Shown piece by piece: positions 1 through 64,000 of a stretch of DNA of 64,000 nt (position 1 is its first letter; each line of letters opens with the position of its first letter). The DNA is from an uncultured candidatus Brocadiaceae bacterium. Lineage in GTDB: Bacteria > Planctomycetota > UBA11346. The notes below the pieces were generated by a model. It did not search any database. It was given only the letters and a program-made list of their open reading frames with translations, and was not told where the DNA came from. A program made the translations under genes and the position numbers. The stretch lies in contig CAZZAM010000003.1 in NCBI GenBank assembly GCA_964652775.1, forward strand, positions 26,633-90,632, in the 5' to 3' direction.

Positions 1-330
1 GTGGCGATGTTCGTGCCACGGGGCAGTCATTGTGAGCGTACCTGGCCCAATTAACTGACGCACTCCGCTCGATTGGAAAACCGAAGCTCCGCGTTCCAGA
101 AAGCTGATTTCGACACCCTCATTGCAATGCAGTCCGGTGTGCCAGCCATGTCGGTGGCGACCTTCAACCCAGCCTATCCCGCTGAGTCCAGGCAATATGC
201 CGCGCGGGATGGGTTTGCCCGGATAATGCCCAGCCGACAAGGCATGAAAGTGAACCGTGCCTTGTCGGAGCGCTTCAAATTGCGCCACGCAGTCATCAAT
301 CATCGGTCGCTGCTGACATGGCTTGGGCAT
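1..330 (-). CDS. AraC-family transcriptional regulator, N-terminal cupin part (runs off the window start)
   Basis: Not in the ORF track. Manual translation from ATG at 330: MPKPCQQRPM...GLHCNEGVEISFLERG...LIGPGTLTMTAPWHEHRH, open to the window edge. The HxNEGxE...PW..H pattern fits an AraC ligand-binding cupin. Divergent from the UroD-like gene. The HTH is outside the window. Confidence 0.7.
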   Translation of the reverse strand, partial: MPKPCQQRPMIDDCVAQFEALRQGTVHFHALSAGHYPGKPIPRGILPGLSGIGWVEGRHRHGWHTGLHCNEGVEISFLERGASVFQSSGVRQLIGPGTLTMTAPWHEHRH

Positions 331-409
331 AGTTATAGTTTCCTACGCCGGAGGATCCTGCAAGACGTAGGCAAACAACGGTTACACTCAGGGCAATTGG
401 AGACCCGTC

Positions 410-1465
410 ATGACCCCACGCGAGCGCGTTCTTACCACTTTTTCTCATAGCGAGCCAGATCGGGTTCCACAGTGGTTCGGGATGTCGGAGGAATTCCTGA
501 CCGTGGCGATGACCACCCTGGGCACGGATGCACTGGGCGTACGTCGTCGTCTTGGTGATGACTTCCACCGCATTCATGCCGAGTATCAGCCTGACAAAGT
601 CCAGCTCAGTCCTGGTGCGACGACGCGCACGATATTTGGTGTTGAACGCGCCGGTATTGGCTATGGACAACCACTCGCCCATCCACTGGCCAATGCCACG
701 TTAGAGGAGCTGCATGCGTATCCGTGGCCGAATGCGGCGATTGTCGATGTGTCACGATTGAGCTCAGCCGCTGCCCCGTGGCGTCACGAGTACGCGATCC
801 TCGGCGGCGATTGGTCGCCGTTCTGGCATGACGCCATTGATCTCGTCGGGATGGAACGCCTGTTCGAGATGATGCACGACGACCCACCGTGGGTCGATGC
901 GCTGCTTGGTCACCTGGTTGATTTTTATGTCGCCGCCAACCAGCGGATCTTTGCCGAGGCCGGAAGCGAGATCGACATTTTCTTCATCGGCAACGACTTC
1001 GGCAGTCAAACTGGCCCCCTGCTGAGTCCAAAGTCATTCAATCGATTTATCCTCCCGCAACTGCGACGGCTGATCAACCTGGGGCATGATTACCGGCTCA
1101 AGGTCCAACTACACTGCTGCGGAGGCTTTCGCCCACTAATTCCAGCACTGATCGCTGCCGAACTTGATGCCCTGCACGCTATTCAATGCTCGTGCATCGG
1201 CATGGATCTGGCGTCACTCAAGGCAGATTTTGGAACCCGGTTGGTTCTCAACGGCGGGATCGACTCCCATCACGTGCTTATCGATGGAGATCCCAGCAGT
1301 ATCCGCGAGGATACCCGCAAGGTAATGGAGATTATGATGCCAGGAGGCGGTTTCGTCGCCGGTGCCAGTCACGACTGGATCCTACCGGAAACCCCAGTGG
1401 CCAACGTGGTCGCGATGGCCGACGCGGTGCGCGAATTCGGCGTCTATGCGGATGCATTGGTATGA
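410..1465 (+). CDS. Uroporphyrinogen decarboxylase (UroD/MtaA-CmuA methyltransferase-like) family protein
   Basis: MTPRERV...EPDRVP start, GNDFGSQTGPLLSP, LHCCGG, LVLNGGID, PGGGFVAGASH...ETPVANV; GGAG upstream of the ATG. Confidence 0.85.
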   Translation: MTPRERVLTTFSHSEPDRVPQWFGMSEEFLTVAMTTLGTDALGVRRRLGDDFHRIHAEYQPDKVQLSPGATTRTIFGVERAGIGYGQPLAHPLANATLEELHAYPWPNAAIVDVSRLSSAAAPWRHEYAILGGDWSPFWHDAIDLVGMERLFEMMHDDPPWVDALLGHLVDFYVAANQRIFAEAGSEIDIFFIGNDFGSQTGPLLSPKSFNRFILPQLRRLINLGHDYRLKVQLHCCGGFRPLIPALIAAELDALHAIQCSCIGMDLASLKADFGTRLVLNGGIDSHHVLIDGDPSSIREDTRKVMEIMMPGGGFVAGASHDWILPETPVANVVAMADAVREFGVYADALV

Positions 1466-1491
1466 ACCTAAATTGCTCGGTTGAAATATCC

Positions 1492-1647
1492 CAAGGCAAC
1501 CGCAGAGGCGCAGAGGCCGCTGAGATCGCAGAGCAGAGCGTCAATCGTATCGTCACCCTTTGGGTGAGTGGCGCCAGAAACAGCGATGACTTCTAGCCCA
1601 ATCCCTCTGCGACCTCTGCGTAGCTCTGCGCCTCTGCGGTTGCCTTG
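1492..1647. repeat. Palindromic MITE/REP-like element, CGCAGAGG-unit family, copy 1
   Basis: Left arm caaggcaaccgcagaggcgcagagg... (1492-1533) is near-complementary to right arm ...ctctgcgcctctgcggttgccttg (1605-1647). Intergenic. Confidence 0.9.
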
Positions 1648-1663
1648 AAAAGAGTTATCTAGG

Positions 1664-2020
1664 ATGAAGACACCCATGCCACCACGACGTTACGCCATGG
1701 TGATCGGCCTGCACATCGAGCGCGTCGCTGTTTATAAACAACTCCATGCTGCGGTTTGGCCAGCAGTTCAGACCATGATCACGGCGTGTGGAATCCGTAA
1801 CTATTCGATTCACCTGCGCCAGCTTCCCGATGGAAAACACTACTTATTCAGCTATTTCGAATACGTCGGAACCGACTTCGCCGCCGACATGGCCACGATG
1901 GCGGCTGATCCGACAACCCAGGAGTGGTGGGCGCTCTGCATCCCATGTCAGAACCCGCTCGCCGATCGGTCACCAGGCGAGTGGTGGGCCAGCATGGAAG
2001 AGGTCTATTACCAGGCGTAG
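1664..2020 (+). CDS. rhaM: L-rhamnose mutarotase
   Basis: RYAMVIGL...YKQLHAAVWP...GIRNYSI...LFSYFEY...MAADPTTQEWW...WWASMEEVY match the RhaM family. Confidence 0.85.
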   Translation: MKTPMPPRRYAMVIGLHIERVAVYKQLHAAVWPAVQTMITACGIRNYSIHLRQLPDGKHYLFSYFEYVGTDFAADMATMAADPTTQEWWALCIPCQNPLADRSPGEWWASMEEVYYQA

Positions 2021-2440
2021 GGCAATCTGGATGCGATCTCCTCGTCAGACTCCAAGAAATTACCAGACCAGTGCAGTAAGCAGGTCCGTAGGCTGTCCAG
2101 GGTATACGGCCGAGAGCCGCCGATCATCACTGACCATTTTCTGCGTCAGTGCCGAGGCCATCCCTGGCCCGGCAACATTCGCCAACTGGAATCCGTTATC
2201 GCTGCGTTAGTCGCCAACAGTGGCCGACTGACCATGACTGGAAATGCAGACCGTATAAAAACGCCACTGCCATCTCCGGCTAAACTGGTCTTGCCCGACC
2301 CTCTGCCAACCCTCGACCAGATGCGCGACGTTATGATAGCGGAAGCATTGCGACGCTCGTCCGGCAACCTGAGCGCTGCCAGTAGCATACTTGGCATCAG
2401 TCGATGGGGACTCAGTAAACGGTTGAAGAACCTTCAATAA
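2021..2440 (+). pseudogene. C-terminal fragment of a sigma54-dependent activator (end of AAA+ domain plus Fis-type HTH)
   Basis: Frame is open from 2021: ...HPWPGNIRQLESVI...TLDQMRDVMIAEALRRSSGNLSAASSILGISRWGLSKRLK. No Walker A or GAFTGA. First ATG is at 2234; CTG at 2027. Confidence 0.65.
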
Positions 2441-2670
2441 TCTCTATTGCAGCATTTTGGTATCCGACGGTGATACCAATTAAACTCAACACATCCCGGT
2501 AAGCCCATCCTGCTGTGCGACATCGATCATGCTCTACCCAGGTTCGCCATCCTCGCCTGAAGGACCACTACCACCTACGCCATACGACACCTGAATCTCA
2601 TAGATCAAGACACCTTGACTCCCGACAACGTCACAGATGGACAGGTCCATTCAGGACTCTAGCATCAGGC

Positions 2671-3696
2671 ATGTATTTCCGTCGCTCTGCAGTATGGACC
2701 TGGTTTATCCTGCTTTTCTGCCAAGTCCTGCTGGGAAGTGAAACCACGGTCAGTCCAACCAGTCCTGCAGTGACCATTGAGCTCCAAGCTCGCCGCGCCG
2801 TGGCTGAACACCTCGACCATCTGCCCGGTCAAGAGGAGACACTGGCAATCGACCGAGTCGATGCCTGGCTCCAGCTCGCGGCTAGATGCCAACTTGAAAA
2901 ACATAGAGACGAGGCCAAGGCAGCGCTCACTACTGCTTGCGCGCGTTGGGCGACGATGCTCGAACGCCATCCGCAAAGCTTCGACTGGCAGCCGAACGTG
3001 CTAGCCATGGATACCTGTCGGCCCCTACTCGAAGATTTGCCCAAGGAGGCCGTCGAAATGTTGGGGCGCGAACTGCGACTCGGTGAGGCGCGCTTCGGAG
3101 AAATATCGGTCGAGAGGCTGCGTAAATTGCAGGAGCTCATCGCCCGACCAGAGTCTGCTGGTTACCGGTTCGGCCCACCTCTGCGCCTGTGGACTCGCCA
3201 GATTACCATCGCCGGCGATGAACGGGGCGAACAGATTCTGCCACTGCCCGGGAACGAACTGCCCAGTGGATGCGCCCTGGTTGGGATGCGCATCATGTAT
3301 CGCGGTGTGAGTGTGGGTCTAAATCTGGTTCAGGTCAAAGTGACGCAGCGTATCCAGGCCGGCCAGGCCTGGAATTTGGAGGCCGCAAATCCGCGCGGGT
3401 TCGACCGGGGCGTGAACCAGATCCTCGCCTTACGTCGGCTCGGCCAGGAGGGTCTAGGACTAGCCGTCAGGTTAAACCCGCGGCCACCAGTGGGCACTGA
3501 ACTCACCCTCTGCGTCTACCTGGCAGGCGCCCAGCCGGAGATTGGAACAACTTCGCTGAGCGGACTGATCGAATCAGCCCTCGCCGCCGGACCCGCCGGT
3601 GCAGCCGGTATTCTGTCTGGGGCGGACGCACAGGGACTTCGCCGGTATCCGCGGTTCGCAAGTATCGCCAAGCTGCTGACCGAGGGGAAGCCGTGA
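2671..3696 (+). CDS. Secreted hypothetical protein (gene 1 of HEAT/caspase operon)
   Basis: ATG at 2671 gives the signal-like MYFRRSAVWTWFILLFCQVLLG. Its stop overlaps the next start (GTGA). Confidence 0.7.
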   Translation: MYFRRSAVWTWFILLFCQVLLGSETTVSPTSPAVTIELQARRAVAEHLDHLPGQEETLAIDRVDAWLQLAARCQLEKHRDEAKAALTTACARWATMLERHPQSFDWQPNVLAMDTCRPLLEDLPKEAVEMLGRELRLGEARFGEISVERLRKLQELIARPESAGYRFGPPLRLWTRQITIAGDERGEQILPLPGNELPSGCALVGMRIMYRGVSVGLNLVQVKVTQRIQAGQAWNLEAANPRGFDRGVNQILALRRLGQEGLGLAVRLNPRPPVGTELTLCVYLAGAQPEIGTTSLSGLIESALAAGPAGAAGILSGADAQGLRRYPRFASIAKLLTEGKP

Positions 3697-5771
3697 GAAT
3701 CCTACTGCCTCTTCTGGCTACAACCATGCTAGCCGCCCTGGATCAACGGGTGGAACCGGAGCTACGTCATCATCTTGATAGTCCGCGTGAGTGGGAACGC
3801 CAACACGCCATCGACTGGGCGGCTGGCACCGGCGATTCCGCGATCGCCGTTACGGCGTTGACGCTGCTGGCAACGAAGCCGGATCTGTACGTCGACTTCA
3901 ATTCCATGCGCAAACTCGCCGATGCCGTCCCGAGCGAGACGGCCATCAGTTTGGCTTCGACAGCACCGGCCTGGTTACTGCCTCATCTCATGCGCCGACT
4001 GGCTGGCCAAGGATCGGTCGCCAGCCTGACCCAGGCCCGCGCATGGCGCACGGCCGGCCGGGCCGACCTAGCTCGATTGCTGGCACTAGCAGCCCTGCCA
4101 GCAGTGCCAGCGGGCAATCCCGCACAGGGCGAATTGCTCGATCTGGTGCTGGGCATGCGCGACCCCGATCAGGCCGCTGACGCGATCTCCAGAATACCAT
4201 CAGCATCCTGGGATCGTTCTCTGGCTAGTATGCTGCTGGCCTACAACCAGGAGCGGATCCGCCAGACGGCGATGTCTGCTCTCGTCCGCTCGTACCGAGA
4301 CGCCGATCGCACACCGGAATGGGTCGAGGGCCTGCTCGCCGAACTGGCCACCACCAGTCCGCACCCCAGGATCCGGCTGGAAGCGGTGCAGGCGCTGCGC
4401 TTGGAGTTGCCGCGCCGAGGCCGCGAGACACTCAAAAATCTGTTTCCGACAATGATGCAGGACACGGAAGCTCCGATCAGGGCCGCGGCCTGCATGATTG
4501 CTGCGATTCTTCAGCAATCTCCGGGCGATGAACCGTTGGAGCGTTTGCTCGCCGATGCGCAGGCAGCGGTGCGACACGAGGCCGTGCGCCTGCTCGAAAA
4601 GATCGACACTACACCTGGGCCCGAGCACCTGCTCCGCCTGATCGATGACCCGGATAAGGGCGTGCGCCATGAATTATTCCGGTTGATTCAAATACGGCGA
4701 ATCATACCCACGCCCGCTGCCGCCAGTGCCGTGCTGGCGCGAGCGAAGCAAGGCCTGGACGCAGAAGAGTTGAGCGCCGTCATCATGCTTGATCCTGCAG
4801 CTGGCCTCGCTCTGGCGGCGGAACTCTGCGTCGATGAAAAAAAATCTGCTCCCGTGCGAGTCCGCGCATTTGCGGCACTTCAGGCAGGCAAGTACGAGCG
4901 TGCGGCGGCACTCGCGCAACGCTGCCTCACCGATGCCGATGCGACAGTGCGTTCCATCGCTCGCCGCGTGGCCGCAAAACCATCCGCCACCCAGAACAAC
5001 GGTGACGACCAAGTCGACCCTACGCCCGACGTCGACGACCTCGTGCAGCGCTTCAACGCCGGAGACGCCACCCAACGCCGCGAGCTGTTCGCATCACTCC
5101 AGAAAGAGCCGCAGCTGACTCTGGCACCCATGGTGCTTATCCGTCTCGCCACCAGCAACGACCTATCGCTGGCTCGCGAGGCGGTGCAACGCCTTCCTGC
5201 ATCCAGCCAGTTCTCCATTGGGTCAAACACGTCGGCTTGCCTCGCCGCGCTCAAACTACTCGACAGCCCGGATGGCACCCTGGCGGCCTGGGCGAGCAAA
5301 TGCCTTGCCAGTCTGCCTTATCGGACCTGGCACTCTCAGGACACGCGCATGCCGTTAGACGCCGAGGCCCCTGCCGACCAACTTATTCGCACACTGAGTT
5401 ATCAGCACAATCCGGAGGAAGCCGCCGCTATCACGCTGTTACTTGTCCATCCCAATCGCGCAGTTCGATTTGGGGCCAGAAAGGCCCTCGCTCAACTCGG
5501 ATATCCGCATCCTGCGGTGGCGGACTTCGTGATCGCCGAGATGTTGTCTCAAGCTAAGCCGCGCAATATGCGTTATTTCAACATGCCGTGTCCTTTGCTT
5601 CTTCAGCGGTTGCCAGCCTTCGCCAGCACGTGCTCTCCGGAAGACCTGCAAGCAGTGCGTGCCTGTATCGAGAAGCTGGCTATCGACACGAATAAGACAT
5701 ATGACGCCGACGGCAAAGGGTGGCAGAGATTTCTCACTCAGGTTGCTATCATTAACGAATCCAAGCCATGA
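3693..5771 (+). CDS. Secreted HEAT-repeat (alpha-solenoid) protein
   Basis: Signal-like MRILLPLLATTMLAA; repeated HEAT motifs (PHPRIRLEAVQAL, EAPIRAAAC, QAAVRHEAVRLL, DPDKGVRHEL, DADATVRSIA, NRAVRFGARKAL). Confidence 0.8.
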   Translation: MRILLPLLATTMLAALDQRVEPELRHHLDSPREWERQHAIDWAAGTGDSAIAVTALTLLATKPDLYVDFNSMRKLADAVPSETAISLASTAPAWLLPHLMRRLAGQGSVASLTQARAWRTAGRADLARLLALAALPAVPAGNPAQGELLDLVLGMRDPDQAADAISRIPSASWDRSLASMLLAYNQERIRQTAMSALVRSYRDADRTPEWVEGLLAELATTSPHPRIRLEAVQALRLELPRRGRETLKNLFPTMMQDTEAPIRAAACMIAAILQQSPGDEPLERLLADAQAAVRHEAVRLLEKIDTTPGPEHLLRLIDDPDKGVRHELFRLIQIRRIIPTPAAASAVLARAKQGLDAEELSAVIMLDPAAGLALAAELCVDEKKSAPVRVRAFAALQAGKYERAAALAQRCLTDADATVRSIARRVAAKPSATQNNGDDQVDPTPDVDDLVQRFNAGDATQRRELFASLQKEPQLTLAPMVLIRLATSNDLSLAREAVQRLPASSQFSIGSNTSACLAALKLLDSPDGTLAAWASKCLASLPYRTWHSQDTRMPLDAEAPADQLIRTLSYQHNPEEAAAITLLLVHPNRAVRFGARKALAQLGYPHPAVADFVIAEMLSQAKPRNMRYFNMPCPLLLQRLPAFASTCSPEDLQAVRACIEKLAIDTNKTYDADGKGWQRFLTQVAIINESKP

Positions 5772-8668
5772 TACGCAGCTTAATCCTCGCAACTCTCGGC
5801 CTGGGCCTCGTCGCCGGCGAAGGGCACATCATTGCCACGCCGTCCCTCGACGAGATCAAGAAGGACACCCGCAGCTTCGATACAAACATACGACACAGGG
5901 CACAGGGCCTGCTGTTCTATCTAGAACCAAACGAGCTCGCCGAAATCCGCCAATCCTTCGACAAATTCGGCGGGGTGATGGATGGCTGGCCACCGCTGAT
6001 GGCAGCCGAGATCTGCGCCGGCATGAAGGCGGCGCTGGCCGATGCTCCGAATCACATTGACAGTTTGATGCCGCTGCTGAGCAACCGCGAGCTTGCGCCG
6101 GTGTGCGACGCCGTGACCACCGAACTGCAAAGGCGCTTGGCGAAGGACAAGAGGTTGCAAGGAGGCACCTGGACCGCACTCGCTGCGCGTACCAGTCACG
6201 CCGGACTAACCAAGCTGGTGTTCGCAGCCCTCATCGCCAATCCCAACATGGAGGCTTATCCGCAACCGGCCGCCACATGGATTCCGCTGCTGGAGTCGCT
6301 GCCACCTGCCACCGATATGCCGACCCGAGTGCGCATGCTCCAGCGCGCTAAGCCGGGATTCGCGCAACCTCCGCCCGCCTGCTTGGCCGGCTTGCTGCAC
6401 GACCACGAACCACAGATACGCCGGGCCGCCGCTAATTTACTCAGCGGATCAAGCGAACCCACGGTGCTCAAGCTCGCCAATGAACTTGCTAGCGACGCTG
6501 ATCCCGGTGTTCGCCAGGCTGCCGCCAATAGCATCATCACCTTCCGGCCACAGCCGCCGGCCGAGGCACTCTCTGCGATGTGCGAGGATCCACGCTGGGA
6601 AGCCTGGCACCGGGCCAACGCCTGGACGCAGCGGTTCCAACGGCCAGGCAAAGATCTGATCGAGGCGAGCAAGCGACAGTTCGTCAAAAAGGATTGCGAG
6701 CCGTTCGTGCTGCAGGCGATTGCTGGCGGCCTAGCGAATGCAGGCGAGCAGAGTTGGGTGATTGAGCGCATCACGGGCCTGGATCCAACCGTGCAAGCCA
6801 GCGTGCTACTGCGGCTGTTGTCACATGCCGACAATCGCGTACTCGACGCTGTGCAGGTCGTCATCGTGCACGGCAAAGAACCCGAGGCTGCACGTATGGT
6901 GTCCGGGTTGGCCTCGGCAACCAAAGAGATCGACGTGTTCCCCCTGCTGCTACGCTGCTTGAGCGACAAGCGCAGCGGGGTGCGGATGGCGGCACAACGA
7001 ACCATTGAACAACGAGCCAGCCGGCCAACACCTCGAGCGACGGACCAGGGTAAGGACGCCGTCAAGCCTGACGCCGAAGCCGAACGCATCGCCGCCGTGT
7101 GGCGAAACTGGTACACAACGCATCGCGCCCCACTCGACGCTGCCGGCGAACTGGCCTTGGCCGCCGCTGCGCGCGGCGACCAGTCGGCTCCTCTGCCGGC
7201 AGTGCTGCGCTGGCTCGGCCGCGATGGTGAGGCAGGAGTGCAGGCAATGCAGACCTTGCTCGCTAGCCCCCTGGCTCAGGACGAACGTGTGTGGCTGGCG
7301 CTTCTGCGCGATCCGCAATTTGCGCAGCGTAGCAACGAGATTTCAGTTGGCCTAGCTGACTGCACTCCAAGTCCCGCTCTGCAACAGGCGGTGCTGGACC
7401 GGCTTGCTGGTGGCGAAACCACCTTTGTAGAAACCGCATGCGCCTGGCGCAGTGAATTCATGGCTGCACGATTAACCGAGTTGGTCGTGATCAAAGGCGT
7501 CGGCTGGTACGCAGCCAAGGCCGAATTGGCCGCCTGGTGGCCACAGCAGATTGACACGACGGTGCGCAACACCTTGGCCATACCCGGACCGAAACAACCG
7601 CGCCCTCCGTATGATGTGCTCCAGCGCGCAGTTGCCCTCGTCGTGCTGCGGGCGGAACTGAATAAAGACGCTGCCTCTATAGCCCCGCTGTTTTTACGGA
7701 CGGACATCGATCAATCCCAACTCATGCCGAGCATCGTTCTGCTGGCCGGGCGTGGTGACGCCACGGCGTCCGGAATCTTGGTTAAGGCCATATCGGCCAA
7801 GGCGCAGCCAGTGGCAACCAACGCCGCACTGCAGGGTCTGCTGCGTCAGACTGCCGAAGGCAGAGAACTCCCGACAGGGACACGCGACCAGATCCGACGT
7901 CTAGCCGTGGCCGGCAACAACGAGGTCACTGCCGAGGCGCGAGCAATGGCCATCGCGTTGCTCGCGGCTATAGGCGATCCGACTGCCCCAGATCTCGTAC
8001 ACAAAAACGCCATCGGCGAAGCCTGGGCGACGATCTCTCAGCCGCTGCTGTCAGTCCCGGTGAAGGCCGCTTTACCATCAGTGCGCGAGCTGCTTGCTTT
8101 GGCTCCCAATCAGATGTTCGAGAATCGCTGCAGCGAATGGATCGAGCGCTATGCGCAGCTCAGCCTCTCCGAGCGGAACAAGCTACACTGGCAATCGCAA
8201 GCGGCGCGGCTGGAAGCAGCGGACAAGCTGCGCGGCAAGCCAGTCGATGGTTTATCCGCCGCAATCGTCACCAGTGGGGACCTACATCCGGAACGCGACG
8301 GCACCGCCAAAATCACCATCACGTTGACCAACCACCGCCGCGAAATTTTCGTTCTCACATCGACCACACTGCAAGTAAGCATGGAGCTGGAAGGCTACAA
8401 CGAACACAGCGTCTTTGTTACAACCCAACCAATCGGCACAACCGCACCGATCCGCATCGCCCCAAATGGCGTCGTTCGCCTGCCCGCAGTCATCCCCCAC
8501 TTTCCGGATATCCCAGCCGCTGCTCGCGCCAGTTTTACCATCAACGTCGCCACTGGGTTGAACAGTAGCAACACGACCATGATCGCCAGACTGCCGACCG
8601 AGTGGATCCCAGTAGACCTCATGAATCCGGCGATGCGCATGGTCGAGACCAATGCCGGACTCCGCTGA
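5768..8668 (+). CDS. Secreted HEAT-repeat protein with a C-terminal beta-rich domain
   Basis: Signal-like MIRSLILATLGLGLVAG; HEAT motifs (DHEPQIRRAAANLL, DADPGVRQAAANSI, DKRSGVRMAA); C-terminal strand-rich segment (KITITLTN...); ATGA overlap with the upstream gene. Confidence 0.8.
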   Translation: MIRSLILATLGLGLVAGEGHIIATPSLDEIKKDTRSFDTNIRHRAQGLLFYLEPNELAEIRQSFDKFGGVMDGWPPLMAAEICAGMKAALADAPNHIDSLMPLLSNRELAPVCDAVTTELQRRLAKDKRLQGGTWTALAARTSHAGLTKLVFAALIANPNMEAYPQPAATWIPLLESLPPATDMPTRVRMLQRAKPGFAQPPPACLAGLLHDHEPQIRRAAANLLSGSSEPTVLKLANELASDADPGVRQAAANSIITFRPQPPAEALSAMCEDPRWEAWHRANAWTQRFQRPGKDLIEASKRQFVKKDCEPFVLQAIAGGLANAGEQSWVIERITGLDPTVQASVLLRLLSHADNRVLDAVQVVIVHGKEPEAARMVSGLASATKEIDVFPLLLRCLSDKRSGVRMAAQRTIEQRASRPTPRATDQGKDAVKPDAEAERIAAVWRNWYTTHRAPLDAAGELALAAAARGDQSAPLPAVLRWLGRDGEAGVQAMQTLLASPLAQDERVWLALLRDPQFAQRSNEISVGLADCTPSPALQQAVLDRLAGGETTFVETACAWRSEFMAARLTELVVIKGVGWYAAKAELAAWWPQQIDTTVRNTLAIPGPKQPRPPYDVLQRAVALVVLRAELNKDAASIAPLFLRTDIDQSQLMPSIVLLAGRGDATASGILVKAISAKAQPVATNAALQGLLRQTAEGRELPTGTRDQIRRLAVAGNNEVTAEARAMAIALLAAIGDPTAPDLVHKNAIGEAWATISQPLLSVPVKAALPSVRELLALAPNQMFENRCSEWIERYAQLSLSERNKLHWQSQAARLEAADKLRGKPVDGLSAAIVTSGDLHPERDGTAKITITLTNHRREIFVLTSTTLQVSMELEGYNEHSVFVTTQPIGTTAPIRIAPNGVVRLPAVIPHFPDIPAAARASFTINVATGLNSSNTTMIARLPTEWIPVDLMNPAMRMVETNAGLR

Positions 8669-11600
8669 TGACTGACAGAAGGACATGGCTGGGCTGGGTT
8701 ATCGTTGCGATCATCGGCATCGCGTTGATCAGCTTGGGTACGATGCTGATCAACGCTACGGCACGGAAGCCAACCGATGCCGCCACGAACGACCATCCTA
8801 CCCAGCCTGCACCGACGCAGTCGCGGATAGCCAACACGGTCAACAACGACAGAACGCCTGCAGCGATAGCCACCGTCAAACTCGGCCAACAGGCATCCCA
8901 CGCGGATGCACTCGCCATGACCACCGCCGACTTGCAGGGTGCCGACCATCCGCCGCTGTCAGGTCTGCGCCTCGTCGTCCCCGATCCCGTCGATAGCATT
9001 CCCAACGATCTGCGCTTCAGTCTGGATGGCAGTAGGCTCGCGATCTTCACCTATACCAGCGCCTACATCTACGAGTCATCCTCGGGCCGACAACTCTATC
9101 ACATACCTCGGCCCGGCAGTCACGGACGCTTCACTGCGGTCGACGCGAAATTCGAGCGCTTCATCTTTGGCAATCCGGCCATGATTGGCGTCTGCACCCG
9201 CAAAGGGGAGATCGTCTGGCAGTGTGCGGTGGAGAAACCGATCACCCGCATCAGCGGGGCCGGACCACCGAATTCAGCAATCTCCGACGATGGTCTGCGC
9301 GTTGCCTATCAGGACGGAATTGATGTCATCCTAGTGGATCTCAAGGATGGAACGAAGACCCCAGGTCCCAATCTCATGGGCAGCCTGGCATTCGTCGGCA
9401 ACGATCATCTCGTCGGCCTCCCATTCACTGAGGGAGACGGATGGATTTGGAAAATCGCCGACAAGACTGCGGTACCAGTGAGATCGCAAGGCGTCAGCAG
9501 CAATGCTCATATCATCGTCACACCTAGCCGCGACCGCTTTGCCTGGATCACCAGGGAGGGCCGTCTGGTTATCGCCGACATCGCCGGCAACAAGCTGGGA
9601 GATCCGCTGGGCGTCAGTATGCCCGACGGTTCGCCGTGGAAATTGAAGGGAGCCACTTTCGCAGACGACGGTTCGCTGGTCGTGATAGCGCTGCCAAGCC
9701 GGGCGCCTTCTCTGCCGAATGGTTTGAGTCGCATCGTCGATCTGCACGACTTTCTGGCCTCGCAGATGGAACAGGTTTGGCGAGTCCCCCTCGCCACCGA
9801 TGAAAAGCCATTCCGACTGACAACCATTCCCGGTAGCCAGACTTCCGATCTCGGTCGCAGCATTTCTTCCTTACCAGTCCAGAACTTCCTACCATTAGCA
9901 GCCGACACCGTCAGTGACCGCCTCATCATCGGATCGGGACTGCTCCCCCTGCTTCAAATGAGCAACGGCGCCGTGATCAACAATCTGATTGAACGTCGCT
10001 CTGCCTCTGTCGACTCCGATGTTTTGAACAACGGCGTCTTCAGAATCTATCCAGACCAGAATGCCCGACCAACGGTCAGCGCTGACGGTCGCTGGATCCT
10101 ACATCAACGCTGGCGCAAGCTCGACATCTGGGATTTGTGGTCAGGCATTCCATGCCGCATCCAAGCGAATTCAGGCCAGATACATTTCAATACCGGTGCG
10201 GTCAGCATGGATACAACCAACGCGGCAACTCTACACTTTCTCGATTCGACTCTGCCGATCGACTTAACCAACTCAACAACGGCGATCATCAATCCCACGT
10301 CCTTGGTCTCTCGGGAAGATGCCAGCGCTGTTGTCATGGCCGGAACCAGCCATGGAACCCGGCTATTAGCTGGATCTAACCAAAGTGGCGAAGTCTTCAT
10401 TCAAGACCTGCCCGGACGAAGCCGCCATCCTTTGCCGTGGCGCTTTCGGACACCTGCGAGTCAGAAAGAAACCCGCACCCTTGTGGATGCCGCTCTATCG
10501 GCCGACGGTTCGTTGGTCGCACTCGCCTATATAGATCGCTCACTCACATCTATGGAATCAGCCCATCCGCGCGGCCTCATCTTGTATGCCTGCGAACAGC
10601 AGGCTGAGCTAGCCGTGGTACTGGAACCTACCGTCCGTCCCACGTGCGTCAGCTTCGCTCCGGTGGGAAGAATGCTCGCCATCGGCGAAGAAGATGGCGC
10701 CGTCTCTCTGGTAACGCCACAAAACCGCGTCGTCCGCTGGCGCGTGGACAGCGCGTCCATTTCAGGGATCGCTTGGTCTGGCGATGGCACACGCCTAGCT
10801 GTCACCACGCGGAACGGTCGCCTTTTCGAGCTGGAACTGTCGACGCAAGTGGTTCGGCGTGTTGCCGTCGAGGTGGGATCCGCGATGGCCTGCGCGTGGC
10901 TTCCTGACCGCCGGGTGCTGACCTGGTCTCAGCACGGCAGCCTGTCCATTCTGCCACTCGACGGCGGACCGTGCATCTCGTTCGGCTACGACCAAGTCAA
11001 AAACCGCTGGCTCTGCTCCTCCAACACCGGCATCTGGGATGGTTCAAAGAATTGTACCAGCATGTTCGATCTCGACTGGAATGGCGTGATGTTCGCGGGC
11101 GACGTCCTGGCCCCGTGGACGAACCGCCCTGACCTCCTTCTGCGTATTCTGCGCTCTCCAGCAGAGAGTGACATCGCACGCCTCCACCGACGAGTCGAGC
11201 AACGCGCCAAACAATGCGCTGCCAATCTTGCCCAGCCACCCGACCTCGCATCTCTTCCGGGAAGCGTCATCACCAATTGTGTGGTGCAGAACGACCGTGC
11301 CGTGATGACACTGCATCGGCCAGTACAGGCGCGCCTATTCCAAGCCTATGCCAACGGTGTTCCGGTATTTTCTGGCGCCGGACTGCCCGTGCCAGCCGGC
11401 GATGCAGACATCTCTTTCCCAATCTCCCTACAACGGGGCGGCAACCGAATTGAGACTGCCTTCCTTGACCAATACGGCCGTAGTGGATCGCGGGCCTCGG
11501 CCTTTGTCACTGGATATGGGGACACGCACAGCGACCTCCACATCTTGGCGATCGGCGTATCGCGCTATCGGGATTCCCGGCTCGATCTTGGATGCGCCGC

Positions 11601-13647
11601 CAAGGATGCGGTGGACTTCGCCAAGGAATGGCAGCGGTTTCTCAACCAACCATTCCGGACGATTCACTCAACCGTCCTGCTCGACCAGGACGTGACCTTG
11701 GACAACATCCGCCAGGCGAGCAGGAAACTAGGGAAGGCCGCGCCCAACGACGTCTGCCTTCTCTTCGTGGCCGGGCATGGCACGCACGACGAGAACGGAG
11801 TTTTCCGCTTCCTGCCGCACGGTACGCAGATCGACGACATCGCGGGATCAACCATCTCCTTCCAAGAAATCGATGCCGTGCTTGGCCGCTGCGGCAGTCG
11901 CCGGCGCTTCGCTTTCATCGACACCTGCGAAAGCGGACTGCTCGATCCAGATGAAGCTCCTCCCGGACTGTTGAGCATGGCCAGTGCCCGAGGATTGCGC
12001 TGCCGCGGCCTGCGCCCGGTGACGCCAGCCGACCCTCGACCGCCCATGCCCAAGCCAGTGGACACGTCGCCATCTCCATCGGTCTCAATCGCGACTCCAA
12101 CCCAAGAGACACCAGCGGTCTTACGACGCCTGCCGCCCACCCCGAGTCGCCCCCGACGCGCCGATCGCCAACGCTATCTCTACAATGACCTTTCTCTCGG
12201 TTCCGGCGCATCCATCCTCAGCGCGGCAAGCGGCAGCCAATATTCCTACGAAAGTGATCAACTTGGGAACGGATTCTTCACTGCTGCGGTGATCAAAATG
12301 CTGCGAGGTGATAAACCCACCAACGCCACGCCAGAACAAAAAATGGTCGGACTCTCCTCCAGCGACCGTTCACGGACCATCACTTGGAACAGCCTATGCG
12401 CTGATGTCGCCATGGAGGTCGATGATCAGACCGGAGGATTGCAGAGCCCGAGCCTCGACCGCTACAATCCGTATGCCAACTTCACGCTGCGGATGGAGGC
12501 AAAAGATCTGCGCCCGGATGTGCGGATAGGAACAGGAGTGATGCGTTCAGATGTCCCGATGAGTGTACCGATCGCCAACATTTCTGCCGAGGAGCTTGCG
12601 GCAGGGCGCGCTCTCGCACCGTCCTTCCTCGTTCTGGCCAAGGCCCTTGCCCGCGATCGCCAGTTCGACTGCCATGCATTCAATCTGTCAGCCCGCGAAA
12701 CCCGCAAGCTGGCACGACCGTTGACCAGCCGACTGACCGACACCCTGGAAACGCGCCTGACCGCTCTGCTCGGCAAACCCATCCTGTCGATCGACAAGAC
12801 CGAGCGCATCGACCGACGTGAAGCCGATCCGGCCTGCGCCGAGGCAATTCGACTGCTCAACAGAATGGCGGATGCCTTGGCCGGAAACGTTCCGTGGGAG
12901 ACAGCTCTGGGAGATCGTTCGATCGAACCAGTTTATGTCTCCTTTCTGCTGACTTCCGGCGACCGCATCGAAGGTCTTTACGATCCGGTGCTCCGCCTCC
13001 TCGAACCAAGCTCGTTGCGCTTCGATCTCACCGGCATGCAGATTCGCATCGAACCCGAAGACGTCGATACCTGCACCCGGAAGCCAGGCATCCCAACCAG
13101 AGTTACCAGTGCTAAGCCACCAGGACCACCACCCGTCTCCACGCCTCTTCCTCTTCCCCTACCCGGAATCGCCGGCGCGGATTCAGCCCGCTTTCATTTG
13201 GGCGAGTGGCGTGGAATCCAAAATAACCAGGGTTGGGATGCCGCTGTCATGGGGCGTGCTCCATCCGAATCATTGCTGCTGGAGACCGGCCCTGGTCAGG
13301 CCGAGAAATGCTGCGCGAAGGCCAAGGTTACCGGCGCATTTAGTAGCATCGTCCTGAAACTGCGCGTGATCGCGGGCGGAGGCGGCCAGATCGCACTCGC
13401 CATTGCCGAGGGTAATGCCTCCAACATGCAGGAGAGCCATCTCGTCGCGCTCGACAAGGAGACCGTCGAGACCACCTTCGACCTACGTGGCATCGGCTGG
13501 AAGAGCAAGGCCAGCAACTGGCAATTCGGCAATCAGCCGAGATCAACCGCCATATCCGTGGTGTATCTGCTGCTCTACCGCGGCTCAGCCCCGACCAAAG
13601 TCGAAGTAATGGAACTCCGTGGAATCCCGGATACGGGCAGGCCCTGA
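8668..13647 (+). CDS. Membrane-anchored WD40-repeat + caspase-like (peptidase C14) protein with C-terminal extensions
   Basis: TGATG overlap gives the start at 8668. N-terminal TM (LGWVIVAIIGIALISLGTMLI); WD40-like blades (FSLDGSRLA, LSADGSLVA, FAPVGRMLAIGEEDGAVSL, WSGDGTRLA). Caspase motifs LHILAIGVSRY, FVAGHG (His codon 11776), FIDTCESG (Cys codon 11926), SAASGSQYSYE...NGFFT. Confidence 0.88.
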   Translation: MTDRRTWLGWVIVAIIGIALISLGTMLINATARKPTDAATNDHPTQPAPTQSRIANTVNNDRTPAAIATVKLGQQASHADALAMTTADLQGADHPPLSGLRLVVPDPVDSIPNDLRFSLDGSRLAIFTYTSAYIYESSSGRQLYHIPRPGSHGRFTAVDAKFERFIFGNPAMIGVCTRKGEIVWQCAVEKPITRISGAGPPNSAISDDGLRVAYQDGIDVILVDLKDGTKTPGPNLMGSLAFVGNDHLVGLPFTEGDGWIWKIADKTAVPVRSQGVSSNAHIIVTPSRDRFAWITREGRLVIADIAGNKLGDPLGVSMPDGSPWKLKGATFADDGSLVVIALPSRAPSLPNGLSRIVDLHDFLASQMEQVWRVPLATDEKPFRLTTIPGSQTSDLGRSISSLPVQNFLPLAADTVSDRLIIGSGLLPLLQMSNGAVINNLIERRSASVDSDVLNNGVFRIYPDQNARPTVSADGRWILHQRWRKLDIWDLWSGIPCRIQANSGQIHFNTGAVSMDTTNAATLHFLDSTLPIDLTNSTTAIINPTSLVSREDASAVVMAGTSHGTRLLAGSNQSGEVFIQDLPGRSRHPLPWRFRTPASQKETRTLVDAALSADGSLVALAYIDRSLTSMESAHPRGLILYACEQQAELAVVLEPTVRPTCVSFAPVGRMLAIGEEDGAVSLVTPQNRVVRWRVDSASISGIAWSGDGTRLAVTTRNGRLFELELSTQVVRRVAVEVGSAMACAWLPDRRVLTWSQHGSLSILPLDGGPCISFGYDQVKNRWLCSSNTGIWDGSKNCTSMFDLDWNGVMFAGDVLAPWTNRPDLLLRILRSPAESDIARLHRRVEQRAKQCAANLAQPPDLASLPGSVITNCVVQNDRAVMTLHRPVQARLFQAYANGVPVFSGAGLPVPAGDADISFPISLQRGGNRIETAFLDQYGRSGSRASAFVTGYGDTHSDLHILAIGVSRYRDSRLDLGCAAKDAVDFAKEWQRFLNQPFRTIHSTVLLDQDVTLDNIRQASRKLGKAAPNDVCLLFVAGHGTHDENGVFRFLPHGTQIDDIAGSTISFQEIDAVLGRCGSRRRFAFIDTCESGLLDPDEAPPGLLSMASARGLRCRGLRPVTPADPRPPMPKPVDTSPSPSVSIATPTQETPAVLRRLPPTPSRPRRADRQRYLYNDLSLGSGASILSAASGSQYSYESDQLGNGFFTAAVIKMLRGDKPTNATPEQKMVGLSSSDRSRTITWNSLCADVAMEVDDQTGGLQSPSLDRYNPYANFTLRMEAKDLRPDVRIGTGVMRSDVPMSVPIANISAEELAAGRALAPSFLVLAKALARDRQFDCHAFNLSARETRKLARPLTSRLTDTLETRLTALLGKPILSIDKTERIDRREADPACAEAIRLLNRMADALAGNVPWETALGDRSIEPVYVSFLLTSGDRIEGLYDPVLRLLEPSSLRFDLTGMQIRIEPEDVDTCTRKPGIPTRVTSAKPPGPPPVSTPLPLPLPGIAGADSARFHLGEWRGIQNNQGWDAAVMGRAPSESLLLETGPGQAEKCCAKAKVTGAFSSIVLKLRVIAGGGGQIALAIAEGNASNMQESHLVALDKETVETTFDLRGIGWKSKASNWQFGNQPRSTAISVVYLLLYRGSAPTKVEVMELRGIPDTGRP

Positions 13648-13820
13648 CAAAGAGTCCAATAACACGGCCCATGGGGCGTATTTAATCCTCCAACCGGTCA
13701 CACTGGCGTCTTGGTGGGCCAATCTGGGTGTGCTCAGTATGGAAATGCAAGACGAAAAAAGCATAAAAATCCCTGGCGTATTTGCGTTTCCCAATGAACC
13801 GGCACACGGGAAATCCAAAT

Positions 13821-13841
13821 TGGTACTCCCAAGGGGATTCG
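13821..13841 (-). repeat. 21-bp direct copy of the tRNA-Glu 3' end (att-like)
   Basis: tggtactcccaaggggattcg is identical at 13821-13841 and 14082-14102. Confidence 0.9.
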
Positions 13842-14031
13842 TCCAGCCTCGGGCAAGCCCTCGGCGTCGCTCGGCGCCGACGCCATGCCCATGGCGTCGC
13901 GTCCGCTACGCGGATGCCCTCGCTCCCCTCGCGAGGTACCGCCGCGACGGCTGTAGCAGGCCACAGGGTGGCGTGCGGCCGAGCGACCGGGCGAGCCTGC
14001 GAGCCTGCGAGCACGCAGGGTGGAAATCCTC

Positions 14032-14090
14032 GGAGTACCAAACGCAGAAAAGCTGGCCGCGACGGCCAGCTTTTCTGCGTTTGGTACTCC
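14032..14090 (-). terminator. Perfect 28-bp hairpin downstream of, and overlapping, the tRNA-Glu 3' end
   Basis: ggagtaccaaacgcagaaaagctggccg (14032-14059), loop cga, exact reverse complement at 14063-14090. The terminator role is inferred. Confidence 0.7.
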
Positions 14091-14157
14091 CAAGGGGATT
14101 CGAACCCCTGTCGCCGGAATGAAAATCCGGTATCCTAGGCCTCTAGATGATGGGAGC
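14082..14157 (-). tRNA. tRNA-Glu (TTC)
   Basis: GCTCCCA...CCGGA-TTTTCAT-TCCGG...GGTTCGAATCC...TGGGAGTACCA; 76 nt, encoded CCA. Confidence 0.95.
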
Positions 14158-14206
14158 CTGCGGGGCGGGGAAGATCCACATTCTGCTGCCAAGAGCAAGT
14201 GTCCAA

Positions 14207-15898
14207 TTATGTCGCCGCTGGTGAACCAGATTGGGTTGGGCTCAATGTCGGCAGACTCCCGATGTGGAGGGTTTGTGTGGGGTAAGCAAACGAAATGCCG
14301 CGATCCCGCGCCAGCTGCATAATCTGGATCAAGACGGCTTGACGGTTCGCGAGTTCATCGTTCCAGGTTGCCACCTTGAGGTGGTAATTGACGAGGATCT
14401 CCAACGACGAGGCAGCCATGGCGGTGAAAGCAACGGTAATCGCGTCCTGTTTGACTGCTGGATTCGCCTGCAGGATAGTTCGGATGCCGTGGCAGAAGGT
14501 TTCGACCTGGGCCGGGCTGGTGGCGCAGTCGAGGCCCAGCACTTCACGCGCACGGCGGAAGTCGCGACCGCCCATGTTGTCGATGTTGGCCAATACCAGT
14601 TCGCAGTTTGGAATCGACAACAGCGAGTTGTGCGGAGTCCGAATACGGGTGCTACGAAAGCCGATCTCCTCCACCGATCCTTCGACACCCTTAGCTAAAA
14701 TATAGTCACCGATGCGGAAAGGACGATCAATCATGATCATCACCGAGCCCAATAGGTTCGCGAGCGTGTCCTTGGCCGCGAGCGCGAATGCCAAACCGCC
14801 GATGCCCAGACCGGCGATAAGACTGGCCACATCCATGCCCATATTCTGCGCCCCCAGCAAGAGACAGAACAGCAATGCGAGAATCTGCAGACTCTGGCGA
14901 ATCAAACGAAACAGGCCGTTATTCAGGTCTTTCTGCCGCTCACGCATGATCCGTTCAAACTGGAGTCCGACAAAGCCGGCGATGCGATAGGCCAGATAAC
15001 CCAAGCTGACGAAGAACGCCGTCTTGATCAGGAATGCTATGACTATGTAAGCAGTTCCAGCAATTCCCAATAGATGCAGGGACGCAAACCAAACACCGGT
15101 CGTCGCGAGATAGGTTGCTGGGCTGGTCAGCACCTCAACCAGTTCATCATCCCAGGTCGCCGAGGTACGTGCAGTCAGACGTTTGATTAAAAAACCAATG
15201 AATCGCGTCACCTGACGCAGGACGATTCCGACAAAGATCAGCAATCCGAGCAATAACCACTGCCAATAAGCGACGCCGACAATTTGCTGTTTGAGATTAT
15301 CTGGAACATATCGCTCATCCCATGATGGCTCCAAGCCTCCTCCGACCGAACCAGCCAATAGCGGCAGATGTTTCACCCGAGCAAAGAAGCCCCGAGCGCG
15401 TTGCACTGAGTCTGCTGAGATGGTGTATTCCCCTTTGCGCTCGCCATTATCAATACGCAGCACGGTTATCTCGGTGCTACGCAAACGCCAGCGCTGCAAA
15501 GTCGCCTCATTGGGAACCTTGGAATAATCGATGGTAATGACGCGATCGATGACTTCCTTGAGTGCGATGGCTGAATCTCGTGCCGCAATATCACGATCAA
15601 CCATCGGCAAGGATGAGCAGTCCAAACAACGCACGGCATCATCCAGCCACGTCGCCGCCAATCGCGCGTCAGTCTGACGTGCAGCTACGTAATGGTCCAT
15701 CGCATCCATGAACGACTTCAGAGTATCGCGCGGCGAGTCGGTCTTCACCGGAGCCAGCGGTGAATCTAACGACGATGGCGGTGTCGCAGTGGATACCGGA
15801 GTCGAATCGGTCGCTGGCAGCGAATCGCTCGCCCAACCAACGTAAGCAAAAAGGAACAGCAAAAACAGGCGTAGCATCATGGGCGGCACAATGGCCAT
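14207..15898 (-). CDS. mscS: MscS-family mechanosensitive channel with periplasmic N-terminal domain
   Basis: SLIAGLGIGGLAFALAAKDTLANLLGSVMIMIDRPFRIGD...GSVEEIGFRSTRIRT...IPN...ISFAYPTQT. Start at 15898 or 15880 rather than 16072. Confidence 0.9.
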   Translation of the reverse strand: MAIVPPMMLRLFLLFLFAYVGWASDSLPATDSTPVSTATPPSSLDSPLAPVKTDSPRDTLKSFMDAMDHYVAARQTDARLAATWLDDAVRCLDCSSLPMVDRDIAARDSAIALKEVIDRVITIDYSKVPNEATLQRWRLRSTEITVLRIDNGERKGEYTISADSVQRARGFFARVKHLPLLAGSVGGGLEPSWDERYVPDNLKQQIVGVAYWQWLLLGLLIFVGIVLRQVTRFIGFLIKRLTARTSATWDDELVEVLTSPATYLATTGVWFASLHLLGIAGTAYIVIAFLIKTAFFVSLGYLAYRIAGFVGLQFERIMRERQKDLNNGLFRLIRQSLQILALLFCLLLGAQNMGMDVASLIAGLGIGGLAFALAAKDTLANLLGSVMIMIDRPFRIGDYILAKGVEGSVEEIGFRSTRIRTPHNSLLSIPNCELVLANIDNMGGRDFRRAREVLGLDCATSPAQVETFCHGIRTILQANPAVKQDAITVAFTAMAASSLEILVNYHLKVATWNDELANRQAVLIQIMQLARDRGISFAYPTQTLHIGSLPTLSPTQSGSPAAT

Positions 15899-15926
15899 TT
15901 CCCAGCATCGTCCAGCGTGATTCTGG

Positions 15927-18062
15927 TTAGTGATCGCCCTTGCGCCGCGGCCGAAACACCGCCACCGGGCCAGCGGCGAGTTCCGCTGGCACTGACCGCG
16001 CGGCGGCTTCAGCGCACAGACGCGCGAAGGCACTCTTTCCTGAACCAGCCTTACGTGGCTTCCGACGAACATAGGTTCCGTCAGGCATCAAGTCGCGGAT
16101 ACTGACGTCGTCTTCCAAGCAAATATCGAGGATATTTTTCAGGCGCGCAGTCATCTGCTCATCGTCAATGACAACGGCTGCCTCGACGCGACGATCCAAA
16201 TTGCGCGTCATCCAGTCTGCTGAGGCGATCGCATACAGTGGCTTCCCAGCATTCTCAAAACGATAGATGCGTGAGTGTTCAAGCAAACGACCGATCAATG
16301 AGTGGACGCGAATCCGTTCAGAAAGTCCTTTCACGCCTGCCCGCAGGATGCACATCCCGCGCACAACCAGATCGATCTCGACCCCTGCTTGCGAAGCGGC
16401 GTAGAGCTCCTCGCAAATACTCTCGTCGACCAGGGCGTTGAATTTAGCGGTTATTCTGGCCGGTTTTCCTTCTTTCGCATGGGCCGCCTCACGGCGAATC
16501 ATCTCGACCATACTTGAGCGCATGGTCAATGGCGAGACCCACAGTCGTTCCCAGGTCGGCGGCCGACTGTATCCGGTCAACATGTTGAAGAGTGCCGCTA
16601 CGTCACGTCCGACCGCCTCGTTACATGTTAGGTAACTCAGATCCGTGTAGAGTCGCGCCGTCTTGTCATTGTAGTTTCCGGTACCGATATGGCAGTAACG
16701 GCGAATGCCATCCTCATCACGACGGACGATCATCAGCAGCTTGGAATGGACCTTGTAGCCGACCAGACCATACACGACATGCGCTCCAGCATCTTCAAGC
16801 GCACGTGCCCAACGAATATTCGCTGCCTCATCAAAGCGTGCTTTCAGTTCAATGAGTACCGTCACCTGTTTCCCGGATCGCGCCGCATCGGCCAGCGCTT
16901 TGACGATCGGAGAATTTCCCGACACGCGGTACAGCGTCTGTTTGATTGCCAGAACCCGTGTATCCGCCGCAGCAATCTGAACCAATTCAGCAATGCGGCA
17001 GTAATGTTCAAATGGATGATGCAGGAGCAGGTCGCTACTGCGCAGAATTGCGAATGGATCTTCCCACTGCGTTGGATTGAGCTGGGCCGGTAATGGCGGA
17101 TCGCGCAGATCCGCCCGTGGGCCCCGAGGCAGTCGGTCGATTCGATCGCCAACGCCGTGGAGGAACGTGAGATCAAGTGGACCACCAACCGTGACGACGG
17201 ATTCAACCCCAAGACCAAGTCGTTGCACCAACCAATGCTGTAAGCCCGGATCGCCTCCGCTGACGACTTCTAGACGAACGGGATCTCCGCGTTCACGGTC
17301 GAACAATTCCTGTTCTAGATCGGTCAGCAGATCAGCGGACTGCTCCTCGTCGATTTCGATCGAGCCATCACGTGTGACCCGGAACAGGCAACGGGCGACG
17401 ATCGTGTGTCCGGGGAACAACGCGTCGAGATGATGCATCACCACATCTTCGAGCATGGCGTAGCGGCCCGGCGGTGCGGTCAGTCCAACCATGCGCGATT
17501 CGCGCGGGACCGTGACGATAGCATTCTTCGTATCACCTTCAGTTCCGGTCAACTGCACGGCTACGGTGATCGAACGATTGGGAATGGTGGGGAACGGCCG
17601 TGTTGGATCGACAGCGAGTGGCGTCAGCATCGGTTCGAGTTGATCCCGCCAATACACCCGCAATGTCTCACGATCCTCATCGGACCAGGACGTCGGACTG
17701 ACCAGACAGAATCCCTCTTTAGCCAAGGATGGCTGAACTTCGCTCCGCCAACACGCATATTGATCAGTGACCATGCTGGCCATGCCCACGCGGATATCAG
17801 TCAGCAGCTTGCGCGCCGAATCAGCAGTAATCCCCTTACCGCGACTTTCTTGAGTCAACTCCGCCACGCGGACCATGACGAACTCGTCGAGGTTTGAGCC
17901 GACAATAGCCAGGAATTTGGCGCGTTCGATCAGTGGAACAGTTGCATCCAAGGCCTCCTCAAGCACGCGACGATTGAAGGCGAGCCAGCTTAATTCACGG
18001 CGCAAATAGCGATCGGCACGACCGCCAGCTGTGTCCTCACGGCGAAAAATACTGGTGGGCAT
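15927..18062 (-). CDS. ppk1: Polyphosphate kinase 1
   Basis: RELSWLAFNRRVL, SNLDEFVMVRVA, LLHHPF, IKQTLYR, ELKARFDE, HIGTGNYN, LEHSR, SADWMTRNLDRRVE. Confidence 0.96.
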   Translation of the reverse strand: MPTSIFRREDTAGGRADRYLRRELSWLAFNRRVLEEALDATVPLIERAKFLAIVGSNLDEFVMVRVAELTQESRGKGITADSARKLLTDIRVGMASMVTDQYACWRSEVQPSLAKEGFCLVSPTSWSDEDRETLRVYWRDQLEPMLTPLAVDPTRPFPTIPNRSITVAVQLTGTEGDTKNAIVTVPRESRMVGLTAPPGRYAMLEDVVMHHLDALFPGHTIVARCLFRVTRDGSIEIDEEQSADLLTDLEQELFDRERGDPVRLEVVSGGDPGLQHWLVQRLGLGVESVVTVGGPLDLTFLHGVGDRIDRLPRGPRADLRDPPLPAQLNPTQWEDPFAILRSSDLLLHHPFEHYCRIAELVQIAAADTRVLAIKQTLYRVSGNSPIVKALADAARSGKQVTVLIELKARFDEAANIRWARALEDAGAHVVYGLVGYKVHSKLLMIVRRDEDGIRRYCHIGTGNYNDKTARLYTDLSYLTCNEAVGRDVAALFNMLTGYSRPPTWERLWVSPLTMRSSMVEMIRREAAHAKEGKPARITAKFNALVDESICEELYAASQAGVEIDLVVRGMCILRAGVKGLSERIRVHSLIGRLLEHSRIYRFENAGKPLYAIASADWMTRNLDRRVEAAVVIDDEQMTARLKNILDICLEDDVSIRDLMPDGTYVRRKPRKAGSGKSAFARLCAEAAARSVPAELAAGPVAVFRPRRKGDH

Positions 18063-19621
18063 TATTCGACCTCACGGGGAAGGATCTCGACCCGTAAGCC
18101 AAACGCATCCTCAAACATGCGCTTCTTTTCGTCGGTGGCGATCCGTTCAAGGGCGATCTGGCGGCGGTCCACACGAATCAACAGGCGACCTGGATTCAGC
18201 TCACACTGCAAACGTTTAATGCGCTGGTTCCGTTCGACGTCGAGGGCGTAGGCAATGCGCAGCATCGACGCCAACTGACGAACGATAACCTTATCACGTC
18301 GTGACATCCCCTGAAATTCCAGGTGATGCGCAGCCGGTTGGTTGCGACGGTGATACCGGGCAATCTGCGAGACGACGCGCTTTTCATCAGCGGTCAGACC
18401 TGGAATGTCGGTTTGTTCGAGGATGTACATCGTGTGCTTATGGCGACCACGCACGTTGATGTAGGCGCCGATATCGTGAACCAACGCGGCAAATTCCAGC
18501 AGGGTTCGTTCACGATGATCCAGCCCATGCACTTTTTCGGTCTGATCGAATAGCTGAACTGCTAAGCTAGTGGTGTTCTCAGCATAGACGAGATCGCCGC
18601 CAAATCTGCTGACCAGGGCTTTGGCCTCGGCGACGAGATGTTCACGGTCGAGGTAATGCGGCCCCAAAGCCCCGGGCAGCAAATCAGCAACCAGACCATC
18701 GCGCAGAGACACTTGGGGAACCTGTACTTCGTCAAGGCCCGTGATTGCGCACACATGCAACACCAGGCAGGCAGCAGGTAGCAGGAGTGCAGCACCGCGC
18801 ACATCGCAACCACAGCGTTCGGCACGCGCCTGGTGAGTCAGCGGCCGCACGCTGTCGAACCAACGCTTCACCGTCTTTGCCGACAACGCTTCGATCGGCT
18901 TGGGTTCACCGGGCCGCAGCAGCGCGAGCAGCCGACGCACATCGCCACCGTTGACGTATACTGCACGAATGCGATCCACTGGATAGCGCACGAGCATCAT
19001 CCGCGCCGCGCCCTGCGCATCGCGATCGATCGACACGCCATAGTCATCTGAATCGAGCATGGCGGAAAATCGTTCCCAAACACGCACAGTGCCGTAATGC
19101 TCGTCAGATGAGCGGACCATCTTTCCATCGCTGACCAAACTGAGGATGGCGCCGCCACCGCCAATTTCGAGAACCAGCGAATCGTTCGTGAAGGTGCCAC
19201 CCTCCTTCTTGAGCAGCACAGCGAGACCTGCGTAGTAAAGCCGTGCTTCTTCGGCACCGTCGATTGGCTCCAACTCAATACCGGTTGCCGCGCGAACGCG
19301 TTCAATCAACACCTCGCCATTGGCCGCTTCACGCACGCCGGACGTCGCCACCGCACGCACTTCGGTGATGCCATAGCTTTTCATGCCCTTGCGCACACCG
19401 TCGATGGCAACGATGACCTCTGCCATCGACTCGTGACTCAGTTGTCCGCCAGTGAGGCCTTCACCAAGATCGATGGGACACACGATGTCTTCCAAGATCC
19501 TTGCCCCGTCGGCGCGGATCTCGACCAGCAACGAGCGCACCGCGCTGGTTCCACAATCGATCACCGCCGCCAATCGCGGCTGGTTCACCGGGCGCTGAAT
19601 ACGTGAAGAGCCGACTCTCAT
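18062..19621 (-). CDS. ppx: Exopolyphosphatase (Ppx/GppA family, with HD-like C-terminal domain)
   Basis: AVIDCGTSAVR, VATSGVREA, EEARL, EIGGG, LVHDIG..., LRIAYALD; stop overlaps the ppk1 start. Confidence 0.92.
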   Translation of the reverse strand: MRVGSSRIQRPVNQPRLAAVIDCGTSAVRSLLVEIRADGARILEDIVCPIDLGEGLTGGQLSHESMAEVIVAIDGVRKGMKSYGITEVRAVATSGVREAANGEVLIERVRAATGIELEPIDGAEEARLYYAGLAVLLKKEGGTFTNDSLVLEIGGGGAILSLVSDGKMVRSSDEHYGTVRVWERFSAMLDSDDYGVSIDRDAQGAARMMLVRYPVDRIRAVYVNGGDVRRLLALLRPGEPKPIEALSAKTVKRWFDSVRPLTHQARAERCGCDVRGAALLLPAACLVLHVCAITGLDEVQVPQVSLRDGLVADLLPGALGPHYLDREHLVAEAKALVSRFGGDLVYAENTTSLAVQLFDQTEKVHGLDHRERTLLEFAALVHDIGAYINVRGRHKHTMYILEQTDIPGLTADEKRVVSQIARYHRRNQPAAHHLEFQGMSRRDKVIVRQLASMLRIAYALDVERNQRIKRLQCELNPGRLLIRVDRRQIALERIATDEKKRMFEDAFGLRVEILPREVE

Positions 19622-20580
19622 CGCTTAGCCATGCCTGCCGCGACCGCTGCGCCAATGGCAACTGCACCGTCACCCAGTTTCGCCATCACCAACCGTGGAC
19701 GCTGGCGACGATACAACTCCGAGTACTCAATCATGCGTTTGGACACGCGCTCAAGCAGTGGTTTGCCTAGTGCCTCGCCAAGGCCACCGCCGATAATATA
19801 CACTTCGGGATCCAGCAGGTTGCCGACTGACGATAGACCCCAAGCCAATGCATCGGTCATGCGATTGATCGCCACTTTGACAACCGGATCGCCTTTCTTC
19901 AGGGCCGCTGAAATCTCGCTCGATTTAATCATCTTCGTCGGCGTCAGCATGCAGCGCCTTCCTGCCCGCCGAGCCTCGGTGATCAGGCGCATGACCCCGG
20001 ACTTTGAAGCCACGGTTTCGAGGCAATGTCGACGTCCGCAACCACAGAGCGCGTCACTTTCAGGATAGGGCACGTGCCCAATTTCTCCGCCGAAGCCATG
20101 GGCGCCATTGACGACCTGGCCATCCAGAATAACACCGCCACCCAGGCCAGTTCCTACGAAGGCAGAAAATGCACTGCGCGCATTCATGGCAGCCCCATAG
20201 GCTACTTCACCAAGCGCACCAAAATTGACGTCATTTCCCAGCACCACGCGCATACCCAATTCGCTCGCTAGATCCTTGGCAATCGGTTTATTCACCCAAC
20301 CAAGATTGGGGCAGAAGAGCGCAACTCCACGATCGCTGTCGATCGGTCCGGGAGCACCGATACCGATGCTGTGTACGTCCTTGCGCCGAAGATCAGCGTC
20401 ATCGAGGGCATCGCTAGCCACTGCGGCCACCCGCTGCATGACCCGTTGGTAGCCCTTGTGCGGTTTAGTCGCAGCTTTCGACGAGCCGATAACACGTCCC
20501 TTTCGATCGATCACGACCGCATAAATTTTGGTTCCACCGAGGTCAACACCGAGTCGGTACTTTGGGGGCTTCGCAGGCAT
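19618..20580 (-). CDS. ROK-family sugar kinase (glucokinase-like)
   Basis: GVDLGGTKI, GNDVNFGALGE, GTGLGGG, GEIGH, CGCGRRHCLE. Start taken at ATG 20580. Confidence 0.9.
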   Translation of the reverse strand: MPAKPPKYRLGVDLGGTKIYAVVIDRKGRVIGSSKAATKPHKGYQRVMQRVAAVASDALDDADLRRKDVHSIGIGAPGPIDSDRGVALFCPNLGWVNKPIAKDLASELGMRVVLGNDVNFGALGEVAYGAAMNARSAFSAFVGTGLGGGVILDGQVVNGAHGFGGEIGHVPYPESDALCGCGRRHCLETVASKSGVMRLITEARRAGRRCMLTPTKMIKSSEISAALKKGDPVVKVAINRMTDALAWGLSSVGNLLDPEVYIIGGGLGEALGKPLLERVSKRMIEYSELYRRQRPRLVMAKLGDGAVAIGAAVAAGMAKR

Positions 20581-20789
20581 GGGCGGGAGGGTAATCGCAT
20601 TGCCGCGCATGGCCACCAGTAGCTACGAGCTGCGAGCTGCGAGCTTCGAGTCTCGAATTTTTGCATATAAAATCAGGATTCCCTTTGAACATTGGATTTT
20701 TTGAGTGTCCAAACTCGCAGCTCGAAGCTTGCAGCTCGTAGCTAGTTGGTTGCCATGTGCGGCAATGTCCCCACCCTGCCCCCCATGCC
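20576..20789. repeat. Imperfect palindrome spanning the whole divergent intergenic region, with (GAGCTGC)n-type heptamer arms
   Basis: agctacgagctgcgagctgcgagcttcgag (from 20621) pairs with ctcgcagctcgaagcttgcagctcgtagct (to about 20743). The similarity extends outward through both start codons. Confidence 0.85.
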
Positions 20790-21522
20790 AACCGTGTGGG
20801 CCTTATCAGATCTTCATCTGTCGCTGTCTGGCGCCAAGCCGATGGACGTGTTCGGCGATCATTGGGAGAAACACCACGAGCAGATGGCCGAGGCCTGGGA
20901 TCGTCTGGTTGGCCCTGATGACATCGTTCTGTCGCCCGGTGATGTGTGCTGGGCGATGAAGCCAGCCGAAGCTACCATTGACTTGGCCTGGATCGGACAA
21001 CGGCCGGGTTGGAAAGTTCTCGCCAAAGGCAATCACGACTACTGGTGGCCGAGTACCAAGAAAGGCCTCGCAGCGGCCTTGCCCCAGCGCACGGTCGCGA
21101 TCAAGAAGACTGCGGCGCGCATCGCCGGCATCGGATTCTTCGGCGCACGTGGCGGCGACTTCGCCGCCAATCCGCGCTACGGTGACAAGCGGACGCAGGC
21201 CGACATCGATACGTGGCTGGATCGCGAGGAAATCGAGTTGAAAACGTCGATCGCTGAACTCGATCGCCTTGATGCCGAAGCTGGTGTCCCACGCGGACTC
21301 CGCATCTGCGTCTTCCATTATCCACCGGTGCCGCCGGGTCGGCGGTCGAGTCGCTTCACCCCGATCATCACCGCCGCCGGAGCCAGTCATTGCGTCTACG
21401 GCCACCTCCACGGCAAACAGGTTGGCCCGGCTAAGGTCGAGGGCGAGATCGACGGCGTTCAGTACCGTTGTGCGAGTTGCGATTTGATCGCTTTTACCCC
21501 GGTGGAAATTTGTCGCGTATGA
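20785..21522 (+). CDS. Calcineurin-like metallophosphoesterase
   Basis: ALSDLHL, SPGDV, KGNHDYW, VFHYPP, YGHLH. Confidence 0.9.
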   Translation: MPTVWALSDLHLSLSGAKPMDVFGDHWEKHHEQMAEAWDRLVGPDDIVLSPGDVCWAMKPAEATIDLAWIGQRPGWKVLAKGNHDYWWPSTKKGLAAALPQRTVAIKKTAARIAGIGFFGARGGDFAANPRYGDKRTQADIDTWLDREEIELKTSIAELDRLDAEAGVPRGLRICVFHYPPVPPGRRSSRFTPIITAAGASHCVYGHLHGKQVGPAKVEGEIDGVQYRCASCDLIAFTPVEICRV

Positions 21523-21560
21523 GCCTGTTACTCGTTGGACCCTTCAAGGATTAGCAACAC

Positions 21561-21821
21561 ATGGACAACGCCGTGAACCTATGGAACTGCTCTCTGCATC
21601 TTGATCCGAATGCAGCCGTACGCCCGGGAACGTTGGCACGCATTTGCGGCGTGTTTGCCGACCGTGACATCAGCATCGAGAGTATCTCGGCCGGGAACAG
21701 CACCTCGGAAGCGTGGGTATTACTCACCTTCACGACTACGCCGTTGATCGCTGAAGAAATTCGTTCGAGCCTGATGAGTTTTAGCAATGCGCGCAGGGTT
21801 AACATAGCCGCAGCGGGGTAA
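21561..21821 (+). CDS. Stand-alone ACT-domain protein
   Basis: RPGTLARICGVFADRDISIESIS is the ACT signature. Confidence 0.7.
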   Translation: MDNAVNLWNCSLHLDPNAAVRPGTLARICGVFADRDISIESISAGNSTSEAWVLLTFTTTPLIAEEIRSSLMSFSNARRVNIAAAG

Positions 21822-21835
21822 CCTTTAGACCTGGA

Positions 21836-22066
21836 TTAAGTATCCTTCACCCCGCCGCCAATGACTAATCGGCCAATCTTCCAATCTAGGTAGATCAATG
21901 GCCCAAAGAATTGCGCTGGGGCAGGAAGCAATTCCGACGACCCTACCGGAATATACTTCTTACCGAAAAAACCTGTCGAGCCGATCGATATGTGATCGAT
22001 CCAAATCAAGTATGCAACAACGTACCCAATCAATGCAAAACAAATAACAACGAGGAGTCTTTTCAT
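21836..22066 (-). CDS. Small hypothetical membrane/secreted protein in an AT-richer patch
   Basis: MKRLLVVICFALIGYVVAYLIW hydrophobic N-terminus; fills the gap between real genes. Confidence 0.5.
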   Translation of the reverse strand: MKRLLVVICFALIGYVVAYLIWIDHISIGSTGFFGKKYIPVGSSELLPAPAQFFGPLIYLDWKIGRLVIGGGVKDT

Positions 22067-22168
22067 GGGAGTCTCGTTTCACCACGGTTTTCACTAAACT
22101 TATAACAATACCGTAACCACGATCAACAAGGCTTGAGGGTTTCACCGCAGCAGTACCCTCCTGCCACC

Positions 22169-23494
22169 ATGCCTGACCCATTCAAAGCCTACGACATCCG
22201 CGGACTCTATCCCCAGGAACTCAACGAGTCCTTGGCGTATCAAATCGGCAACGCCACCGCGCAGGTCCTCGGACTTACGGGCAAGCGTTTCACCGTCGGA
22301 CGCGACATGCGCGTTTCGGGACCGGCGCTGAAGGTCGCGGTCGTGAAGGGACTGGTCGATGCTGGCGTTCATGTCATAGACGTCGGCATGGTTTCGACTC
22401 CGGCGGTGACGTTCAGTATGCACCACCTGAACACTGACGGCGGCATCCAAGTCACCGCATCGCACAACCCAGCGGCGTATGGCGGCATCAAGATCACCGG
22501 CCCTGGCTTCAAGCCGATCGGTGGCGGCAGCGGCATGGAGGAGATTGAACAGATCGCCCGCGCTTGCCAGATCGTCAAGAAACCCGGCGGCACGATTACC
22601 GAAGCGGTGACGATTGACGCCTACGCAGTTTACCTCGCCAAGCTGTGGGCACCGAAGCGCAAACTCAAAATCGTCGTCGACGGTGGCAACGGCATCATCG
22701 GCACCATGTTCCAACACCTGCTACCGAAGCTGGGTAACATCGAGGTCGTGGCGATGAACTTCGATCCCGATGGTCGCTTTCCGGTCCACGAGGCGAACCC
22801 CCTCAAGCTGGAAAATCTCAAGGACATCCAGGCCCGCGTGAAGGCCGAAAAAGCCGACTTCGGCGCTGCGTTCGACGGCGACGGCGACCGCTGCGCACTG
22901 ATCGATGAAACCGGCGAATTCATTTCCTGCGACTTCACCACCGCGCTGTTGGCCAAGGCGTATCTCGCCAAGGAGCCAGGCGCGACGATAGCGTACGATC
23001 TGCGCTCATCGAAGGTCGTCGCCGAATACGTCGCCGTGCTCGGTGGCAAGTCGGTCGAAACCCGCGTCGGCCACAGTTTCATCAAGCAGACACTCAAGCA
23101 GGAACACGCCGTCCTCGCCGGGGAATTGTCCGGTCACTACTATTTCCGCGACTTCTGGAACGCGGACAGCGGGCTCTACGCCTTCATCTTGCTGGCCAAC
23201 ATCGCCAGCGAGACCAAGAACCTGTCCGATCTGATCAAGCCACTGCGTAAATATTTCCACACCGGCGAGATCAACTTCAAGGTCGCCGACCCAGCAGCGG
23301 TGTTCGCCCGCGCCAAGGCCCTGCCCGGCGGCAAGGTTGCTGAACTCGACGGGGTGACGGTTCGTTTCAAGGACTGGTGGTTCAACATCCGCGCCTCCAA
23401 CACCGAACCGGTCGTGCGCCTGAACCTCGAAGCCGATACCGCCGCGTTGCGCGACGCCAAGCTCACTGAGATTAAAAAGCTGATCGCGGGATGA
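22169..23494 (+). CDS. Phosphomannomutase/phosphoglucomutase
   Basis: FKAYDIRG, VTASHNP (catalytic Ser), FDGDGDR (metal loop), GELSGH, RASNTEP. Confidence 0.95.
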   Translation: MPDPFKAYDIRGLYPQELNESLAYQIGNATAQVLGLTGKRFTVGRDMRVSGPALKVAVVKGLVDAGVHVIDVGMVSTPAVTFSMHHLNTDGGIQVTASHNPAAYGGIKITGPGFKPIGGGSGMEEIEQIARACQIVKKPGGTITEAVTIDAYAVYLAKLWAPKRKLKIVVDGGNGIIGTMFQHLLPKLGNIEVVAMNFDPDGRFPVHEANPLKLENLKDIQARVKAEKADFGAAFDGDGDRCALIDETGEFISCDFTTALLAKAYLAKEPGATIAYDLRSSKVVAEYVAVLGGKSVETRVGHSFIKQTLKQEHAVLAGELSGHYYFRDFWNADSGLYAFILLANIASETKNLSDLIKPLRKYFHTGEINFKVADPAAVFARAKALPGGKVAELDGVTVRFKDWWFNIRASNTEPVVRLNLEADTAALRDAKLTEIKKLIAG

Positions 23495-23511
23495 ATGTCA
23501 CACTTTCGATC

Positions 23512-23652
23512 CAAGGCAACCGCAGAGGCGCAGAGGCCGCTGAGGACACAGAGAATGCCTTGAGTTTTGACTGGCAGTCAGCATTGAAAGAATCTAGCCC
23601 TCCGATTCCCCTCTGCGATCTCCGCGGCCTCTGCGCCTCAGCGGTTGCCTTG
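23512..23652. repeat. Palindromic MITE/REP-like element, CGCAGAGG-unit family, copy 2
   Basis: Begins with the same caaggcaaccgcagaggcgcagaggccgctgag as copy 1; right arm ends gcggttgccttg. Confidence 0.9.
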
Positions 23653-23663
23653 ATGTTTAGTCG

Positions 23664-24389
23664 ATGCTGATCCTCGACGGGGTCCGGAAATCGTTCTATG
23701 ACCCCGGTCGTGGTGAGGTCCGCGCTGTTGATGGCGTCGATCTGCAGTTCAACGATGGCGTCACCGCGATTATGGGCGCAAACGGCGCTGGAAAATCCAC
23801 CCTCCTGCGCCTGATCGCGACCCTGCTGATTCCCGACGCTGGCCGCGTGTTGGTGGACGGCATCGACACAACGATTGATGCCGACGCGGTTCGTCGCCGG
23901 ATGGGGTATCTCTCGACTTCGACCAAGCTCTATCAACGTCTGACCACCAGAGAAATGCTGGTGCATGTTGGCGGATTTTATGGCTTAACGGCAGCACAAC
24001 TAACGGAACGTATCTCCGTACAAAATCGCTTGTTCCAACTTGACGCTTTTCTTGAGCAGCGCCTCGAAGGGCTGTCCACCGGTCAGATGCAACGGGTGAA
24101 TCTCGCGCGCACGCTCTTGGCCGATCCGCCACTTCTCATTCTTGATGAACCGACAACCGGCCTAGATGTATTGGCTGCAGCACAAGTTGTCGAATCGGTC
24201 CAGCAGGCGCGGCGTCCTGGACGACTGGTGCTCTACTGCACCCATGTGCCGGCTGAAGTCGAAGCAACCGCCGATCGCCTGGTCTTAATCCGCGATGGCC
24301 GCGTGGCCTGGGACGGTATCCCCCGCGATCTCGGCAGTGGCGATGCCTTTGCCGCCGCTGTGCGCACCTTATTGGCGCCGTCATGTTGA
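23664..24389 (+). CDS. ABC transporter ATP-binding protein (NatA-like)
   Basis: Walker A GANGAGKST, signature LSTGQMQR, Walker B LLILDEPT. Confidence 0.92.
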   Translation: MLILDGVRKSFYDPGRGEVRAVDGVDLQFNDGVTAIMGANGAGKSTLLRLIATLLIPDAGRVLVDGIDTTIDADAVRRRMGYLSTSTKLYQRLTTREMLVHVGGFYGLTAAQLTERISVQNRLFQLDAFLEQRLEGLSTGQMQRVNLARTLLADPPLLILDEPTTGLDVLAAAQVVESVQQARRPGRLVLYCTHVPAEVEATADRLVLIRDGRVAWDGIPRDLGSGDAFAAAVRTLLAPSC

Positions 24390-26521
24390 TTCCACGCGAC
24401 GCCTGGGCGGTATTCAAGAAGGACGGACTCGAAGTCCTACGCGACCGCCGCACGTTGTTCGTCAATCTCGTATTGCCGGCGCTCCTGTATCCGCTCATGG
24501 TGCTGTTCATGCTGCAGGTGAAGCAGCTGTCGGAGATTCAAGATCACGAGCGTCCACGAGTCGCAGTTGTCGGGGCTCCGCCCGAATTGCTGACCCATCT
24601 GCGCGCTGCTGCGTCCGAGGCCAAAAAGTCCGGTTCGGCAACGGCGGCCGCATTACGCTTCGACCTCGTGGAAGAGCTGCCCTGCGCACAGCAATTGACT
24701 GAATTGGTGACCCCCATCCTGAAGCATGCGTCCGGATCAGCGAATGGCCTCAGTGACAACGCCCGCCGTGAATCGCTGCGCCTGATCCGTGAGGCCAAGA
24801 TCACCGAAGTCCTGGTTGTTGGACCAGCCAAAAATGGCGTCATCGCGGTCGCGGTACTGGCCGACGAAGCGAATAGTCGGCTGAGTGAGGTTCGTCCGTT
24901 GATTGATCACGCGACTGACGCCTGGAAACGAGAGCTGATTGAGCGATCCCTGCACGGTCACGGTGTCGATATCGCCGTTTTGAAGCCGCTGCATATCGAA
25001 GCGCCTGCGCTTGCGCCCATCGCTGAAACCGTGCGCACGCATGTCGCCGGCCTGATCCCCTACATTCTGGTCATGCTCGCCACGATGGCCGCCTTCCACC
25101 CGGCAATCGATCTCATGGCCGGCGAACGCGAACGCGGCACACTGGAAACTCTGCTGTCCTTGCCAATGCGGCGGCGCAACATTGTGATTGGCAAACTGCT
25201 GGTGGTCGGTGTCTCGGCCTTGGTCGCGATCCTCTGCAATCTGCTCTCACTCGGACTCAGTGTGCTGGTCATGGGATCACAGTTGCTGGCGGCGACCGGC
25301 AACATCGGCATCGACCTCACGGAGGCGCTCAGCATGGGTGTGTCTACGCTCGCCTTGTGCTTTTTAGTTCTGTCTCCACTGGTCGTCGCCATCGCAGCGC
25401 TCGCGATCGGTCTGTCTGGATTTGCAGCTAGCGTCAAAGAGGCGCAAACGTGGCTGACGCCGCTGATACTCGCGGTTATGTTCTCAGCGATCGTCGTGCT
25501 AGAACCCTCGATCAGACCATCGTATCCGCTCGATCTGGTGCCAATTACTGGAGCCGTGCTGGCGTTGAAAGAAGCCCTGCAGTCGCCGACCATACCGTGG
25601 GATCATCTCGTGCTGTCAACACTCGCGAGTCTCGCCGTGGCGGTGGTCATCGTCGGCTGGTGCACGCAGTTGCTCGAGCAGGAACGCTTCCGCTATCCCG
25701 GCCTGGTCCGCGCTGGTTGGGGACGCTGGCGGAAATGGTGGCCGCCGAATGGCCGCGCCGCGCATGCGCCGACTGGACCTGAAGTCCTCATCGTCTATGC
25801 GGTCGCGGTTGCCGGCATGGTGTTCGTTCCGGGATTTCTGATCAACGAACATCCGGTCGTGCTGCTCGTGTTGCCACTGATCCTGTGTGTCGCCGGACCA
25901 GCACTCACCCATGCGTGGATGGGCGCCTATGATGCGCGCAAGCTGTTCAGCCTGAGAGCTCCGCAGGGTTCCGGCATCGCTGCCGCCGTGCTGCTCTTGC
26001 CATTAGCCGTAAGCCTGTCCTTCGGCTTGGGCGCGTTGCAAAGCCATTTCGTCGATGCCAAACATCTGCAGAGCGGTGAGGATCAGTTCCAACAGATATT
26101 CCAGCGGATCGGCGATCTCGGTGGCCTGCCGCTACTGATCCTCTGTGCTGCGGTGGCACCCGGCATCTGCGAAGAGCTGCTTTGCCGGGGAACCCTGCTG
26201 ACCGGTCTACGTCGGAGCGCCGGACCGGCCTGGGCGGTCATCATCAGCGCGTTCCTATTCGCCGTCCTGCACGGATCACCGCTGCGCTTTATGCCCCAGA
26301 TGATGCTCGGCATCCTGCTCGCGCTGATCACCCTGCGCAGCGGCTCGATCATTCCGGCAATGATCATTCACGCTGGTCACAATGCCCTGGTGATCAGCCT
26401 TAGTTTCATCGGCATGACAGAACCGTCATCGACGTTGGTCTGGAGTATTGCCATTGCCGCGCTGCCGCTGGGTTACATCGGCTGGCGTCTCGCCGATCGC
26501 ACGGGGAAGCCGGCCGCCTGA
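24383..26521 (+). CDS. ABC-2/NatB-like permease fused to a CPBP (Abi/CAAX) intramembrane protease
   Basis: KKDGLEVLRDRRTL, AGERERGTLETLL, GK..V; C-terminal EELLCRG, FLFAVLH, HAGHN. Confidence 0.88.
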   Translation: MLIPRDAWAVFKKDGLEVLRDRRTLFVNLVLPALLYPLMVLFMLQVKQLSEIQDHERPRVAVVGAPPELLTHLRAAASEAKKSGSATAAALRFDLVEELPCAQQLTELVTPILKHASGSANGLSDNARRESLRLIREAKITEVLVVGPAKNGVIAVAVLADEANSRLSEVRPLIDHATDAWKRELIERSLHGHGVDIAVLKPLHIEAPALAPIAETVRTHVAGLIPYILVMLATMAAFHPAIDLMAGERERGTLETLLSLPMRRRNIVIGKLLVVGVSALVAILCNLLSLGLSVLVMGSQLLAATGNIGIDLTEALSMGVSTLALCFLVLSPLVVAIAALAIGLSGFAASVKEAQTWLTPLILAVMFSAIVVLEPSIRPSYPLDLVPITGAVLALKEALQSPTIPWDHLVLSTLASLAVAVVIVGWCTQLLEQERFRYPGLVRAGWGRWRKWWPPNGRAAHAPTGPEVLIVYAVAVAGMVFVPGFLINEHPVVLLVLPLILCVAGPALTHAWMGAYDARKLFSLRAPQGSGIAAAVLLLPLAVSLSFGLGALQSHFVDAKHLQSGEDQFQQIFQRIGDLGGLPLLILCAAVAPGICEELLCRGTLLTGLRRSAGPAWAVIISAFLFAVLHGSPLRFMPQMMLGILLALITLRSGSIIPAMIIHAGHNALVISLSFIGMTEPSSTLVWSIAIAALPLGYIGWRLADRTGKPAA

Positions 26522-26563
26522 CCTGAGCGTAGGCTTTTTCCAATTCACGCTACGCTAGTTCGC

Positions 26564-28030
26564 ATGGCGTCCCCCCAGGCTTTAGCCGCAGCGCATCTCG
26601 CTGGCGACCAAACCGCCCGCCTGTGGTTAGGTGAACCATGGACAGGCATCCGTTCGTGCGCGGAATACACGCGCTCCTTCCTGAGTCGTGGACGGTGGGA
26701 TCGCCCAGCCTTGGCTGCGATCGCGCATGCGTCTGGTGCAGCAAAGTCCGTCGTCGATGCTGTCGCTGATGTACGCACGGCGGTCGTCGTCACCGGCCAA
26801 CAACCAGCTGTCGGTGGCGGCCCACTCTACACGCTGGTAAAAGTAGCTCACGCCATTGCCCTCGCCAAGCGCTTAAACGACGAAGGCGTGCCTGCCGTCG
26901 CGTGGTTCTGGTGCGCGTCCGAAGATCACGACCTGGGCGAAGCTGGCCACGCCGACCTGATCCTACGCGATGGCGCCATCGCCCGTATTTCCGCTGATCT
27001 CGGCGGTGGACGCGCTGCCCTCCGTCATCGCCCAGCAAGCAGTTGGTGGCCAACTCTGATCGCGCAGTGCCAAGAGCGCCTCGGCCCCGGACTCGGCCAA
27101 CGCTGGCTGCTCGAACAGGCGCCACAGGACAACGAAGGCATGGGCGCATGGCTCGTCCGCCTGATGAACGGTGTGTTCACCAACACGCCGCTTGTTTGTG
27201 TCGAATCGCATCGTGTTCGTCCGCTCTGGCGATCCGTATGGCCACGCGTCGTTGGCGACTGGCCAGTACAGGCGCTGACGCAACGACGTAGCGACCTGTT
27301 GCGTCACGGCTACGCCGATACGTTTGGTGAACTCACTCACGCGCCGGTATTCCACGATCAGGCTGATGCGCGCACTGCGATTGAACCAAAGACCCTAACT
27401 ACACTCGCGACCGCAGATCCCGATACCCTGAGTCCCGGTGCCGCACTACGGCCCATCCTGCAACAGATCGCACTGCCCTCGGCCTGCGCCATCTTGGGCC
27501 TGGCCGAGCTGGCCTATCACGCGGCAATCACCCCTGCGTACAGCGCTCTTGGTGCGGTGCAGCCACTGCTGATTCCCCGCTGTTCGCTGACCCTGGTGCC
27601 GCGTTGGATTGAACGGGCAGCTCAACGCCACGGCCTATCTGCGGAAGCGCTCGCCGATGGCGGATCGATCGACATCGAGGCTCCGACGCTGGCGAATCAC
27701 GGACGCCTGACCGCACTCGCGGATGCGATCGACCAACTCACCCTCGGCGCCGCGCCTGATGATCGTCGCATCTGTGCCGCTCAGGTGCGCCTCCGTCGTG
27801 AATTGGATCGCTTGCGCGCGAGCCTCGTTCGTGGCGAACGTGCTTCGACTGGACTGCCCGCCCCTGGAGCCCTCGCCAACTATCTGTATCCACGCCACCG
27901 CCGTCACGAACGCGTCATGAGTTTATGTCAGGCGATCTGGCAACATGGTCCAGGAATCGGTGCCAACTTGGTTCACGCTGCTGGTGATACTTCGCCTGGC
28001 GGACACCGTCTGGTTCGACTGTCCAGCTAA
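26564..28030 (+). CDS. bshC: Bacillithiol cysteine-adding enzyme BshC-like
   Basis: VVTGQQPAVGGGPLYTLVK, FWCASEDHD, SPGAALRPILQ, AELAY, ERV. Confidence 0.8.
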   Translation: MASPQALAAAHLAGDQTARLWLGEPWTGIRSCAEYTRSFLSRGRWDRPALAAIAHASGAAKSVVDAVADVRTAVVVTGQQPAVGGGPLYTLVKVAHAIALAKRLNDEGVPAVAWFWCASEDHDLGEAGHADLILRDGAIARISADLGGGRAALRHRPASSWWPTLIAQCQERLGPGLGQRWLLEQAPQDNEGMGAWLVRLMNGVFTNTPLVCVESHRVRPLWRSVWPRVVGDWPVQALTQRRSDLLRHGYADTFGELTHAPVFHDQADARTAIEPKTLTTLATADPDTLSPGAALRPILQQIALPSACAILGLAELAYHAAITPAYSALGAVQPLLIPRCSLTLVPRWIERAAQRHGLSAEALADGGSIDIEAPTLANHGRLTALADAIDQLTLGAAPDDRRICAAQVRLRRELDRLRASLVRGERASTGLPAPGALANYLYPRHRRHERVMSLCQAIWQHGPGIGANLVHAAGDTSPGGHRLVRLSS

Positions 28031-28043
28031 GGCAGAGCTGTGC

Positions 28044-28436
28044 TTACTTGCACGACCAACCGATCACGACGTTGTCCTGGGTCACAATATTACAGCTTTT
28101 ATAATTAAGGATCTTCATATTTGCCACGACGGTCGTTGCCGGTGGCTTTCCTAGCTGAAGCACAACGGCACTAACTGTCATACCCTTCGAAATATCGTAT
28201 GACTTAACCGCTCCTACCGTCGTAGCTGTCACTGGCAAGATGGGTTCTTCCGTAACTTCTTCCGCTGTTTCGCTTGGACCACTGCCGGTCACAGATTGGA
28301 TGATCCGCAGGCGAGTTTCAGCCTTCTTCTGAATCTGCGTGGTCTTTTCAATCTGCGACACGCCAACACCCATGAGGGCGTACAAACCATATCCAACCCC
28401 AAGTGCCAGTAAGATGATCGTTAGTATGTATTTCAT
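28044..28436 (-). CDS. Small membrane-anchored hypothetical protein (AT-richer)
   Basis: N-terminal TM; C-terminal ISKGMTVSAVVLQLGKP resembles a BamE/SmpA-like small domain (weak). Confidence 0.6.
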   Translation of the reverse strand: MKYILTIILLALGVGYGLYALMGVGVSQIEKTTQIQKKAETRLRIIQSVTGSGPSETAEEVTEEPILPVTATTVGAVKSYDISKGMTVSAVVLQLGKPPATTVVANMKILNYKSCNIVTQDNVVIGWSCK

Positions 28437-28453
28437 AGAATGATCTCTCGTTT

Positions 28454-30055
28454 CTATTTATTCTCTGCCACCACACCATCATTTTTGAACGGACCTGCCG
28501 GAAAGCCCTCGGTGTTGATCAGATTGCCGATCGGATTTTCGGCCCACGCATAGCGAATAGCGGTCGGTTCTTTGACCGCGTCAGAAGAGAGCACCACCGT
28601 TGCACCATCGATGACCGCCTTAGCCCAGACAAACTTTCCATCTTTGCCCGCAATAGCGAACCCTTTGATTTCGCCGTCACCCTTGGCCGTCAGGCCACCG
28701 CCAACCGTGGTAAACGTAGCGACCGCCTTGCCGTCCTTGAAGGTGCAGCCGGCAAAGACGGGACCAGACACCACTGCGTCCTTTTTCCCGTAGGCCATCT
28801 GCATGGCCAATAGCGCCCAACGCCGACCAAGTTCCGCTTTGTTCACCGGATGGACGTTCTTTTCGTCGCCGATGTCGATCGCCACCAGCAGTGCCGTATT
28901 GGATTGACCGGCTACCACGCGGCGTTGAGCCTCGCGCAGCGGCGGCCAATGCGCCTCCTCTTCGACTGGATCAACCTGCACCGGCTTGCACGTGGGGCTG
29001 CTGTACTGTCCGCCACCGCCGAAGTTGGGTAACTGAACCACAACGAATGGAATCTCGCCCTGTTTCCAACCGGCACGCCAGGTCGTGATCAGTGCCTCCA
29101 GTGTTTTTGCATAGCTGTCTTCCACCTTGGTTCCGGTGTTGGACTCGCCTTGATACCAAGCGATGCCGCGAATGGCGTACGGCATAAGCGGCGCAATCAT
29201 CCCGTTGTACAAACTGCTTGGCCAAGGCGCGACGGGACGTTTGGGTTTAGTCGCTGTCTTTCCACCGGCTGCCTGCCACGCCACAACCTGCTTGTCGAAA
29301 TCCTCCATTTTCTTGGCGTCATTCTCCCACCGTTGCTGAACCTGAGCATTCATTGACGGATTTAGTTCGATGATCGCCTTGCGGTTACTCCACCAAGCGA
29401 TCTGCGTTCCGCCCACCGATGAATTGATGATACCGACTGGCGTTCCGCCCAGTTCCTTCTGGAGATCACGCGCGAAGAAAAATCCCGCCGCTGACCATTT
29501 CAGTACCGTCGTCGGCGTACACATCTGCCACGAACCGCGCACATTCTTGGCCGGGGGATCGCCCACCAATCGCTCCTCAACCTTGAATATGCGCAACTTG
29601 GGATGGTTGCATGCCCCGACCTGCTTCATGCATTCTGGTGAGCCCCAGGCGCCAAAAACGCCCCAATCGACCGGCATTGCCATGTTCGACTGTCCGGATC
29701 CGAGCCAGACTTCACCAACCAAAATGTTTTTTAGGACCACGGTACTGGTACCGGCGATCGTCATCTCAAGTGCTGCCTCTGCTGCCTTCATCGCTGGCAG
29801 CCTAACCTCCCAGCGACCATCTTTGTCCGCGGTACCAGTAACTTTGGCCTGCCCAACGGTCACCGTCACTGCTTGACCGGGCGTGTCCCAACCCCAGACC
29901 GGAACTTCGCGGTCGGCCTGCAACACGGCGTTATCACTAAACAAGGCGGCAGGTTCAACCGCCGCCGTCGCAGTACCCGTACATAGGCTGATCAACAGCG
30001 TGATGGTAACCACAGTGGCCAACGCCTGACATCCACGAATGGTTGCATGACGCAT
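28454..30055 (-). CDS. Sialate O-acetylesterase (SASA/SGNH) family, secreted
   Basis: FSDNAVLQ, GEVWLGSGQSNM, GGTQIAWW, GIAWYQGESN, VQLPNF, LREAQ, DIG..NVHP.NK, RYAW.NP. Confidence 0.92.
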   Translation of the reverse strand: MRHATIRGCQALATVVTITLLISLCTGTATAAVEPAALFSDNAVLQADREVPVWGWDTPGQAVTVTVGQAKVTGTADKDGRWEVRLPAMKAAEAALEMTIAGTSTVVLKNILVGEVWLGSGQSNMAMPVDWGVFGAWGSPECMKQVGACNHPKLRIFKVEERLVGDPPAKNVRGSWQMCTPTTVLKWSAAGFFFARDLQKELGGTPVGIINSSVGGTQIAWWSNRKAIIELNPSMNAQVQQRWENDAKKMEDFDKQVVAWQAAGGKTATKPKRPVAPWPSSLYNGMIAPLMPYAIRGIAWYQGESNTGTKVEDSYAKTLEALITTWRAGWKQGEIPFVVVQLPNFGGGGQYSSPTCKPVQVDPVEEEAHWPPLREAQRRVVAGQSNTALLVAIDIGDEKNVHPVNKAELGRRWALLAMQMAYGKKDAVVSGPVFAGCTFKDGKAVATFTTVGGGLTAKGDGEIKGFAIAGKDGKFVWAKAVIDGATVVLSSDAVKEPTAIRYAWAENPIGNLINTEGFPAGPFKNDGVVAENK

Positions 30056-30084
30056 GAGTTACTCCATCGATTGGGTGAACACGG

Positions 30085-30120
30085 AAAAACGACGGAGCAG
30101 GATCAACCCGTGCCGTCGTT
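30085..30120 (-). terminator. Probable intrinsic terminator after tRNA-Leu
   Basis: aacgacgg...ccgtcgtt stem followed by a T-run on the minus strand. Confidence 0.6.
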
Positions 30121-30146
30121 CGCCCTCACAGCGATCACATCCATCA

Positions 30147-30232
30147 TGGTGCCCAGGAAAGGACTCGAACCTTCACGAGATTGCTCTCGGCGGTTTTTGA
30201 AACCGCTGCGTCTGCCATTCCGCCACCCGGGC
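30147..30232 (-). tRNA. tRNA-Leu (CAA)
   Basis: GCCCGGGTGGCGGAATGGCAGACGCAGCGGT-TTCAAAA-ACCGC, long variable arm, GGTTCGAGTCC...CTGGGCACCA; 86 nt. Confidence 0.95.
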
Positions 30233-30595
30233 TTCGGGGTCGGAATATTGGTGCCTATGAAACGTTCCGCAAGAGCGAGGCCTATTTCATCGGCATTTAC
30301 CGCTGAGTTGCCGGATTCCACGAATGACGAAACCGAGATTTGATAGTCCAATATCGCCCCTCTCTATAAGGGACGATGGCAGGTCGAGTTGGCTTCCAAT
30401 GGAAAACGTTTCATTTCGCTCAATCGGTGGGGATGGTCCCGCTCATCCATCTCCAAGCGCAGACTATGCTGGAGGTCGAATGCCGCACGGGTGCGCAAAC
30501 GGCAGTACCTGATTCCTTCGCACTTACGACACGACCAACCCAATCGGCCAGCCACGAATGCGCGTAGCGTAACACGCTGGCGGGCGAGGTGCCCC

Positions 30596-30690
30596 ATGCC
30601 GTATCAAGCCATGTCCCTGCCTGGGTTTGTCGCCGTCTTTTCGACTCAAGAGGCCTGCATTTTCGCCATTATCGAACCCCGGCTGCACGC
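30596..30690 (+). pseudogene. Possible N-terminal remnant of an IS1595-family transposase
   Basis: MSLPGFVAVFSTQEACIFAIIEPR resembles the MSL.EF...F.TEEAC......R start of these transposases. No zinc ribbon or DDE follows. Confidence 0.3.
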
Positions 30691-30716
30691 TCTGCAGACC
30701 CACGACGACGTATTCC

Positions 30717-32264
30717 CTAGCGTTCGCCGTTACCGGGTTTGGCTGTGTCTTTTTTGTCCACAGCGGTTTCTTCTGGAACACCTTGGGATGTTGAGGATGC
30801 AGGATTTGCGACTGGTTTCGACTTGGTCAGAGAGGCTTCCAATCCGGGCTGGAATTTGGCCGCAATCTCCGCCGTCTTGGGTCGGTACATCGTCCACATC
30901 TGCTCTACAAAGTCGCCGCACATATCCTTTCCTACGCCATGTGGGAACGCCTCGTAGCCTTTCGGCTTTAGGGTCTTCTGGTCCACCATACCTGATTGGG
31001 ACTCGGTTACCCAGCGATCCACGTAGTCAAAAAACGCGTTGTGGTTCCAGACCGACTTAGCACCCATGAGTTGGATGGCCAATGCCTGGCCCACCCAAGT
31101 GGGGCCATTCAGGCCGCGATAACCATCAGACTTCCAGCCATTGTTTTCGCCCTTGAAGCGACTCCCCGCCCATTCCGCTGGGGGCAGGTCCTCATGTTTG
31201 CGTTCGTCTCCATCGGTGATGCGCCAGAGTGCTTTCTGGCCACGGTAACCCGCTCCGTAATAGGTCTGTTGATCCTCTTGGAATGCCGCCTGAACCCGCA
31301 TCATCTCCGGATCATCAAAGAGCACGGCGGCAAAAACGATGGGAACCTTACGGCCGGAACAATGGCCGCCATCCGCAGTCCATAGATTATTGTTTGCTTT
31401 GGTGGTGCCGTAGAGGTCGATGCCCAGTTGCAGATAGCGATAGAAGAGGGTCGTGAATTTCTTAGGCGCATCCTTGGTGATCAACACCAGAGCGGCAGAC
31501 GATGTGATATGGGTGATCTCCCGGCCATAGTCCGGCATGTTTTCTAAGGGATGGATGTGTCGACCGGCCCAACCCATCCAGTGATCTATCCAGGGACGTT
31601 CCAGGAAACGTTCTAGCAATGCCAGCGAAGGAATCGGTGCTGGTGGTTCGAGATTGGGCAAGCGGTCCAAATGCAGATCATCTGTCGTATAGATCTTCTT
31701 CCAGACTCCGGCGTATCCTGGTCGAAATGCATTGGCTGGTGGAGCTGCTCGCACACAGGTTAGTACTGCTGCGGTTTGGATTGCGCCGCGGCAGTATTGG
31801 TATTTGACCGTGTCCTTGGTTGCCTGGCCTTCTTTCTCAACACTGATGGTGCTGACCAGGGACTGACCAGGTTCCAAGACCAGCGGGAACTGCGGCACCA
31901 GAGAGAAATCATACCAACCATTGCTGCCCAATAGGCCGCGGTCGTCGTAGCCCTGTTTACGGCCAGCATCAGGATTGATGACTGAGCCGTGCCGACCTTT
32001 GATTGGTGCTGGCGTGATGGTCTGGAGCGTAACCGGGCCCTGGACCCACCAATCGCCGGTGATGAAGCGACCGCACAAAGTGGGCTCGCTGAAACGCCAG
32101 GTGATGCCGTATTGCGTGAGTTCGTGTTTCAGGGCCGGCGCGATCACTGGTTCCGTAGAGATTGATCCCTGTGCTTCCGGAGTTAGCGCAACTGGCACGA
32201 CCGGAGCAACTTCCTGCGCGAACAGGATCACGGGAAGTAGTACCAGACCGAGGCGAATAATCAT
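30717..32264 (-). CDS. Secreted hypothetical protein, Trp/Tyr/Gly-rich, possibly carbohydrate-active
   Basis: Signal peptide MIIRLGLVLLPVILFA; LTQYGITWRF...GDWWVQGP..., PWIDHWMGW..HP..NMPDYGRE; divergent from a LacI gene. No family could be assigned. Confidence 0.75.
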   Translation of the reverse strand: MIIRLGLVLLPVILFAQEVAPVVPVALTPEAQGSISTEPVIAPALKHELTQYGITWRFSEPTLCGRFITGDWWVQGPVTLQTITPAPIKGRHGSVINPDAGRKQGYDDRGLLGSNGWYDFSLVPQFPLVLEPGQSLVSTISVEKEGQATKDTVKYQYCRGAIQTAAVLTCVRAAPPANAFRPGYAGVWKKIYTTDDLHLDRLPNLEPPAPIPSLALLERFLERPWIDHWMGWAGRHIHPLENMPDYGREITHITSSAALVLITKDAPKKFTTLFYRYLQLGIDLYGTTKANNNLWTADGGHCSGRKVPIVFAAVLFDDPEMMRVQAAFQEDQQTYYGAGYRGQKALWRITDGDERKHEDLPPAEWAGSRFKGENNGWKSDGYRGLNGPTWVGQALAIQLMGAKSVWNHNAFFDYVDRWVTESQSGMVDQKTLKPKGYEAFPHGVGKDMCGDFVEQMWTMYRPKTAEIAAKFQPGLEASLTKSKPVANPASSTSQGVPEETAVDKKDTAKPGNGER

Positions 32265-32330
32265 GATGCTTGCTCCGTGGTTACGCTCAGTTGAGGTTTC
32301 TGGCCGCTGAGCGTGGTAAAGCGGTGGACG

Positions 32331-32392
32331 CGCGTTAAATTTCTGGATTTAAACGTAAAATAACCTTGCATCAAACGTTAAATTGACATTAT
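32331..32392. promoter_or_regulatory. AT-rich divergent promoter region with LacI-type operator-like sites
   Basis: tttaaacgtaaaa (32348-32360) and atcaaacgttaaat (32370-32383) have the central AAACG(T) core typical of LacI-family operators. Confidence 0.45.
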
Positions 32393-32532
32393 GCCAGCAT
32401 GCGCGTTGTCAATAACCTGGCGCGGAGTGGAGCCCGAAACAGCTTGACCCTGTGTGGTGAGGTTGAGCGACGGTTCCGTTCTTGCCGTGGTCCCGACATG
32501 ACGCTGTTACCTGCAATACCAACGAGCATGCG

Positions 32533-33552
32533 ATGATTCGACTCAAAGACATTGCCAAGGAACTCGATCTCTCGATTTCAGTGGTTTCGAAGGTGATCAA
32601 CAACAGCAAAGGTACGGCCGTGGTCTCGCCCGCGACGACCAAGCGGATCCGTGAGACAGCACAGCGGATGGGCTATCTGTGCAACCGGACCGCAGTCGCC
32701 CTCAGATCGGGATCACAGCAGGCGATCGGCTTGCTCCTGCATCCCATGGGGGCGGCGGGCAGTGAGATGACCGAGGATCTGCTCAAGGGCGCGGCCCAGG
32801 AAATGTCTGCCCACGAGCAACGGATGGAGCTCGTCTTCTACCAAAACAAAGCGGAATTCATGAAGCAGATGCGGCGCATGGGGCCGACGCGAGTGGACGG
32901 TTTGATCGTGGCCGGACTGGACCATGACTACCTCAATCCGGCGCTGCGCGAATTGGCGCAGGAGGGCGTCCCGATCGTGACCATCCTTTCGGAGCCAGTC
33001 AGCTCGGCGATTCCCAATGTGGGATGCGGCGACATGGAGGGAAGCCGGTTGGCCACCGAGCATCTGATCGAACAGGGATGCGAGCGCATTGCCCAGATCG
33101 GGAAATGGGATCTGCGACTCCAAGGATATGTCCAGGCACTGCGTGCGCACGGGCGAACCCCAGATGATTCACTCATCTATCAAACCGATCGCAGCACGTT
33201 CACGGCCCAGGTTGGTGAGGAGGGCGTAGCTGCATTCGTTGCACGTGGGGTGCAATACGACGGGCTGGTGTGCCAATGTGATATCTACGCCATGGGCGCC
33301 ATGCGGGCTTTAGCGCGTCTGGGTCGTTCCATTCCAAATCAGGTCAAGGTTATCGGGTTCGACAACGCCCCGATCTGTGAGCACCTAGCGGAGCCACTAT
33401 CGAGCGTGTCGTTGGAACTGCGCGATCGCGCTCGGCGTGCAGTCCTGGCCATGATACGGTTGCAGCACGGAGGGTCGATCGATTCCATCCAGGTCCCACC
33501 TCGCGTCGTTCATCGCGCATCAAGTCGCTTGGTGCGCAGCTCAGTGAAATGA
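32533..33552 (+). CDS. LacI-family transcriptional regulator
   Basis: MIRLKDIAKELDLSISVVSKVIN HTH; VDGLIV, GSRLATEHLIEQG..RI, DIYAMGAM, VIGFDN, LSSV. Confidence 0.93.
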   Translation: MIRLKDIAKELDLSISVVSKVINNSKGTAVVSPATTKRIRETAQRMGYLCNRTAVALRSGSQQAIGLLLHPMGAAGSEMTEDLLKGAAQEMSAHEQRMELVFYQNKAEFMKQMRRMGPTRVDGLIVAGLDHDYLNPALRELAQEGVPIVTILSEPVSSAIPNVGCGDMEGSRLATEHLIEQGCERIAQIGKWDLRLQGYVQALRAHGRTPDDSLIYQTDRSTFTAQVGEEGVAAFVARGVQYDGLVCQCDIYAMGAMRALARLGRSIPNQVKVIGFDNAPICEHLAEPLSSVSLELRDRARRAVLAMIRLQHGGSIDSIQVPPRVVHRASSRLVRSSVK

Positions 33553-33578
33553 GATGACCCACAACTGTCCAACCATCG

Positions 33579-33800
33579 ATGGACAGGATGATCGGCGTGC
33601 GATTGGACTGGCTTGTCACAGCACATGGAGTGACAACGGCAACAGCCTATCCGGAACGATTACGAAAAATATGTTTCCGCGATCAAGAGACCAAGAAAAC
33701 GCTGATCTTTATCAGCAATGACTTCATGTTACCGGCGCACGTCATTGCCGCTCCCTATAAAGGGAGATGGCAGGTCCAACTGTTCTTCAAGTCGCAATAC
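33579..33800 (+). pseudogene. IS4-family transposase C-terminal remnant
   Basis: YPERLRKICFRDQETKKTLIFISNDFMLPAHVIAAPYKGRWQVQLFFK matches the IS4 Y-x2-R-W-x2-E-x-F-F-K region, with the catalytic E replaced by Q and the N-terminus missing. Confidence 0.75.
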
Positions 33801-33950
33801 CTTCAAGAACATAGGCCGATCATCCAACTGTTTAAGAGCACGAACGTCGTTGGCTGAGGTAAACACCGGACTTCCGGACTCCTGGACTGCTCGGTCAAGG
33901 ATTGCCCACTCACTCATGCACCAACACCAGCAATGAGGACCATGGCAGCC

Positions 33951-34544
33951 CTACGGAGTGTTCTGCAACATGGTGGCGGCCTGCCGGACCAGGGCGGCGA
34001 TCGGCTCGGGTAACGCCAGAGCCAATGCCCGACGGCGGCCTTCCGGACTCATTTTCCGCATCGTCTTCCGTAGAATATCGATGTATTTTTCAGCGGTGTA
34101 ACCTGCGTGATTGGCGGCAAATACGCTTATTTCCGATTCGAGAAACACGAGGCAGGCGGCGTCCTCCAGGACTTGACCATCAGGGTCACGCAGGGCCTTT
34201 TTGGCCACCAGCCGTTCAACGTGATCGGCGTCGGATGCAGGCAACCCTGCCTGCAAACAGAGTTCTTTCGCCCGCGCCCCCTGCCGTCGGTACTGTTCGG
34301 TCCGCCAGGCATGGTATCCGATCTTGTCCATCGGGTAGGCCGAGCGCGGCAGCGTCCAGCGCTCCAGATGCTGGGCGCGAGCCGCGAGGCAGAGAACAGC
34401 AGAGGCAGTGGGCAAGAGACTGACAACCCATCGCTCAACCGCCATGCCATAGACGAGTTCTGCAGGTTGACCATCGCGTAGTTCAGGGTCTGCAGCGTGC
34501 GCAGCATCAATTACTGCGCGCGATCGAGTGACCGCGTCAGTCAC
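33951..34544 (-). CDS. DUF4202 family protein
   Basis: IDAAHAADP...AELVYG...LAARAQHLERW..PRSAYP...GYHAWR...AKK...QVLEDAACLVFLE. Start taken at the GTGA overlap with the kinase stop. Confidence 0.85.
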   Translation of the reverse strand: MTDAVTRSRAVIDAAHAADPELRDGQPAELVYGMAVERWVVSLLPTASAVLCLAARAQHLERWTLPRSAYPMDKIGYHAWRTEQYRRQGARAKELCLQAGLPASDADHVERLVAKKALRDPDGQVLEDAACLVFLESEISVFAANHAGYTAEKYIDILRKTMRKMSPEGRRRALALALPEPIAALVRQAATMLQNTP

Positions 34545-35887
34545 GGCTTGGGCGGGTTCGTCGATGGTGGCTCTGGCAATGGCGTGGGCTTGGGACGACG
34601 CCAATTGGACGTCGAGGCGGCTGACTTTGATGTGCTGGTGTCAGCGCGATGCACATCGGACGCAGGTTCCGCAGGCAATGGTTCAGGAGCAACTGGCGGC
34701 GGTGTTGGCCGAGGTCGTCGCCAGCCTCCGGTCGAAGGCTGCGCCGTGAGAGCTTCCGATGGTAACGCCGGCAATTGTGACGGGCGGATTGGAGCGTCGT
34801 GTGGATCGAGCGCGTCATCTGGCTTCGTCCACCGTGATGATACCGCCAACGGTGGCGGCGACTCCAGTCCCAGCGATGAACTAGGTGCACCCGGCGGCGG
34901 CGGAATAATGGTCGGTGCAGCCTGGTGCGTGCCACCGCCTGAAGCCAGTCCACGCGTGACTCGTCGCGTCGCCTGTCCAGCAGCGTAGCGAGCGGCCTGG
35001 ATGGCGCTCTTGAACTGATCGTAAGACCGGTATCGGGCTGCAGCCGATTTGGCCAATGCACGTTGCACGATTGCCGCTGTCGCTGGACGAATCTGCACAA
35101 ACTGGGTTGGATCTGGCACCGGTGAAGTCAGGTGAGCCGCCATCACGACACCGACACTGGATCCCGCATACGGACGTTTGCCGGTCAGCATGTAATACAG
35201 GATGCAGCCAATTGCGTAGACATCGCTCTGAAACGTGAGTTGCTCGCCACGGATCTGTTCGGGCGACATGTAAGCCGGCGTGCCGACGATTTCTCCGGCC
35301 TGCCCGGCACCGGCACCAATTCGACGTTCGCGCACCGAGAAATCATCGAAATCACCAAAATCAATGAACAGCGCGAGACCGAAATCAATTACCCGGATGT
35401 GGCAATGATCATTCAACGTTGACTGGCCGCGCAGATCGACCATGACATTGCCCGGCTTCAGATCGCGATGGATCATGCCGCTTTCGTGCTGGCAATAGCC
35501 CATGGCCCCAACCACTTCTTCGGTTACCCACAGCGCTAGGTCCTCAGGCAATGGATGCTGTTCCGAAACAAACTCATCAAGCGGCCGACCCTGAACAAAC
35601 TCCATCGCCAGGTAGGGCCGACCATCTGGAAGACTGCCGTAGCCAGCGAAGATAGGAATACCGGGGTGCTGCAAATGCCCCATCGCCGAAATTTCTTGGC
35701 GGAAACGCGTCAATGCGACTTTGTTATTCATCAACCGTTCGCCGAGAACCTTGATCGCAACCACACGATTGGTGACCGATTCCGTGGCTTGATACACCTC
35801 GCCCATGGCGCCTGCGCCCAGACACGCGGTCAGCGTGAATGCATCCACCGTAGCTGGCAGCTTCAAGCTTGGTTCAAATCGCGTCAC
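34541..35887 (-). CDS. Hanks-type Ser/Thr protein kinase with Pro-rich C-terminal tail
   Basis: LGAGAMGEVY, VAIK, HRDLKPGN, DFG, GTPAYMSPEQ, SDVYAIG; no TM seen. Confidence 0.93.
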   Translation of the reverse strand: MTRFEPSLKLPATVDAFTLTACLGAGAMGEVYQATESVTNRVVAIKVLGERLMNNKVALTRFRQEISAMGHLQHPGIPIFAGYGSLPDGRPYLAMEFVQGRPLDEFVSEQHPLPEDLALWVTEEVVGAMGYCQHESGMIHRDLKPGNVMVDLRGQSTLNDHCHIRVIDFGLALFIDFGDFDDFSVRERRIGAGAGQAGEIVGTPAYMSPEQIRGEQLTFQSDVYAIGCILYYMLTGKRPYAGSSVGVVMAAHLTSPVPDPTQFVQIRPATAAIVQRALAKSAAARYRSYDQFKSAIQAARYAAGQATRRVTRGLASGGGTHQAAPTIIPPPPGAPSSSLGLESPPPLAVSSRWTKPDDALDPHDAPIRPSQLPALPSEALTAQPSTGGWRRPRPTPPPVAPEPLPAEPASDVHRADTSTSKSAASTSNWRRPKPTPLPEPPSTNPPKP

Positions 35888-35982
35888 GGGTGTTGGTATG
35901 CCACGTTCTGCGAGTTGGTGAAGCGATCAGTCACGGAATCGGGGCGCCCGTGTGATGATATCCTAAACTCCGCATTTCGAAG

Positions 35983-36103
35983 AACAGGAGACGCAGAGGC
36001 GCAGAGGTCCGAAGGAGTTAGGAGAGGAGGACAGATCAACCTGCAGGTGACGATGTCGCTTATGCTAAACTCTTCTGGCCTCTGTGTCTCTGTGCCTCCT
36101 GTT
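35983..36103. repeat. Palindromic element, CGCAGAGG-unit family, diverged copy 3
   Basis: aacaggagacgcagaggcgcagaggtccgaag pairs imperfectly with cttctggcctctgtgtctctgtgcctcctgtt. Confidence 0.8.
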
Positions 36104-36125
36104 AATTCAAATGCTTTTTCAAGGG

Positions 36126-36563
36126 TTATTTACCCAGCGATACGGCGATCCGCTGTGCCTCTTCGTCAAGCGCTGCTGCACAATCTTCATACGCCGCTTG
36201 ATCACCACCCCAGGGGTCGACAACCCCTCCCTGAGCAGCAGCCAGCACGGAAATACGCTCCGGCGGAACGCCCTGGGATCGCATATGAGCAGCATGCCGC
36301 GAGCTCACCACATAGATGTGATCGTAATCGGCTAAGTTCAGCGAAGCGAGCGACCGACTGCGATGCCTGGTGAGGTCCAATCCACGCTGACGTAACGCCG
36401 CAATTGCACCCGCACTGGCAGGCTCACCGCCTGCCGCTGCAGTTCCGGCGCTATCAACCGTTGCCTGCCGACCCTGCTCGGCCAAGGCTTTGATCAACAG
36501 CATGCGAAACATGGGACTCCGGCACGTGTTGCCGGTACAGACACACAGAAGGCGCAGGGCCAC
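36126..36563 (-). CDS. Low-molecular-weight protein phosphatase (Tyr/Arg)
   Basis: P-loop VCTGNTCRSP, SAGT, DPWGG. Confidence 0.92.
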   Translation of the reverse strand: MALRLLCVCTGNTCRSPMFRMLLIKALAEQGRQATVDSAGTAAAGGEPASAGAIAALRQRGLDLTRHRSRSLASLNLADYDHIYVVSSRHAAHMRSQGVPPERISVLAAAQGGVVDPWGGDQAAYEDCAAALDEEAQRIAVSLGK

Positions 36564-36580
36564 GCAAAAACCTCAGTCCA

Positions 36581-37309
36581 TCACCGTGGCGGAACTGGAT
36601 GCGGAGTTCGATGGGTCTTCGCGCCGCTGTGCTTGCGCTGATAAAATAATTCTACCAAAGCGTCGGACACGCGCCGACGGTTAGGACTTGCGCTGAGACC
36701 ATGGACATAGGCTTTGGCCAGGAATTCAAGGACACCGGCATGCATAACTGCTTGCTCAACAGAAAATCCCCAGGTGTACGGAGCATGCTGATCCACAAGG
36801 ACGCCCGGAACGATGGTGGGGTCGAGAGCCAATTGGGCAAATCGCTCGACGATGGCCTTGCCGGTCGACGCTTCGTAACCAGCAGCAATTTCATCCGGGA
36901 TCAATTCCCTGGTTACCGGAATATCGCCGTGGAAATAGCAGACATGCGTGTTGCCAGCAGCCGGCAGTCCCATGCCCTGCTGCGCCATTGCGGTCGCAAA
37001 TTCGCTATGCGTATGGACGACGCCGCTGATCCGTGGCCAAGCGCGGTACAACGCCAAATGGGTTGGCGTATCAGTCGATGGGCGAACGTAACCACTGACC
37101 ACTGATCCATCCAGCAGATTGATCGCCACGATATCGTCGATGGTCATCGTATCGGTATCTACACCACTAGGTTTGATGTAGACTAGTCCACGCGCACGAT
37201 CGACAGCAGACGCATTGCCCCAGGTGAACTGCACTAGTCCCATACGGACCAGATCGCGATTCGCCTGGAGAACACGGGTCCTGATTTCTCGATCGTCTGA
37301 AGTCGCCAC
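36581..37309 (-). CDS. araD: L-ribulose-5-phosphate 4-epimerase (class II aldolase family)
   Basis: TWGNAS, YIKPSGV, PSTDTPTH, GVVHTHS, RKH. Confidence 0.88.
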   Translation of the reverse strand: MATSDDREIRTRVLQANRDLVRMGLVQFTWGNASAVDRARGLVYIKPSGVDTDTMTIDDIVAINLLDGSVVSGYVRPSTDTPTHLALYRAWPRISGVVHTHSEFATAMAQQGMGLPAAGNTHVCYFHGDIPVTRELIPDEIAAGYEASTGKAIVERFAQLALDPTIVPGVLVDQHAPYTWGFSVEQAVMHAGVLEFLAKAYVHGLSASPNRRRVSDALVELFYQRKHSGAKTHRTPHPVPPR

Positions 37310-37310
37310 G

Positions 37311-39998
37311 TTAGCCCTCCGTCAGCTTGCGCAGCCGTGCCTTCAATCCGGCCACCTCTTCCTTGAGCTTACGGAACTCTTCACGAATGGCTTGATTCTT
37401 CTCTCGTTCCTCGGCGAGTTCACGGGCGTGATGCTTGGCCTCGACCTCATCCTCCTTACGCAACTCGGCCAGTTCCGTTACCAGCTTCTGGGCGTTCGCG
37501 TTCGCATCCGAGAGTTCTGACTCGAGGGCGCGCTTTTGCGCACGTAAATCGTCCCGCTCCTGGGATACCTGCTGATGAACTTCGGCCAAATCGCTATTCT
37601 TGGACAATTGACCCGCGCGTTCGCCATGCTCGGATTCAAGCTGTTTGACCCGATCCAGCGCGGCATTCAGTTCCTGACTGAGGACCTGGACCTTAATGTC
37701 CAGTGCCTTCCCATCGATGCGCTGGTTCGACAACTGTTCGATCGTGCGATCCTTAGCGGTAATGAGATTATCACGTTCTGCCAAGCGACCGGTCAATTCC
37801 TCTCGCTGTTGGCGCGTCTTGGCCTGCATCGCTTCAAGCTCCTGGTTCAAGCGTGCGACGGCAGCGTGTTGCTCTTGGTGCTGGGTGCGTAATTCATTCA
37901 GCTCTCTCCGCAGTTCCGTGACTTGTTTGCTGAACGAGGAACTCTTGTCCTGCACCCGAGCCTGTTGGTCTTCGACTTCGGCCTTGGCCTGATTGAGCTG
38001 GGCATTCATGCGCTGCAGTTCGCCAGAGAGCCGGGTCACCTCCGCGCCACGCGCAGCTTCCGTGCTGTCCGTTCGAGTCACCAATTCTTTGTGCTCAGTG
38101 CGTAAGGATTGCAGTTCGCCAGCGAGACGAGCGCGTTCGGCTTCAACTGACTGTTTTCTCGCTGACAGCTTGATGACCATCTGATGGACATTGGCTTCAA
38201 GCTTCGTCGCTTCGGCAGGCCGATCATCCTCAAGCGCCAGCGCAATATCTGCCGCCATGGGCGCAAGCTCGCTGTCTCCCGTGCACGCCTTGACCAATTC
38301 GGTGGCGACACGCTTGACCACTTTGACGCGCGCTTCTTTCTCGGCTTTTCCTGCGTTTGCCTTGATGCCAGCGACCACGCGTCGGGTTGCTTCACCGAGG
38401 TTCTGCTCTTCAGGGGCTGCGGCGGCCGCAGACAATGCCTGATCTAGTCCAAGCAGGTCTTCACTATTCGTGGCGGTTGGTGCCGATGCGGATACCGCCA
38501 CCGACATTTCACGGATCTGCTTGGCCAATTCGCGTTCACGAACCCGACTTGCCTCCAACTGTTTTTCCAGATCCAAGGTGTAACGCTCGAGTTCCTGACC
38601 CGCTTTGCGCAAGCGGTCGGCAACCGAGGTCTGTGCGTCCTTGGTCGGACCAGTGGCGGCCTTGGTGGTCTTCGCTGCGCCTTTGACGAGGCGATCCGTC
38701 AGTTCGAGTTGCTCAATTGCTGCCGCTTGAACCTGGCTGGACGCCAGTAGTCGTTCAACGACTTCTCCGGCCGCAGTAGCACGGGCTTCTGGCTGGGCGT
38801 TCTGATCGGCCAGCGCAGGCGCGGAGGTCAGATTTCCTGCAACGGCGCGCTGCTGCAGGGTGGCGCATACGCTTTCCAATGCCGCGCGAGTCTGCTCCAG
38901 CTCTTCCTCGGTCGAGTGGCGAGCCTCATCACTCTCATCGGCCATAGATTTGAGTGCGGTAATACGCTTCTGATTGCGCGCCAAGCTTGCGGCCAATTCA
39001 CGAACCACCGTGGTTGCTCCGGCCAGTACCGCAGCGGCATCGCCCTGCGCATCGGGCAACTCAGTAAGCGTCTGTTGATTGCTTGCACCGGTTGCGGCCG
39101 CGACCTGTTCCTCAAACGCTTCGGCCTCGGCCCGTGCACCATCAAGCGCTTCGATCAGTCCTGCCACTGGCGCGGCAACGTCAACCGCACTCAGACTACC
39201 GCTCTTGAGCTGTTCGAGCATGGCCAAATCGGCTTCCAGCAACTTGGGCTTGGCTCCTTCTTCGGCTTGCTGCTTGGTGATGCCGCGCAGACGTTCGAGA
39301 TCGGTCTGCAATGTAGCGATGACCTTGGCTCCAACATCGAAGTCGTGGTAGAAGCTTTCGTCTTGGCTTGCGTCCTCGGAAACTGGATTTGTTTCCTGGT
39401 GCTGGGATCCGTAGTAGGCGTTGTCGATGCCAAGCACGCCTTCGCAGAGCGACAGCATGCGCATCATTTGACCGCGCACCGTGTTGTGCAGCTTGTCCTT
39501 CTCGGCAATCGTGGTGGACAACAGCGCCATCTTCTCGTTGAGCTGATCCTGCAGATCGTAGTTGTCCTGCTGGAGATCGAGATTGATCTGTTCGGCCTGT
39601 TCCAATTTCTCTTTGAGCGAATGCATCGCCACGTCGAGATCGGCCTGCGAGGTCGTTGATCCAGAAGCCTGGGCCTGACTGACCGCGCTCATTGCCTGCG
39701 CGAGTTCTTCCTTCAAGCGATCGCGCTCGGCCTGGGCCTCCTGTTCGCGCTTCACGCGGCGGGCCAACTCCTCTTGGGTCTTCTTGAGCAGCTCGGCCTT
39801 CTCGGCGTCGCTGAAGGCGTCTTCCTTGCCGGCCATGTGCTGATTGAGCAGCGACAGGATCCAGGTCATCAGCTGCTTCTCGCTGATGACGCGGAGCTTG
39901 CGGCTCTGACCCTTGGAGCGCAGGAGCTCGGCAGCAGTCGTCGTTTCACCGAGTTGGCTCAAGCCCTGGGCGATGTTCTGCTGCTGCTCGTCTGACAT
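37311..39998 (-). CDS. Long coiled-coil protein of unknown function (895 aa)
   Basis: E/Q/A/L/K-rich heptad-like sequence throughout; no signal peptide, TM or Walker motif. Start at ATG 39998 (MSDEQQQN). Confidence 0.85.
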   Translation of the reverse strand: MSDEQQQNIAQGLSQLGETTTAAELLRSKGQSRKLRVISEKQLMTWILSLLNQHMAGKEDAFSDAEKAELLKKTQEELARRVKREQEAQAERDRLKEELAQAMSAVSQAQASGSTTSQADLDVAMHSLKEKLEQAEQINLDLQQDNYDLQDQLNEKMALLSTTIAEKDKLHNTVRGQMMRMLSLCEGVLGIDNAYYGSQHQETNPVSEDASQDESFYHDFDVGAKVIATLQTDLERLRGITKQQAEEGAKPKLLEADLAMLEQLKSGSLSAVDVAAPVAGLIEALDGARAEAEAFEEQVAAATGASNQQTLTELPDAQGDAAAVLAGATTVVRELAASLARNQKRITALKSMADESDEARHSTEEELEQTRAALESVCATLQQRAVAGNLTSAPALADQNAQPEARATAAGEVVERLLASSQVQAAAIEQLELTDRLVKGAAKTTKAATGPTKDAQTSVADRLRKAGQELERYTLDLEKQLEASRVRERELAKQIREMSVAVSASAPTATNSEDLLGLDQALSAAAAAPEEQNLGEATRRVVAGIKANAGKAEKEARVKVVKRVATELVKACTGDSELAPMAADIALALEDDRPAEATKLEANVHQMVIKLSARKQSVEAERARLAGELQSLRTEHKELVTRTDSTEAARGAEVTRLSGELQRMNAQLNQAKAEVEDQQARVQDKSSSFSKQVTELRRELNELRTQHQEQHAAVARLNQELEAMQAKTRQQREELTGRLAERDNLITAKDRTIEQLSNQRIDGKALDIKVQVLSQELNAALDRVKQLESEHGERAGQLSKNSDLAEVHQQVSQERDDLRAQKRALESELSDANANAQKLVTELAELRKEDEVEAKHHARELAEEREKNQAIREEFRKLKEEVAGLKARLRKLTEG

Positions 39999-40101
39999 GG
40001 CTGGCGCTCCGTTGCGGTCAGCCCTCAATGTGTCCTCTGGGGGCACTCCGGACACCGGAAGCCGCACGGCATGACCCCGTCGTGAGTGATCCACCAAAAA
40101 C

Positions 40102-40134
40102 GCAGCAACCCCTGGACTAACCAGGGGTTGCTGC
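40102..40134 (-). terminator. Intrinsic terminator after the peroxiredoxin gene
   Basis: Perfect 14-bp stem gcagcaacccctgg/ccaggggttgctgc, 5-nt loop, T-run on the minus strand. Confidence 0.85.
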
Positions 40135-40161
40135 ACTTCGCTCAGTGAAAAAAGCGCGTCT

Positions 40162-40749
40162 TCAGTTGGCTTTGGTGAAGTACGACTTCGAGCCCTTCGG
40201 ATCGGGCTTCATGGTCGGCTTGCCTTCACTCCAGTTGGCGGGGCACACTTCGCCATTCTTCTCGACGAACTGGAACGCCTTGATGACGCGCACAGCTTCG
40301 TCAATGTTGCGTCCGACCGGCAGGTCGTGGATGTGAGCAGCGCGAACGACGCCCTTGGGGTCGATGATGAACGTGCCGCGCAGCGCGACGCCAGCCTCTT
40401 CGATCAGCACGCCGTAATCGCGAGCGATCGATTTGTTGAGGTCAGCAACCAGCGGGTACTTGAGATCACCGAGTCCACCCTCTTTGCGCGGTGTGTTGCG
40501 CCAAGCGAGGTGGGTGAATTGGCTGTCAACCGACACACCGAGGACCTGCGCGCCGACCGCCTTGAAGTCAGCGATTTTGTCGCTGAAGGCGATGATTTCG
40601 GTCGGGCAGACGAAGGTGAAGTCGAGGGGATAGAAGAACAGGACGACCCACTTGCCCTTGTAGTCGGACAGCTTGATCTCTTTGATCTCGCCGGTCTCGA
40701 GGACAGCTTGGGCTTTGAAGTCGGGGGCCTGCTTTTGGATCAGGGACAT
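40162..40749 (-). CDS. ahpC: Typical 2-Cys peroxiredoxin (AhpC/Prx1)
   Basis: [26 protein letters not shown]. Confidence 0.95.
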
Positions 40750-40917
40750 GGAATGCTCCGGAAAGGTTGTTGTGGCGTTGGCCGTTGGTTCGGGGCGCTA
40801 CTTCGCCGTCAAAATCTCGGCAGTCAAGGACTTGGCGGTTGAGGATCCACGCCCCCTGCATTTTGCATCGGGTCTATACATTCCGAGCAACTGACGTTCT
40901 GGAATGGGGTTGCGCCG

Positions 40918-42417
40918 CTAGACCGTCACCGATCGATAACCACCGCGACGGCGGAACCACAGCGCCAGGGCCAGATAGGCAGCAAACATGATCGCAGGCA
41001 GGACAGCAACCAGTCGCAAAGCCTCTTGCTTGGCCTGAGCGGTGGCGAGAAAAACCGTGACAGAATCAGCAATGCTGCTCGCAGCAAGACGTTGATCGTC
41101 AACCGCTCGATACCTGCCAAGTAACCCATTGTGCTCAACCATGACCGCCTGATGCACCTGTGGTGCGCATTCACTAAGAATTCGATCAACACCGCGATCC
41201 TGGATATTACCAAGCAACATCGCCCCGAGGATGCCGACGCCGAGCATGCCCATGCCGCCAGTCGCATTCAGCGTCAACGCACCGCCGCGTGGACATTGTT
41301 CAGAAACGACTCCCAACATCGTTGGCCAGAAGAAACTTTTGCCCACTGCGTAAATTGTTGCCGCAGCAAACACCCACACTGGCCCCGACGCGTAGCTCAG
41401 GGCAACCAAACCACATACCGCCAATACCGAGCACGCAGCCAGCGTGCCCAGTGGCGACATGCGATGGACAATCGGACCAGCACAGAACCGCAACACCATC
41501 ATCACCGAAGCTGTGTAGATGAGCACCCAGATTCCATTGCCGCCGAGAATGGGTTTCATCAAGTCGGCCACCCAGCTATCGATGCCGAGTTCGGTTGTCG
41601 CCAACGGAACCATGAGCAGCAAGAGCATGATAAAGAGCGGGCGGCCAAGTGATCTGACTGCGGCATACATCACCACCGCAACGACGGCAGCAATCGCAGC
41701 GCCGCTCATAACTGCGTGTTCATGGAGTGCGGATGACATGGGAACCAATGTGCGAATCAGTTCTGCCGCCATCATCCACACGATCAGAAACGCGCCCAGT
41801 GCACCGACTTCGGCCAGCATGTCACGATACGGGACGCCAGCGGCAACACGCTCGTTGATCGGGAATTCCTGGAAGATCAGGATCACGACATAGATCAGTG
41901 CCGGAGCTAGCAGAAGCAGCATGCGGGTTTGCCAGGCGACCTGCGGGCCTAACCCAACCGCCAACAACCCAGCGATAACCATGCCCGCTGGCCAGCCGGC
42001 ATGGAGGACATTCAGCATGCGTGATTTGTCGGTGCGAAACTGCGTGGCAACGACTGGATTGATGTAGGCCTCGACCGTGCCGTTACCCAAGGCGACGATG
42101 AAGTTCGCCCAATACAGGCCGTCGTATCCCGTCGCATTGATGGTCAGCAACAGCGAGGTGATGTGGCAGACAAAACCAAAGACCATCGCCGTCTTGTATC
42201 CGATGCGGTCAATGAACAGGCTGAACACGATGATGCTGATTGCGAACGGCCACAACCCGACGCCAAACAATTCGCCCTTTTGCGTCTGGGTCAGATGGAA
42301 TTCCTGCGCCCACGTGTCCATGAGCAAAGCGCGCAGGATGAATCCAAACGAGGTTGTCACGAGGGCGATCCAACAGCCCCAGAACAGGAGCCGTGGCGAG
42401 GCGGGTAGCAAACGCAT
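40918..42417 (-). CDS. MFS transporter
   Basis: About 12 hydrophobic segments; DRIGYK loop motif; GNGTVEAYINPVVA; WPTMLGVVSE. Confidence 0.88.
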   Translation of the reverse strand: MRLLPASPRLLFWGCWIALVTTSFGFILRALLMDTWAQEFHLTQTQKGELFGVGLWPFAISIIVFSLFIDRIGYKTAMVFGFVCHITSLLLTINATGYDGLYWANFIVALGNGTVEAYINPVVATQFRTDKSRMLNVLHAGWPAGMVIAGLLAVGLGPQVAWQTRMLLLLAPALIYVVILIFQEFPINERVAAGVPYRDMLAEVGALGAFLIVWMMAAELIRTLVPMSSALHEHAVMSGAAIAAVVAVVMYAAVRSLGRPLFIMLLLLMVPLATTELGIDSWVADLMKPILGGNGIWVLIYTASVMMVLRFCAGPIVHRMSPLGTLAACSVLAVCGLVALSYASGPVWVFAAATIYAVGKSFFWPTMLGVVSEQCPRGGALTLNATGGMGMLGVGILGAMLLGNIQDRGVDRILSECAPQVHQAVMVEHNGLLGRYRAVDDQRLAASSIADSVTVFLATAQAKQEALRLVAVLPAIMFAAYLALALWFRRRGGYRSVTV

Positions 42418-42546
42418 GGCGTAAAGCCTCTGATCCGTCCCAGCATTCGTCAATGCTGAGTCTGCAGCCAGGCCGGCTCAAAGCTGTATGCCGCGTGCAC
42501 AGCCCTGATGGTTGCCGTCGCCACATCTTCGCCAGCATGCCCAACT

Positions 42547-43206
42547 ATGCGTTGCCTGATTGTGTTGTTAGGGATTGCTGCGGCTGGCGCAGCTGATGTG
42601 GAAGGCGAACTACGCGCCGCCCATGCAGCTCGGGTAACACTCGAAGCTGAAGAACGCGCCTGGGCTGCCGAACGTGAGCGACTGCAAACCGCTATTGCCA
42701 GCCTGAACAACCAGGCAACCGCCGATCGCCACCAGGCTGAGCAGCTGCGCACGCAGGCGGCAACAGCCCTCATCGACGCGAACGCGCAGCGGAGAAACGA
42801 ACGCGCCAGCTCCGTTCAAGCAGCGATCAAGCGCACAACCGAAACCCTCGATGCATTGCGCGTCCGTGGTTTGCCTGGCGCCATTGCCACGCCGGTTGGG
42901 TCATCACCAACCGCTACCCTTGATGCGGCAGAGCAAACCGTCCGCGCTCATCAAACAGTTACGACCAGTGTTGAAGCGGTCACGCTTGGCGATGGACCGC
43001 GTGCCGTACGCATGGTCCGGGTCGGCCTTTTCACCGGTTGGTGGATGTATCTCGATGGAACCGCGGCTGGCACCATGGCCATGACGAACGGCAAGCTTAG
43101 CTGCACAGCTGCCCAAGAACCAGCTGCCTCCGACATCCGTTCCGCATGTGCCCAACTAGACGGAAAAGAACCCGCGCGTTGGTTACTGGTGCCGTATGCT
43201 CCTTAA
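42547..43206 (+). CDS. DUF3450/TtpB-like secreted coiled-coil protein
   Basis: Signal peptide, coiled coil, VRMVRVGLFTGWW; first gene of the TonB cluster. Confidence 0.7.
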   Translation: MRCLIVLLGIAAAGAADVEGELRAAHAARVTLEAEERAWAAERERLQTAIASLNNQATADRHQAEQLRTQAATALIDANAQRRNERASSVQAAIKRTTETLDALRVRGLPGAIATPVGSSPTATLDAAEQTVRAHQTVTTSVEAVTLGDGPRAVRMVRVGLFTGWWMYLDGTAAGTMAMTNGKLSCTAAQEPAASDIRSACAQLDGKEPARWLLVPYAP

Positions 43207-44575
43207 AATCATCTGCATTCATCCAAGAGGGCCAACGGCCCGGCTTATCCCAGCCCAGGGCAACGCCCTGGGTACGGATTCGATTTCTGGTGAGCCCTGT
43301 AGGGGCGACCCAATGAATCGCCCCTACAGGGCTCATGTGTACGCATCTCATGCCCCAGGGCGTTGCCCTGGGCTGGGATGGTTCGGGCCGTTGGCCCTTC
43401 CGAATTGCTATCGTGTGCTAGTTCTGTTGGCGTGCGTCCTGAGTGCTTGTTGGTGTGCTGATCTTGCTGAACAAGCCACTCAGGTTCGCCAAGAAGCAGA
43501 ATCCCAATTACAGCAACGTCGCACCGCCATCCTTGCCGAGCGCACCGCTTTGTCTGCACAGCTGCAACAAACTGCTACCGACGCAGCAAGCGCACGAGCC
43601 GAGCGTGTCGCCGCTGAGGAAGCGCTGGCAAAGGTCGTCCAGGCCGAGCCACAACGCAAAGCCGACCACGCTCGTCAAGACGCCGAACTGGATCACCTGG
43701 AACAACGCATCCGTGATCTCCAGCCACAATTGGCGCACCTCAATGCCGCGGCAACGAGCGACTCGCCGGTCACTGATCGCCACGGTCTGCAACGTACCGT
43801 TCCTGTGCTCGAACTTGGCCCTCGGCGCGTCGCATTAGGTCCCGACGAGGCTAGTCGCGGGGCCGTGCTTGATGGTCGCGTGGTCGGCCGACCGCTGCCT
43901 CCGTTTGCACCTGGTGTGATTCCGCTCGACGTGTCTGGGAGATTAGCAAACCAACAACCAACCCACACTGGATTGGCCGGTTGGCTGGCAGCTGGACGCC
44001 TGTTCATCTGGCCAATTCTTGCCGTTGGTGCGATTGGCCTCTGGTTGACGGTGTGGCGACTGCGCTCGCTACTTGGCCAGCGTCCCAATCGCACGGCAGC
44101 GTCAGATGTGGTTCAGCTTATCCGTGAATCACGTCTCGACGAAGCTCGTGCCCGCTGCGCCGCAATCAGCGGTAATCTTGCAGCGATTCTGCGCTGCGGC
44201 ATCGACCGCATCCATGATCCACGGCAAGCTCGCGAAGCCGCCATCGACGCTGAACTGATCGCCGCTGAATCGCGACTCACGCGTGGCATCGGCATGCTGG
44301 TACTGCTTGCGAGCATCGCACCGCTCCTTGGCCTGCTTGGCACGGTCACTGGCATGATTGATCTCTTCGGCGTCATCGCGACTCAGGGTGCCGGCCAAGC
44401 ACGCGGCCTGTCTGGCGGCATTAGCGAAGCCCTGATCACCACCCAAGCGGGCATGCTCGTCGCGGTCCCCCTCCTCGTTGCCCACGCTGTTTTGGTCCGC
44501 TTGAGCGAACGCCAGCGCTTGGTCCTCGAAGAAACCAGTGCCGCGATCCTCGCCGTGGAAAGCACGTCGCCATGA
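43196..44575 (+). CDS. MotA/TolQ/ExbB-family protein with large periplasmic region (TtpC-like)
   Basis: IAPLLGLLGTVTGMIDLF, GGISEALITTQAGMLVAVP. Start overlaps the end of the upstream gene; the N-terminus contains a REP-derived insert. Confidence 0.88.
   Translation: MLLKIICIHPRGPTARLIPAQGNALGTDSISGEPCRGDPMNRPYRAHVYASHAPGRCPGLGWFGPLALPNCYRVLVLLACVLSACWCADLAEQATQVRQEAESQLQQRRTAILAERTALSAQLQQTATDAASARAERVAAEEALAKVVQAEPQRKADHARQDAELDHLEQRIRDLQPQLAHLNAAATSDSPVTDRHGLQRTVPVLELGPRRVALGPDEASRGAVLDGRVVGRPLPPFAPGVIPLDVSGRLANQQPTHTGLAGWLAAGRLFIWPILAVGAIGLWLTVWRLRSLLGQRPNRTAASDVVQLIRESRLDEARARCAAISGNLAAILRCGIDRIHDPRQAREAAIDAELIAAESRLTRGIGMLVLLASIAPLLGLLGTVTGMIDLFGVIATQGAGQARGLSGGISEALITTQAGMLVAVPLLVAHAVLVRLSERQRLVLEETSAAILAVESTSP
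43228..43398. repeat. Nested REP-like palindrome (CCCAGGGCGTTGCCCTGGG and GTAGGGGCG types) inside a CDS
   Basis: Outer arms 43228-43272 and 43354-43398; inner arms tgagccctgtaggggcga (43291-43308) and tcgcccctacagggctca (43318-43335). Confidence 0.9.
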
Positions 44576-45030
44576 CCTGGTGGCATGCCGGCGGTGTCTT
44601 GATGCCGGTGATCCTACTCGTCGGGATGCTGCTCTACATCGTGTTGGCCGAACGCGCACTGGCGCTCTACCGACGGAGATCACACATCTTGGCGCACGTT
44701 GATGGCGAATCGATCCGCGCCATTGCAACCGACACAACCGTTGAGTTGACGCGCGGCCTGTGGTTGGCACGCGTGCTGTGTGCGGTGCTGCCGTTACTCG
44801 GCCTCATCGGCACCGTCATGGGCATAAGCGGATCATTCGCATCGCTGGCGAACGAGCCGAGCGGATTCCAGCAAGCAGGCGCAGGCGTTTCAACCGCGCT
44901 GATCAGCACGCAGTACGCATTGGCTCTCGCTGTTCCCGGCCTGATTCTGGAAGCATGGTTACGCGCCAGCGTGCGTCGCCATGCCGATGGCATCGCCATC
45001 GCCGTCGCGCGATCGCGGAGTCTCGCATGA
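44572..45030 (+). CDS. exbB: ExbB-family proton channel subunit
   Basis: LPLLGLIGTVMGISGSF, GVSTALISTQYAL; ATGA overlap. Confidence 0.85.
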   Translation: MTWWHAGGVLMPVILLVGMLLYIVLAERALALYRRRSHILAHVDGESIRAIATDTTVELTRGLWLARVLCAVLPLLGLIGTVMGISGSFASLANEPSGFQQAGAGVSTALISTQYALALAVPGLILEAWLRASVRRHADGIAIAVARSRSLA

Positions 45031-45437
45031 GACGCTGGCAACGTGGACGAACGGCGACGGGCGAGATCGTGCTGAATGTCATTCCGTTGATCGACGTGGT
45101 GTTTTTCCTGCTCGTCTTCTATGTGATGGCCTCGTCGTTTTTGCGCGAAGAAACCGTGCCGATTGATCGTCCAGCTAGCGCAGCGGCTCAGCCAGCGGAG
45201 GCAGGATTCGTCAGCGTCGCCGTTGCGCGTGATGGCAGCGTACACTGCGGAGGCCCAACCACGCTCGCTGCTCTGCCGGCCGCGATGCGCAGTGAACTAC
45301 AACGGCAGGCAACCAACCGCTGTGTTGTGATAGCTGACGGAACTGTTTCCGTGCAATCTATTCTGCAGGTCATGGACGCATGTCGTGCTGGCGGCGCTAC
45401 GTCGGTCGACATTGCGGCAACCGGAACGACACCATGA
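45027..45437 (+). CDS. exbD: ExbD/TolR family protein
   Basis: LNVIPLIDVVFFLLVFYVMASSF, VIAD..V....QVMD.CR.GGA. Start at the ATGA overlap, 45027. Confidence 0.9.
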   Translation: MRRWQRGRTATGEIVLNVIPLIDVVFFLLVFYVMASSFLREETVPIDRPASAAAQPAEAGFVSVAVARDGSVHCGGPTTLAALPAAMRSELQRQATNRCVVIADGTVSVQSILQVMDACRAGGATSVDIAATGTTP

Positions 45438-46096
45438 CCAGTGCTGTCATGCTTGCACCGCGTCCGTGGTTGAGCGCTCTGGCAATTGCTGGCATCGTGA
45501 ATGTTATCATTGCTGGGTTGCTGTCATGGACCTCGGCCACACCGGTTTCGTCATCGGCACCAACGTTACACGCACTGCATGTTTTGGCGCAGCAACCGCC
45601 ACCACCAGTCGTACTTAAACCAGCGAGTCCACGGACCGCGCTCGCTCATCCACGGCAACAACAAACGCTGCCAGTACCACCGTTACTTGCGCTACCACTT
45701 GCAGTCAGCACGGATCAGCGTTTACCGCCACCACCAACAGACGCGTGGCTCAATCAACTTGCGCCACCTACTGCGGCTGGCGCCGGAACGGTGGGGTTGT
45801 CACTGGGCGAAGGACTCGACGAACAACCACGACCACTGGACGCTATTGATCTCCAGCGTTTTTATCCGCAGCGCGCTCGACGCGGACGAATGCATGCTAC
45901 CGTGCGCCTTGAACTCACCATCGACCAGAATGGCAATGTCCTCCACGCCAACGTGCTCGACAACGACGGCATTCCGGAATTTGCTGATGCCAGCGTTCGT
46001 GCCGCGTTATCCATGCACTGGACCCCGCCAACCCGTGGCGGAAAGGCCGTGACTGGTCGGTTTGTCACCGCGATCAAATGGCAGATGCCGCCATGA
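45434..46096 (+). CDS. tonB: Energy transducer TonB
   Basis: N-terminal TM, Pro-rich linker, FYPQRARRGRMHATVRLELTIDQNGNV...PPTRGGKAV. Confidence 0.85.
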   Translation: MTSAVMLAPRPWLSALAIAGIVNVIIAGLLSWTSATPVSSSAPTLHALHVLAQQPPPPVVLKPASPRTALAHPRQQQTLPVPPLLALPLAVSTDQRLPPPPTDAWLNQLAPPTAAGAGTVGLSLGEGLDEQPRPLDAIDLQRFYPQRARRGRMHATVRLELTIDQNGNVLHANVLDNDGIPEFADASVRAALSMHWTPPTRGGKAVTGRFVTAIKWQMPP

Positions 46097-47085
46097 TCCG
46101 AATTCAAGCACTCACCGTTTGGTGCGCGTTATCGGCTTGGTGCAGTGAAGCCCCATCGCGAGCAGTGATAGAAGCGGCCCAGCGCCAAGACTGGCCAGCG
46201 GTCATCACCGCCTGCGCCGCAGACTTCAGCCGTGAACAATCGCATGATGGATTCTGGGTCCTCTATGCCCGCGCCGCGATCGAACATGATGATCTGCGTT
46301 TAGCTGCGTCTCTGATCGACGGCGCATTGTCACGCTTTCCAGCCAACTCCGATGTACGCCGCCTGGAATTGGTTTACCTCAGTCGTTCCAAGCAAGCCGC
46401 GCCGTTACTCCGCGCCACCCAGGAATGGCTTCGTCTGCACGCTGATGATGTCGAAGCGTGGTCAGCACGCGCGTGGGCTGCTGCCAACCTCGGCGACCTG
46501 GCCGGCGCGTGCGCAGCGCTTGAGGCAATCGTACTCATGCACCCCGATGACCAGCAACGACGTCGGCAATTAGCCGAGCAACTACGCCATCAAGGTCTGA
46601 GTAGGGCGGCACTTGTTCACTATCAACTGCTTGTCGCACAAACCCCGTTGGATGTCGATCTCGTCGTAGCCGCCGCTACGTGCGCTGGCGATGCCAACAA
46701 TCCTCGCCTGGGCAGAACGTGGCTGAACGCGCTGCCGGGCGGTCGTCAGCAACAACTTTTGTCGGCTCGTTTGGCGGTTCAAGCTGGCGATCAGGCCGCA
46801 GCCGTGGCAGCTTTGGACATACTGATCAGCAACGGTGAGAATGACGCTCGTGTATTGGTATGGGCCGGACATCTCGCCGATCTGCGTGGCGATCTCGCTC
46901 GCGCCGAGGCGCTCTATAGTTCTGCTACGACTGCTGCGAAAGACGGGTCAGCAACGCTCCAATTAGCTGATCTCTACCGGCGAACCAATCGTACTGAGCA
47001 ATCACGCCAACTGTTAGAGCGTCATCTTGCCGCATACCCTGGCGATGCTGCCGCTCGAACTATGCTGGAAGCACTCCGCCAATAA
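46093..47085 (+). CDS. Secreted TPR protein (TtpD-like)
   Basis: Signal peptide; TPR-like helices (ALEAIVLMHPDD, YQLLVAQTPLD, LERHLAAYPGD). Confidence 0.8.
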   Translation: MIRIQALTVWCALSAWCSEAPSRAVIEAAQRQDWPAVITACAADFSREQSHDGFWVLYARAAIEHDDLRLAASLIDGALSRFPANSDVRRLELVYLSRSKQAAPLLRATQEWLRLHADDVEAWSARAWAAANLGDLAGACAALEAIVLMHPDDQQRRRQLAEQLRHQGLSRAALVHYQLLVAQTPLDVDLVVAAATCAGDANNPRLGRTWLNALPGGRQQQLLSARLAVQAGDQAAAVAALDILISNGENDARVLVWAGHLADLRGDLARAEALYSSATTAAKDGSATLQLADLYRRTNRTEQSRQLLERHLAAYPGDAAARTMLEALRQ

Positions 47086-47089
47086 AACA

Positions 47090-47120
47090 CCCACCCTGCG
47101 GACGAATCCGACAGGGTGGG
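47090..47120. terminator. Hairpin between convergent genes
   Basis: cccaccctg...cagggtggg stem. Confidence 0.6.
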
Positions 47121-47136
47121 CACATGCAACGCTGAC

Positions 47137-49650
47137 TCAGTTGGCGATTTTCTGCACGCCCATCTTGTTCCCAAGGATGGCCGCAGCACCAAGTGACAGC
47201 ATACCCGACGCATCCCAGTGCATTTCACCGGTCTTGTCGTTGGTATCGGCGGTGAAGAAGGCGTAGGCCTCCGTAATCTCAAGCCGCTGTCGGTAATCGG
47301 TCAACTGCTTCTGTAATTCCGGCTTCACCATCGCTGCGAAGGGACTGAAGGTCTTAACCAACGCTGCAGGTCGCATCAAGATACAGAACTGCGGCGCCTT
47401 GGTTGGCAGAGCTGCGATCGCCTTGCGAATGTCGCTCTGCTTGGTGAAGCCACCCATTCGATCAATGCCCGCGAGACCGCCGGGATTCGTCGTGCAGATC
47501 AGCTTGCCTTGCTGGTAGCCCATACTGAAGGCACTCATACCAGCATACATGGTGACCGTGCCGTCAGCATCACGCGTTTCGCCAGTCAGCGCGATTAGGT
47601 CGTCAGCAGTCGCCTGCGGCATGTCGATTTCGGCGGTGAACACCGGCATAGGAACACCGGGCTCAATCCAGGCCACGACGTTTCCATCAATAGTTGCTAT
47701 CGCTGTCCTGACCTTTTGGACGATCTGAGCCGTCTTGGTTTTATCCTCGATTGGCAGTGTGAGAAGCATCCCGTCGATCATGCTATCAAAGGCGACAGTC
47801 ATCGCGCTCGTCTGAGTCGTTTGTGGATGCATGACGAATCCAGATGCCAGAAATGCGTTTTCTGGAACAGCATCCAACCGCTTCAGATCCAGACGTGGAT
47901 ACGGCTGTGCATCTGCTAATGGTTTCAGTCCATCACCTATGACCGATGCGAATCGAATTCCGTCGTCGGTGACCGTCAACCGCATTGAAGTGCAGACTTT
48001 GGGTACCTTGCCAGGAATGCCGGGGTCAGTCCACATACTGGCTTCCAAATCAGCTTCTGGGGCAGCGGATCGCTCGGCGAGTGGCAGCATCGTTGCCAGC
48101 GACGCCAGTTGCTTGCCGTGGAGTTCAAAGCGTGCGCCGTTCAACACCAGGCGACTTTCGTCAGTCCCTTTCTTCAACGTCCATCCATCGGCACTTGGAC
48201 TGGCCGAATCAAAACCAAGACACGCACCGGCCTGCAATTGTTGTTTCATAAGACCTAACGCAGGAGCATCTGCTGATGCAAATGCCAACCAGCCATGCAG
48301 CGACCCCATGGTATGCTGCAATGCTGCCGAAGGGTCTTCATCATGTTCGCTCAGTAGTTTGATCTGCGTGCTCAGACGCTCTTTGTCCGCGTCATTCGTC
48401 GCTTGGGCCAATTCCTGCTGCAGGAGCACGGCTTTTTGAGCCGACTGTTTCACCGCTTCCATCTGTTTATGGGCCTTGTCCATAGTCTGTTTCGTAAACG
48501 CAATCTGGATTTGACTTCGTTCCGCACTGGTCGTCGCCTTGCGCATTTTGAGCTGCATGTCATATCCAGCAGCCCGATCTTCGGGTGTAGATATGGCATC
48601 CATACCAAGCACTAGCACGCCTTCGCGGACTGAAGCAATGGTGTTCAGCACGTCTTCGCCACCGGGCGGCATCAGTGCCATTTCCGGCACTTTGCGCAGG
48701 CGTGCGATGGTACGCGGGCCGTTGTTCCAACGCACAGCGCCCCAACCGCTGGCCTTCTCGGGATTGATCTCGAAGTCCTCTCCCTCTGGTGGTGGATTAG
48801 CGACGACCGCCTTCACGACGGTCGGCTTGGTTATGGGTGATGTGATTGGAGCGTCGCTGCTGCTCGACAAGATCACACCGGTGGTTGCACCACCGATGAC
48901 CAGGAGAGAAGCGGCGACGATGGCAAAACGGGACATGTTCGATCTTTCGGGACGCGACCAGCGGACGACACGGTCGGAAAGAGCGGCGGTCGTCCCCGCT
49001 CCTCCACCGGCCTGAGCCAGATCACGCAGATGGACCATCACCGTCGCCGGTACCGCCGCTTGTGCTTCTGCTTGTAAGCAGGTGAGCAATGCGGCTGCAC
49101 TGAGCACCACACCACGTCCGGCCAGTTGCGTCCGCAGACGCGCGAGGCCGCGATTGAGGCGGTCTTTCACGGTGCTCAGCCCCGCGTTGGTTTGCTGCGC
49201 TACCTCGGCCAGGGATCGCCCAGCAAGATAGTGCAACGTGACCGCTTCACGCTCGGCAGCAGGAAGTTCAGCCAAACAGGCATCTAGGTGATCCTCGAAG
49301 CCGGACATGGCCGCCTCCTCAGCAGCTGGTTGTGGTGGTGGTGCAGACAATTCGGCGCGCGTGCGCCGATAACTATCACGCTTGGCATTGCGAACGACGT
49401 TGCTTGCCACCGTCATCAGCCAGGCCGCAAGGACCGGACTTGCCGCGGCTTGATCACGCTTTTGGGCGAGAACCAAGAACACAGCTTGGGTGGCATCATC
49501 GGCATCCGCAGCGCCCAACGCGCGACGGCAGCGATTGAACACCATCGGGGCGTAACGGGTCACGATGGCGTCGTAACCACGTTCATCTCCTGCTGCCCAC
49601 GCCTTGGCGAGGTCAGTATCGGTTTGTTCAAGCACTGGAAGGTGATCCAT
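47137..49650 (-). CDS. ECF sigma-70 factor fused through a TM helix to a large C-terminal domain
   Basis: Region 2: YAPMVFNRCRR..DADDATQAVFLVL..AWLMTVASN. Region 4: LPAAEREAVTLHY..SLAEVA..TVKDRLNRG. TM: FAIVAASLLVIGGATTGVIL. Confidence 0.9.
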   Translation of the reverse strand: MDHLPVLEQTDTDLAKAWAAGDERGYDAIVTRYAPMVFNRCRRALGAADADDATQAVFLVLAQKRDQAAASPVLAAWLMTVASNVVRNAKRDSYRRTRAELSAPPPQPAAEEAAMSGFEDHLDACLAELPAAEREAVTLHYLAGRSLAEVAQQTNAGLSTVKDRLNRGLARLRTQLAGRGVVLSAAALLTCLQAEAQAAVPATVMVHLRDLAQAGGGAGTTAALSDRVVRWSRPERSNMSRFAIVAASLLVIGGATTGVILSSSSDAPITSPITKPTVVKAVVANPPPEGEDFEINPEKASGWGAVRWNNGPRTIARLRKVPEMALMPPGGEDVLNTIASVREGVLVLGMDAISTPEDRAAGYDMQLKMRKATTSAERSQIQIAFTKQTMDKAHKQMEAVKQSAQKAVLLQQELAQATNDADKERLSTQIKLLSEHDEDPSAALQHTMGSLHGWLAFASADAPALGLMKQQLQAGACLGFDSASPSADGWTLKKGTDESRLVLNGARFELHGKQLASLATMLPLAERSAAPEADLEASMWTDPGIPGKVPKVCTSMRLTVTDDGIRFASVIGDGLKPLADAQPYPRLDLKRLDAVPENAFLASGFVMHPQTTQTSAMTVAFDSMIDGMLLTLPIEDKTKTAQIVQKVRTAIATIDGNVVAWIEPGVPMPVFTAEIDMPQATADDLIALTGETRDADGTVTMYAGMSAFSMGYQQGKLICTTNPGGLAGIDRMGGFTKQSDIRKAIAALPTKAPQFCILMRPAALVKTFSPFAAMVKPELQKQLTDYRQRLEITEAYAFFTADTNDKTGEMHWDASGMLSLGAAAILGNKMGVQKIAN

Positions 49651-49727
49651 CTGCGAGGACTCCTGCACCAACATATGTCCTCAGCATGGACACCTGGCCG
49701 GATCTTTCAGTCTTGTCACCCAAACTG

Positions 49728-50438
49728 TTAGAATAACGAGTTATACAGACTGCCTGGAATCAACGATGCCGACTGCTGCTGCTTGACCACCTGCAGCTCA
49801 CGTTGCTCCTTGGTCGTCCGATTGCTGCCTTCAAGCGTCTGCTGCACCGTGGTTAGGTCTTCGACGCGTCCGGAAATGCGCTCGACCTGCTTGTTTGCCA
49901 GGTCGTTGTCAGTGGTCGTTTTCTCCTTCGCGGCGGCGAGCACTTTGGCAGCTTCGCGCAACTGACCTTCGCTGGCCGTGCTGAGATCGATTTTTCGCAG
50001 GTCCTTGAGCGACGAAATCGTGTCCGATGCCTTTGTTCCTAGCTCTTCCGGCTCGCTTATCGTGGCCCGCTTCACATCGTAGATTTTGTTGGTCAAGGTT
50101 TTGTCAGCCAGAGCATTCTTCTGCTCTTTGACTCCTTCATCAATCGCATCAAGTTCTTTGGTTAGCTCGAGCTGCAGTTTGCGTTTGTCTTCAGCGCTGA
50201 TTCCTGGCTTGAGCGCTTGATCAATCGTGTCGCTCGCCTTGCTGACTTGGTCTTTCACCTTGGTGGTGCCATCACGAACTTTGGTTGCCTGCGTATAGCC
50301 CTTAGCCGCGTCACTGAGGCGTGCCTGGTTGGCGCGCTTGGCGCCGGAAACTGCTTCAGATGTCGCGTCGTTCGTCGTCTTGGTTGATCGTGTTGCCTGG
50401 TTGTACTGGTAACTCTTCACCAATTGATCAATACGCAT
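49728..50438 (-). CDS. Helical hypothetical protein, divergent flagellin-like
   Basis: GGAGG RBS before ATG 50438. QALKPGISAEDKRKLQLELTKELDAID and IDLSTAS...VERISGRVEDL echo flagellin D1 helices, but the canonical RIN.A.DDAAG and FNG motifs are absent. Confidence 0.5.
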   Translation of the reverse strand: MRIDQLVKSYQYNQATRSTKTTNDATSEAVSGAKRANQARLSDAAKGYTQATKVRDGTTKVKDQVSKASDTIDQALKPGISAEDKRKLQLELTKELDAIDEGVKEQKNALADKTLTNKIYDVKRATISEPEELGTKASDTISSLKDLRKIDLSTASEGQLREAAKVLAAAKEKTTTDNDLANKQVERISGRVEDLTTVQQTLEGSNRTTKEQRELQVVKQQQSASLIPGSLYNSLF

Positions 50439-50467
50439 GGCAGCCTCCGTGCTGACCAAGCTGACGG

Positions 50468-50494
50468 TTATCAGCCTTGGCGACGGTAGGATAT
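50468..50494 (-). promoter_or_regulatory. Possible sigma28-like promoter
   Basis: -10 GCTGATAA (7/8 match to GCCGATAA) at 50475-50468; the -35 position 15 bp upstream reads ATAT (poor match to TAAA). Confidence 0.3.
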
Positions 50495-50608
50495 GCCCGC
50501 TCGAGAACGGTTACAAGCAGCATCGGTAAAACCCGCACCGACTTGAGTCCTTCGTCTCAGCCTGGCGCCGGACAGGTGGTCGTTTGCAACCATCTACTGA
50601 ACCAGTTG

Positions 50609-53600
50609 TTATGCGTTTGGCCCACGCCAGCGCAGAGCGCAGAACCCAGCCAACCCGAACAACAGGACTGCGCCGCATAGCCAAAGCCACGGTCGCCACG
50701 ACGACCGCAATGGCGTTAGAACTAATTCACCATCCAGTGCTCCACCTTGGCCACGCAACATCAAGACGTTACCTGTCGGCTCGCGCACCAATTCAATCCC
50801 TGTGAGTGCCGTGCCGTTGATGAGCGCAAGACCTGGTGGCATTTGTCCCATACCGAGCCCGCCGCCTCCGACGAGATGGAGCGCATCGTCCCAGGGAACC
50901 ACCTGCGCTGATAGACGCGCCGGCTGATCCAGCGCTGACAGTCGATCAAGCGCAGGCCGCATTGACTTCTGTGCTATATCATTGTTGTTCCAACGATTTC
51001 CCAATTGATCGATGTTGAGCTGCCGACGACGATCAGCGCGGTTGCCATAGGCTCCTTTGATCTGCAGCTGCATTTCATTCAAACGCTGGCCATTGTCAGA
51101 AATCGCTTTGGTTGTCGATTGGACCTTTGACGACCACAGTGATGATGCCGCCGCCAGTCCGCGCAGTTCTGCGCTGCGTTGGCCGATGCTGATAAGATGA
51201 TCCTTGAGTTCGCTATCGAGCACGGCGAGTTGTCCTTCAAGTCGCTTGAGACCAGCCTCATTCAGGCCATCAACCGCCTGCAAACGCTGGATTTCATCGA
51301 TCACGGCCTGGGCCCGATCAGCTGCGGCCTCTGCGGGATCAGCGTTCTGTAGTGCACCGCCAGAGCGCACTAATTCCCAGCCAGGTGGGGCGGCGATCCG
51401 CCAAACGCTCGTGATGACTTTCAGTTCTCCGATCGTCGGAGGCAACAACCGGATTACACCATGACCTGATGCGCGACTGCGCCACACGAGACCAACTCGC
51501 GTGGAGGCTTGACCAGGACGAAGCGTTGAAACCGGCAACCACATACTGCCAGAAACATCACGACGCACGCGCACCGGATGTCCATCGACTCGCGCTTCCC
51601 ACAGCTCAACCCCCTCGGGTACCCGTAGCGGAAATTGCTGTCGCGTCCGATTCACCACATGCCAGGTCGCCAAACCACGTAATTCGCCATCGGGAGCCAC
51701 GCTCACCGAGCCATCAACCAAGGTGGCGAGTCCGTCAGCTCCAGTTGTGGCAGCTAACGGTTCACGCACCAATCCAAGCGACCAGTCGGCCCGAGCAGCT
51801 TTCCACAACAAGCGGATCTGCTTGCGCTCGACCCCGTCAGGAAGCCGGGCAATCGGCGATTCCAATTCACTGAGTCCGTCGATCTCCCGCTTAATAAGGC
51901 CAAGATCGTCTTCCTCGACCAGGGCAATCTGTTGTACGCAACGCAGACCATCAACCTGCGGGGCCTGCATACGCACTGCGCCATCACTCCCAACGGGTAA
52001 ATCAAGTTCGAGATCAATCGCAACTGGTGTCGCGCCTGTAGCCGCCATGCGTAACTGAAGAACGCCCTGATCGTTCTGCCAGCCACCCAAACCAACCCCG
52101 GTTACCGACACCAGCCGAGCACCGATTGGCAGGCGCATGGAAAGCCGATCAATCACCCCCTGTTCGGGCAGCGCATCGATATGCAACGACCAACGTACAC
52201 CGTCGCGGCCGAGGATCACATAGTGTGATAACGTCGCCGTCGTCACTGCGGCATCGGTGGTCAGACGCACAACTGGCGCGGCCGAACTCGGCAGCTCAGC
52301 CGCGGAACGCCAACGCTCACCCGCAAGCAACAGCAGTGCATTGGTGCGCAACAATTCTTGAATCATGCTATCAGGCGACAACGGACGAGCATCGCTGGCT
52401 TCTAGTCTGATGCGGGTGGCACCAGCATCGGCAACCGCCACGCGTAGTCGCCCAGCGACAACTCCGGTACCAAGTGGCATCAGCGTGGGAATGACTGGTG
52501 AACGATCAAATGCCGATCGGTCGGCTTCTAGACGCATGTTGATGCGGGCTCCCGACGTCCACGGCGAGGCTGCGCTCAGCACCATCGCGCGCGCCGCGCC
52601 AGTTCCGGTTACTGCCCACGTTGTGGCACCATCGATTGATGCCACGCGCCACGGTGTAGGCAGAGCGATACGGACACTCTCCTGCGCACCCTTGCCAGCG
52701 ATGACGAGCATGCCGACTGCACGAGCGCGACCCTCACCGACGATAAGCGCAAGATCACGGGTTACCGATAACTCATTGGCCAGTGACTCCCACGCGATGG
52801 TCAGACCGACAGGCTGATCGTCCCAGCGCACGGCTAGTGCCTCACCGTCGATCGGCTGTGCGCTTGCAAGCGCAGCGTGCTCGGGACGCAGAAAACGTTC
52901 TCCATCGGCTGCTGATAATCCAATGCGTCCGCGACTGACCGCCGCACCTGGCACCACCAGCGTCACTGCTGCGCGACCAGAACCACCGCTGCGCGCGACC
53001 ATTCCCTGCAGGCGCACCTGCCGAGACGCGGCCGGTTCAGCAAAGGTTATCACCACTTGATTGCCATCCTGACGCCAGCCTGCCACGCCACTGCCTGCCA
53101 GCTCGGACAAGATAAGTCCCGACGGAACCACCAACCGCGCACTGCCCAGCGGCGCGCCAGCACTCGCCAGAGACACCACTGCCGACCACGCGACGTGACC
53201 CGCAGCAAGACGCACCGTCACGTTTTGCTCGACTGACAGGCGACTGTCCATCGGCGTCGCTTCAGCAGGTAACTGCCAACCCAGATCTATCGCTCCACCA
53301 GCAGTCGGCAGATCGGCTCGTCCATCGACCAACACCAATCCATCAGCAACCGGTCGCCACGGCATGGGCGCCCGTAGCCGGGCCTGACCACCAAGCGTTG
53401 GCGCGACGCGCAGCGAAATCCTGCGGCCACCAGCGCCATCAGTCGCCTTGCGGGTGAATTGAATCGCCAACAGCGCTTGCTGATCTCCCGCCAGCGAAAC
53501 GACCAGTTGATCACCTTCGGTTTTCCAGGTCACGCGTCCGGGTGGCGGCGACGAACCACCAGAAAGCGGCAGCAACTCCAATCCCTGCACGGCGCCGGGT

Positions 53601-53914
53601 AATGGCAGACGCATCACCTGCCAACCAGGCGCAGGAACAGCGATTGGTATTTCCAAACGCCCCTCAACCGCATCGCCGACCAGGGACAGTACAAACGACT
53701 GCGCACCGATTGCCAGTTGTACGGGCGGATCTGCAGGACGTGCAGCACCATGAGTACGCGACCACAAGTCGTCGAACTGTGCACGAGGTAGGGCAACCAC
53801 CACGCCGATCGGGCGCCCCTGCGCATCAAGTCGATCGTAGCCCATGAGGCGCACGGCGTCATCAGCGGCATGCAGTGATGCCAGGACAAACAGCGTCAAA
53901 AACAGGCGATTCAT
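50609..53914 (-). CDS. Giant exported beta-rich protein, paralog C (1101 aa), with coiled-coil insert and C-terminal TM
   Basis: Signal MNRLFLTLFVLASLHA at the ATGA overlap (53914); VALPRAQFDDLW motif; LRVPEGVELWEARVDG modules; terminal TM WLWLCGAVLLFGLAGFCAL. Confidence 0.8.
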   Translation of the reverse strand: MNRLFLTLFVLASLHAADDAVRLMGYDRLDAQGRPIGVVVALPRAQFDDLWSRTHGAARPADPPVQLAIGAQSFVLSLVGDAVEGRLEIPIAVPAPGWQVMRLPLPGAVQGLELLPLSGGSSPPPGRVTWKTEGDQLVVSLAGDQQALLAIQFTRKATDGAGGRRISLRVAPTLGGQARLRAPMPWRPVADGLVLVDGRADLPTAGGAIDLGWQLPAEATPMDSRLSVEQNVTVRLAAGHVAWSAVVSLASAGAPLGSARLVVPSGLILSELAGSGVAGWRQDGNQVVITFAEPAASRQVRLQGMVARSGGSGRAAVTLVVPGAAVSRGRIGLSAADGERFLRPEHAALASAQPIDGEALAVRWDDQPVGLTIAWESLANELSVTRDLALIVGEGRARAVGMLVIAGKGAQESVRIALPTPWRVASIDGATTWAVTGTGAARAMVLSAASPWTSGARINMRLEADRSAFDRSPVIPTLMPLGTGVVAGRLRVAVADAGATRIRLEASDARPLSPDSMIQELLRTNALLLLAGERWRSAAELPSSAAPVVRLTTDAAVTTATLSHYVILGRDGVRWSLHIDALPEQGVIDRLSMRLPIGARLVSVTGVGLGGWQNDQGVLQLRMAATGATPVAIDLELDLPVGSDGAVRMQAPQVDGLRCVQQIALVEEDDLGLIKREIDGLSELESPIARLPDGVERKQIRLLWKAARADWSLGLVREPLAATTGADGLATLVDGSVSVAPDGELRGLATWHVVNRTRQQFPLRVPEGVELWEARVDGHPVRVRRDVSGSMWLPVSTLRPGQASTRVGLVWRSRASGHGVIRLLPPTIGELKVITSVWRIAAPPGWELVRSGGALQNADPAEAAADRAQAVIDEIQRLQAVDGLNEAGLKRLEGQLAVLDSELKDHLISIGQRSAELRGLAAASSLWSSKVQSTTKAISDNGQRLNEMQLQIKGAYGNRADRRRQLNIDQLGNRWNNNDIAQKSMRPALDRLSALDQPARLSAQVVPWDDALHLVGGGGLGMGQMPPGLALINGTALTGIELVREPTGNVLMLRGQGGALDGELVLTPLRSSWRPWLWLCGAVLLFGLAGFCALRWRGPNA

Positions 53915-56900
53915 AGACTCCTCCGTCGAGACCACATGCGGCGCATGACAACGGCGACAACAACAACCAGCGGTAGCCACTCACAGAATGCCAAAGCTAC
54001 TCCAAAAGACTCCTGCCACTGCAGCAACGCCACGCTGAGCGGAATCGCAGCCACCGCACACGCGACGATCAGCCGCGCAACGAAACCAGGAGCAACACAG
54101 ACAATCAGCCCAGCGATCAGCGCCAATGCCCTGCCCAGCACATCGACCTGTCGCAATTCGGTAATCGGAACGAGATGCAACGCAGCGGCGCTCGGGACAC
54201 CAATCCGTTCGCCAACAAAGAACTGTCCGGCAAGATTGATGGCTGGTTCGCAGCGTGGTCGCTGGGGAATCGGAGGCGGCAGGAGACTGCGCGTGTCTCC
54301 CGTGGTGGGCAGTGGCGCTTCTTGGTTCGGCCCGCCAACTCGAGCAACATCACCACCCCCGATGCGCCAACCAGACAACCAGATGCGTTGCGTGCTCTGG
54401 ACAGAGCCTAGAGCGAGCGGCATCCAGGCGGGATTCGTCATCGCAACAGCGCGTAGCGAATGATCGACCGCAATCTGCCATGTAGTCTTGGTTACCGGGA
54501 GGCCACCAAGACCCGGCGGCGCTTGCTTCCCGTCATGCAATGGCGTGACGTAGAGCACCACCAGATGCACCAGCGTTCGGCTTGGCAGATGCAGCAGTAG
54601 TCGATTCCCGTCGCGGCGAACCGCAGCGGGCACGCCATCAATCGCAACTTGCTCGAGCACCGCACCAGTCGGTAAGGCCAAATCCAATTCGGCCAAGCCT
54701 GCTGCGGCCAGGCGACAGGATGCATACGTGCGGATGCCGTGTGGACCAAATTGCGAAGCAAGCTGCAAAGCGTCGATAAATCCAGCCGGAAGCTGCGCCA
54801 ATGCACGATCAGCGGTGCGCCAACCACCGGCATCGCCGTCACCCAATCGCCAAGCTACAGCTACCGCTGCACCAGGAATGGCATTCGCCCACGCCGGTAG
54901 TTCATCGGCGTCAATCGGACGTGCAGCAGGACCAATAGCGATTTGCAGATCACGTTCACCGGGAGCCTGCAGTGCGGCCCAACGCCGTACAACCGGAACC
55001 CGAACTGAGGATGGAAAGGTGACGGTTATCATCGGAATGCGGCCAGCAGCAGCTGGACGTAGTCGCCCTTCAATCCGCAATAGACGTTCCCCCCGCCAGG
55101 GTTTTGCCGAAGCAATCGTGAATGGGCCATCGCCGGTCATGGTCAGACCATCGCCTATGATCCGCAGGTCAGCGTCCTTGACCAAAGGAAGTCCAAGATC
55201 AAGGCGCGTCAATTCCCCATCCCGGACCGCAAGTCGCACGTCCACGCGGCACCACGTTGCCTCGGTAGCTGGCAACAGCCAGCAGACAGCATCGACATCA
55301 ACTGCTGCGGCGCGCGGCTTCGCCGTCACCACAACAGGCGCGATATCACCATCTGAGAATAACTCGGCGCGAGCATAGGCAGGGGCGCTCATGCTTTCCG
55401 GGGATTGCCGCCACCCAGATCCATCAATGGCAAGCTCCACGCCCGGCGCACCTGATATCAGCATGCGATGGGCCGCTCTGGTAGCGTCGTGAATCACTGC
55501 CGGCATTGCCGGTGCGAGTGCCTGGGTCGGCATTTCCGCTGCCAATATGATCGTCATGTCAGTTCCGGGCGCGAGTCCGGCGGGCAAAGCAATGACCGTG
55601 GTTGAACCTGGTACCAGTTCGTCAATGGGCGGCACGACTCCCTGTTCGCTGCGTATGGCAGTTACTTTCCAACCCGCTGGCAGCGCCAGTGGCAAGCGGA
55701 AAACCCGGCTTCCACCAGCACGAATGATCAGCACCTGATCGAAGGTCGAACGCTCGACACCAACCGCGATCGCCGTGCTCGAGGACATGGCAAGGCCAGC
55801 CTCTGGTAGCAATCGGCTTACCATCATGCCGGCATCCGGCGCGGTGACGGCAAACAGGCGCGAACCGTCTTGTTGCGTGCCGAGTGGTCGCCATCCGGGT
55901 GGTGGCTCACAGGACAACGCCTCTGCTGCTACCAAGCGGACGCGTCCGGTCTGCCACGCGGCGCCAATAATGCGCGGCAAGGCCACCGGCGCGTCGGTAG
56001 CCAGAAATCCTTCCAGTACACAGGTGAGCGATCCAGCACTTCGCGTGATCTCAACGCCCCCAGCAATGGGCTGCAAACGTGCTACGCCCGTCAGCGCTGC
56101 GCTACACGTGAATCCGACTGGCAGCTGAACATTGATGACCGACGGCGGGGTTCCCCGCTTGGGATCAAGTTGGATTGCCCACCGCAACGGACGCGGTCCA
56201 TTTTGAACCTGCACATCAAGCATGTGAACCACGCCGTACACCAGAGCGTCATCCCCCCCTCCACCAGGGAGCCAAGCGAACGGCAGCATGGGACCGGGCG
56301 GAATCACCAGACGCCAGCCATCGCCGTCCTTCGCCAAGCCGTGCGCATCTGCCGATCCCTTGCCGTCACCAACGACACGCAGCGACAAGCCACCAGCGAG
56401 CGGCAAGGGGATGTTGGCAGTTCGTCGTTGGATGTCGCCAACCAACGGCACTGTCCATCGGATGACTCCAGAAAACGTTCCCGCCCGTGGTACCAACACG
56501 CGCACCGGATTGCCCGGCGCAAGTACCGCCGGGGCATGACCAAGACTGACCGCACCCAGATATTCCGGAGCAGTAACAAATAGATCTGCCAATGCTGGGC
56601 CGTCACTCCGATTGATGGCGGTGTAGTCCGCCACGAATTCGACCCCGCGCCCATCAATGACCCGCGCGCTTATTTCTGCTGAGGCGATGAACGCAGGCGC
56701 TCCGCGCATTGGCGTTGGAACATCCGGATTGCCAGCGCGGAGTTTCTGATACTCCGCCAACGGCAGGAGCAGCCACTCCTGCTTGGCATCCAACTGCTTC
56801 ATCAATTCAGGCAGCGGAAGCAGAACTGGCTGCTCGATTGCAGACATAACGCTGATGAAGCAGCCCAGCGCCATTATCCACAGTCTGGAAGTCCGGAAGT

Positions 56901-57003
56901 CCGGAAGTCCGGAAGATCTCAAAGCACCTTGTACGGCCGCGATGATGCTTGCTAGACCCCGGACTTTCGGACCTCCGGACTTCCGGACAACTGGCTGTGT
57001 CAT
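53911..57003 (-). CDS. Giant exported beta-rich protein, paralog B (1030 aa), with C-terminal TMs
   Basis: Start at the ATGA overlap (57003); LLLPLAEYQKL motif; LALPTGAVLEQVAIDG modules; hydrophobic C-terminus. Confidence 0.8.
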   Translation of the reverse strand: MTQPVVRKSGGPKVRGLASIIAAVQGALRSSGLPDFRTSRLWIMALGCFISVMSAIEQPVLLPLPELMKQLDAKQEWLLLPLAEYQKLRAGNPDVPTPMRGAPAFIASAEISARVIDGRGVEFVADYTAINRSDGPALADLFVTAPEYLGAVSLGHAPAVLAPGNPVRVLVPRAGTFSGVIRWTVPLVGDIQRRTANIPLPLAGGLSLRVVGDGKGSADAHGLAKDGDGWRLVIPPGPMLPFAWLPGGGGDDALVYGVVHMLDVQVQNGPRPLRWAIQLDPKRGTPPSVINVQLPVGFTCSAALTGVARLQPIAGGVEITRSAGSLTCVLEGFLATDAPVALPRIIGAAWQTGRVRLVAAEALSCEPPPGWRPLGTQQDGSRLFAVTAPDAGMMVSRLLPEAGLAMSSSTAIAVGVERSTFDQVLIIRAGGSRVFRLPLALPAGWKVTAIRSEQGVVPPIDELVPGSTTVIALPAGLAPGTDMTIILAAEMPTQALAPAMPAVIHDATRAAHRMLISGAPGVELAIDGSGWRQSPESMSAPAYARAELFSDGDIAPVVVTAKPRAAAVDVDAVCWLLPATEATWCRVDVRLAVRDGELTRLDLGLPLVKDADLRIIGDGLTMTGDGPFTIASAKPWRGERLLRIEGRLRPAAAGRIPMITVTFPSSVRVPVVRRWAALQAPGERDLQIAIGPAARPIDADELPAWANAIPGAAVAVAWRLGDGDAGGWRTADRALAQLPAGFIDALQLASQFGPHGIRTYASCRLAAAGLAELDLALPTGAVLEQVAIDGVPAAVRRDGNRLLLHLPSRTLVHLVVLYVTPLHDGKQAPPGLGGLPVTKTTWQIAVDHSLRAVAMTNPAWMPLALGSVQSTQRIWLSGWRIGGGDVARVGGPNQEAPLPTTGDTRSLLPPPIPQRPRCEPAINLAGQFFVGERIGVPSAAALHLVPITELRQVDVLGRALALIAGLIVCVAPGFVARLIVACAVAAIPLSVALLQWQESFGVALAFCEWLPLVVVVAVVMRRMWSRRRSL
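56885..56988. repeat. Palindrome of (GGAAGTCC)n octamers inside the 5' end of paralog B
   Basis: ggaagtcc x3 + ggaag (56887-56915) versus ccggactt-type x4 (56959-56988). Confidence 0.9.
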
Positions 57004-60000
57004 GGCTTGTCCGCCATCCATGGATCTGGCGACGCAACCGGGGTGGGAATTGGACGCCGGGCATGCCAAGCAGATAATCCCGCACAGATCACGACCACGC
57101 CGGCTCCTCCGCCAGCGCCCCATGCCAACGCCACCCACGCCGAGGCAGTCGCGAGCGCAGCCGCCATAATAATAAGCGCGATAACGACGATGAGTGCAGC
57201 AACACTGCTTCGTCGGCGCTGCCACCAACCCAGCACCGCAATCACCACGGCGGTTAACCAGCCCAAACCATGCAGCATGGTGATTGACATGAGTTGCAGC
57301 TGGATGTGTCCACCATCACCAAGCCGCGAACATGTGATGAGCCGCCCGACTTGTGGGATCGACACGGTTAAGCCATCAAGCGGGACAATCTGCTCATCCT
57401 GCCCTGACTCATCGCGACGCAGATCGCCACCGACCGCAACGACCGCTAAACGATCGGGAACCCACAATGCACAGACCGTGCGTTCAACTGGCAGCGGACG
57501 TCCCCCTCCGGCACCGCCGACCGACGGCATCTCAATCGCCAGACTGGCGGTTGCTCCGAGTACGCCCTCGCCCAGCGCTATTTCGTAGGCGAAAGCGACA
57601 CGATGGGCACCGACCGCTGCGGCGCGCTCACCGAGCGGTACGACCAAGGCTCCATCAGCCTTTCTGCTGGGTCGCGTCTGGCGACCATCAACGGCGACCT
57701 CAAGCAAGTCGGCTCCTGCTGGCAGTCGCAGTTCTAAGTACGGCCGACCCCGGCTCTCGATCATGATGCCACCAGCAACCCGCAGACGACGGTCTTCGCC
57801 AAGCACAGCGTGATAGCTGACGAGTGAAATGGCTGCATCCGTGAGCGTCACCAAATCGTGACGTTCGATGGTCAAGTTTACTGCCGCAGCTTCGGTACCC
57901 CGGAACGCCGCCACGGTGCCGGGTCCTTGCAAGGTCGGCGGCAAATCCGCCGGAGCGAGCACATCAAGCCCAGCTGCGGTCGCGGTGATCGTCACCGAGC
58001 CATCGCGCGCCACCGCCGTCAGCACGGTGCGTCGGGTCGCGTCATTCAGACTCACTGCAGGCAGATGAATTGTCGCTGGTTTGCCCGCTTCTAGTCGCGG
58101 CAATTTCTCGTTGGTTTCCAACGTCACACTAAAGGAGCCAATCAACGGAGTCTGGAAACGCAGCTCCATGATCGCGCTGCCATCAGCCGCGGTGGTGACC
58201 GGTCGTTCGGCAAGTCCAGCCGCCTTCACTTGAGCCGTGCCTGCCAACCCAGCAGGGAGATGCAGATGGAGGCTGGGCGTGGCCGAGTAACGCACGTCAC
58301 CGTGCCAGGTGATGAGCCGACGTAGTCCACCTTCGGAGACCAGGACTTGTTCTTCCTGGTGCACGATCAGCTCACGACTGCGGGGAGCTGCGGACAGTAC
58401 CGGACTGCGGGCCTGACCGAGCCAGGTCCACGCAAGCGCAACCTCTTCGTCATCGCGAAGACCGTGGACGGCATCAGCTAGCAGCGGATCGGCTGCAACC
58501 GACCGGGCATCGGCGCCAGCAAGATTGTCCGCTGAAATAGCTGATAAAGCCCAGCTTTTCGGTGCGGCGACCGCCAATGTGCCACGAGCCATACGAACGC
58601 CGTCGATGCTCAAGAGTCCGATGTCGAGTCGTGGGGCCGAACCACTGCGTGGCAGCGCGGCCGGAGCCCGGAATCGCAACACCAAACGGCCATCACCAAT
58701 CAGGCGTGAACGCAAGGACAGTTCGATATGGCGGGACGCACCTTCGCCCACCGTTCGACTGTCATCGATCGCCAAGCCGCCAGCGTCGACCAGCTCCCAA
58801 CCCACGGGCAGCGGCGCTGTCAGGATGAATACACCCGCGCGACGGACACCGATCTCGGCAACCACATCTATTCGTGTTTCGTCGTTGGCCAAGCGAACCA
58901 GTTGATGCATGTGCGTCCGGACGTCGGCTTCGAGTCGCACAACAGTGATGGCAAGCGGCGGTGGTGGAGCGAGAAAACGGAATGCCGCAGCTGCGCCTTC
59001 AGATCCAACATCCTTAGGATCTACTTGCGACAGGCCCTCATGCGTCTGCACGGTCACGGCAAGACCCTCGGCTGCCTTGAGAACAACAACGCCAGTCTGT
59101 CGCTCGGCACCAACTACGGTCGGCAAGGTCACCTCCAACAGACGCGATGCACCGGCTGCGACCGGCAGCAAACGCTCCAGTTTGATATGGACCGGCAGCA
59201 CGCCCTCTTTGGCTTCGTGGGTGTGCAAGCGCAATTCGTCACCAACCCGATCCCACGTTCGCAGGCCAGGTGCCTCAACCGCCAGAACCTGACACTCAGC
59301 CGGCAGCTTGATGCTCAAATCCGCCACCGCCCGACGCAGGACGTTGATGTGGATGTTGGATTCGATGGTGATCGTGCGTTCGCCAAGCGTGATCGCGCTG
59401 CCGCTGTCGCACAGTACCAGTGCCTCGCCTGCCGCTGCTGCAACTGGCGCCCGCCATGTCAAACGCACTGAAGGCTGCCCCCCGACAACTGCACGCACCG
59501 TGGTTCCGGTTCCTCCTGCCGTGGGTTGGATCGCCACCGCCAAAGCTGGAGCCAGATTCAATTCGGCGCCGGCTTCTGGCAATTGCAGTTCAAGGCGACC
59601 GCTGCCAGCGCTCGGCAAGACCAGATCCAGACTGCGACCACCGGCCGCGTCACGGGCAACCGGTGCGGCAACATCAGCAGTGAACGTCCAGGTTCCCGCT
59701 GCTGGCAGATGCAGGCGTAAACCTTCGGGTGAACGCTCCAACATGATGCGGTCATCGCTGCCGCGCAGTTTGGCAACCGCAAGTCCGGCCGGCAACGTGA
59801 TCGACGACCAACCAGTTGCCAGCGCCACGACGGTTCCGCTCAGTCGCAGATTCGCCGATTCACCAACCACCGTGCCGGACAGTTCAAATGCGGTCAATGC
59901 GGCACCGATCGGTGGTTTGGTCGGATCAATGGCGGGACGTTGTGACGATTCCCATAGACGACGGAACTCCTCATAGGGCAACAGAACGCCGGCATTTTTC

Positions 60001-60116
60001 GGGTCCGTCGGCGGTAGTTTGTCGTACGGCACATACACCAACGGCGGTGGCGTCGTCTCAACCGCCCATCCGATGGCGCAGAGCATGGTGGCCAGAATAA
60101 AAAGTATGGATCTCAT
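57000..60116 (-). CDS. Giant exported beta-rich protein, paralog A (1038 aa), with C-terminal TMs
   Basis: Signal MRSILFILATMLCAIGWA; VLLPYEEFRRLW motif; LRLPAGADLLEVAVDG modules; about three C-terminal hydrophobic segments. Confidence 0.82.
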   Translation of the reverse strand: MRSILFILATMLCAIGWAVETTPPPLVYVPYDKLPPTDPKNAGVLLPYEEFRRLWESSQRPAIDPTKPPIGAALTAFELSGTVVGESANLRLSGTVVALATGWSSITLPAGLAVAKLRGSDDRIMLERSPEGLRLHLPAAGTWTFTADVAAPVARDAAGGRSLDLVLPSAGSGRLELQLPEAGAELNLAPALAVAIQPTAGGTGTTVRAVVGGQPSVRLTWRAPVAAAAGEALVLCDSGSAITLGERTITIESNIHINVLRRAVADLSIKLPAECQVLAVEAPGLRTWDRVGDELRLHTHEAKEGVLPVHIKLERLLPVAAGASRLLEVTLPTVVGAERQTGVVVLKAAEGLAVTVQTHEGLSQVDPKDVGSEGAAAAFRFLAPPPPLAITVVRLEADVRTHMHQLVRLANDETRIDVVAEIGVRRAGVFILTAPLPVGWELVDAGGLAIDDSRTVGEGASRHIELSLRSRLIGDGRLVLRFRAPAALPRSGSAPRLDIGLLSIDGVRMARGTLAVAAPKSWALSAISADNLAGADARSVAADPLLADAVHGLRDDEEVALAWTWLGQARSPVLSAAPRSRELIVHQEEQVLVSEGGLRRLITWHGDVRYSATPSLHLHLPAGLAGTAQVKAAGLAERPVTTAADGSAIMELRFQTPLIGSFSVTLETNEKLPRLEAGKPATIHLPAVSLNDATRRTVLTAVARDGSVTITATAAGLDVLAPADLPPTLQGPGTVAAFRGTEAAAVNLTIERHDLVTLTDAAISLVSYHAVLGEDRRLRVAGGIMIESRGRPYLELRLPAGADLLEVAVDGRQTRPSRKADGALVVPLGERAAAVGAHRVAFAYEIALGEGVLGATASLAIEMPSVGGAGGGRPLPVERTVCALWVPDRLAVVAVGGDLRRDESGQDEQIVPLDGLTVSIPQVGRLITCSRLGDGGHIQLQLMSITMLHGLGWLTAVVIAVLGWWQRRRSSVAALIVVIALIIMAAALATASAWVALAWGAGGGAGVVVICAGLSAWHARRPIPTPVASPDPWMADKP

Positions 60117-62854
60117 GGACGAACCTCAGGCAAAGGACGTAGACGTTCGGCTTGCTCGGCCATCGTGGCAATCACGTCGGCCGGAGCGGGCAGACCGGAA
60201 CAGGCGGCGGCGATCGAGTGAAATGATAACGGACGCACATTCGCCCACCACGAACCGCGCAGCTGCTCAGCCAACTCGGCAGCGCATGCGAGAGTCCGCA
60301 GGCGTGGACTCGCGACCGACCCCAGAATTGCGCCCGGCATCGGGCAGGCGAGTTCACGCACCGTCTCCAGACGCGTATCGAAGTAGCGCACCGCTGCGGT
60401 TCCGAGCGGCCCACTGCCGCCATCGGCAAGAATGACCTCGAACAGCGCGGTGACGACGGTTGCGCTGGGAATTTCACCAGCATCGACCCGGTCATCGCGG
60501 AAATCAGTGTGCGCCAACCGCCGACGCTCGTAGCCGATCAGACGGGCATGGGTTACCCGTTCCGGATTCCACGTCACCTGGGCCTTGGCATCACGGGCCA
60601 GTATGGTCAGACGTTCGGGCAGCAAGGTCGATTGGACTGCGCGTTGCGCGTCCTCATTACTGCCCAGGAACACCTGTTGTCCGTCGCCAGCCTTGGTCAG
60701 CGCATCCAGGGCCCGGGTGTCAGCAGCACGCTCACCGACACCAAGAATTAGCAGACTGCCGCCGATAGAGCGCAGCGCACCCATCCGCTCGCATGCCGCG
60801 ACCTCGTCGGCACCAGCGATGGCTGCGCCGTCGGTCACCAAGACCACGCGCAGTGCGGTTCCGGGTGTGGCAATTTCACGGGCAACCTGACACGCCAGTG
60901 CCAATCCTTCGGCCGTGTTGGTCGCTCCGGATGGAACGACTCCGTCCAGCGCACGGTGAATGTCAGCCTTCTCGCTGCCGGTGACGATCGGAATCAGGAC
61001 GCGACCACGTTCCGAGAACGATACGACGGCCACGCGGTCTTCCGCCGAAAGCTCAGCCGTAAGTCCATGCAAGGCGAGGCGGGCGCGGTCGAGCGCACCT
61101 GGCCGGGCCATCGAACCAGATGCGTCGACTGCGATAACCAAGCGCAGTGCCTTGCGCTCACCAACCTTGGCCGCTCGACCAACCACGCCCACTGCGACCA
61201 TCGCGGTGCGGCTAGCCATGCGACCACGGGCAAATGGTGCTGGTCCGGCCTCGGCATAGAGCGCGAACGCCTCGCTACCGGTCGGCGTCGGATAATCGGC
61301 GGGCACCGCGTTGATGAAGTGCTCGGGCCGGATGGTCGCGGGATCTGGCAGGCGATTGTTGTTGATTATGTCCGAACGGGCGCGATCGAACGACGAGGTA
61401 TCTGCGTCCAACGCAAACGTCAGGCGAGCATCAGTGCGTACGATCGCCATTGGCGGAGTGCCAAATGCAGCAGTGAATGCTGGAACATCAAGCCCGAGTC
61501 GATCCGTCGGATCAAGCATGTTTGGCGTGGTATTGATCACCAAGCGTCCGCTGCCCATCACCGTCTGCAGACCAGCGCGATGTGCCAACATCACGACCTG
61601 CTCACCAGCACTAAGGCCAGTCGCCGGGGCCAACTGGGTCAGACCGCCCAACATCCGCTCGGCATCCTGCGACAGCGAGACTGGAACCTGATAGTGCTGA
61701 CTCAAATTGATCAGGCGTTGACGCGCATTGAGATCAAGCAGCGGCGATGGCGCACTGTTGGCGAGTCCTGCGGCGAGTTGGTCAGGAGATTGAGCCGCAA
61801 TGCGGTTCAGGGTAGCCGAGATGTCTGGTAGCTGCTTGGACGCATAGCCGTAGGCAGGCCCTTGCGCATGATCTGATTCCGTCCATTCGCGGCTCTTGCG
61901 GAACGCGCTTATTCCGCCCAATTCCGCTGCCGACTGCGCTACATCCCTTTGCTTGTCGGAACCCGGGACGGGAACTATGACAAGTACCGATTGGGACTTC
62001 TGCTCGTGCGCGTCCTTATTGTTCCTTAAGGCGTCGCCGACGCTGCGTGCTGGAGTATTGCCAGGGACGACTGCCAACATGGGACGCTTGCCATCACGCC
62101 GTTCGTTCACCGACGGCGAGGCGGGACGTTCCGTAACTGCCGTTACGCCATCTGCCTTCTTATCGCCATGGCCTTCGACTGGCGCGTCCAGGAGCTTTCG
62201 CTCCAATTTCTGCAGATCCTCCTGCCGCGATTGCGCTCTACCGTTAGCAGCAACCTTTCCTTTCTCGGCGCGTTTGTGGGCGGCGAGGCGCTCTGACCCA
62301 GTACCAGCGTCGTCTTTGCGATCGACGTCATCCTGAGCCTCGCGTTCCTTCATGCTTTCATCGGCGGTTGGTGCTCGCCTACGTCCCAGGTAACCCGATT
62401 TCTCACCGCCCAGGAGTGTTCCATGCTGTTGGTTCAATTCGTACGCTTCCTCTGTCGCCATCTTGTTGGCGTGGAAACGATCCTGCGCCGCCAGAGCAAC
62501 CGGCGCCGATTCAGCAAATGACTCCCGCTTTGCCGTCGTAACCGTAAACAACCCCGCCATCGCCAAGACCAAACACGCTGCAGCCGCGTACCACACGAAG
62601 CCAATGCGCCGGGCCGTGGGCTTGCGCTTCCACCCCGCCTCGGCCCGGGACATCAACAGTGATCGTGTTACTGGACGTAGAGACTCCGGCGCTGGTGGCA
62701 GATTACGGAGAGCGGCCTGGAGGGCGCGGATTTCCTCAAGTTTGGCGCGCAGTTCTGGTTGTTCAGCTAAGGCCTGTTCCATGGCGATGACGCCAGCCGG
62801 TGACAACTGCCCATCTGCGTAGGCCGTGAGATAATCAGCAGGATTGCGGCTCAT
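60113..62854 (-). CDS. Anti-sigma-like N-terminus + TM + YfbK-type vWA protein (vWF_A / VWA / DUF3520)
   Basis: DYLTAYADGQLS...ELRAKLEEI anti-sigma-like helices; TM FVWYAAAACLVLAMAGLF; ALDADTSSF..LP.P.TIRPEHFIN; MIDAS VDASGSM, TNT, LVTDG; ARDAKAQV.WNP..V...RLIGYE.R.L...DF.DD.VDAGEI. Confidence 0.88.
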   Translation of the reverse strand: MSRNPADYLTAYADGQLSPAGVIAMEQALAEQPELRAKLEEIRALQAALRNLPPAPESLRPVTRSLLMSRAEAGWKRKPTARRIGFVWYAAAACLVLAMAGLFTVTTAKRESFAESAPVALAAQDRFHANKMATEEAYELNQQHGTLLGGEKSGYLGRRRAPTADESMKEREAQDDVDRKDDAGTGSERLAAHKRAEKGKVAANGRAQSRQEDLQKLERKLLDAPVEGHGDKKADGVTAVTERPASPSVNERRDGKRPMLAVVPGNTPARSVGDALRNNKDAHEQKSQSVLVIVPVPGSDKQRDVAQSAAELGGISAFRKSREWTESDHAQGPAYGYASKQLPDISATLNRIAAQSPDQLAAGLANSAPSPLLDLNARQRLINLSQHYQVPVSLSQDAERMLGGLTQLAPATGLSAGEQVVMLAHRAGLQTVMGSGRLVINTTPNMLDPTDRLGLDVPAFTAAFGTPPMAIVRTDARLTFALDADTSSFDRARSDIINNNRLPDPATIRPEHFINAVPADYPTPTGSEAFALYAEAGPAPFARGRMASRTAMVAVGVVGRAAKVGERKALRLVIAVDASGSMARPGALDRARLALHGLTAELSAEDRVAVVSFSERGRVLIPIVTGSEKADIHRALDGVVPSGATNTAEGLALACQVAREIATPGTALRVVLVTDGAAIAGADEVAACERMGALRSIGGSLLILGVGERAADTRALDALTKAGDGQQVFLGSNEDAQRAVQSTLLPERLTILARDAKAQVTWNPERVTHARLIGYERRRLAHTDFRDDRVDAGEIPSATVVTALFEVILADGGSGPLGTAAVRYFDTRLETVRELACPMPGAILGSVASPRLRTLACAAELAEQLRGSWWANVRPLSFHSIAAACSGLPAPADVIATMAEQAERLRPLPEVRP

Positions 62855-63432
62855 AGGACGGCCTCACGCAGCATCTGATTGTCACGCAGACGGGACATCG
62901 CTTGATTCAGAATGACACCAACATGCGACACCGACTTACCGAGTCGCTCCGCGATCAATTTGTAGTCAAGTTGGTCGCGATAGCGCAAGATGACGGCGGC
63001 TCGTTCCAGTGGTGGCAGATCAGCGACCGCAGCCCATAACTGCGTGCCGCTATCAACCGGCGTTCCTTCAGGCGGAGTCCGCTGCGAAACCTGTTCCGGC
63101 AGCGGCGCCGTGCGTCGACGACGGAGATGATCCAGGCACTGATTGCGAACCACCGTACACAACCAACCGCCCAGGCTGTGGCGTTCGTTCGCCTTAGCGA
63201 GCAGTCCATGACCGTCACTGCATAAGCGGAGGAATCCCTCCTGCACGACGTCGTCCGCCACATCCGCGTCCCCGGTAATGGCGTGAGCGAGCCGCAGCAG
63301 GTCGGCCTGATGGCGATCAACGATGGCAGAGAATGCGTCCATATTGGCGTAGGTGAGGAACCGCTGAAGGAGAACCACGTCGGCGACGGGATCGATGGGC
63401 GTTTCCACAAACCTATCTACGGACTCAGTCAT
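62851..63432 (-). CDS. ECF RNA polymerase sigma factor
   Basis: AFSAIVDRHQADL..ADDVVQEGFLRL..WLCTVVRNQCLDHLRRR; LPPLERAAVILRY..IAERLG. Confidence 0.93.
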   Translation of the reverse strand: MTESVDRFVETPIDPVADVVLLQRFLTYANMDAFSAIVDRHQADLLRLAHAITGDADVADDVVQEGFLRLCSDGHGLLAKANERHSLGGWLCTVVRNQCLDHLRRRRTAPLPEQVSQRTPPEGTPVDSGTQLWAAVADLPPLERAAVILRYRDQLDYKLIAERLGKSVSHVGVILNQAMSRLRDNQMLREAVL

Positions 63433-63553
63433 GGTTTCTTAGCCGGGCATGCGCCATGGAGATTGGCGAGAACGGTAGGCCGCGCGTGTGGGCGGCGCAA
63501 GCATGACCTCCGCTATTTGGACTACTGTAACGACGTGGTCACGCCCGTGCCAC

Positions 63554-64000
63554 TTACCACCCAGTCACATGTCCGGCATCAATTACGGCTTTTCCACCGC
63601 CAGGAACGACTACCAGCAGCCGTCCACTCTCGTCAATGCCAGCTCCGGTACCCACGAGTTGACCATTGCGACCATCAACGGTGACCCTGCGACCCTGGAG
63701 CACGTCGCGGCGCCGCAGTTGCGGGAGCAAGGGCGATAACCCGCGCAGCGCCAACAGCCCAATGCCTTCCAAAAGATAGCCACGAATAGCCGCCAGTAAT
63801 TCCAACGTTGGCGGCGGTGCCGCGTGTTGGTGCAAGCTGGTTGCGGTCGCTACAAGCTCCGCCGGAAGGTCGGCGGAAAGATTCACGCCACAGCCGACCA
63901 CCACCCGACCAGAACGTCCTTCACACAAAATGCCTCCGAGCTTGCGACCAGCGAGCGTCACATCATTGGGCCACTTGATGCCGAGTTCGATGCCAGCGCA
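63554..64000 (-). CDS. birA: Biotin--[acetyl-CoA carboxylase] ligase, C-terminal part (runs off the window end)
   Basis: Reading from the window end: GIKWPNDVMTLAGRKLGGILCE...VGCGVNL...ATSL...GIDESGRLLV. Confidence 0.9.
   Translation of the reverse strand, partial: CAGIELGIKWPNDVTLAGRKLGGILCEGRSGRVVVGCGVNLSADLPAELVATATSLHQHAAPPPTLELLAAIRGYLLEGIGLLALRGLSPLLPQLRRRDVLQGRRVTVDGRNGQLVGTGAGIDESGRLLVVVPGGGKAVIDAGHVTGW

What the first reader, a model, noticed from the sequence alone, without database searches (positions are those of the whole stretch)
2671..13647. Four-gene exported operon: two HEAT solenoids plus a membrane-anchored WD40 caspase-like protease
Seen: four genes joined by GTGA, ATGA and TGATG overlaps. 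The first three have signal-like N-termini. The fourth has an N-terminal TM, WD40-like blades and a C14 domain with an intact His (GHG, 11776) / Cys (DTC, 11926) dyad. Established: WD40 + C14 proteins occur in bacteria, many caspase-like systems act in immunity or signalling, and characterised defence caspases are cytoplasmic. Inference: an extracytoplasmic proteolytic switch in which the HEAT proteins are scaffolds, inhibitors or substrates. Beta-propeller plus alpha-solenoid in one operon also recalls planctomycete membrane-coat-like architecture split across genes (speculative). The operon ends beside a duplicated tRNA-Glu 3' end, hinting at acquisition.
Basis: partly seen in the sequence, partly recalled or inferred. 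Interest (0 to 1): 0.75.

Follow-up and report, generated by a model that had tools for sequence, protein, structure and literature searches.

The report
Exported HEAT pair plus anchored caspase
A groundwater planctomycete has a one-off operon that joins a conserved pair of exported HEAT-repeat proteins to a membrane-anchored, outward-facing caspase-like protease; each part is of a known kind, but the combination is unique and its function is untested.

Summary
Four intact genes (2671-13647, + strand) are joined by GTGA, ATGA and TGATG overlaps. All four start with export-type hydrophobic N-termini. g2 and g3 are HEAT solenoids.

Extracytoplasmic location is supported: distant WD40-C14 relatives of g4 almost all carry classic signal peptides. 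g2/g3 belong to a small conserved HEAT-A/HEAT-B pair, fused into one protein in one relative. Five other loci encode this pair next to CsgG/LpoB-like proteins, a TPR protein and Ser/Thr kinases, and never next to a caspase. The g4 relatives examined stand alone or have other partners.

The window therefore holds a remodelled, lineage-specific version of an undescribed planctomycete envelope operon. Its downstream CsgG-like slot is occupied by an anchored caspase.

There is no defence-system match, no membrane-coat architecture and no sign of recent acquisition. The tRNA-Glu repeat pair spans only 261 bp, and the operon lies outside it. Function remains inferred. Moderate interest.

The parts
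2021..2440 (+). Truncated remnant of a sigma-54 enhancer-binding protein. Only its C-terminal end remains ('HPWPGNIRQLESVI' plus a Fis-type HTH). The only ORF with a start codon is 2234-2440 (68 aa). It marks a rearrangement scar directly upstream of the operon.
   Evidence: The frame stays open from the rhaM stop codon, with no start codon until 2234. HTH_8 scores 33.3 bits.
2638..2665 (+). The only sigma-70-like hexamer pair in 2000-14400 (TGGACA-16-TAGCAT). It ends 6 nt before the g1 ATG, so a leaderless transcript is possible. Weak evidence.
   Evidence: 1 site found against 3.4 expected in shuffles, so not significant in itself.
2671..3696 (+). g1: 341 aa, signal-like N-terminus, helical N-terminal half and beta-rich C-terminal half. 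No Pfam, NCBIfam or PADLOC hit. Its residues 28-116 weakly resemble the central TPR-like segment of the long CsgG-like proteins of the related operons.
   Evidence: CsgG-long HMM: 15.7 bits, reached by 0 of 2000 shuffles, and the best of 217 window ORFs.
3693..5771 (+). g2: 692 aa, exported HEAT-repeat protein of the HEAT-A family. It lacks the C-terminal beta domain present in some HEAT-A proteins.
   Evidence: HEAT_2 50.6 bits. A HEAT-A HMM built without g2 gives E 7.7e-41 over g2 residues 7-663, matching HMM positions 11-690 of 883. 30% identity to the L006 orthologue.
5768..8668 (+). g3: 966 aa, exported HEAT solenoid of the HEAT-B family (about 45 helices, residues 27-821) with a C-terminal beta-sandwich (about 829-941).
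   Evidence: HEAT-B HMM E 5e-122 over the full length; pLDDT 79.6; importin-beta-like fold.
8668..13647 (+). g4: 1659 aa, membrane-anchored multidomain C14 protease. Order: TM anchor, Pro/Thr-rich tether, probable tandem beta-propeller, helical linker, Ig-like domain, caspase domain, 390-aa C-terminal extension.
8683..8751 (+). g4 residues 6-28: signal-anchor or long signal peptide (MTDRR-TWLGWVIVAIIGIALISLGTMLI-NATA/RK). The basic N-flank predicts N-in, C-out topology.
   Evidence: Kyte-Doolittle profile. Relatives carry cleavable signal peptides.
9007..11097 (+). g4 residues 114-810: all-beta region, probably two WD40-type propellers (about 13-14 blades). Only residues 635-751 are detected by Pfam.
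   Evidence: (pLDDT mostly 30-70). (tandem-propeller matches, E about 1e-17).
11266..11517 (+). g4 residues 867-950: Ig-like beta-sandwich just before the caspase domain, shared with relatives.
   Evidence: pLDDT about 70. Alignments to P0002-P0006 start upstream of the caspase domain.
11530..12492 (+). g4 residues 955-1275: Peptidase C14 domain. His1037 is codon 11776-11778 and Cys1087 is codon 11926-11928. An 83-residue Pro/Arg-rich disordered insert (about residues 1096-1178, nt 11953-12201) lies between the p20-like and p10-like halves.
   Evidence: (profile hits 3bij GSU0716 at E 7e-10, and metacaspases). (pLDDT 80-94 outside the insert).
12493..13644 (+). g4 residues 1276-1659: C-terminal extension absent from all relatives found. 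Its last domain (residues 1488-1651, nt 13129-13620) resembles the C-terminal domain of one HEAT-A protein (L007).
   Evidence: relatives end with the caspase domain. (28% identity over 174-178 aa, Smith-Waterman z 11.8, the only significant hit among 217 window ORFs at E 3e-4; a 2-sequence HMM gives only E 0.23, and phmmer does not report the match).
13820..13841 (-). Exact 22-nt copy of the 3' end of tRNA-Glu, 173 bp after the g4 stop codon.
14082..14157 (-). tRNA-Glu(ttc). Its last 10 nt are part of a perfect 28-nt inverted repeat (14032-14059 and 14063-14090).

Best explanation
The four genes form one operon that encodes an envelope-located (periplasm-facing) protein set in a groundwater Planctomycetota bacterium.

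g2 and g3 are the HEAT-A and HEAT-B members of a small conserved pair of signal-peptide-bearing, importin-like solenoids. They most likely act together as one scaffold, because one relative encodes them as a single fused protein. In other planctomycete-type contigs this pair is always encoded with CsgG/LpoB-like proteins and a TPR protein. A Fis-type HTH protein and transmembrane Ser/Thr kinases with periplasmic CsgG-like or FGE-sulfatase domains usually accompany them.

In this genome that operon has been remodelled. The CsgG-like and TPR genes are gone; g1 may be a remnant of the long CsgG-like gene. The slot after HEAT-B is filled by g4, a protease held in the inner membrane by an N-terminal anchor. 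Its tandem propeller, Ig-like domain, intact C14 caspase domain and extra C-terminal domain face outward.

Shown here: gene order and overlaps, family memberships, the intact catalytic dyad, export-type N-termini and the lack of conservation of the HEAT-caspase link.

Inferred: g4 is made as a zymogen and is activated by cleavage in its 83-residue Arg/Pro-rich inter-subunit linker. It docks on the HEAT-A/B scaffold, possibly through the C-terminal domain it shares with some HEAT-A proteins. It then cleaves envelope proteins, giving a proteolytic output where relatives have kinase signalling. It is not a cytoplasmic cell-suicide or anti-phage caspase.
For: - Overlapping genes with no internal + strand terminator-like site other than one weak hit, and an ordinary coding signature.
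- Signal-like N-termini on all four proteins, conserved in orthologues.
- g4 relatives P0002-P0011 nearly all have classic signal peptides and the same propeller, Ig-like, caspase order.
- C14 scores above its Pfam cut-off, with an invariant His/Cys dyad and a confident fold.
- HEAT-A and HEAT-B HMMs built without the window proteins hit g2 (E 7.7e-41) and g3 (E 5e-122). The two are fused in L011.
- Operon context is conserved in L006-L011.
- g3 is a long solenoid.
- g4's C-terminal domain resembles the L007 HEAT-A C-terminal domain.
- g1 resembles the central segment of the long CsgG-like proteins.
- A truncated regulator gene lies upstream, a sign of local rearrangement.
- The flanking genes are housekeeping genes: rhaM, URO-D-like, MscS, ppk, ppx, ROK.
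- Published surveys show WD40 as the commonest partner domain of prokaryotic C14 proteins and N-terminal TM/signal plus C14 as a frequent architecture (PMC3501461).
Against: - The HEAT-caspase adjacency is seen only in this one organism. The only other copies are 100% identical fragments of the same MAG, so co-evolution cannot be shown.
- No relative of either partner reproduces the link.
- Export is predicted from simple hydrophobicity rules and homologue N-termini, not from SignalP or experiment. The public gene call for g2 lacks the signal.
- The two cross-family domain similarities (g4 C-terminus to HEAT-A C-terminus; g1 to the long CsgG-like proteins) are weak. The g1 similarity lies in a TPR-like helix pair, which could be generic.
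- The propeller model has low confidence.
- No transcript data exist; only DNA runs were found.
- Protease activity, its substrates and any HEAT interaction are untested.
Confidence: 0.5

Rival explanations
1. Neighbours without a shared job. g4 is an independent, self-sufficient exported WD40-caspase, as most of its relatives are. It landed behind a decaying HEAT-A/HEAT-B operon during a local rearrangement. Co-transcription is incidental and the HEAT proteins are neither its partners nor its substrates.
For: - Relatives of g4 stand alone (P0004, with more than 1 kb of upstream spacer; P0002) or have unrelated partners (P0003).
- Relatives of g2/g3 never have a caspase next to them.
- The locus has lost the CsgG-like and TPR genes and carries a truncated regulator gene at its upstream edge.
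- The combination is a singleton in 5.8 billion protein clusters.
Against: - The 1-nt TGATG overlap between g3 and g4 suggests translational coupling, like the other junctions.
- All four products are addressed to the same compartment.
- g4 carries an extra C-terminal domain, absent from other WD40-caspases, that resembles the C-terminal domain of a HEAT-A protein.
Confidence: 0.3
2. A cytoplasmic caspase-based defence or programmed-death system, of the kind found with gasdermin-associated proteases, CHAT proteases or STAND NTPases. The repeat proteins would be the sensors.
For: - The PADLOC 'caspase' model hits g4 at E 4.9e-11, and the NCBIfam 'caspase, EACC1-associated type' model hits part of it.
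- HEAT and WD40 repeats are typical sensor modules of such systems (general knowledge; a NACHT-HEAT-metacaspase fusion is noted in PMC3501461).
Against: - All four proteins carry export or anchor signals.
- There is no NTPase, gasdermin, EACC1 or other effector gene.
- The PADLOC hits for g2 and g3 are noise (12.4 and 10 bits).
- The NCBIfam score of 53.4 is far below its cut-off of 140.
- The neighbours are housekeeping genes, not a defence island.
Confidence: 0.05
3. A horizontally acquired island integrated at tRNA-Glu carries the operon.
For: - An exact 22-nt direct repeat of the tRNA 3' end lies 173 bp after g4.
- In metagenome contigs the sequence left of 13841 varies.
- g1-g3 have very few relatives.
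Against: - The two repeat copies are only 261 bp apart and enclose a 239-bp GC-rich spacer, not the operon. No third copy exists in the 64 kb window, even allowing up to 3 mismatches.
- Tetranucleotide profile and GC3 of the operon are within the window's range; only one 5-kb bin reaches z 2.1.
- No integrase was found among the flanking genes scanned.
- The HEAT pair is native to planctomycete-type contigs.
Confidence: 0.1
4. A membrane-coat-like (protocoatomer-type) system split across genes: the g4 propeller plus the g2/g3 solenoids.
For: A beta-propeller and alpha-solenoids are encoded in one planctomycete operon.
Against: - The defining architecture is an N-terminal propeller followed by a stacked-helix domain in one polypeptide, strictly in that order (PMC2799638). 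Here the solenoids are separate proteins encoded upstream, and the propeller is followed by a protease.
- The solenoid pair is conserved without any propeller partner.
- The fold matches of g3 are karyopherin and CAND1 types, not coat proteins.
Confidence: 0.03

Closest known systems
Prokaryotic multidomain C14 proteases (orthocaspases / bacterial metacaspase-like proteins) with WD40 repeats and N-terminal signal or TM segments (survey: Asplund-Samuelsson et al. 2012, PMC3501461); solved relative GSU0716 (PDB 3bij)
   Same: - C14 domain with a His/Cys dyad.
- WD40-type propeller as partner domain.
- N-terminal export or anchor segment.
- The closest sequences, P0002-P0011, share the order propeller, Ig-like domain, caspase.
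   Different: - At most 29% identity to any relative.
- A non-cleaved-looking 23-residue anchor instead of a short signal peptide.
- An 83-residue Pro/Arg-rich insert in the caspase domain.
- A 390-aa C-terminal extension that no relative has.
- Encoded in an operon with a HEAT pair.
Undescribed planctomycete operon found here in L006-L011: Fis-type HTH protein / Ser-Thr kinase with CsgG-like domain / long CsgG-like protein / CsgG-like+TPR protein / HEAT-A / HEAT-B / short CsgG-like protein
   Same: - HEAT-A (g2) and HEAT-B (g3) are present in the same order with a 4-nt overlap.
- Both carry signal peptides.
- A Fis-type HTH gene fragment lies just upstream.
- g1 is a possible remnant of the long CsgG-like gene.
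   Different: - The window has no CsgG-like domain, no TPR protein and no adjacent kinase.
- The slot after HEAT-B holds the anchored caspase.
- The upstream HTH fragment is of the sigma-54 activator type, not the roughly 200-aa family.
Characterised bacterial caspase-like defence proteases (gasdermin-activating proteases, CHAT/Craspase, STAND-linked caspases)
   Same: Clan CD protease fused to or encoded with repeat-domain modules (own knowledge; PADLOC caspase model hit).
   Different: Those are cytoplasmic and come with NTPase, CRISPR or pore-forming partners. Here the products are exported or anchored, no such partner is present and no system is called.
Planctomycete membrane-coat-like proteins (Santarella-Mellwig et al. 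2010, PMC2799638)
   Same: Both a beta-propeller and an alpha-solenoid are present, in the same phylum.
   Different: The two folds are not in one chain, are not in the propeller-then-solenoid order, and the propeller protein is a protease.
Karyopherin-beta / CAND1-type HEAT superhelices
   Same: The predicted fold of g3 is about 20 HEAT repeats forming a long cargo-wrapping solenoid.
   Different: No sequence relationship (10-14% identity, TM-score about 0.2). g3 is bacterial and exported, and carries a C-terminal beta domain.

Membership tests
Peptidase C14 (caspase/metacaspase/orthocaspase, clan CD) | Match to the family profile above the curated threshold | tested here: met
   PF00656 scores 38.4 bits against a cut-off of 21.4, over residues 960-1264. 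A family profile hits GSU0716 (3bij, E 7e-10) and metacaspases.
Peptidase C14 (caspase/metacaspase/orthocaspase, clan CD) | Catalytic His and Cys in their conserved motifs | tested here: met
   His1037 (AGHG) and Cys1087 (DTCESG) are invariant in the 10-sequence alignment.
Peptidase C14 (caspase/metacaspase/orthocaspase, clan CD) | Peptidase activity and autoprocessing | not testable with these tools
   Needs the purified protein, the C1087A control and peptide substrates.
Exported WD40-C14 proteins (informal group P0002-P0011) | N-terminal export signal, then propeller, Ig-like domain and caspase in that order | tested here: met
   The g4 N-terminus is an anchor-like 23-residue hydrophobic segment rather than a short cleavable peptide.
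Exported WD40-C14 proteins (informal group P0002-P0011) | Protein ends with the caspase domain | tested here: not met
   g4 continues for about 390 residues that no relative has.
HEAT-A/HEAT-B envelope operon (L006-L011) | Adjacent HEAT-A then HEAT-B genes, each matching its family profile over most of its length | tested here: met
   g2 E 7.7e-41 and g3 E 5e-122 against HMMs built from the other loci. Same order and overlapping junction.
HEAT-A/HEAT-B envelope operon (L006-L011) | Co-encoded CsgG/LpoB-like proteins and a CsgG-like+TPR protein | tested here: not met
   No CsgG-like ORF anywhere in the 64 kb window. g1 does not match the TPR-family HMM. There is only a weak g1 match to the non-CsgG part of the long CsgG-like family.
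HEAT-A/HEAT-B envelope operon (L006-L011) | Adjacent transmembrane Ser/Thr kinase | tested here: not met
   The nearest kinase gene is at 34544-35887, about 20 kb away.
Known anti-phage defence systems (PADLOC-DB 2.0) | Significant matches to the component set of one system | tested here: not met
   Only a generic caspase model hits (E 4.9e-11). The g2 and g3 hits are noise and g1 has none.
EACC1-associated caspase (NCBIfam NF047832) | Score above the curated cut-off | tested here: not met
   53.4 bits against a cut-off of 140, covering the p20-like half only.
Membrane-coat-like proteins (PVC superphylum) | N-terminal beta-propeller followed by a C-terminal stacked-helix solenoid in one polypeptide | tested here: not met
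   The g4 propeller is followed by an Ig-like domain and a caspase. The solenoids are separate upstream genes. Definition taken from PMC2799638.
tRNA-integrated genomic island | Direct repeats of the tRNA 3' end that bracket the genes | tested here: not met
   The repeats at 13820-13841 and 14081-14102 bracket only 239 bp. The operon ends at 13647, and there is no third copy in the window.
tRNA-integrated genomic island | Atypical composition and an integrase gene | tested here: not met
   Composition is within the window's range. The flanking genes scanned are housekeeping genes. The remainder of the genome was not available.

The most novel reading that the evidence does not exclude
An extracytoplasmic, scaffold-activated caspase. 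In this reading the conserved periplasmic HEAT-A/HEAT-B superhelix of planctomycetes is a sensing or assembly platform for the cell envelope. In this lineage its usual kinase and CsgG-like partners have been swapped for a membrane-tethered tandem-propeller caspase that docks through a domain borrowed from HEAT-A. This would form an 'apoptosome-like' activation platform on the outside of the cytoplasmic membrane, with regulated proteolysis of envelope proteins as its output.
Probability: 0.12. Interest if true: 0.7.

Novelty: new variant of a known kind. Interest (0 to 1): 0.4.

Why it matters
If the coupling is real, this would be a caspase-family protease working outside the cytoplasm on a dedicated HEAT scaffold. 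That is a mode of regulation not described for bacterial C14 enzymes, whose studied examples are cytoplasmic.

Independently of the caspase, the work uncovers a conserved planctomycete envelope operon for which no paper was found. It comprises an exported HEAT-A/HEAT-B pair, CsgG/LpoB-like proteins, a TPR protein, Ser/Thr kinases and a Fis-type regulator. Long importin-like solenoids in a bacterial periplasm are unusual, and they give a concrete target for studying the planctomycete envelope.

Against this, the caspase link is a singleton in one uncultured groundwater genome. It has no expression or biochemical data, so its significance may be nil.

Tried and rejected
- Word-indexed homologue searches for g2 and g3 returned only self fragments. 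Only the exhaustive search found relatives.
- Two genome-contig scans and two metagenome-contig scans found no related locus. The 7-sequence alignment A3 was too divergent to derive search patterns.
- The 851-aa protein encoded upstream of the P0003 caspase is unrelated to g2 and g3.
- g2 and g3 are not detectably paralogous beyond generic HEAT repeats.
- A single-sequence search of the caspase region against PDB gave nothing. A profile was needed.
- g1 was compared with the short CsgG-like+TPR proteins (L006 a303, L008 TPR323), the short CsgG-like proteins and the roughly 200-aa HTH proteins: no similarity.
- Fragment-wise Pfam scans of g1, the g4 N-terminal 550 aa, the g4 C-terminal extension, the g3 C-terminal domain and the HEAT-A C-terminal domains gave no family.
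- No RNA runs hold the locus. Runs X3 and X4, which I hoped held a diverged relative for a selection test, hold the same organism at low depth.
- Cluster look-up gave no organism names for the relatives.
- Literature searches for CsgG + Planctomycetes + HEAT or kinase found nothing relevant.
- No sigma-54 promoter motif was seen by eye upstream of g1. A Tat signal (RR in the g1 and g4 n-regions) can be neither shown nor excluded with these tools.

Full report
**What is there**

The + strand between 2671 and 13647 carries four uninterrupted ORFs:
- g1: 2671-3696, 341 aa
- g2: 3693-5771, 692 aa
- g3: 5768-8668, 966 aa
- g4: 8668-13647, 1659 aa

Their junctions are GTGA, ATGA and TGATG. Codon-position GC matches the housekeeping genes of the window. 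The only + strand terminator-like site inside the block is one weak hit, and overall there are fewer such sites than in shuffled sequence.

The flanks are ordinary chromosome. Upstream lie a URO-D-like gene and rhaM. Downstream lie tRNA-Glu, an MscS-type channel, ppk, ppx, a ROK kinase and pgm. A 100% identical partial protein in NCBI is named 'MAG: caspase family protein [Planctomycetota bacterium]'. The DNA is found in groundwater metagenomes.

**Check of the observation**

All four N-termini are export-like. g1-g3 have a short basic n-region followed by 13-16 hydrophobic residues. g4 has MTDRR followed by a 23-residue hydrophobic segment. A crude rule finds such N-termini in 8 of 30 other large ORFs, even when any start within the first 40 codons is allowed. 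In this block all four occur at the start fixed by the overlap.

The public gene call for g2 starts 11 codons later and lacks the signal. An SD-like GAGGGG lies before GTG 3693, and the L006 orthologue supports the longer form.

HEAT_2 passes its Pfam threshold in g2 and g3. With seven homologues, AlphaFold models g3 at mean pLDDT 79.6. The model has about 45 stacked helices (residues 27-821) plus a small, poorly modelled beta domain. Foldseek places it with karyopherin-beta, CAND1 and SF3B1.

In g4, Peptidase_C14 passes its threshold. Both are invariant among ten relatives. A family profile reaches GSU0716 (3bij) and the metacaspases.

WD40 signal in Pfam covers only residues 635-751. A low-confidence model (mean pLDDT 52.8) is all-beta from 114 to 810, with about 54 strands. 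It continues with a helical linker, an Ig-like sandwich (867-950) and a confident caspase domain (955-1275, pLDDT 80-94) interrupted by a disordered insert. Its best fold matches are tandem WD40 propellers, among them Apaf-1 and a periplasmic Bacteroides sensor.

The 22-nt duplicate of the tRNA-Glu 3' end is real.

**Where the proteins act**

Ten distant relatives of g4 (at most 29% identity) share the order propeller, Ig-like domain, caspase. Eight start with a clear hydrophobic signal peptide, for example MNQRKIIFSTGLIFTLVALLATSGPVSAQT. The other two N-termini (P0008, P0011) scored weaker but also look signal-like.

Together with the basic N-flank of the g4 anchor, this places the propellers and the catalytic domain outside the cytoplasmic membrane. 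A published survey already lists WD40 as the commonest partner domain of prokaryotic C14 proteins. It also lists N-terminal TM/signal plus C14 as a common architecture (PMC3501461). An exported WD40-caspase is therefore a known kind, at least bioinformatically.

g4 differs from the other members in four ways:
- an anchor rather than a short signal peptide
- an 83-residue Pro/Arg-rich insert between the p20-like and p10-like halves
- a 390-residue C-terminal extension
- its operon context

**The key test: is the HEAT-caspase link conserved?**

It is not. Word-indexed searches found nothing for g2 or g3 except self. An exhaustive HMMER search with g3 found a handful of full-length relatives.

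Their contigs show a recurring same-strand, overlapping gene set:
- a roughly 200-aa protein with a Fis-type HTH
- often a Ser/Thr kinase fused to a CsgG-like domain
- a roughly 600-aa CsgG-like protein
- a protein with an N-terminal CsgG/LpoB-like domain followed by TPRs
- a g2-type HEAT protein (HEAT-A)
- a g3-type HEAT protein (HEAT-B)
- a roughly 350-aa CsgG-like protein
- in two loci, a kinase-FGE-sulfatase gene on the opposite strand

Two more relatives, on short contigs without DNA, also have no caspase nearby.

HMMs built only from those loci hit g2 (E 7.7e-41) and g3 (E 5e-122). In L011 HEAT-A and HEAT-B are one 1719-aa protein. L011 is a 468-kb contig that carries PSCyt/PSD1/DUF1501 genes, which I take as planctomycete hallmarks from my own knowledge. 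The fusion is good evidence that the two proteins work together.

None of these loci has a caspase. Conversely, the g4 relatives examined are stand-alone genes or sit with unrelated partners.

**How the window locus relates to that operon**

It looks like a remodelled derivative.
- No CsgG-like ORF exists anywhere in the 64 kb.
- g1 is not a member of the TPR family. Its residues 28-116 do give the best score of all 217 window ORFs against the long CsgG-like HMM: 15.7 bits, with no shuffle out of 2000 above 8.4. The matching segment is TPR-like and could be generic.
- g2 lacks the C-terminal beta domain that three HEAT-A proteins have.
- The last domain of g4 (residues 1488-1651) aligns end to end with that domain of the L007 HEAT-A protein: 28% identity, Smith-Waterman z 11.8, and the only significant hit among the window ORFs. 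A two-sequence HMM gives only E 0.23, and phmmer does not report the match.
- Directly upstream of g1, the frame after the rhaM stop codon encodes only the C-terminal end of a sigma-54 activator ('HPWPGNIRQLESVI' plus HTH_8), with no start codon and no N-terminal part. This is a rearrangement scar.

**Most likely mechanism**

Shown: one operon; four products addressed to the envelope; a conserved HEAT-A/HEAT-B pair; a C14 domain with all conserved catalytic features.

Inferred: the pair forms a periplasmic superhelical scaffold. g4 is tethered to the inner membrane by its anchor and Pro/Thr-rich linker. It is made as a zymogen and is activated by cleavage in the Arg-rich inter-subunit linker, as in other orthocaspases (own knowledge). 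It docks on the scaffold, perhaps through the HEAT-A-like C-terminal domain, and cleaves envelope proteins.

I give this 0.5 overall. The export and family assignments deserve more, and the functional coupling less.

The main rival (0.3) is that g4 is merely a neighbour. The defence reading (0.05), the island reading (0.1) and the membrane-coat reading (0.03) are disfavoured by tests:
- Defence: PADLOC gives only a generic caspase hit, and NCBIfam's EACC1-type caspase model scores 53 against a cut-off of 140.
- Island: the tRNA repeats are 261 bp apart and exclude the operon, and the composition is ordinary.
- Membrane coat: that architecture needs a propeller followed by a solenoid in one chain (PMC2799638).

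**Novelty and verdict**

The protease is a new, embellished member of a known kind. The HEAT pair belongs to an operon family for which I found no paper. The combination is a singleton.

I rate this a new variant of a known kind, with interest 0.4. It is not low, because exported importin-like solenoids, their undescribed operon family and an outward-facing anchored caspase are all worth a specialist's look.

Noticed in passing
window 2021-2440 (+): The frame stays open straight after the rhaM stop codon and encodes only the C-terminal end of a sigma-54 enhancer-binding protein ('HPWPGNIRQLESVI' plus a Fis-type HTH). There is no start codon before 2234 and no AAA+ core. It is a truncated gene remnant marking a rearrangement just upstream of the operon.
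   Followed up: partly
window 13820-14160: A 22-nt direct repeat of the tRNA-Glu 3' end encloses a 239-bp GC-rich spacer. A perfect 28-nt inverted repeat (14032-14059 / 14063-14090) includes the last 10 nt of the tRNA. In the groundwater runs this stretch has about 2 to 10 times the depth of the operon, and contigs diverge leftwards exactly at 13841. The spacer therefore occurs in other contexts or genomes.
   Followed up: partly
L006-L011 (e.g. L007 155-12287; L011 1769-15160): A conserved, apparently undescribed operon: Fis-type HTH protein, Ser/Thr kinase with a CsgG-like domain, long CsgG-like protein, CsgG-like+TPR protein, HEAT-A, HEAT-B and short CsgG-like protein, often next to a kinase-FGE-sulfatase gene. 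HEAT-A and HEAT-B are fused in L011. The CsgG matches cover only profile positions of about 36-100 of 210, and LpoB also hits, so these may not be curli-type channels.
   Followed up: partly
window 47137-62854 (-): A second block of large orphan genes: a VWA/YfbK-like protein (913 aa) followed by three proteins of 1038-1123 aa with no Pfam hit. Next to it is an ECF-type sigma factor fused to a roughly 650-aa C-terminal region.
   Followed up: no
L003-L005 (e.g. L004 3958-14540): The exported WD40-caspase P0003 overlaps an upstream 851-aa protein with no Pfam hit and is followed by an Hcp-like gene. A divergent operon encodes an ECF sigma factor, a zf-HC2 anti-sigma factor and a second C14 protein with DUF4384. 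This is another envelope-signalling context for exported caspases.
   Followed up: no
window 24383-26521 (+): A single ORF combines an ABC-2 type transporter membrane domain with a C-terminal Rce1-like CAAX protease domain.
   Followed up: no
window 2671-2690 and 8668-8690: Both g1 (MYFRRS...) and g4 (MTDRRTW...) have twin arginines just before the hydrophobic core. Tat rather than Sec export cannot be excluded with the tools at hand.
   Followed up: no

Follow-up and report, generated by a model that had tools for sequence, protein, structure and literature searches.

A window of 64,000 nt of DNA from an uncultured candidatus Brocadiaceae bacterium (Planctomycetota), which is the whole stretch analysed here, carries five genes (50609-63432) for a sigma factor, an anti-sigma factor with a vWA head and three very large proteins, hereafter A, B and C. 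A reading made from the letters without database searches (the sequence-only reading) had proposed that they form an undescribed envelope complex with its own sensor. Do A, B and C assemble in the periplasm under the control of the switch encoded upstream, or does this switch respond to something else?

The operon and its sigma/anti-sigma pair

A check of the open reading frames of the window confirmed the coordinates of the five genes, which all lie on the minus strand and are joined, as initially described, by four ATGA stop/start overlaps (62851-54, 60113-16, 57000-03 and 53911-14). One of these overlaps calls for caution: the comparison of start sites shows that the orthologs of B begin about 43 residues downstream of its annotated ATG, so that the A/B overlap may not be the start in use; the alternative start, M44 (nt 56874), gives a protein of 987 aa. 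Together, the five genes make up an operon that is conserved in Planctomycetota. Downstream of C lie two further genes (243 aa and 845 aa), which were considered as members of the cassette and rejected, since related loci contain nothing equivalent.

The first gene (62851..63432, minus strand) encodes a 193 aa protein, assigned from Pfam, NCBIfam and synteny. It matches Sigma70_r2 (1.2e-14) and Sigma70_r4_2 (1.7e-10) in Pfam, and sigma70-ECF (TIGR02937) in NCBIfam, where its 78.6 bits exceed the cutoff of 42.9. With regions 2 and 4 only, in 193 residues, it is an ECF (group 4) sigma factor.

The intergenic region between birA and the sigma gene (63433..63553, minus strand) was aligned with those of five related loci (L003, L009, L017, L019 and L007). 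It contains a candidate sigma-70-like promoter, TTGCGC (63500-63495) and TACCGT (63477-63472) separated by 17 nt, which is assigned only from conservation across 4-6 sequences, and a conserved CTAAGAAACC (63442-63433) directly against the sigma start codon. In five relatives, an ECF-type motif (TGAAC-N15-16-CGTT) precedes the sigma gene; the copy in the window is degenerate and the sigma-70-like promoter is conserved in its place. Indeed, no GAAC-N15-19-CGTT occurs upstream of the sigma gene of the window (63433..63553), and a scan of the whole window for a regulon gave 16 matches to this motif versus 9.9 expected. The ECF-type motif upstream of the sigma genes of the relatives is what autoregulation would predict; in the window genome, where this motif is degenerate, autoregulation is uncertain.

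The second gene (60113..62854, minus strand) encodes a single-pass anti-sigma factor of 913 aa, recognised from its Pfam domains, its TM segment and its MIDAS motif. A putative N-terminal anti-sigma domain (residues ~1-80) is suggested by weak NCBIfam matches: residues 8-125 match NF052375 (E 1.2e-8, 35 bits versus a cutoff of 100) and PRK13920 (E 1.5e-7), both under their curated cutoffs. It is followed by a single hydrophobic segment (residues 83-109, nt 62528-62608), a linker of ~360 aa which has no domain match, and three Pfam domains, in the order vWF_A (469-543, nt 61226-61450), VWA (572-737, nt 60644-61141, 1.8e-13) and YfbK_C, also called DUF3520 (from residue 749, nt 60377-60610, 4.2e-21), all on the minus strand. 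The DxSxS motif of the MIDAS is DASGS (577-581). This domain order and the motif at D577 bear out the YfbK-type vWA with a MIDAS that had been read on the anti-sigma factor. By eye, a Thr (in GATNT) and an Asp (in LVTDG) can also be seen downstream of it. The orthologs are between 836 and 1897 aa long. The upstream pair of genes encodes an ECF sigma factor together with its cognate single-pass anti-sigma factor. Outside the cytoplasm, the latter consists of a long tether without domains, at the end of which stands the vWF_A/VWA(MIDAS)/YfbK_C head.

Three paralogous envelope proteins of an uncharacterised family

The three downstream genes, also on the minus strand, encode A (1038 aa, 57000..60116), B (53911..57003, 1030 aa when counted from its ATG at 57003) and C (1101 aa, 50609..53914). 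They were characterised using an AF2 model, hhalign and homologs for A, hhalign, TM prediction and fused orthologs for B, and BLASTP, hhalign, TM prediction and orthologs for C. BLASTP aligns A with C over 850 residues (E 2e-12). The A family aligns with the B family over 835 columns (hhalign 99.1%, E 6e-19) and B with C over 761 columns (98.0%, E 1.5e-13). The two motifs on which the sequence-only reading had based their kinship align among A, B and C in both BLASTP and hhalign. By these alignments the proteins are full-length paralogs, well beyond chance, as had been proposed.

Each of the three has an N-terminal hydrophobic export signal and C-terminal TM segments (three in A, about three in B, one in C), in keeping with the earlier description. 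A begins with a signal peptide followed by an LLPYEEFxRLW motif, and B with a signal or an anchor. The signal peptide of C is equivalent to an internal TM helix, the fourth, of the fused proteins described below, and the C orthologs P0045-P0047 have the same MNR... start. The ectodomain of C is a beta-sandwich one, followed by a single C-terminal TM helix (1075-1096). Residues ~860-990 of C look helical when the sequence is read by eye. A, B and C are predicted to be Sec-exported and anchored in the cytoplasmic membrane by their C-terminal helices.

The full-length AF2 model of A (pLDDT 86.9) is all-beta except for three C-terminal TM helices (945-1019, nt 57060-57284, minus strand). It consists of five modules: D1 (66-228), D2 (229-394), D3 (395-580), D4 (581-756) and D5 (757-944). 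D2, D3 and D4 (nt 57849-59432, minus strand) are mutually homologous beta-sandwiches of ~170-185 aa (hhalign 97-99%), flanked by two weakly similar ones; D3 modelled alone gives a pLDDT of 95 and a pTM of 0.90. The beta-sandwich array that had been guessed from the sequence thus agrees with the model.

In most relatives, B and C are one protein of ~2100-2800 aa (L006, L007/L020, L010, L015 and L018), of which B is the first half. The fused BC proteins keep the internal four-TM cluster, which separates a first ectodomain from a second one, and end with one TM helix. B and C of the window are therefore the product of a gene fission. The ancestral self-contained unit is two genes, A and a double-length BC; the proposed set of three paralogs exists in the window, but this three-gene state is local. 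The fusion also argues for a physical association of B and C, and gives good, though indirect, grounds for taking at least these two to act as one physical unit.

The word-index searches returned 36, 7 and 5 matches for A, B and C, which badly under-reports the family: an exhaustive profile search with A found 8988 homologs. The family counts some 9000 cluster representatives, of which 3204 have E <= 1e-30; every named one is a "hypothetical protein", and almost all of the named ones are from Planctomycetota. The identified relatives come from Planctomycetota and from one MAG labelled Nitrospiraceae; Myxococcota and Acidobacteriota, in which the sequence-only reading had suggested looking for a conserved neighbourhood, are not represented among them.

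A, B and C have no match in Pfam (E <= 0.01), in NCBIfam, or in the PDB by sequence search with a single sequence or with a profile, and the PADLOC models match none of the five operon proteins. No description of the A/B/C family was found in the literature on crateriform structures, ECF289, DUF3520 or YfbK. The lack of a named family noted from the sequence therefore stands: A, B and C belong to a large uncharacterised family without Pfam, NCBIfam or PDB coverage. The regulator of the operon is ordinary, and it is the cargo which the databases leave undescribed, as part of a family of ~9000 representatives of 1000-2800 aa envelope proteins. The periplasm of Planctomycetes is unusual and enlarged, their membranes are invaginated, and little is known about the proteins that underlie these traits. 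An array of this kind, widespread in the periplasm and anchored in the membrane, can reasonably be considered a candidate component of this envelope.

Gene neighbourhood and the possible target of the vWA head

A scan with a narrow alignment yielded five genome loci and six metagenome loci. Wherever A is a separate gene and sequence downstream of it is available, it is followed by BC, or by B and C, as it is in the window. In L001, L003, L007, L009, L015, L017, L018 and L019, the vWA gene is directly preceded by the sigma ortholog, and the pair is found immediately upstream of A in 8/8 distinct loci of the nearer clade for which upstream sequence exists (L007 and L020, whose gene tables are identical, were counted once). 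The vWA/A adjacency is strict in these eight loci, where the reading frames overlap or nearly abut; the chromosomal neighbourhoods differ (e.g., L003) and the identities of A go down to about 30-40%. No sigma/vWA pair lies upstream of A+BC in the seven distant loci. The proposed linkage of the sigma/vWA pair to A and B(C) therefore holds in the nearer clade, but not in the distant loci. Since A+BC is widespread without a neighbouring sigma/vWA pair, the sensor is a clade-specific add-on rather than an integral part. In L011, a VIT+VWA gene directly follows a family member, which is a second, independent link to a vWA protein.

The best explanation is that A, B and C form a periplasmic complex under its own ECF/vWA switch, a proposal to which we give about an even chance of being right. 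A, B and C would stand side by side in a hetero-oligomeric periplasmic structure, with seven or so TM helices as its anchor, and their role would be binding or scaffolding rather than catalysis, given that they contain no catalytic motifs. In this clade, an ECF switch of its own would have been added to the operon. Through its MIDAS, the vWA head on its tether would bind the A/B/C ectodomains or a ligand which they present. The loss or change of this contact would inactivate the anti-sigma factor, presumably by regulated proteolysis, which is how other single-pass anti-sigma factors are inactivated; the sigma factor would then be released and the transcription of the operon adjusted. That the vWA head monitors the complex is plausible, the contact between them being suggested by synteny only; the feedback loop of the sequence-only reading is likewise a hypothesis.

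The presence of A+BC without sigma or vWA genes in 7/7 distant loci means that the vWA head may sense something unrelated. Its signal could be an unrelated cue from the periplasm or the environment, for instance a foreign protein, a metal or a polymer; A, B and C would then merely be the regulon, envelope proteins induced by this stress which do not touch the sensor. ECF operons commonly have regulon genes next door, and YfbK-type vWA anti-sigma factors occur in other contexts in ECF289 and ECF35. The strict vWA-A adjacency in 8/8 nearer-clade loci and the separate vWA-type neighbour in L011 speak against this reading, although neither is decisive, and we regard it as possible but rather doubtful.

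Comparison with known folds and regulators

The structures closest to a single module of A are ribophorin I and the N-domain of M1 aminopeptidases, with a Foldseek E of about 1e-7 and a query-normalised TM of about 0.5. They are also the best matches of the full-length model (E about 3e-9), whose multi-domain matches have a low TM; the match of the single module is cleaner. The modules share a beta-sandwich whose hairpins are very long with the N-terminal beta domain of M1 aminopeptidases or LTA4 hydrolase, and with the luminal domain of Ost1 (ribophorin I). The latter is moreover a type-I membrane protein, and A, B and C are membrane-anchored too. Unlike these proteins, they combine tandem repeats of the module with no catalytic domain, no sequence match and modest TM-scores. 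A peptidase of the M1 type was rejected because A, B and C lack HExxH and do not match Peptidase_M1 in Pfam. Ribophorin I (PF04597) was rejected as well: when Pfam was relaxed to E <= 1 for all 34 A-family members, its profile was not matched, which leaves a likeness of fold only. The matches are confined to non-catalytic beta domains (M1 N-domain, ribophorin I, integrin legs), and the fold of A, B and C gives no functional clue.

M1 N-domains and ribophorin I cradle substrates, and the beta-sandwich arrays might likewise bind macromolecules, glycans or peptides, which enter the enlarged periplasm of planctomycetes, the vWA anti-sigma factor reporting their load. The same relaxed search gave matches to the middle beta domain of GH127 in three family members, but all are non-significant (best E 0.052); carbohydrate-binding or peptidase Pfam domains are absent, and the neighbours in distant loci include no consistent catabolic partner. 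Such a capture function appears improbable.

Bacterial alpha-2-macroglobulins are also large, membrane-anchored periplasmic beta-sandwich arrays, and complement C5 and TEP1r are among the low-ranked Foldseek matches of the full-length A model, which could point to a protease trap or a defence protein. Their TM-scores are however 0.06-0.08, with probabilities of 0.28-0.51, and the search with a single module indicates a different fold class. There is no CxEQ thioester motif, no A2M/MG match in Pfam and no match in PADLOC. With thioester and MG domains absent, an alpha-2-macroglobulin/TEP identity was rejected, and this reading, already largely refuted, is very unlikely.

Integrin alpha chains are found among the full-length matches of A, and an ITIH-family protein from a giant virus among those of the module. 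As in integrins (alpha/beta) and ITIH proteins (VIT+vWA), membrane-anchored beta-sandwich legs are encoded here beside a MIDAS vWA protein. Unlike integrins, A, B and C have no beta-propeller and the TM-scores are low, so that this is an analogy only, known here from gene adjacency. By extension, A+BC might be a phylum-wide envelope element whose rods of tandem beta-sandwiches, anchored in the cytoplasmic membrane, organise or gauge the very large periplasm. The vWA anti-sigma factor, the tether of which varies in length (orthologs of 836-1897 aa), would sense contact with this scaffold or the distance to it, and signal from outside to inside, as integrins do, to the ECF sigma factor; we hold this speculation to be unlikely.

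The head of the anti-sigma factor resembles the YfbK-type vWA of E. coli, with vWF_A, VWA and YfbK_C domains and a DxSxS MIDAS; unlike YfbK, it is part of a protein that also has a putative anti-sigma domain, a TM helix and a tether of ~360 aa. This match gives no mechanism, since YfbK is only incidental in the papers that mention it.

The sigma/anti-sigma pair has a known architecture: sigma factors with vWA-DUF3520 anti-sigma factors are already catalogued as ECF226 and ECF289 (Casas-Pastor et al. 2021, PMC7826278; bioRxiv 10.1101/2019.12.11.873521 supplement). The window pair is of the ECF226/ECF289 type, likened by architecture and group description rather than by group HMM. ECF289 is less likely, because it is 100% Proteobacteria according to the description in ECF classification 2.0, and the reported hosts of ECF226 are Acidobacteria, Planctomycetes and Verrucomicrobia (PMC7826278; 10.1101/2019.12.11.873521). 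As in ECF226, the anti-sigma factor is at position +1 and has exactly one TM helix, a vWA domain and DUF3520 (= YfbK_C). In the catalogue, the conserved context of ECF226 ends at the anti-sigma factor and promoters are unconserved (PMC7826278; 10.1101/2019.12.11.873521), whereas here A and B/C are conserved downstream and the relatives have an ECF-type promoter motif. A catalogued, context-less ECF226-like group thus gains a conserved candidate regulon, and its sensor and cargo can be tested together.

The operon and its surroundings

Five open reading frames occupy positions 50609-63432 of the window, all on the minus strand. They encode an ECF sigma factor (sigma, 62851-63432, 193 aa), a single-pass anti-sigma protein with a YfbK-type vWA head (anti-sigma/vWA, 60113-62854, 913 aa) and three large related proteins, A (57000-60116, 1038 aa), B (53911-57003, 1030 aa) and C (50609-53914, 1101 aa), each of which has an N-terminal hydrophobic signal and C-terminal TM segments. 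ATGA is found at 4/4 gene junctions. No terminator-like hairpin occurs at these junctions, and such hairpins are rarer than in shuffled sequence (6 observed vs 11.9). The reading frames, junctions and hydrophobic segments confirm the same-strand operon of exported, membrane-anchored proteins which a sequence-only reading had described. However, the ATG of B at 57003 lies about 43 residues upstream of the start in 6/6 B orthologs, so that the A/B overlap may be without function; the sequence alignment suggests that the true start of B may be M44.

The 3' end of birA (biotin protein ligase, 63554-64000, minus strand) is directly upstream of sigma. A K/T/E/D-rich ORF of 243 aa (49728-50459, minus strand; TTG start) follows C after 150 nt; Pfam and NCBIfam give no match to it and related loci have no counterpart, and it may not be a real gene. 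An 845-aa protein (47137-49674, minus strand) has N-terminal ECF sigma regions 2 and 4, a TM segment at 249-271 and a C-terminal extension of about 570 aa without a Pfam match; it is a sigma factor fused to a membrane-spanning extension, and its gene is not conserved beside the cassette in relatives. A Ton-type energy-transduction cluster (43196-47085, plus strand) lies some 3.5 kb away from the operon and consists of consecutive genes for an ExbB-like protein (MotA_ExbB), a TonB_C protein and a TPR protein. Further away, four large same-strand ORFs (2515-13647, plus strand; 393, 692, 966 and 1681 aa) may be another uncharacterised multi-protein cluster: two contain HEAT repeats, and the last one (1681 aa) combines WD40 beta-propeller matches with a caspase (Peptidase_C14) domain.

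The regulatory pair and its linkage to A, B and C

Sigma matches Sigma70_r2 and r4_2 in Pfam. The anti-sigma/vWA protein matches vWF_A, VWA and YfbK_C, has weak N-terminal matches to anti-sigma domains, a single TM segment (residues 83-109) and the MIDAS motif DASGS (577-581); the stretch of approximately 360 residues that separates the TM segment from the vWA head has no domain match. Across loci, the vWA protein is between 836 and 1897 aa long. The ECF classification 2.0 (Casas-Pastor et al. 2021, PMC7826278) lists ECF289 (Proteobacteria) and ECF226 (Acidobacteria, Planctomycetes, Verrucomicrobia), whose anti-sigmas, encoded at +1, have one TM and DUF3520 plus a von Willebrand domain. The regulator is therefore an ordinary member of a catalogued kind, and the claimed novelty of the sensor does not hold. 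That survey is framed by Pfam domains (PMC7826278), and we suspect that it does not report A, B and C because they have none. The linkage of an ECF226/ECF289-kind regulator to the A/BC family (BC being the fused B and C of relatives) is undescribed in the literature searched.

Sigma and the vWA anti-sigma are immediately upstream of A in 8/8 distinct nearer-clade loci with upstream sequence (L001, L003, L007/L020, L009, L015, L017, L018 and L019; L007 and L020 have identical gene tables and were counted once). In another nearer-clade locus, L022, the vWA gene alone is visible upstream of A. The chromosomal neighbourhoods differ among these loci (the cassette in L003 is flanked by ThiS and pyrI/pyrB, not by birA as in the window). 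The feature is real and conserved. In contrast, a sigma or YfbK-type gene adjoins the module in 0/7 distant loci (L002, L004, L011, L013/14, L016, L023 and the locus of the homolog P0083). The earlier view that the sensor is integral to the complex was not right: A+BC is a self-contained module, to which the sensor pair was added in one clade.

In five relatives (L003, L007, L009, L017 and L019), TGAAC-N15-16-CGTT, a classic ECF-type motif, is found about 95 nt upstream of sigma (GGAAC...CGTC in L007). The window has a degenerate version at the aligned position (GTAGTCC...GCTT), and GAAC-N15-19-CGTT has no match upstream of sigma there (63433-63553). Thus, from an alignment of few sequences, autoregulation of sigma is likely in the relatives and uncertain in the window genome. 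Two other elements are common to the window and the three relatives nearest to it: TTGCnn-N17-TA(G/C)(G/C)GT (63500-63495 and 63477-63472 in the window, from the alignment) and CTAAGAAAC, which directly abuts the sigma start codon.

Three paralogs and their proposed assembly

A and C align over 850 residues by BLASTP (E 2e-12), while A vs B and B vs C give weak colinear patches. Comparison of families by hhalign relates A to B (99.1%, E 6e-19, 835 colinear columns) and B to C (98.0%, E 1.5e-13, 761 columns), so that the three proteins are homologous. The AlphaFold2 model of A, for which 34 homologs were used, has high confidence (mean pLDDT 86.9); its ectodomain is all-beta, and three TM helices (945-1019) come after it. 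A has a repeating secondary-structure pattern: of its beta-sandwich modules D1-D5, D2 (229-394), D3 (395-580) and D4 (581-756) are mutually homologous (hhalign sub-alignments, 97-99%), and D1 and D5 resemble the others weakly. The earlier structural view, paralogs built of beta-sandwich repeats, was largely right.

BC, or B then C, follows A in the window and in every locus with a separate A and downstream sequence; L011 and the P0083 locus have long family members without a separate A. In L006 (where it runs into the contig end), L007/L020, L010, L015 and L018, one ORF of 2080-2390 aa matches B then C by halves. Between its ectodomains it retains about four clustered TM segments, with one more at the end, which implies a predicted topology of out, TM x4, out, TM. 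The split point in the window, L003 and L019 is after the third internal helix, the fourth being the signal peptide of C; L001 is split differently (495 aa + 1711 aa). From this fusion there is good, if indirect, reason to regard B and C as one working unit. One and the same BC-type gene appears as two (1514 + 1245 aa) in L013 (10212-18510, an NCBI MAG contig) and as a single 2765-aa gene in L014 (5987-14284, a Logan assembly of another run), which reflects either a frameshift in assembly or a true split of recent origin.

The analysis directly supports the export signals, C-terminal membrane anchors, repeats, paralogy, B-C fusion in relatives and conserved synteny with the ECF pair. We propose, as an unproven mechanism, that A, B and C would assemble as a hetero-oligomer in the periplasm, on the cytoplasmic membrane, with a role in binding or scaffolding. 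The MIDAS vWA head on its tether would touch this assembly or a ligand it presents, and a change in this contact would set sigma free by inactivating the anti-sigma. In the main rival reading, the vWA head responds to an unrelated cue, A, B and C being merely members of the regulon.

Family size and fold

Word-index searches found 36 (A), 7 (B) and 5 (C) homologs, and an exhaustive profile search 8988 representatives at E <= 1e-3 (3204 at E <= 1e-30). The lengths of the best 140 matches are bimodal (100 of about 1000-1450 aa, 40 of about 1950-2830 aa), and the long members have the A-like ectodomain at least twice. By taxon, the named members come from Planctomycetota MAGs, Thermoguttaceae and one MAG with the label Nitrospiraceae; the source names seen are all "hypothetical protein". 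A, B and C match nothing in Pfam, NCBIfam, PADLOC or PDB sequences (profile query included), and Pfam at E <= 1 gives no recurring family among 34 members. The sequence-only reading had recognised no named family; the family is a large one, undescribed in the searched databases and papers.

In viral models, D3 resembles an M1-like aminopeptidase and, weakly, an inter-alpha-trypsin-inhibitor-family protein. In L011, a 793-aa VIT+VWA protein (17322-19703, plus strand) directly follows a 2420-aa family member, with no separate A. A recurrent vWA partnership is possible from these two observations. There is little support for protease-trap and enzymatic readings: neither CxEQ nor HExxH occurs in A, B and C, and the fold likeness to complement/TEP is weak.

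Fold matches of the full-length model of A are ribophorin I/Ost1 (E 3e-9), integrin alpha legs and, at lower strength, complement/TEP. TM-scores are low throughout, as would be expected of a flexible rod of several domains; the resemblance to ribophorin I/Ost1 and integrin is one of fold. Modelled alone (pLDDT 95, pTM 0.90), D3 matches M1 aminopeptidases, ERAP and LTA4 hydrolase (E ~1e-7, query-normalised TM ~0.5); what D3 shares with these enzymes is their N-terminal beta domain, without the HExxH motif. The module has a non-catalytic beta-sandwich fold, which assigns no function.
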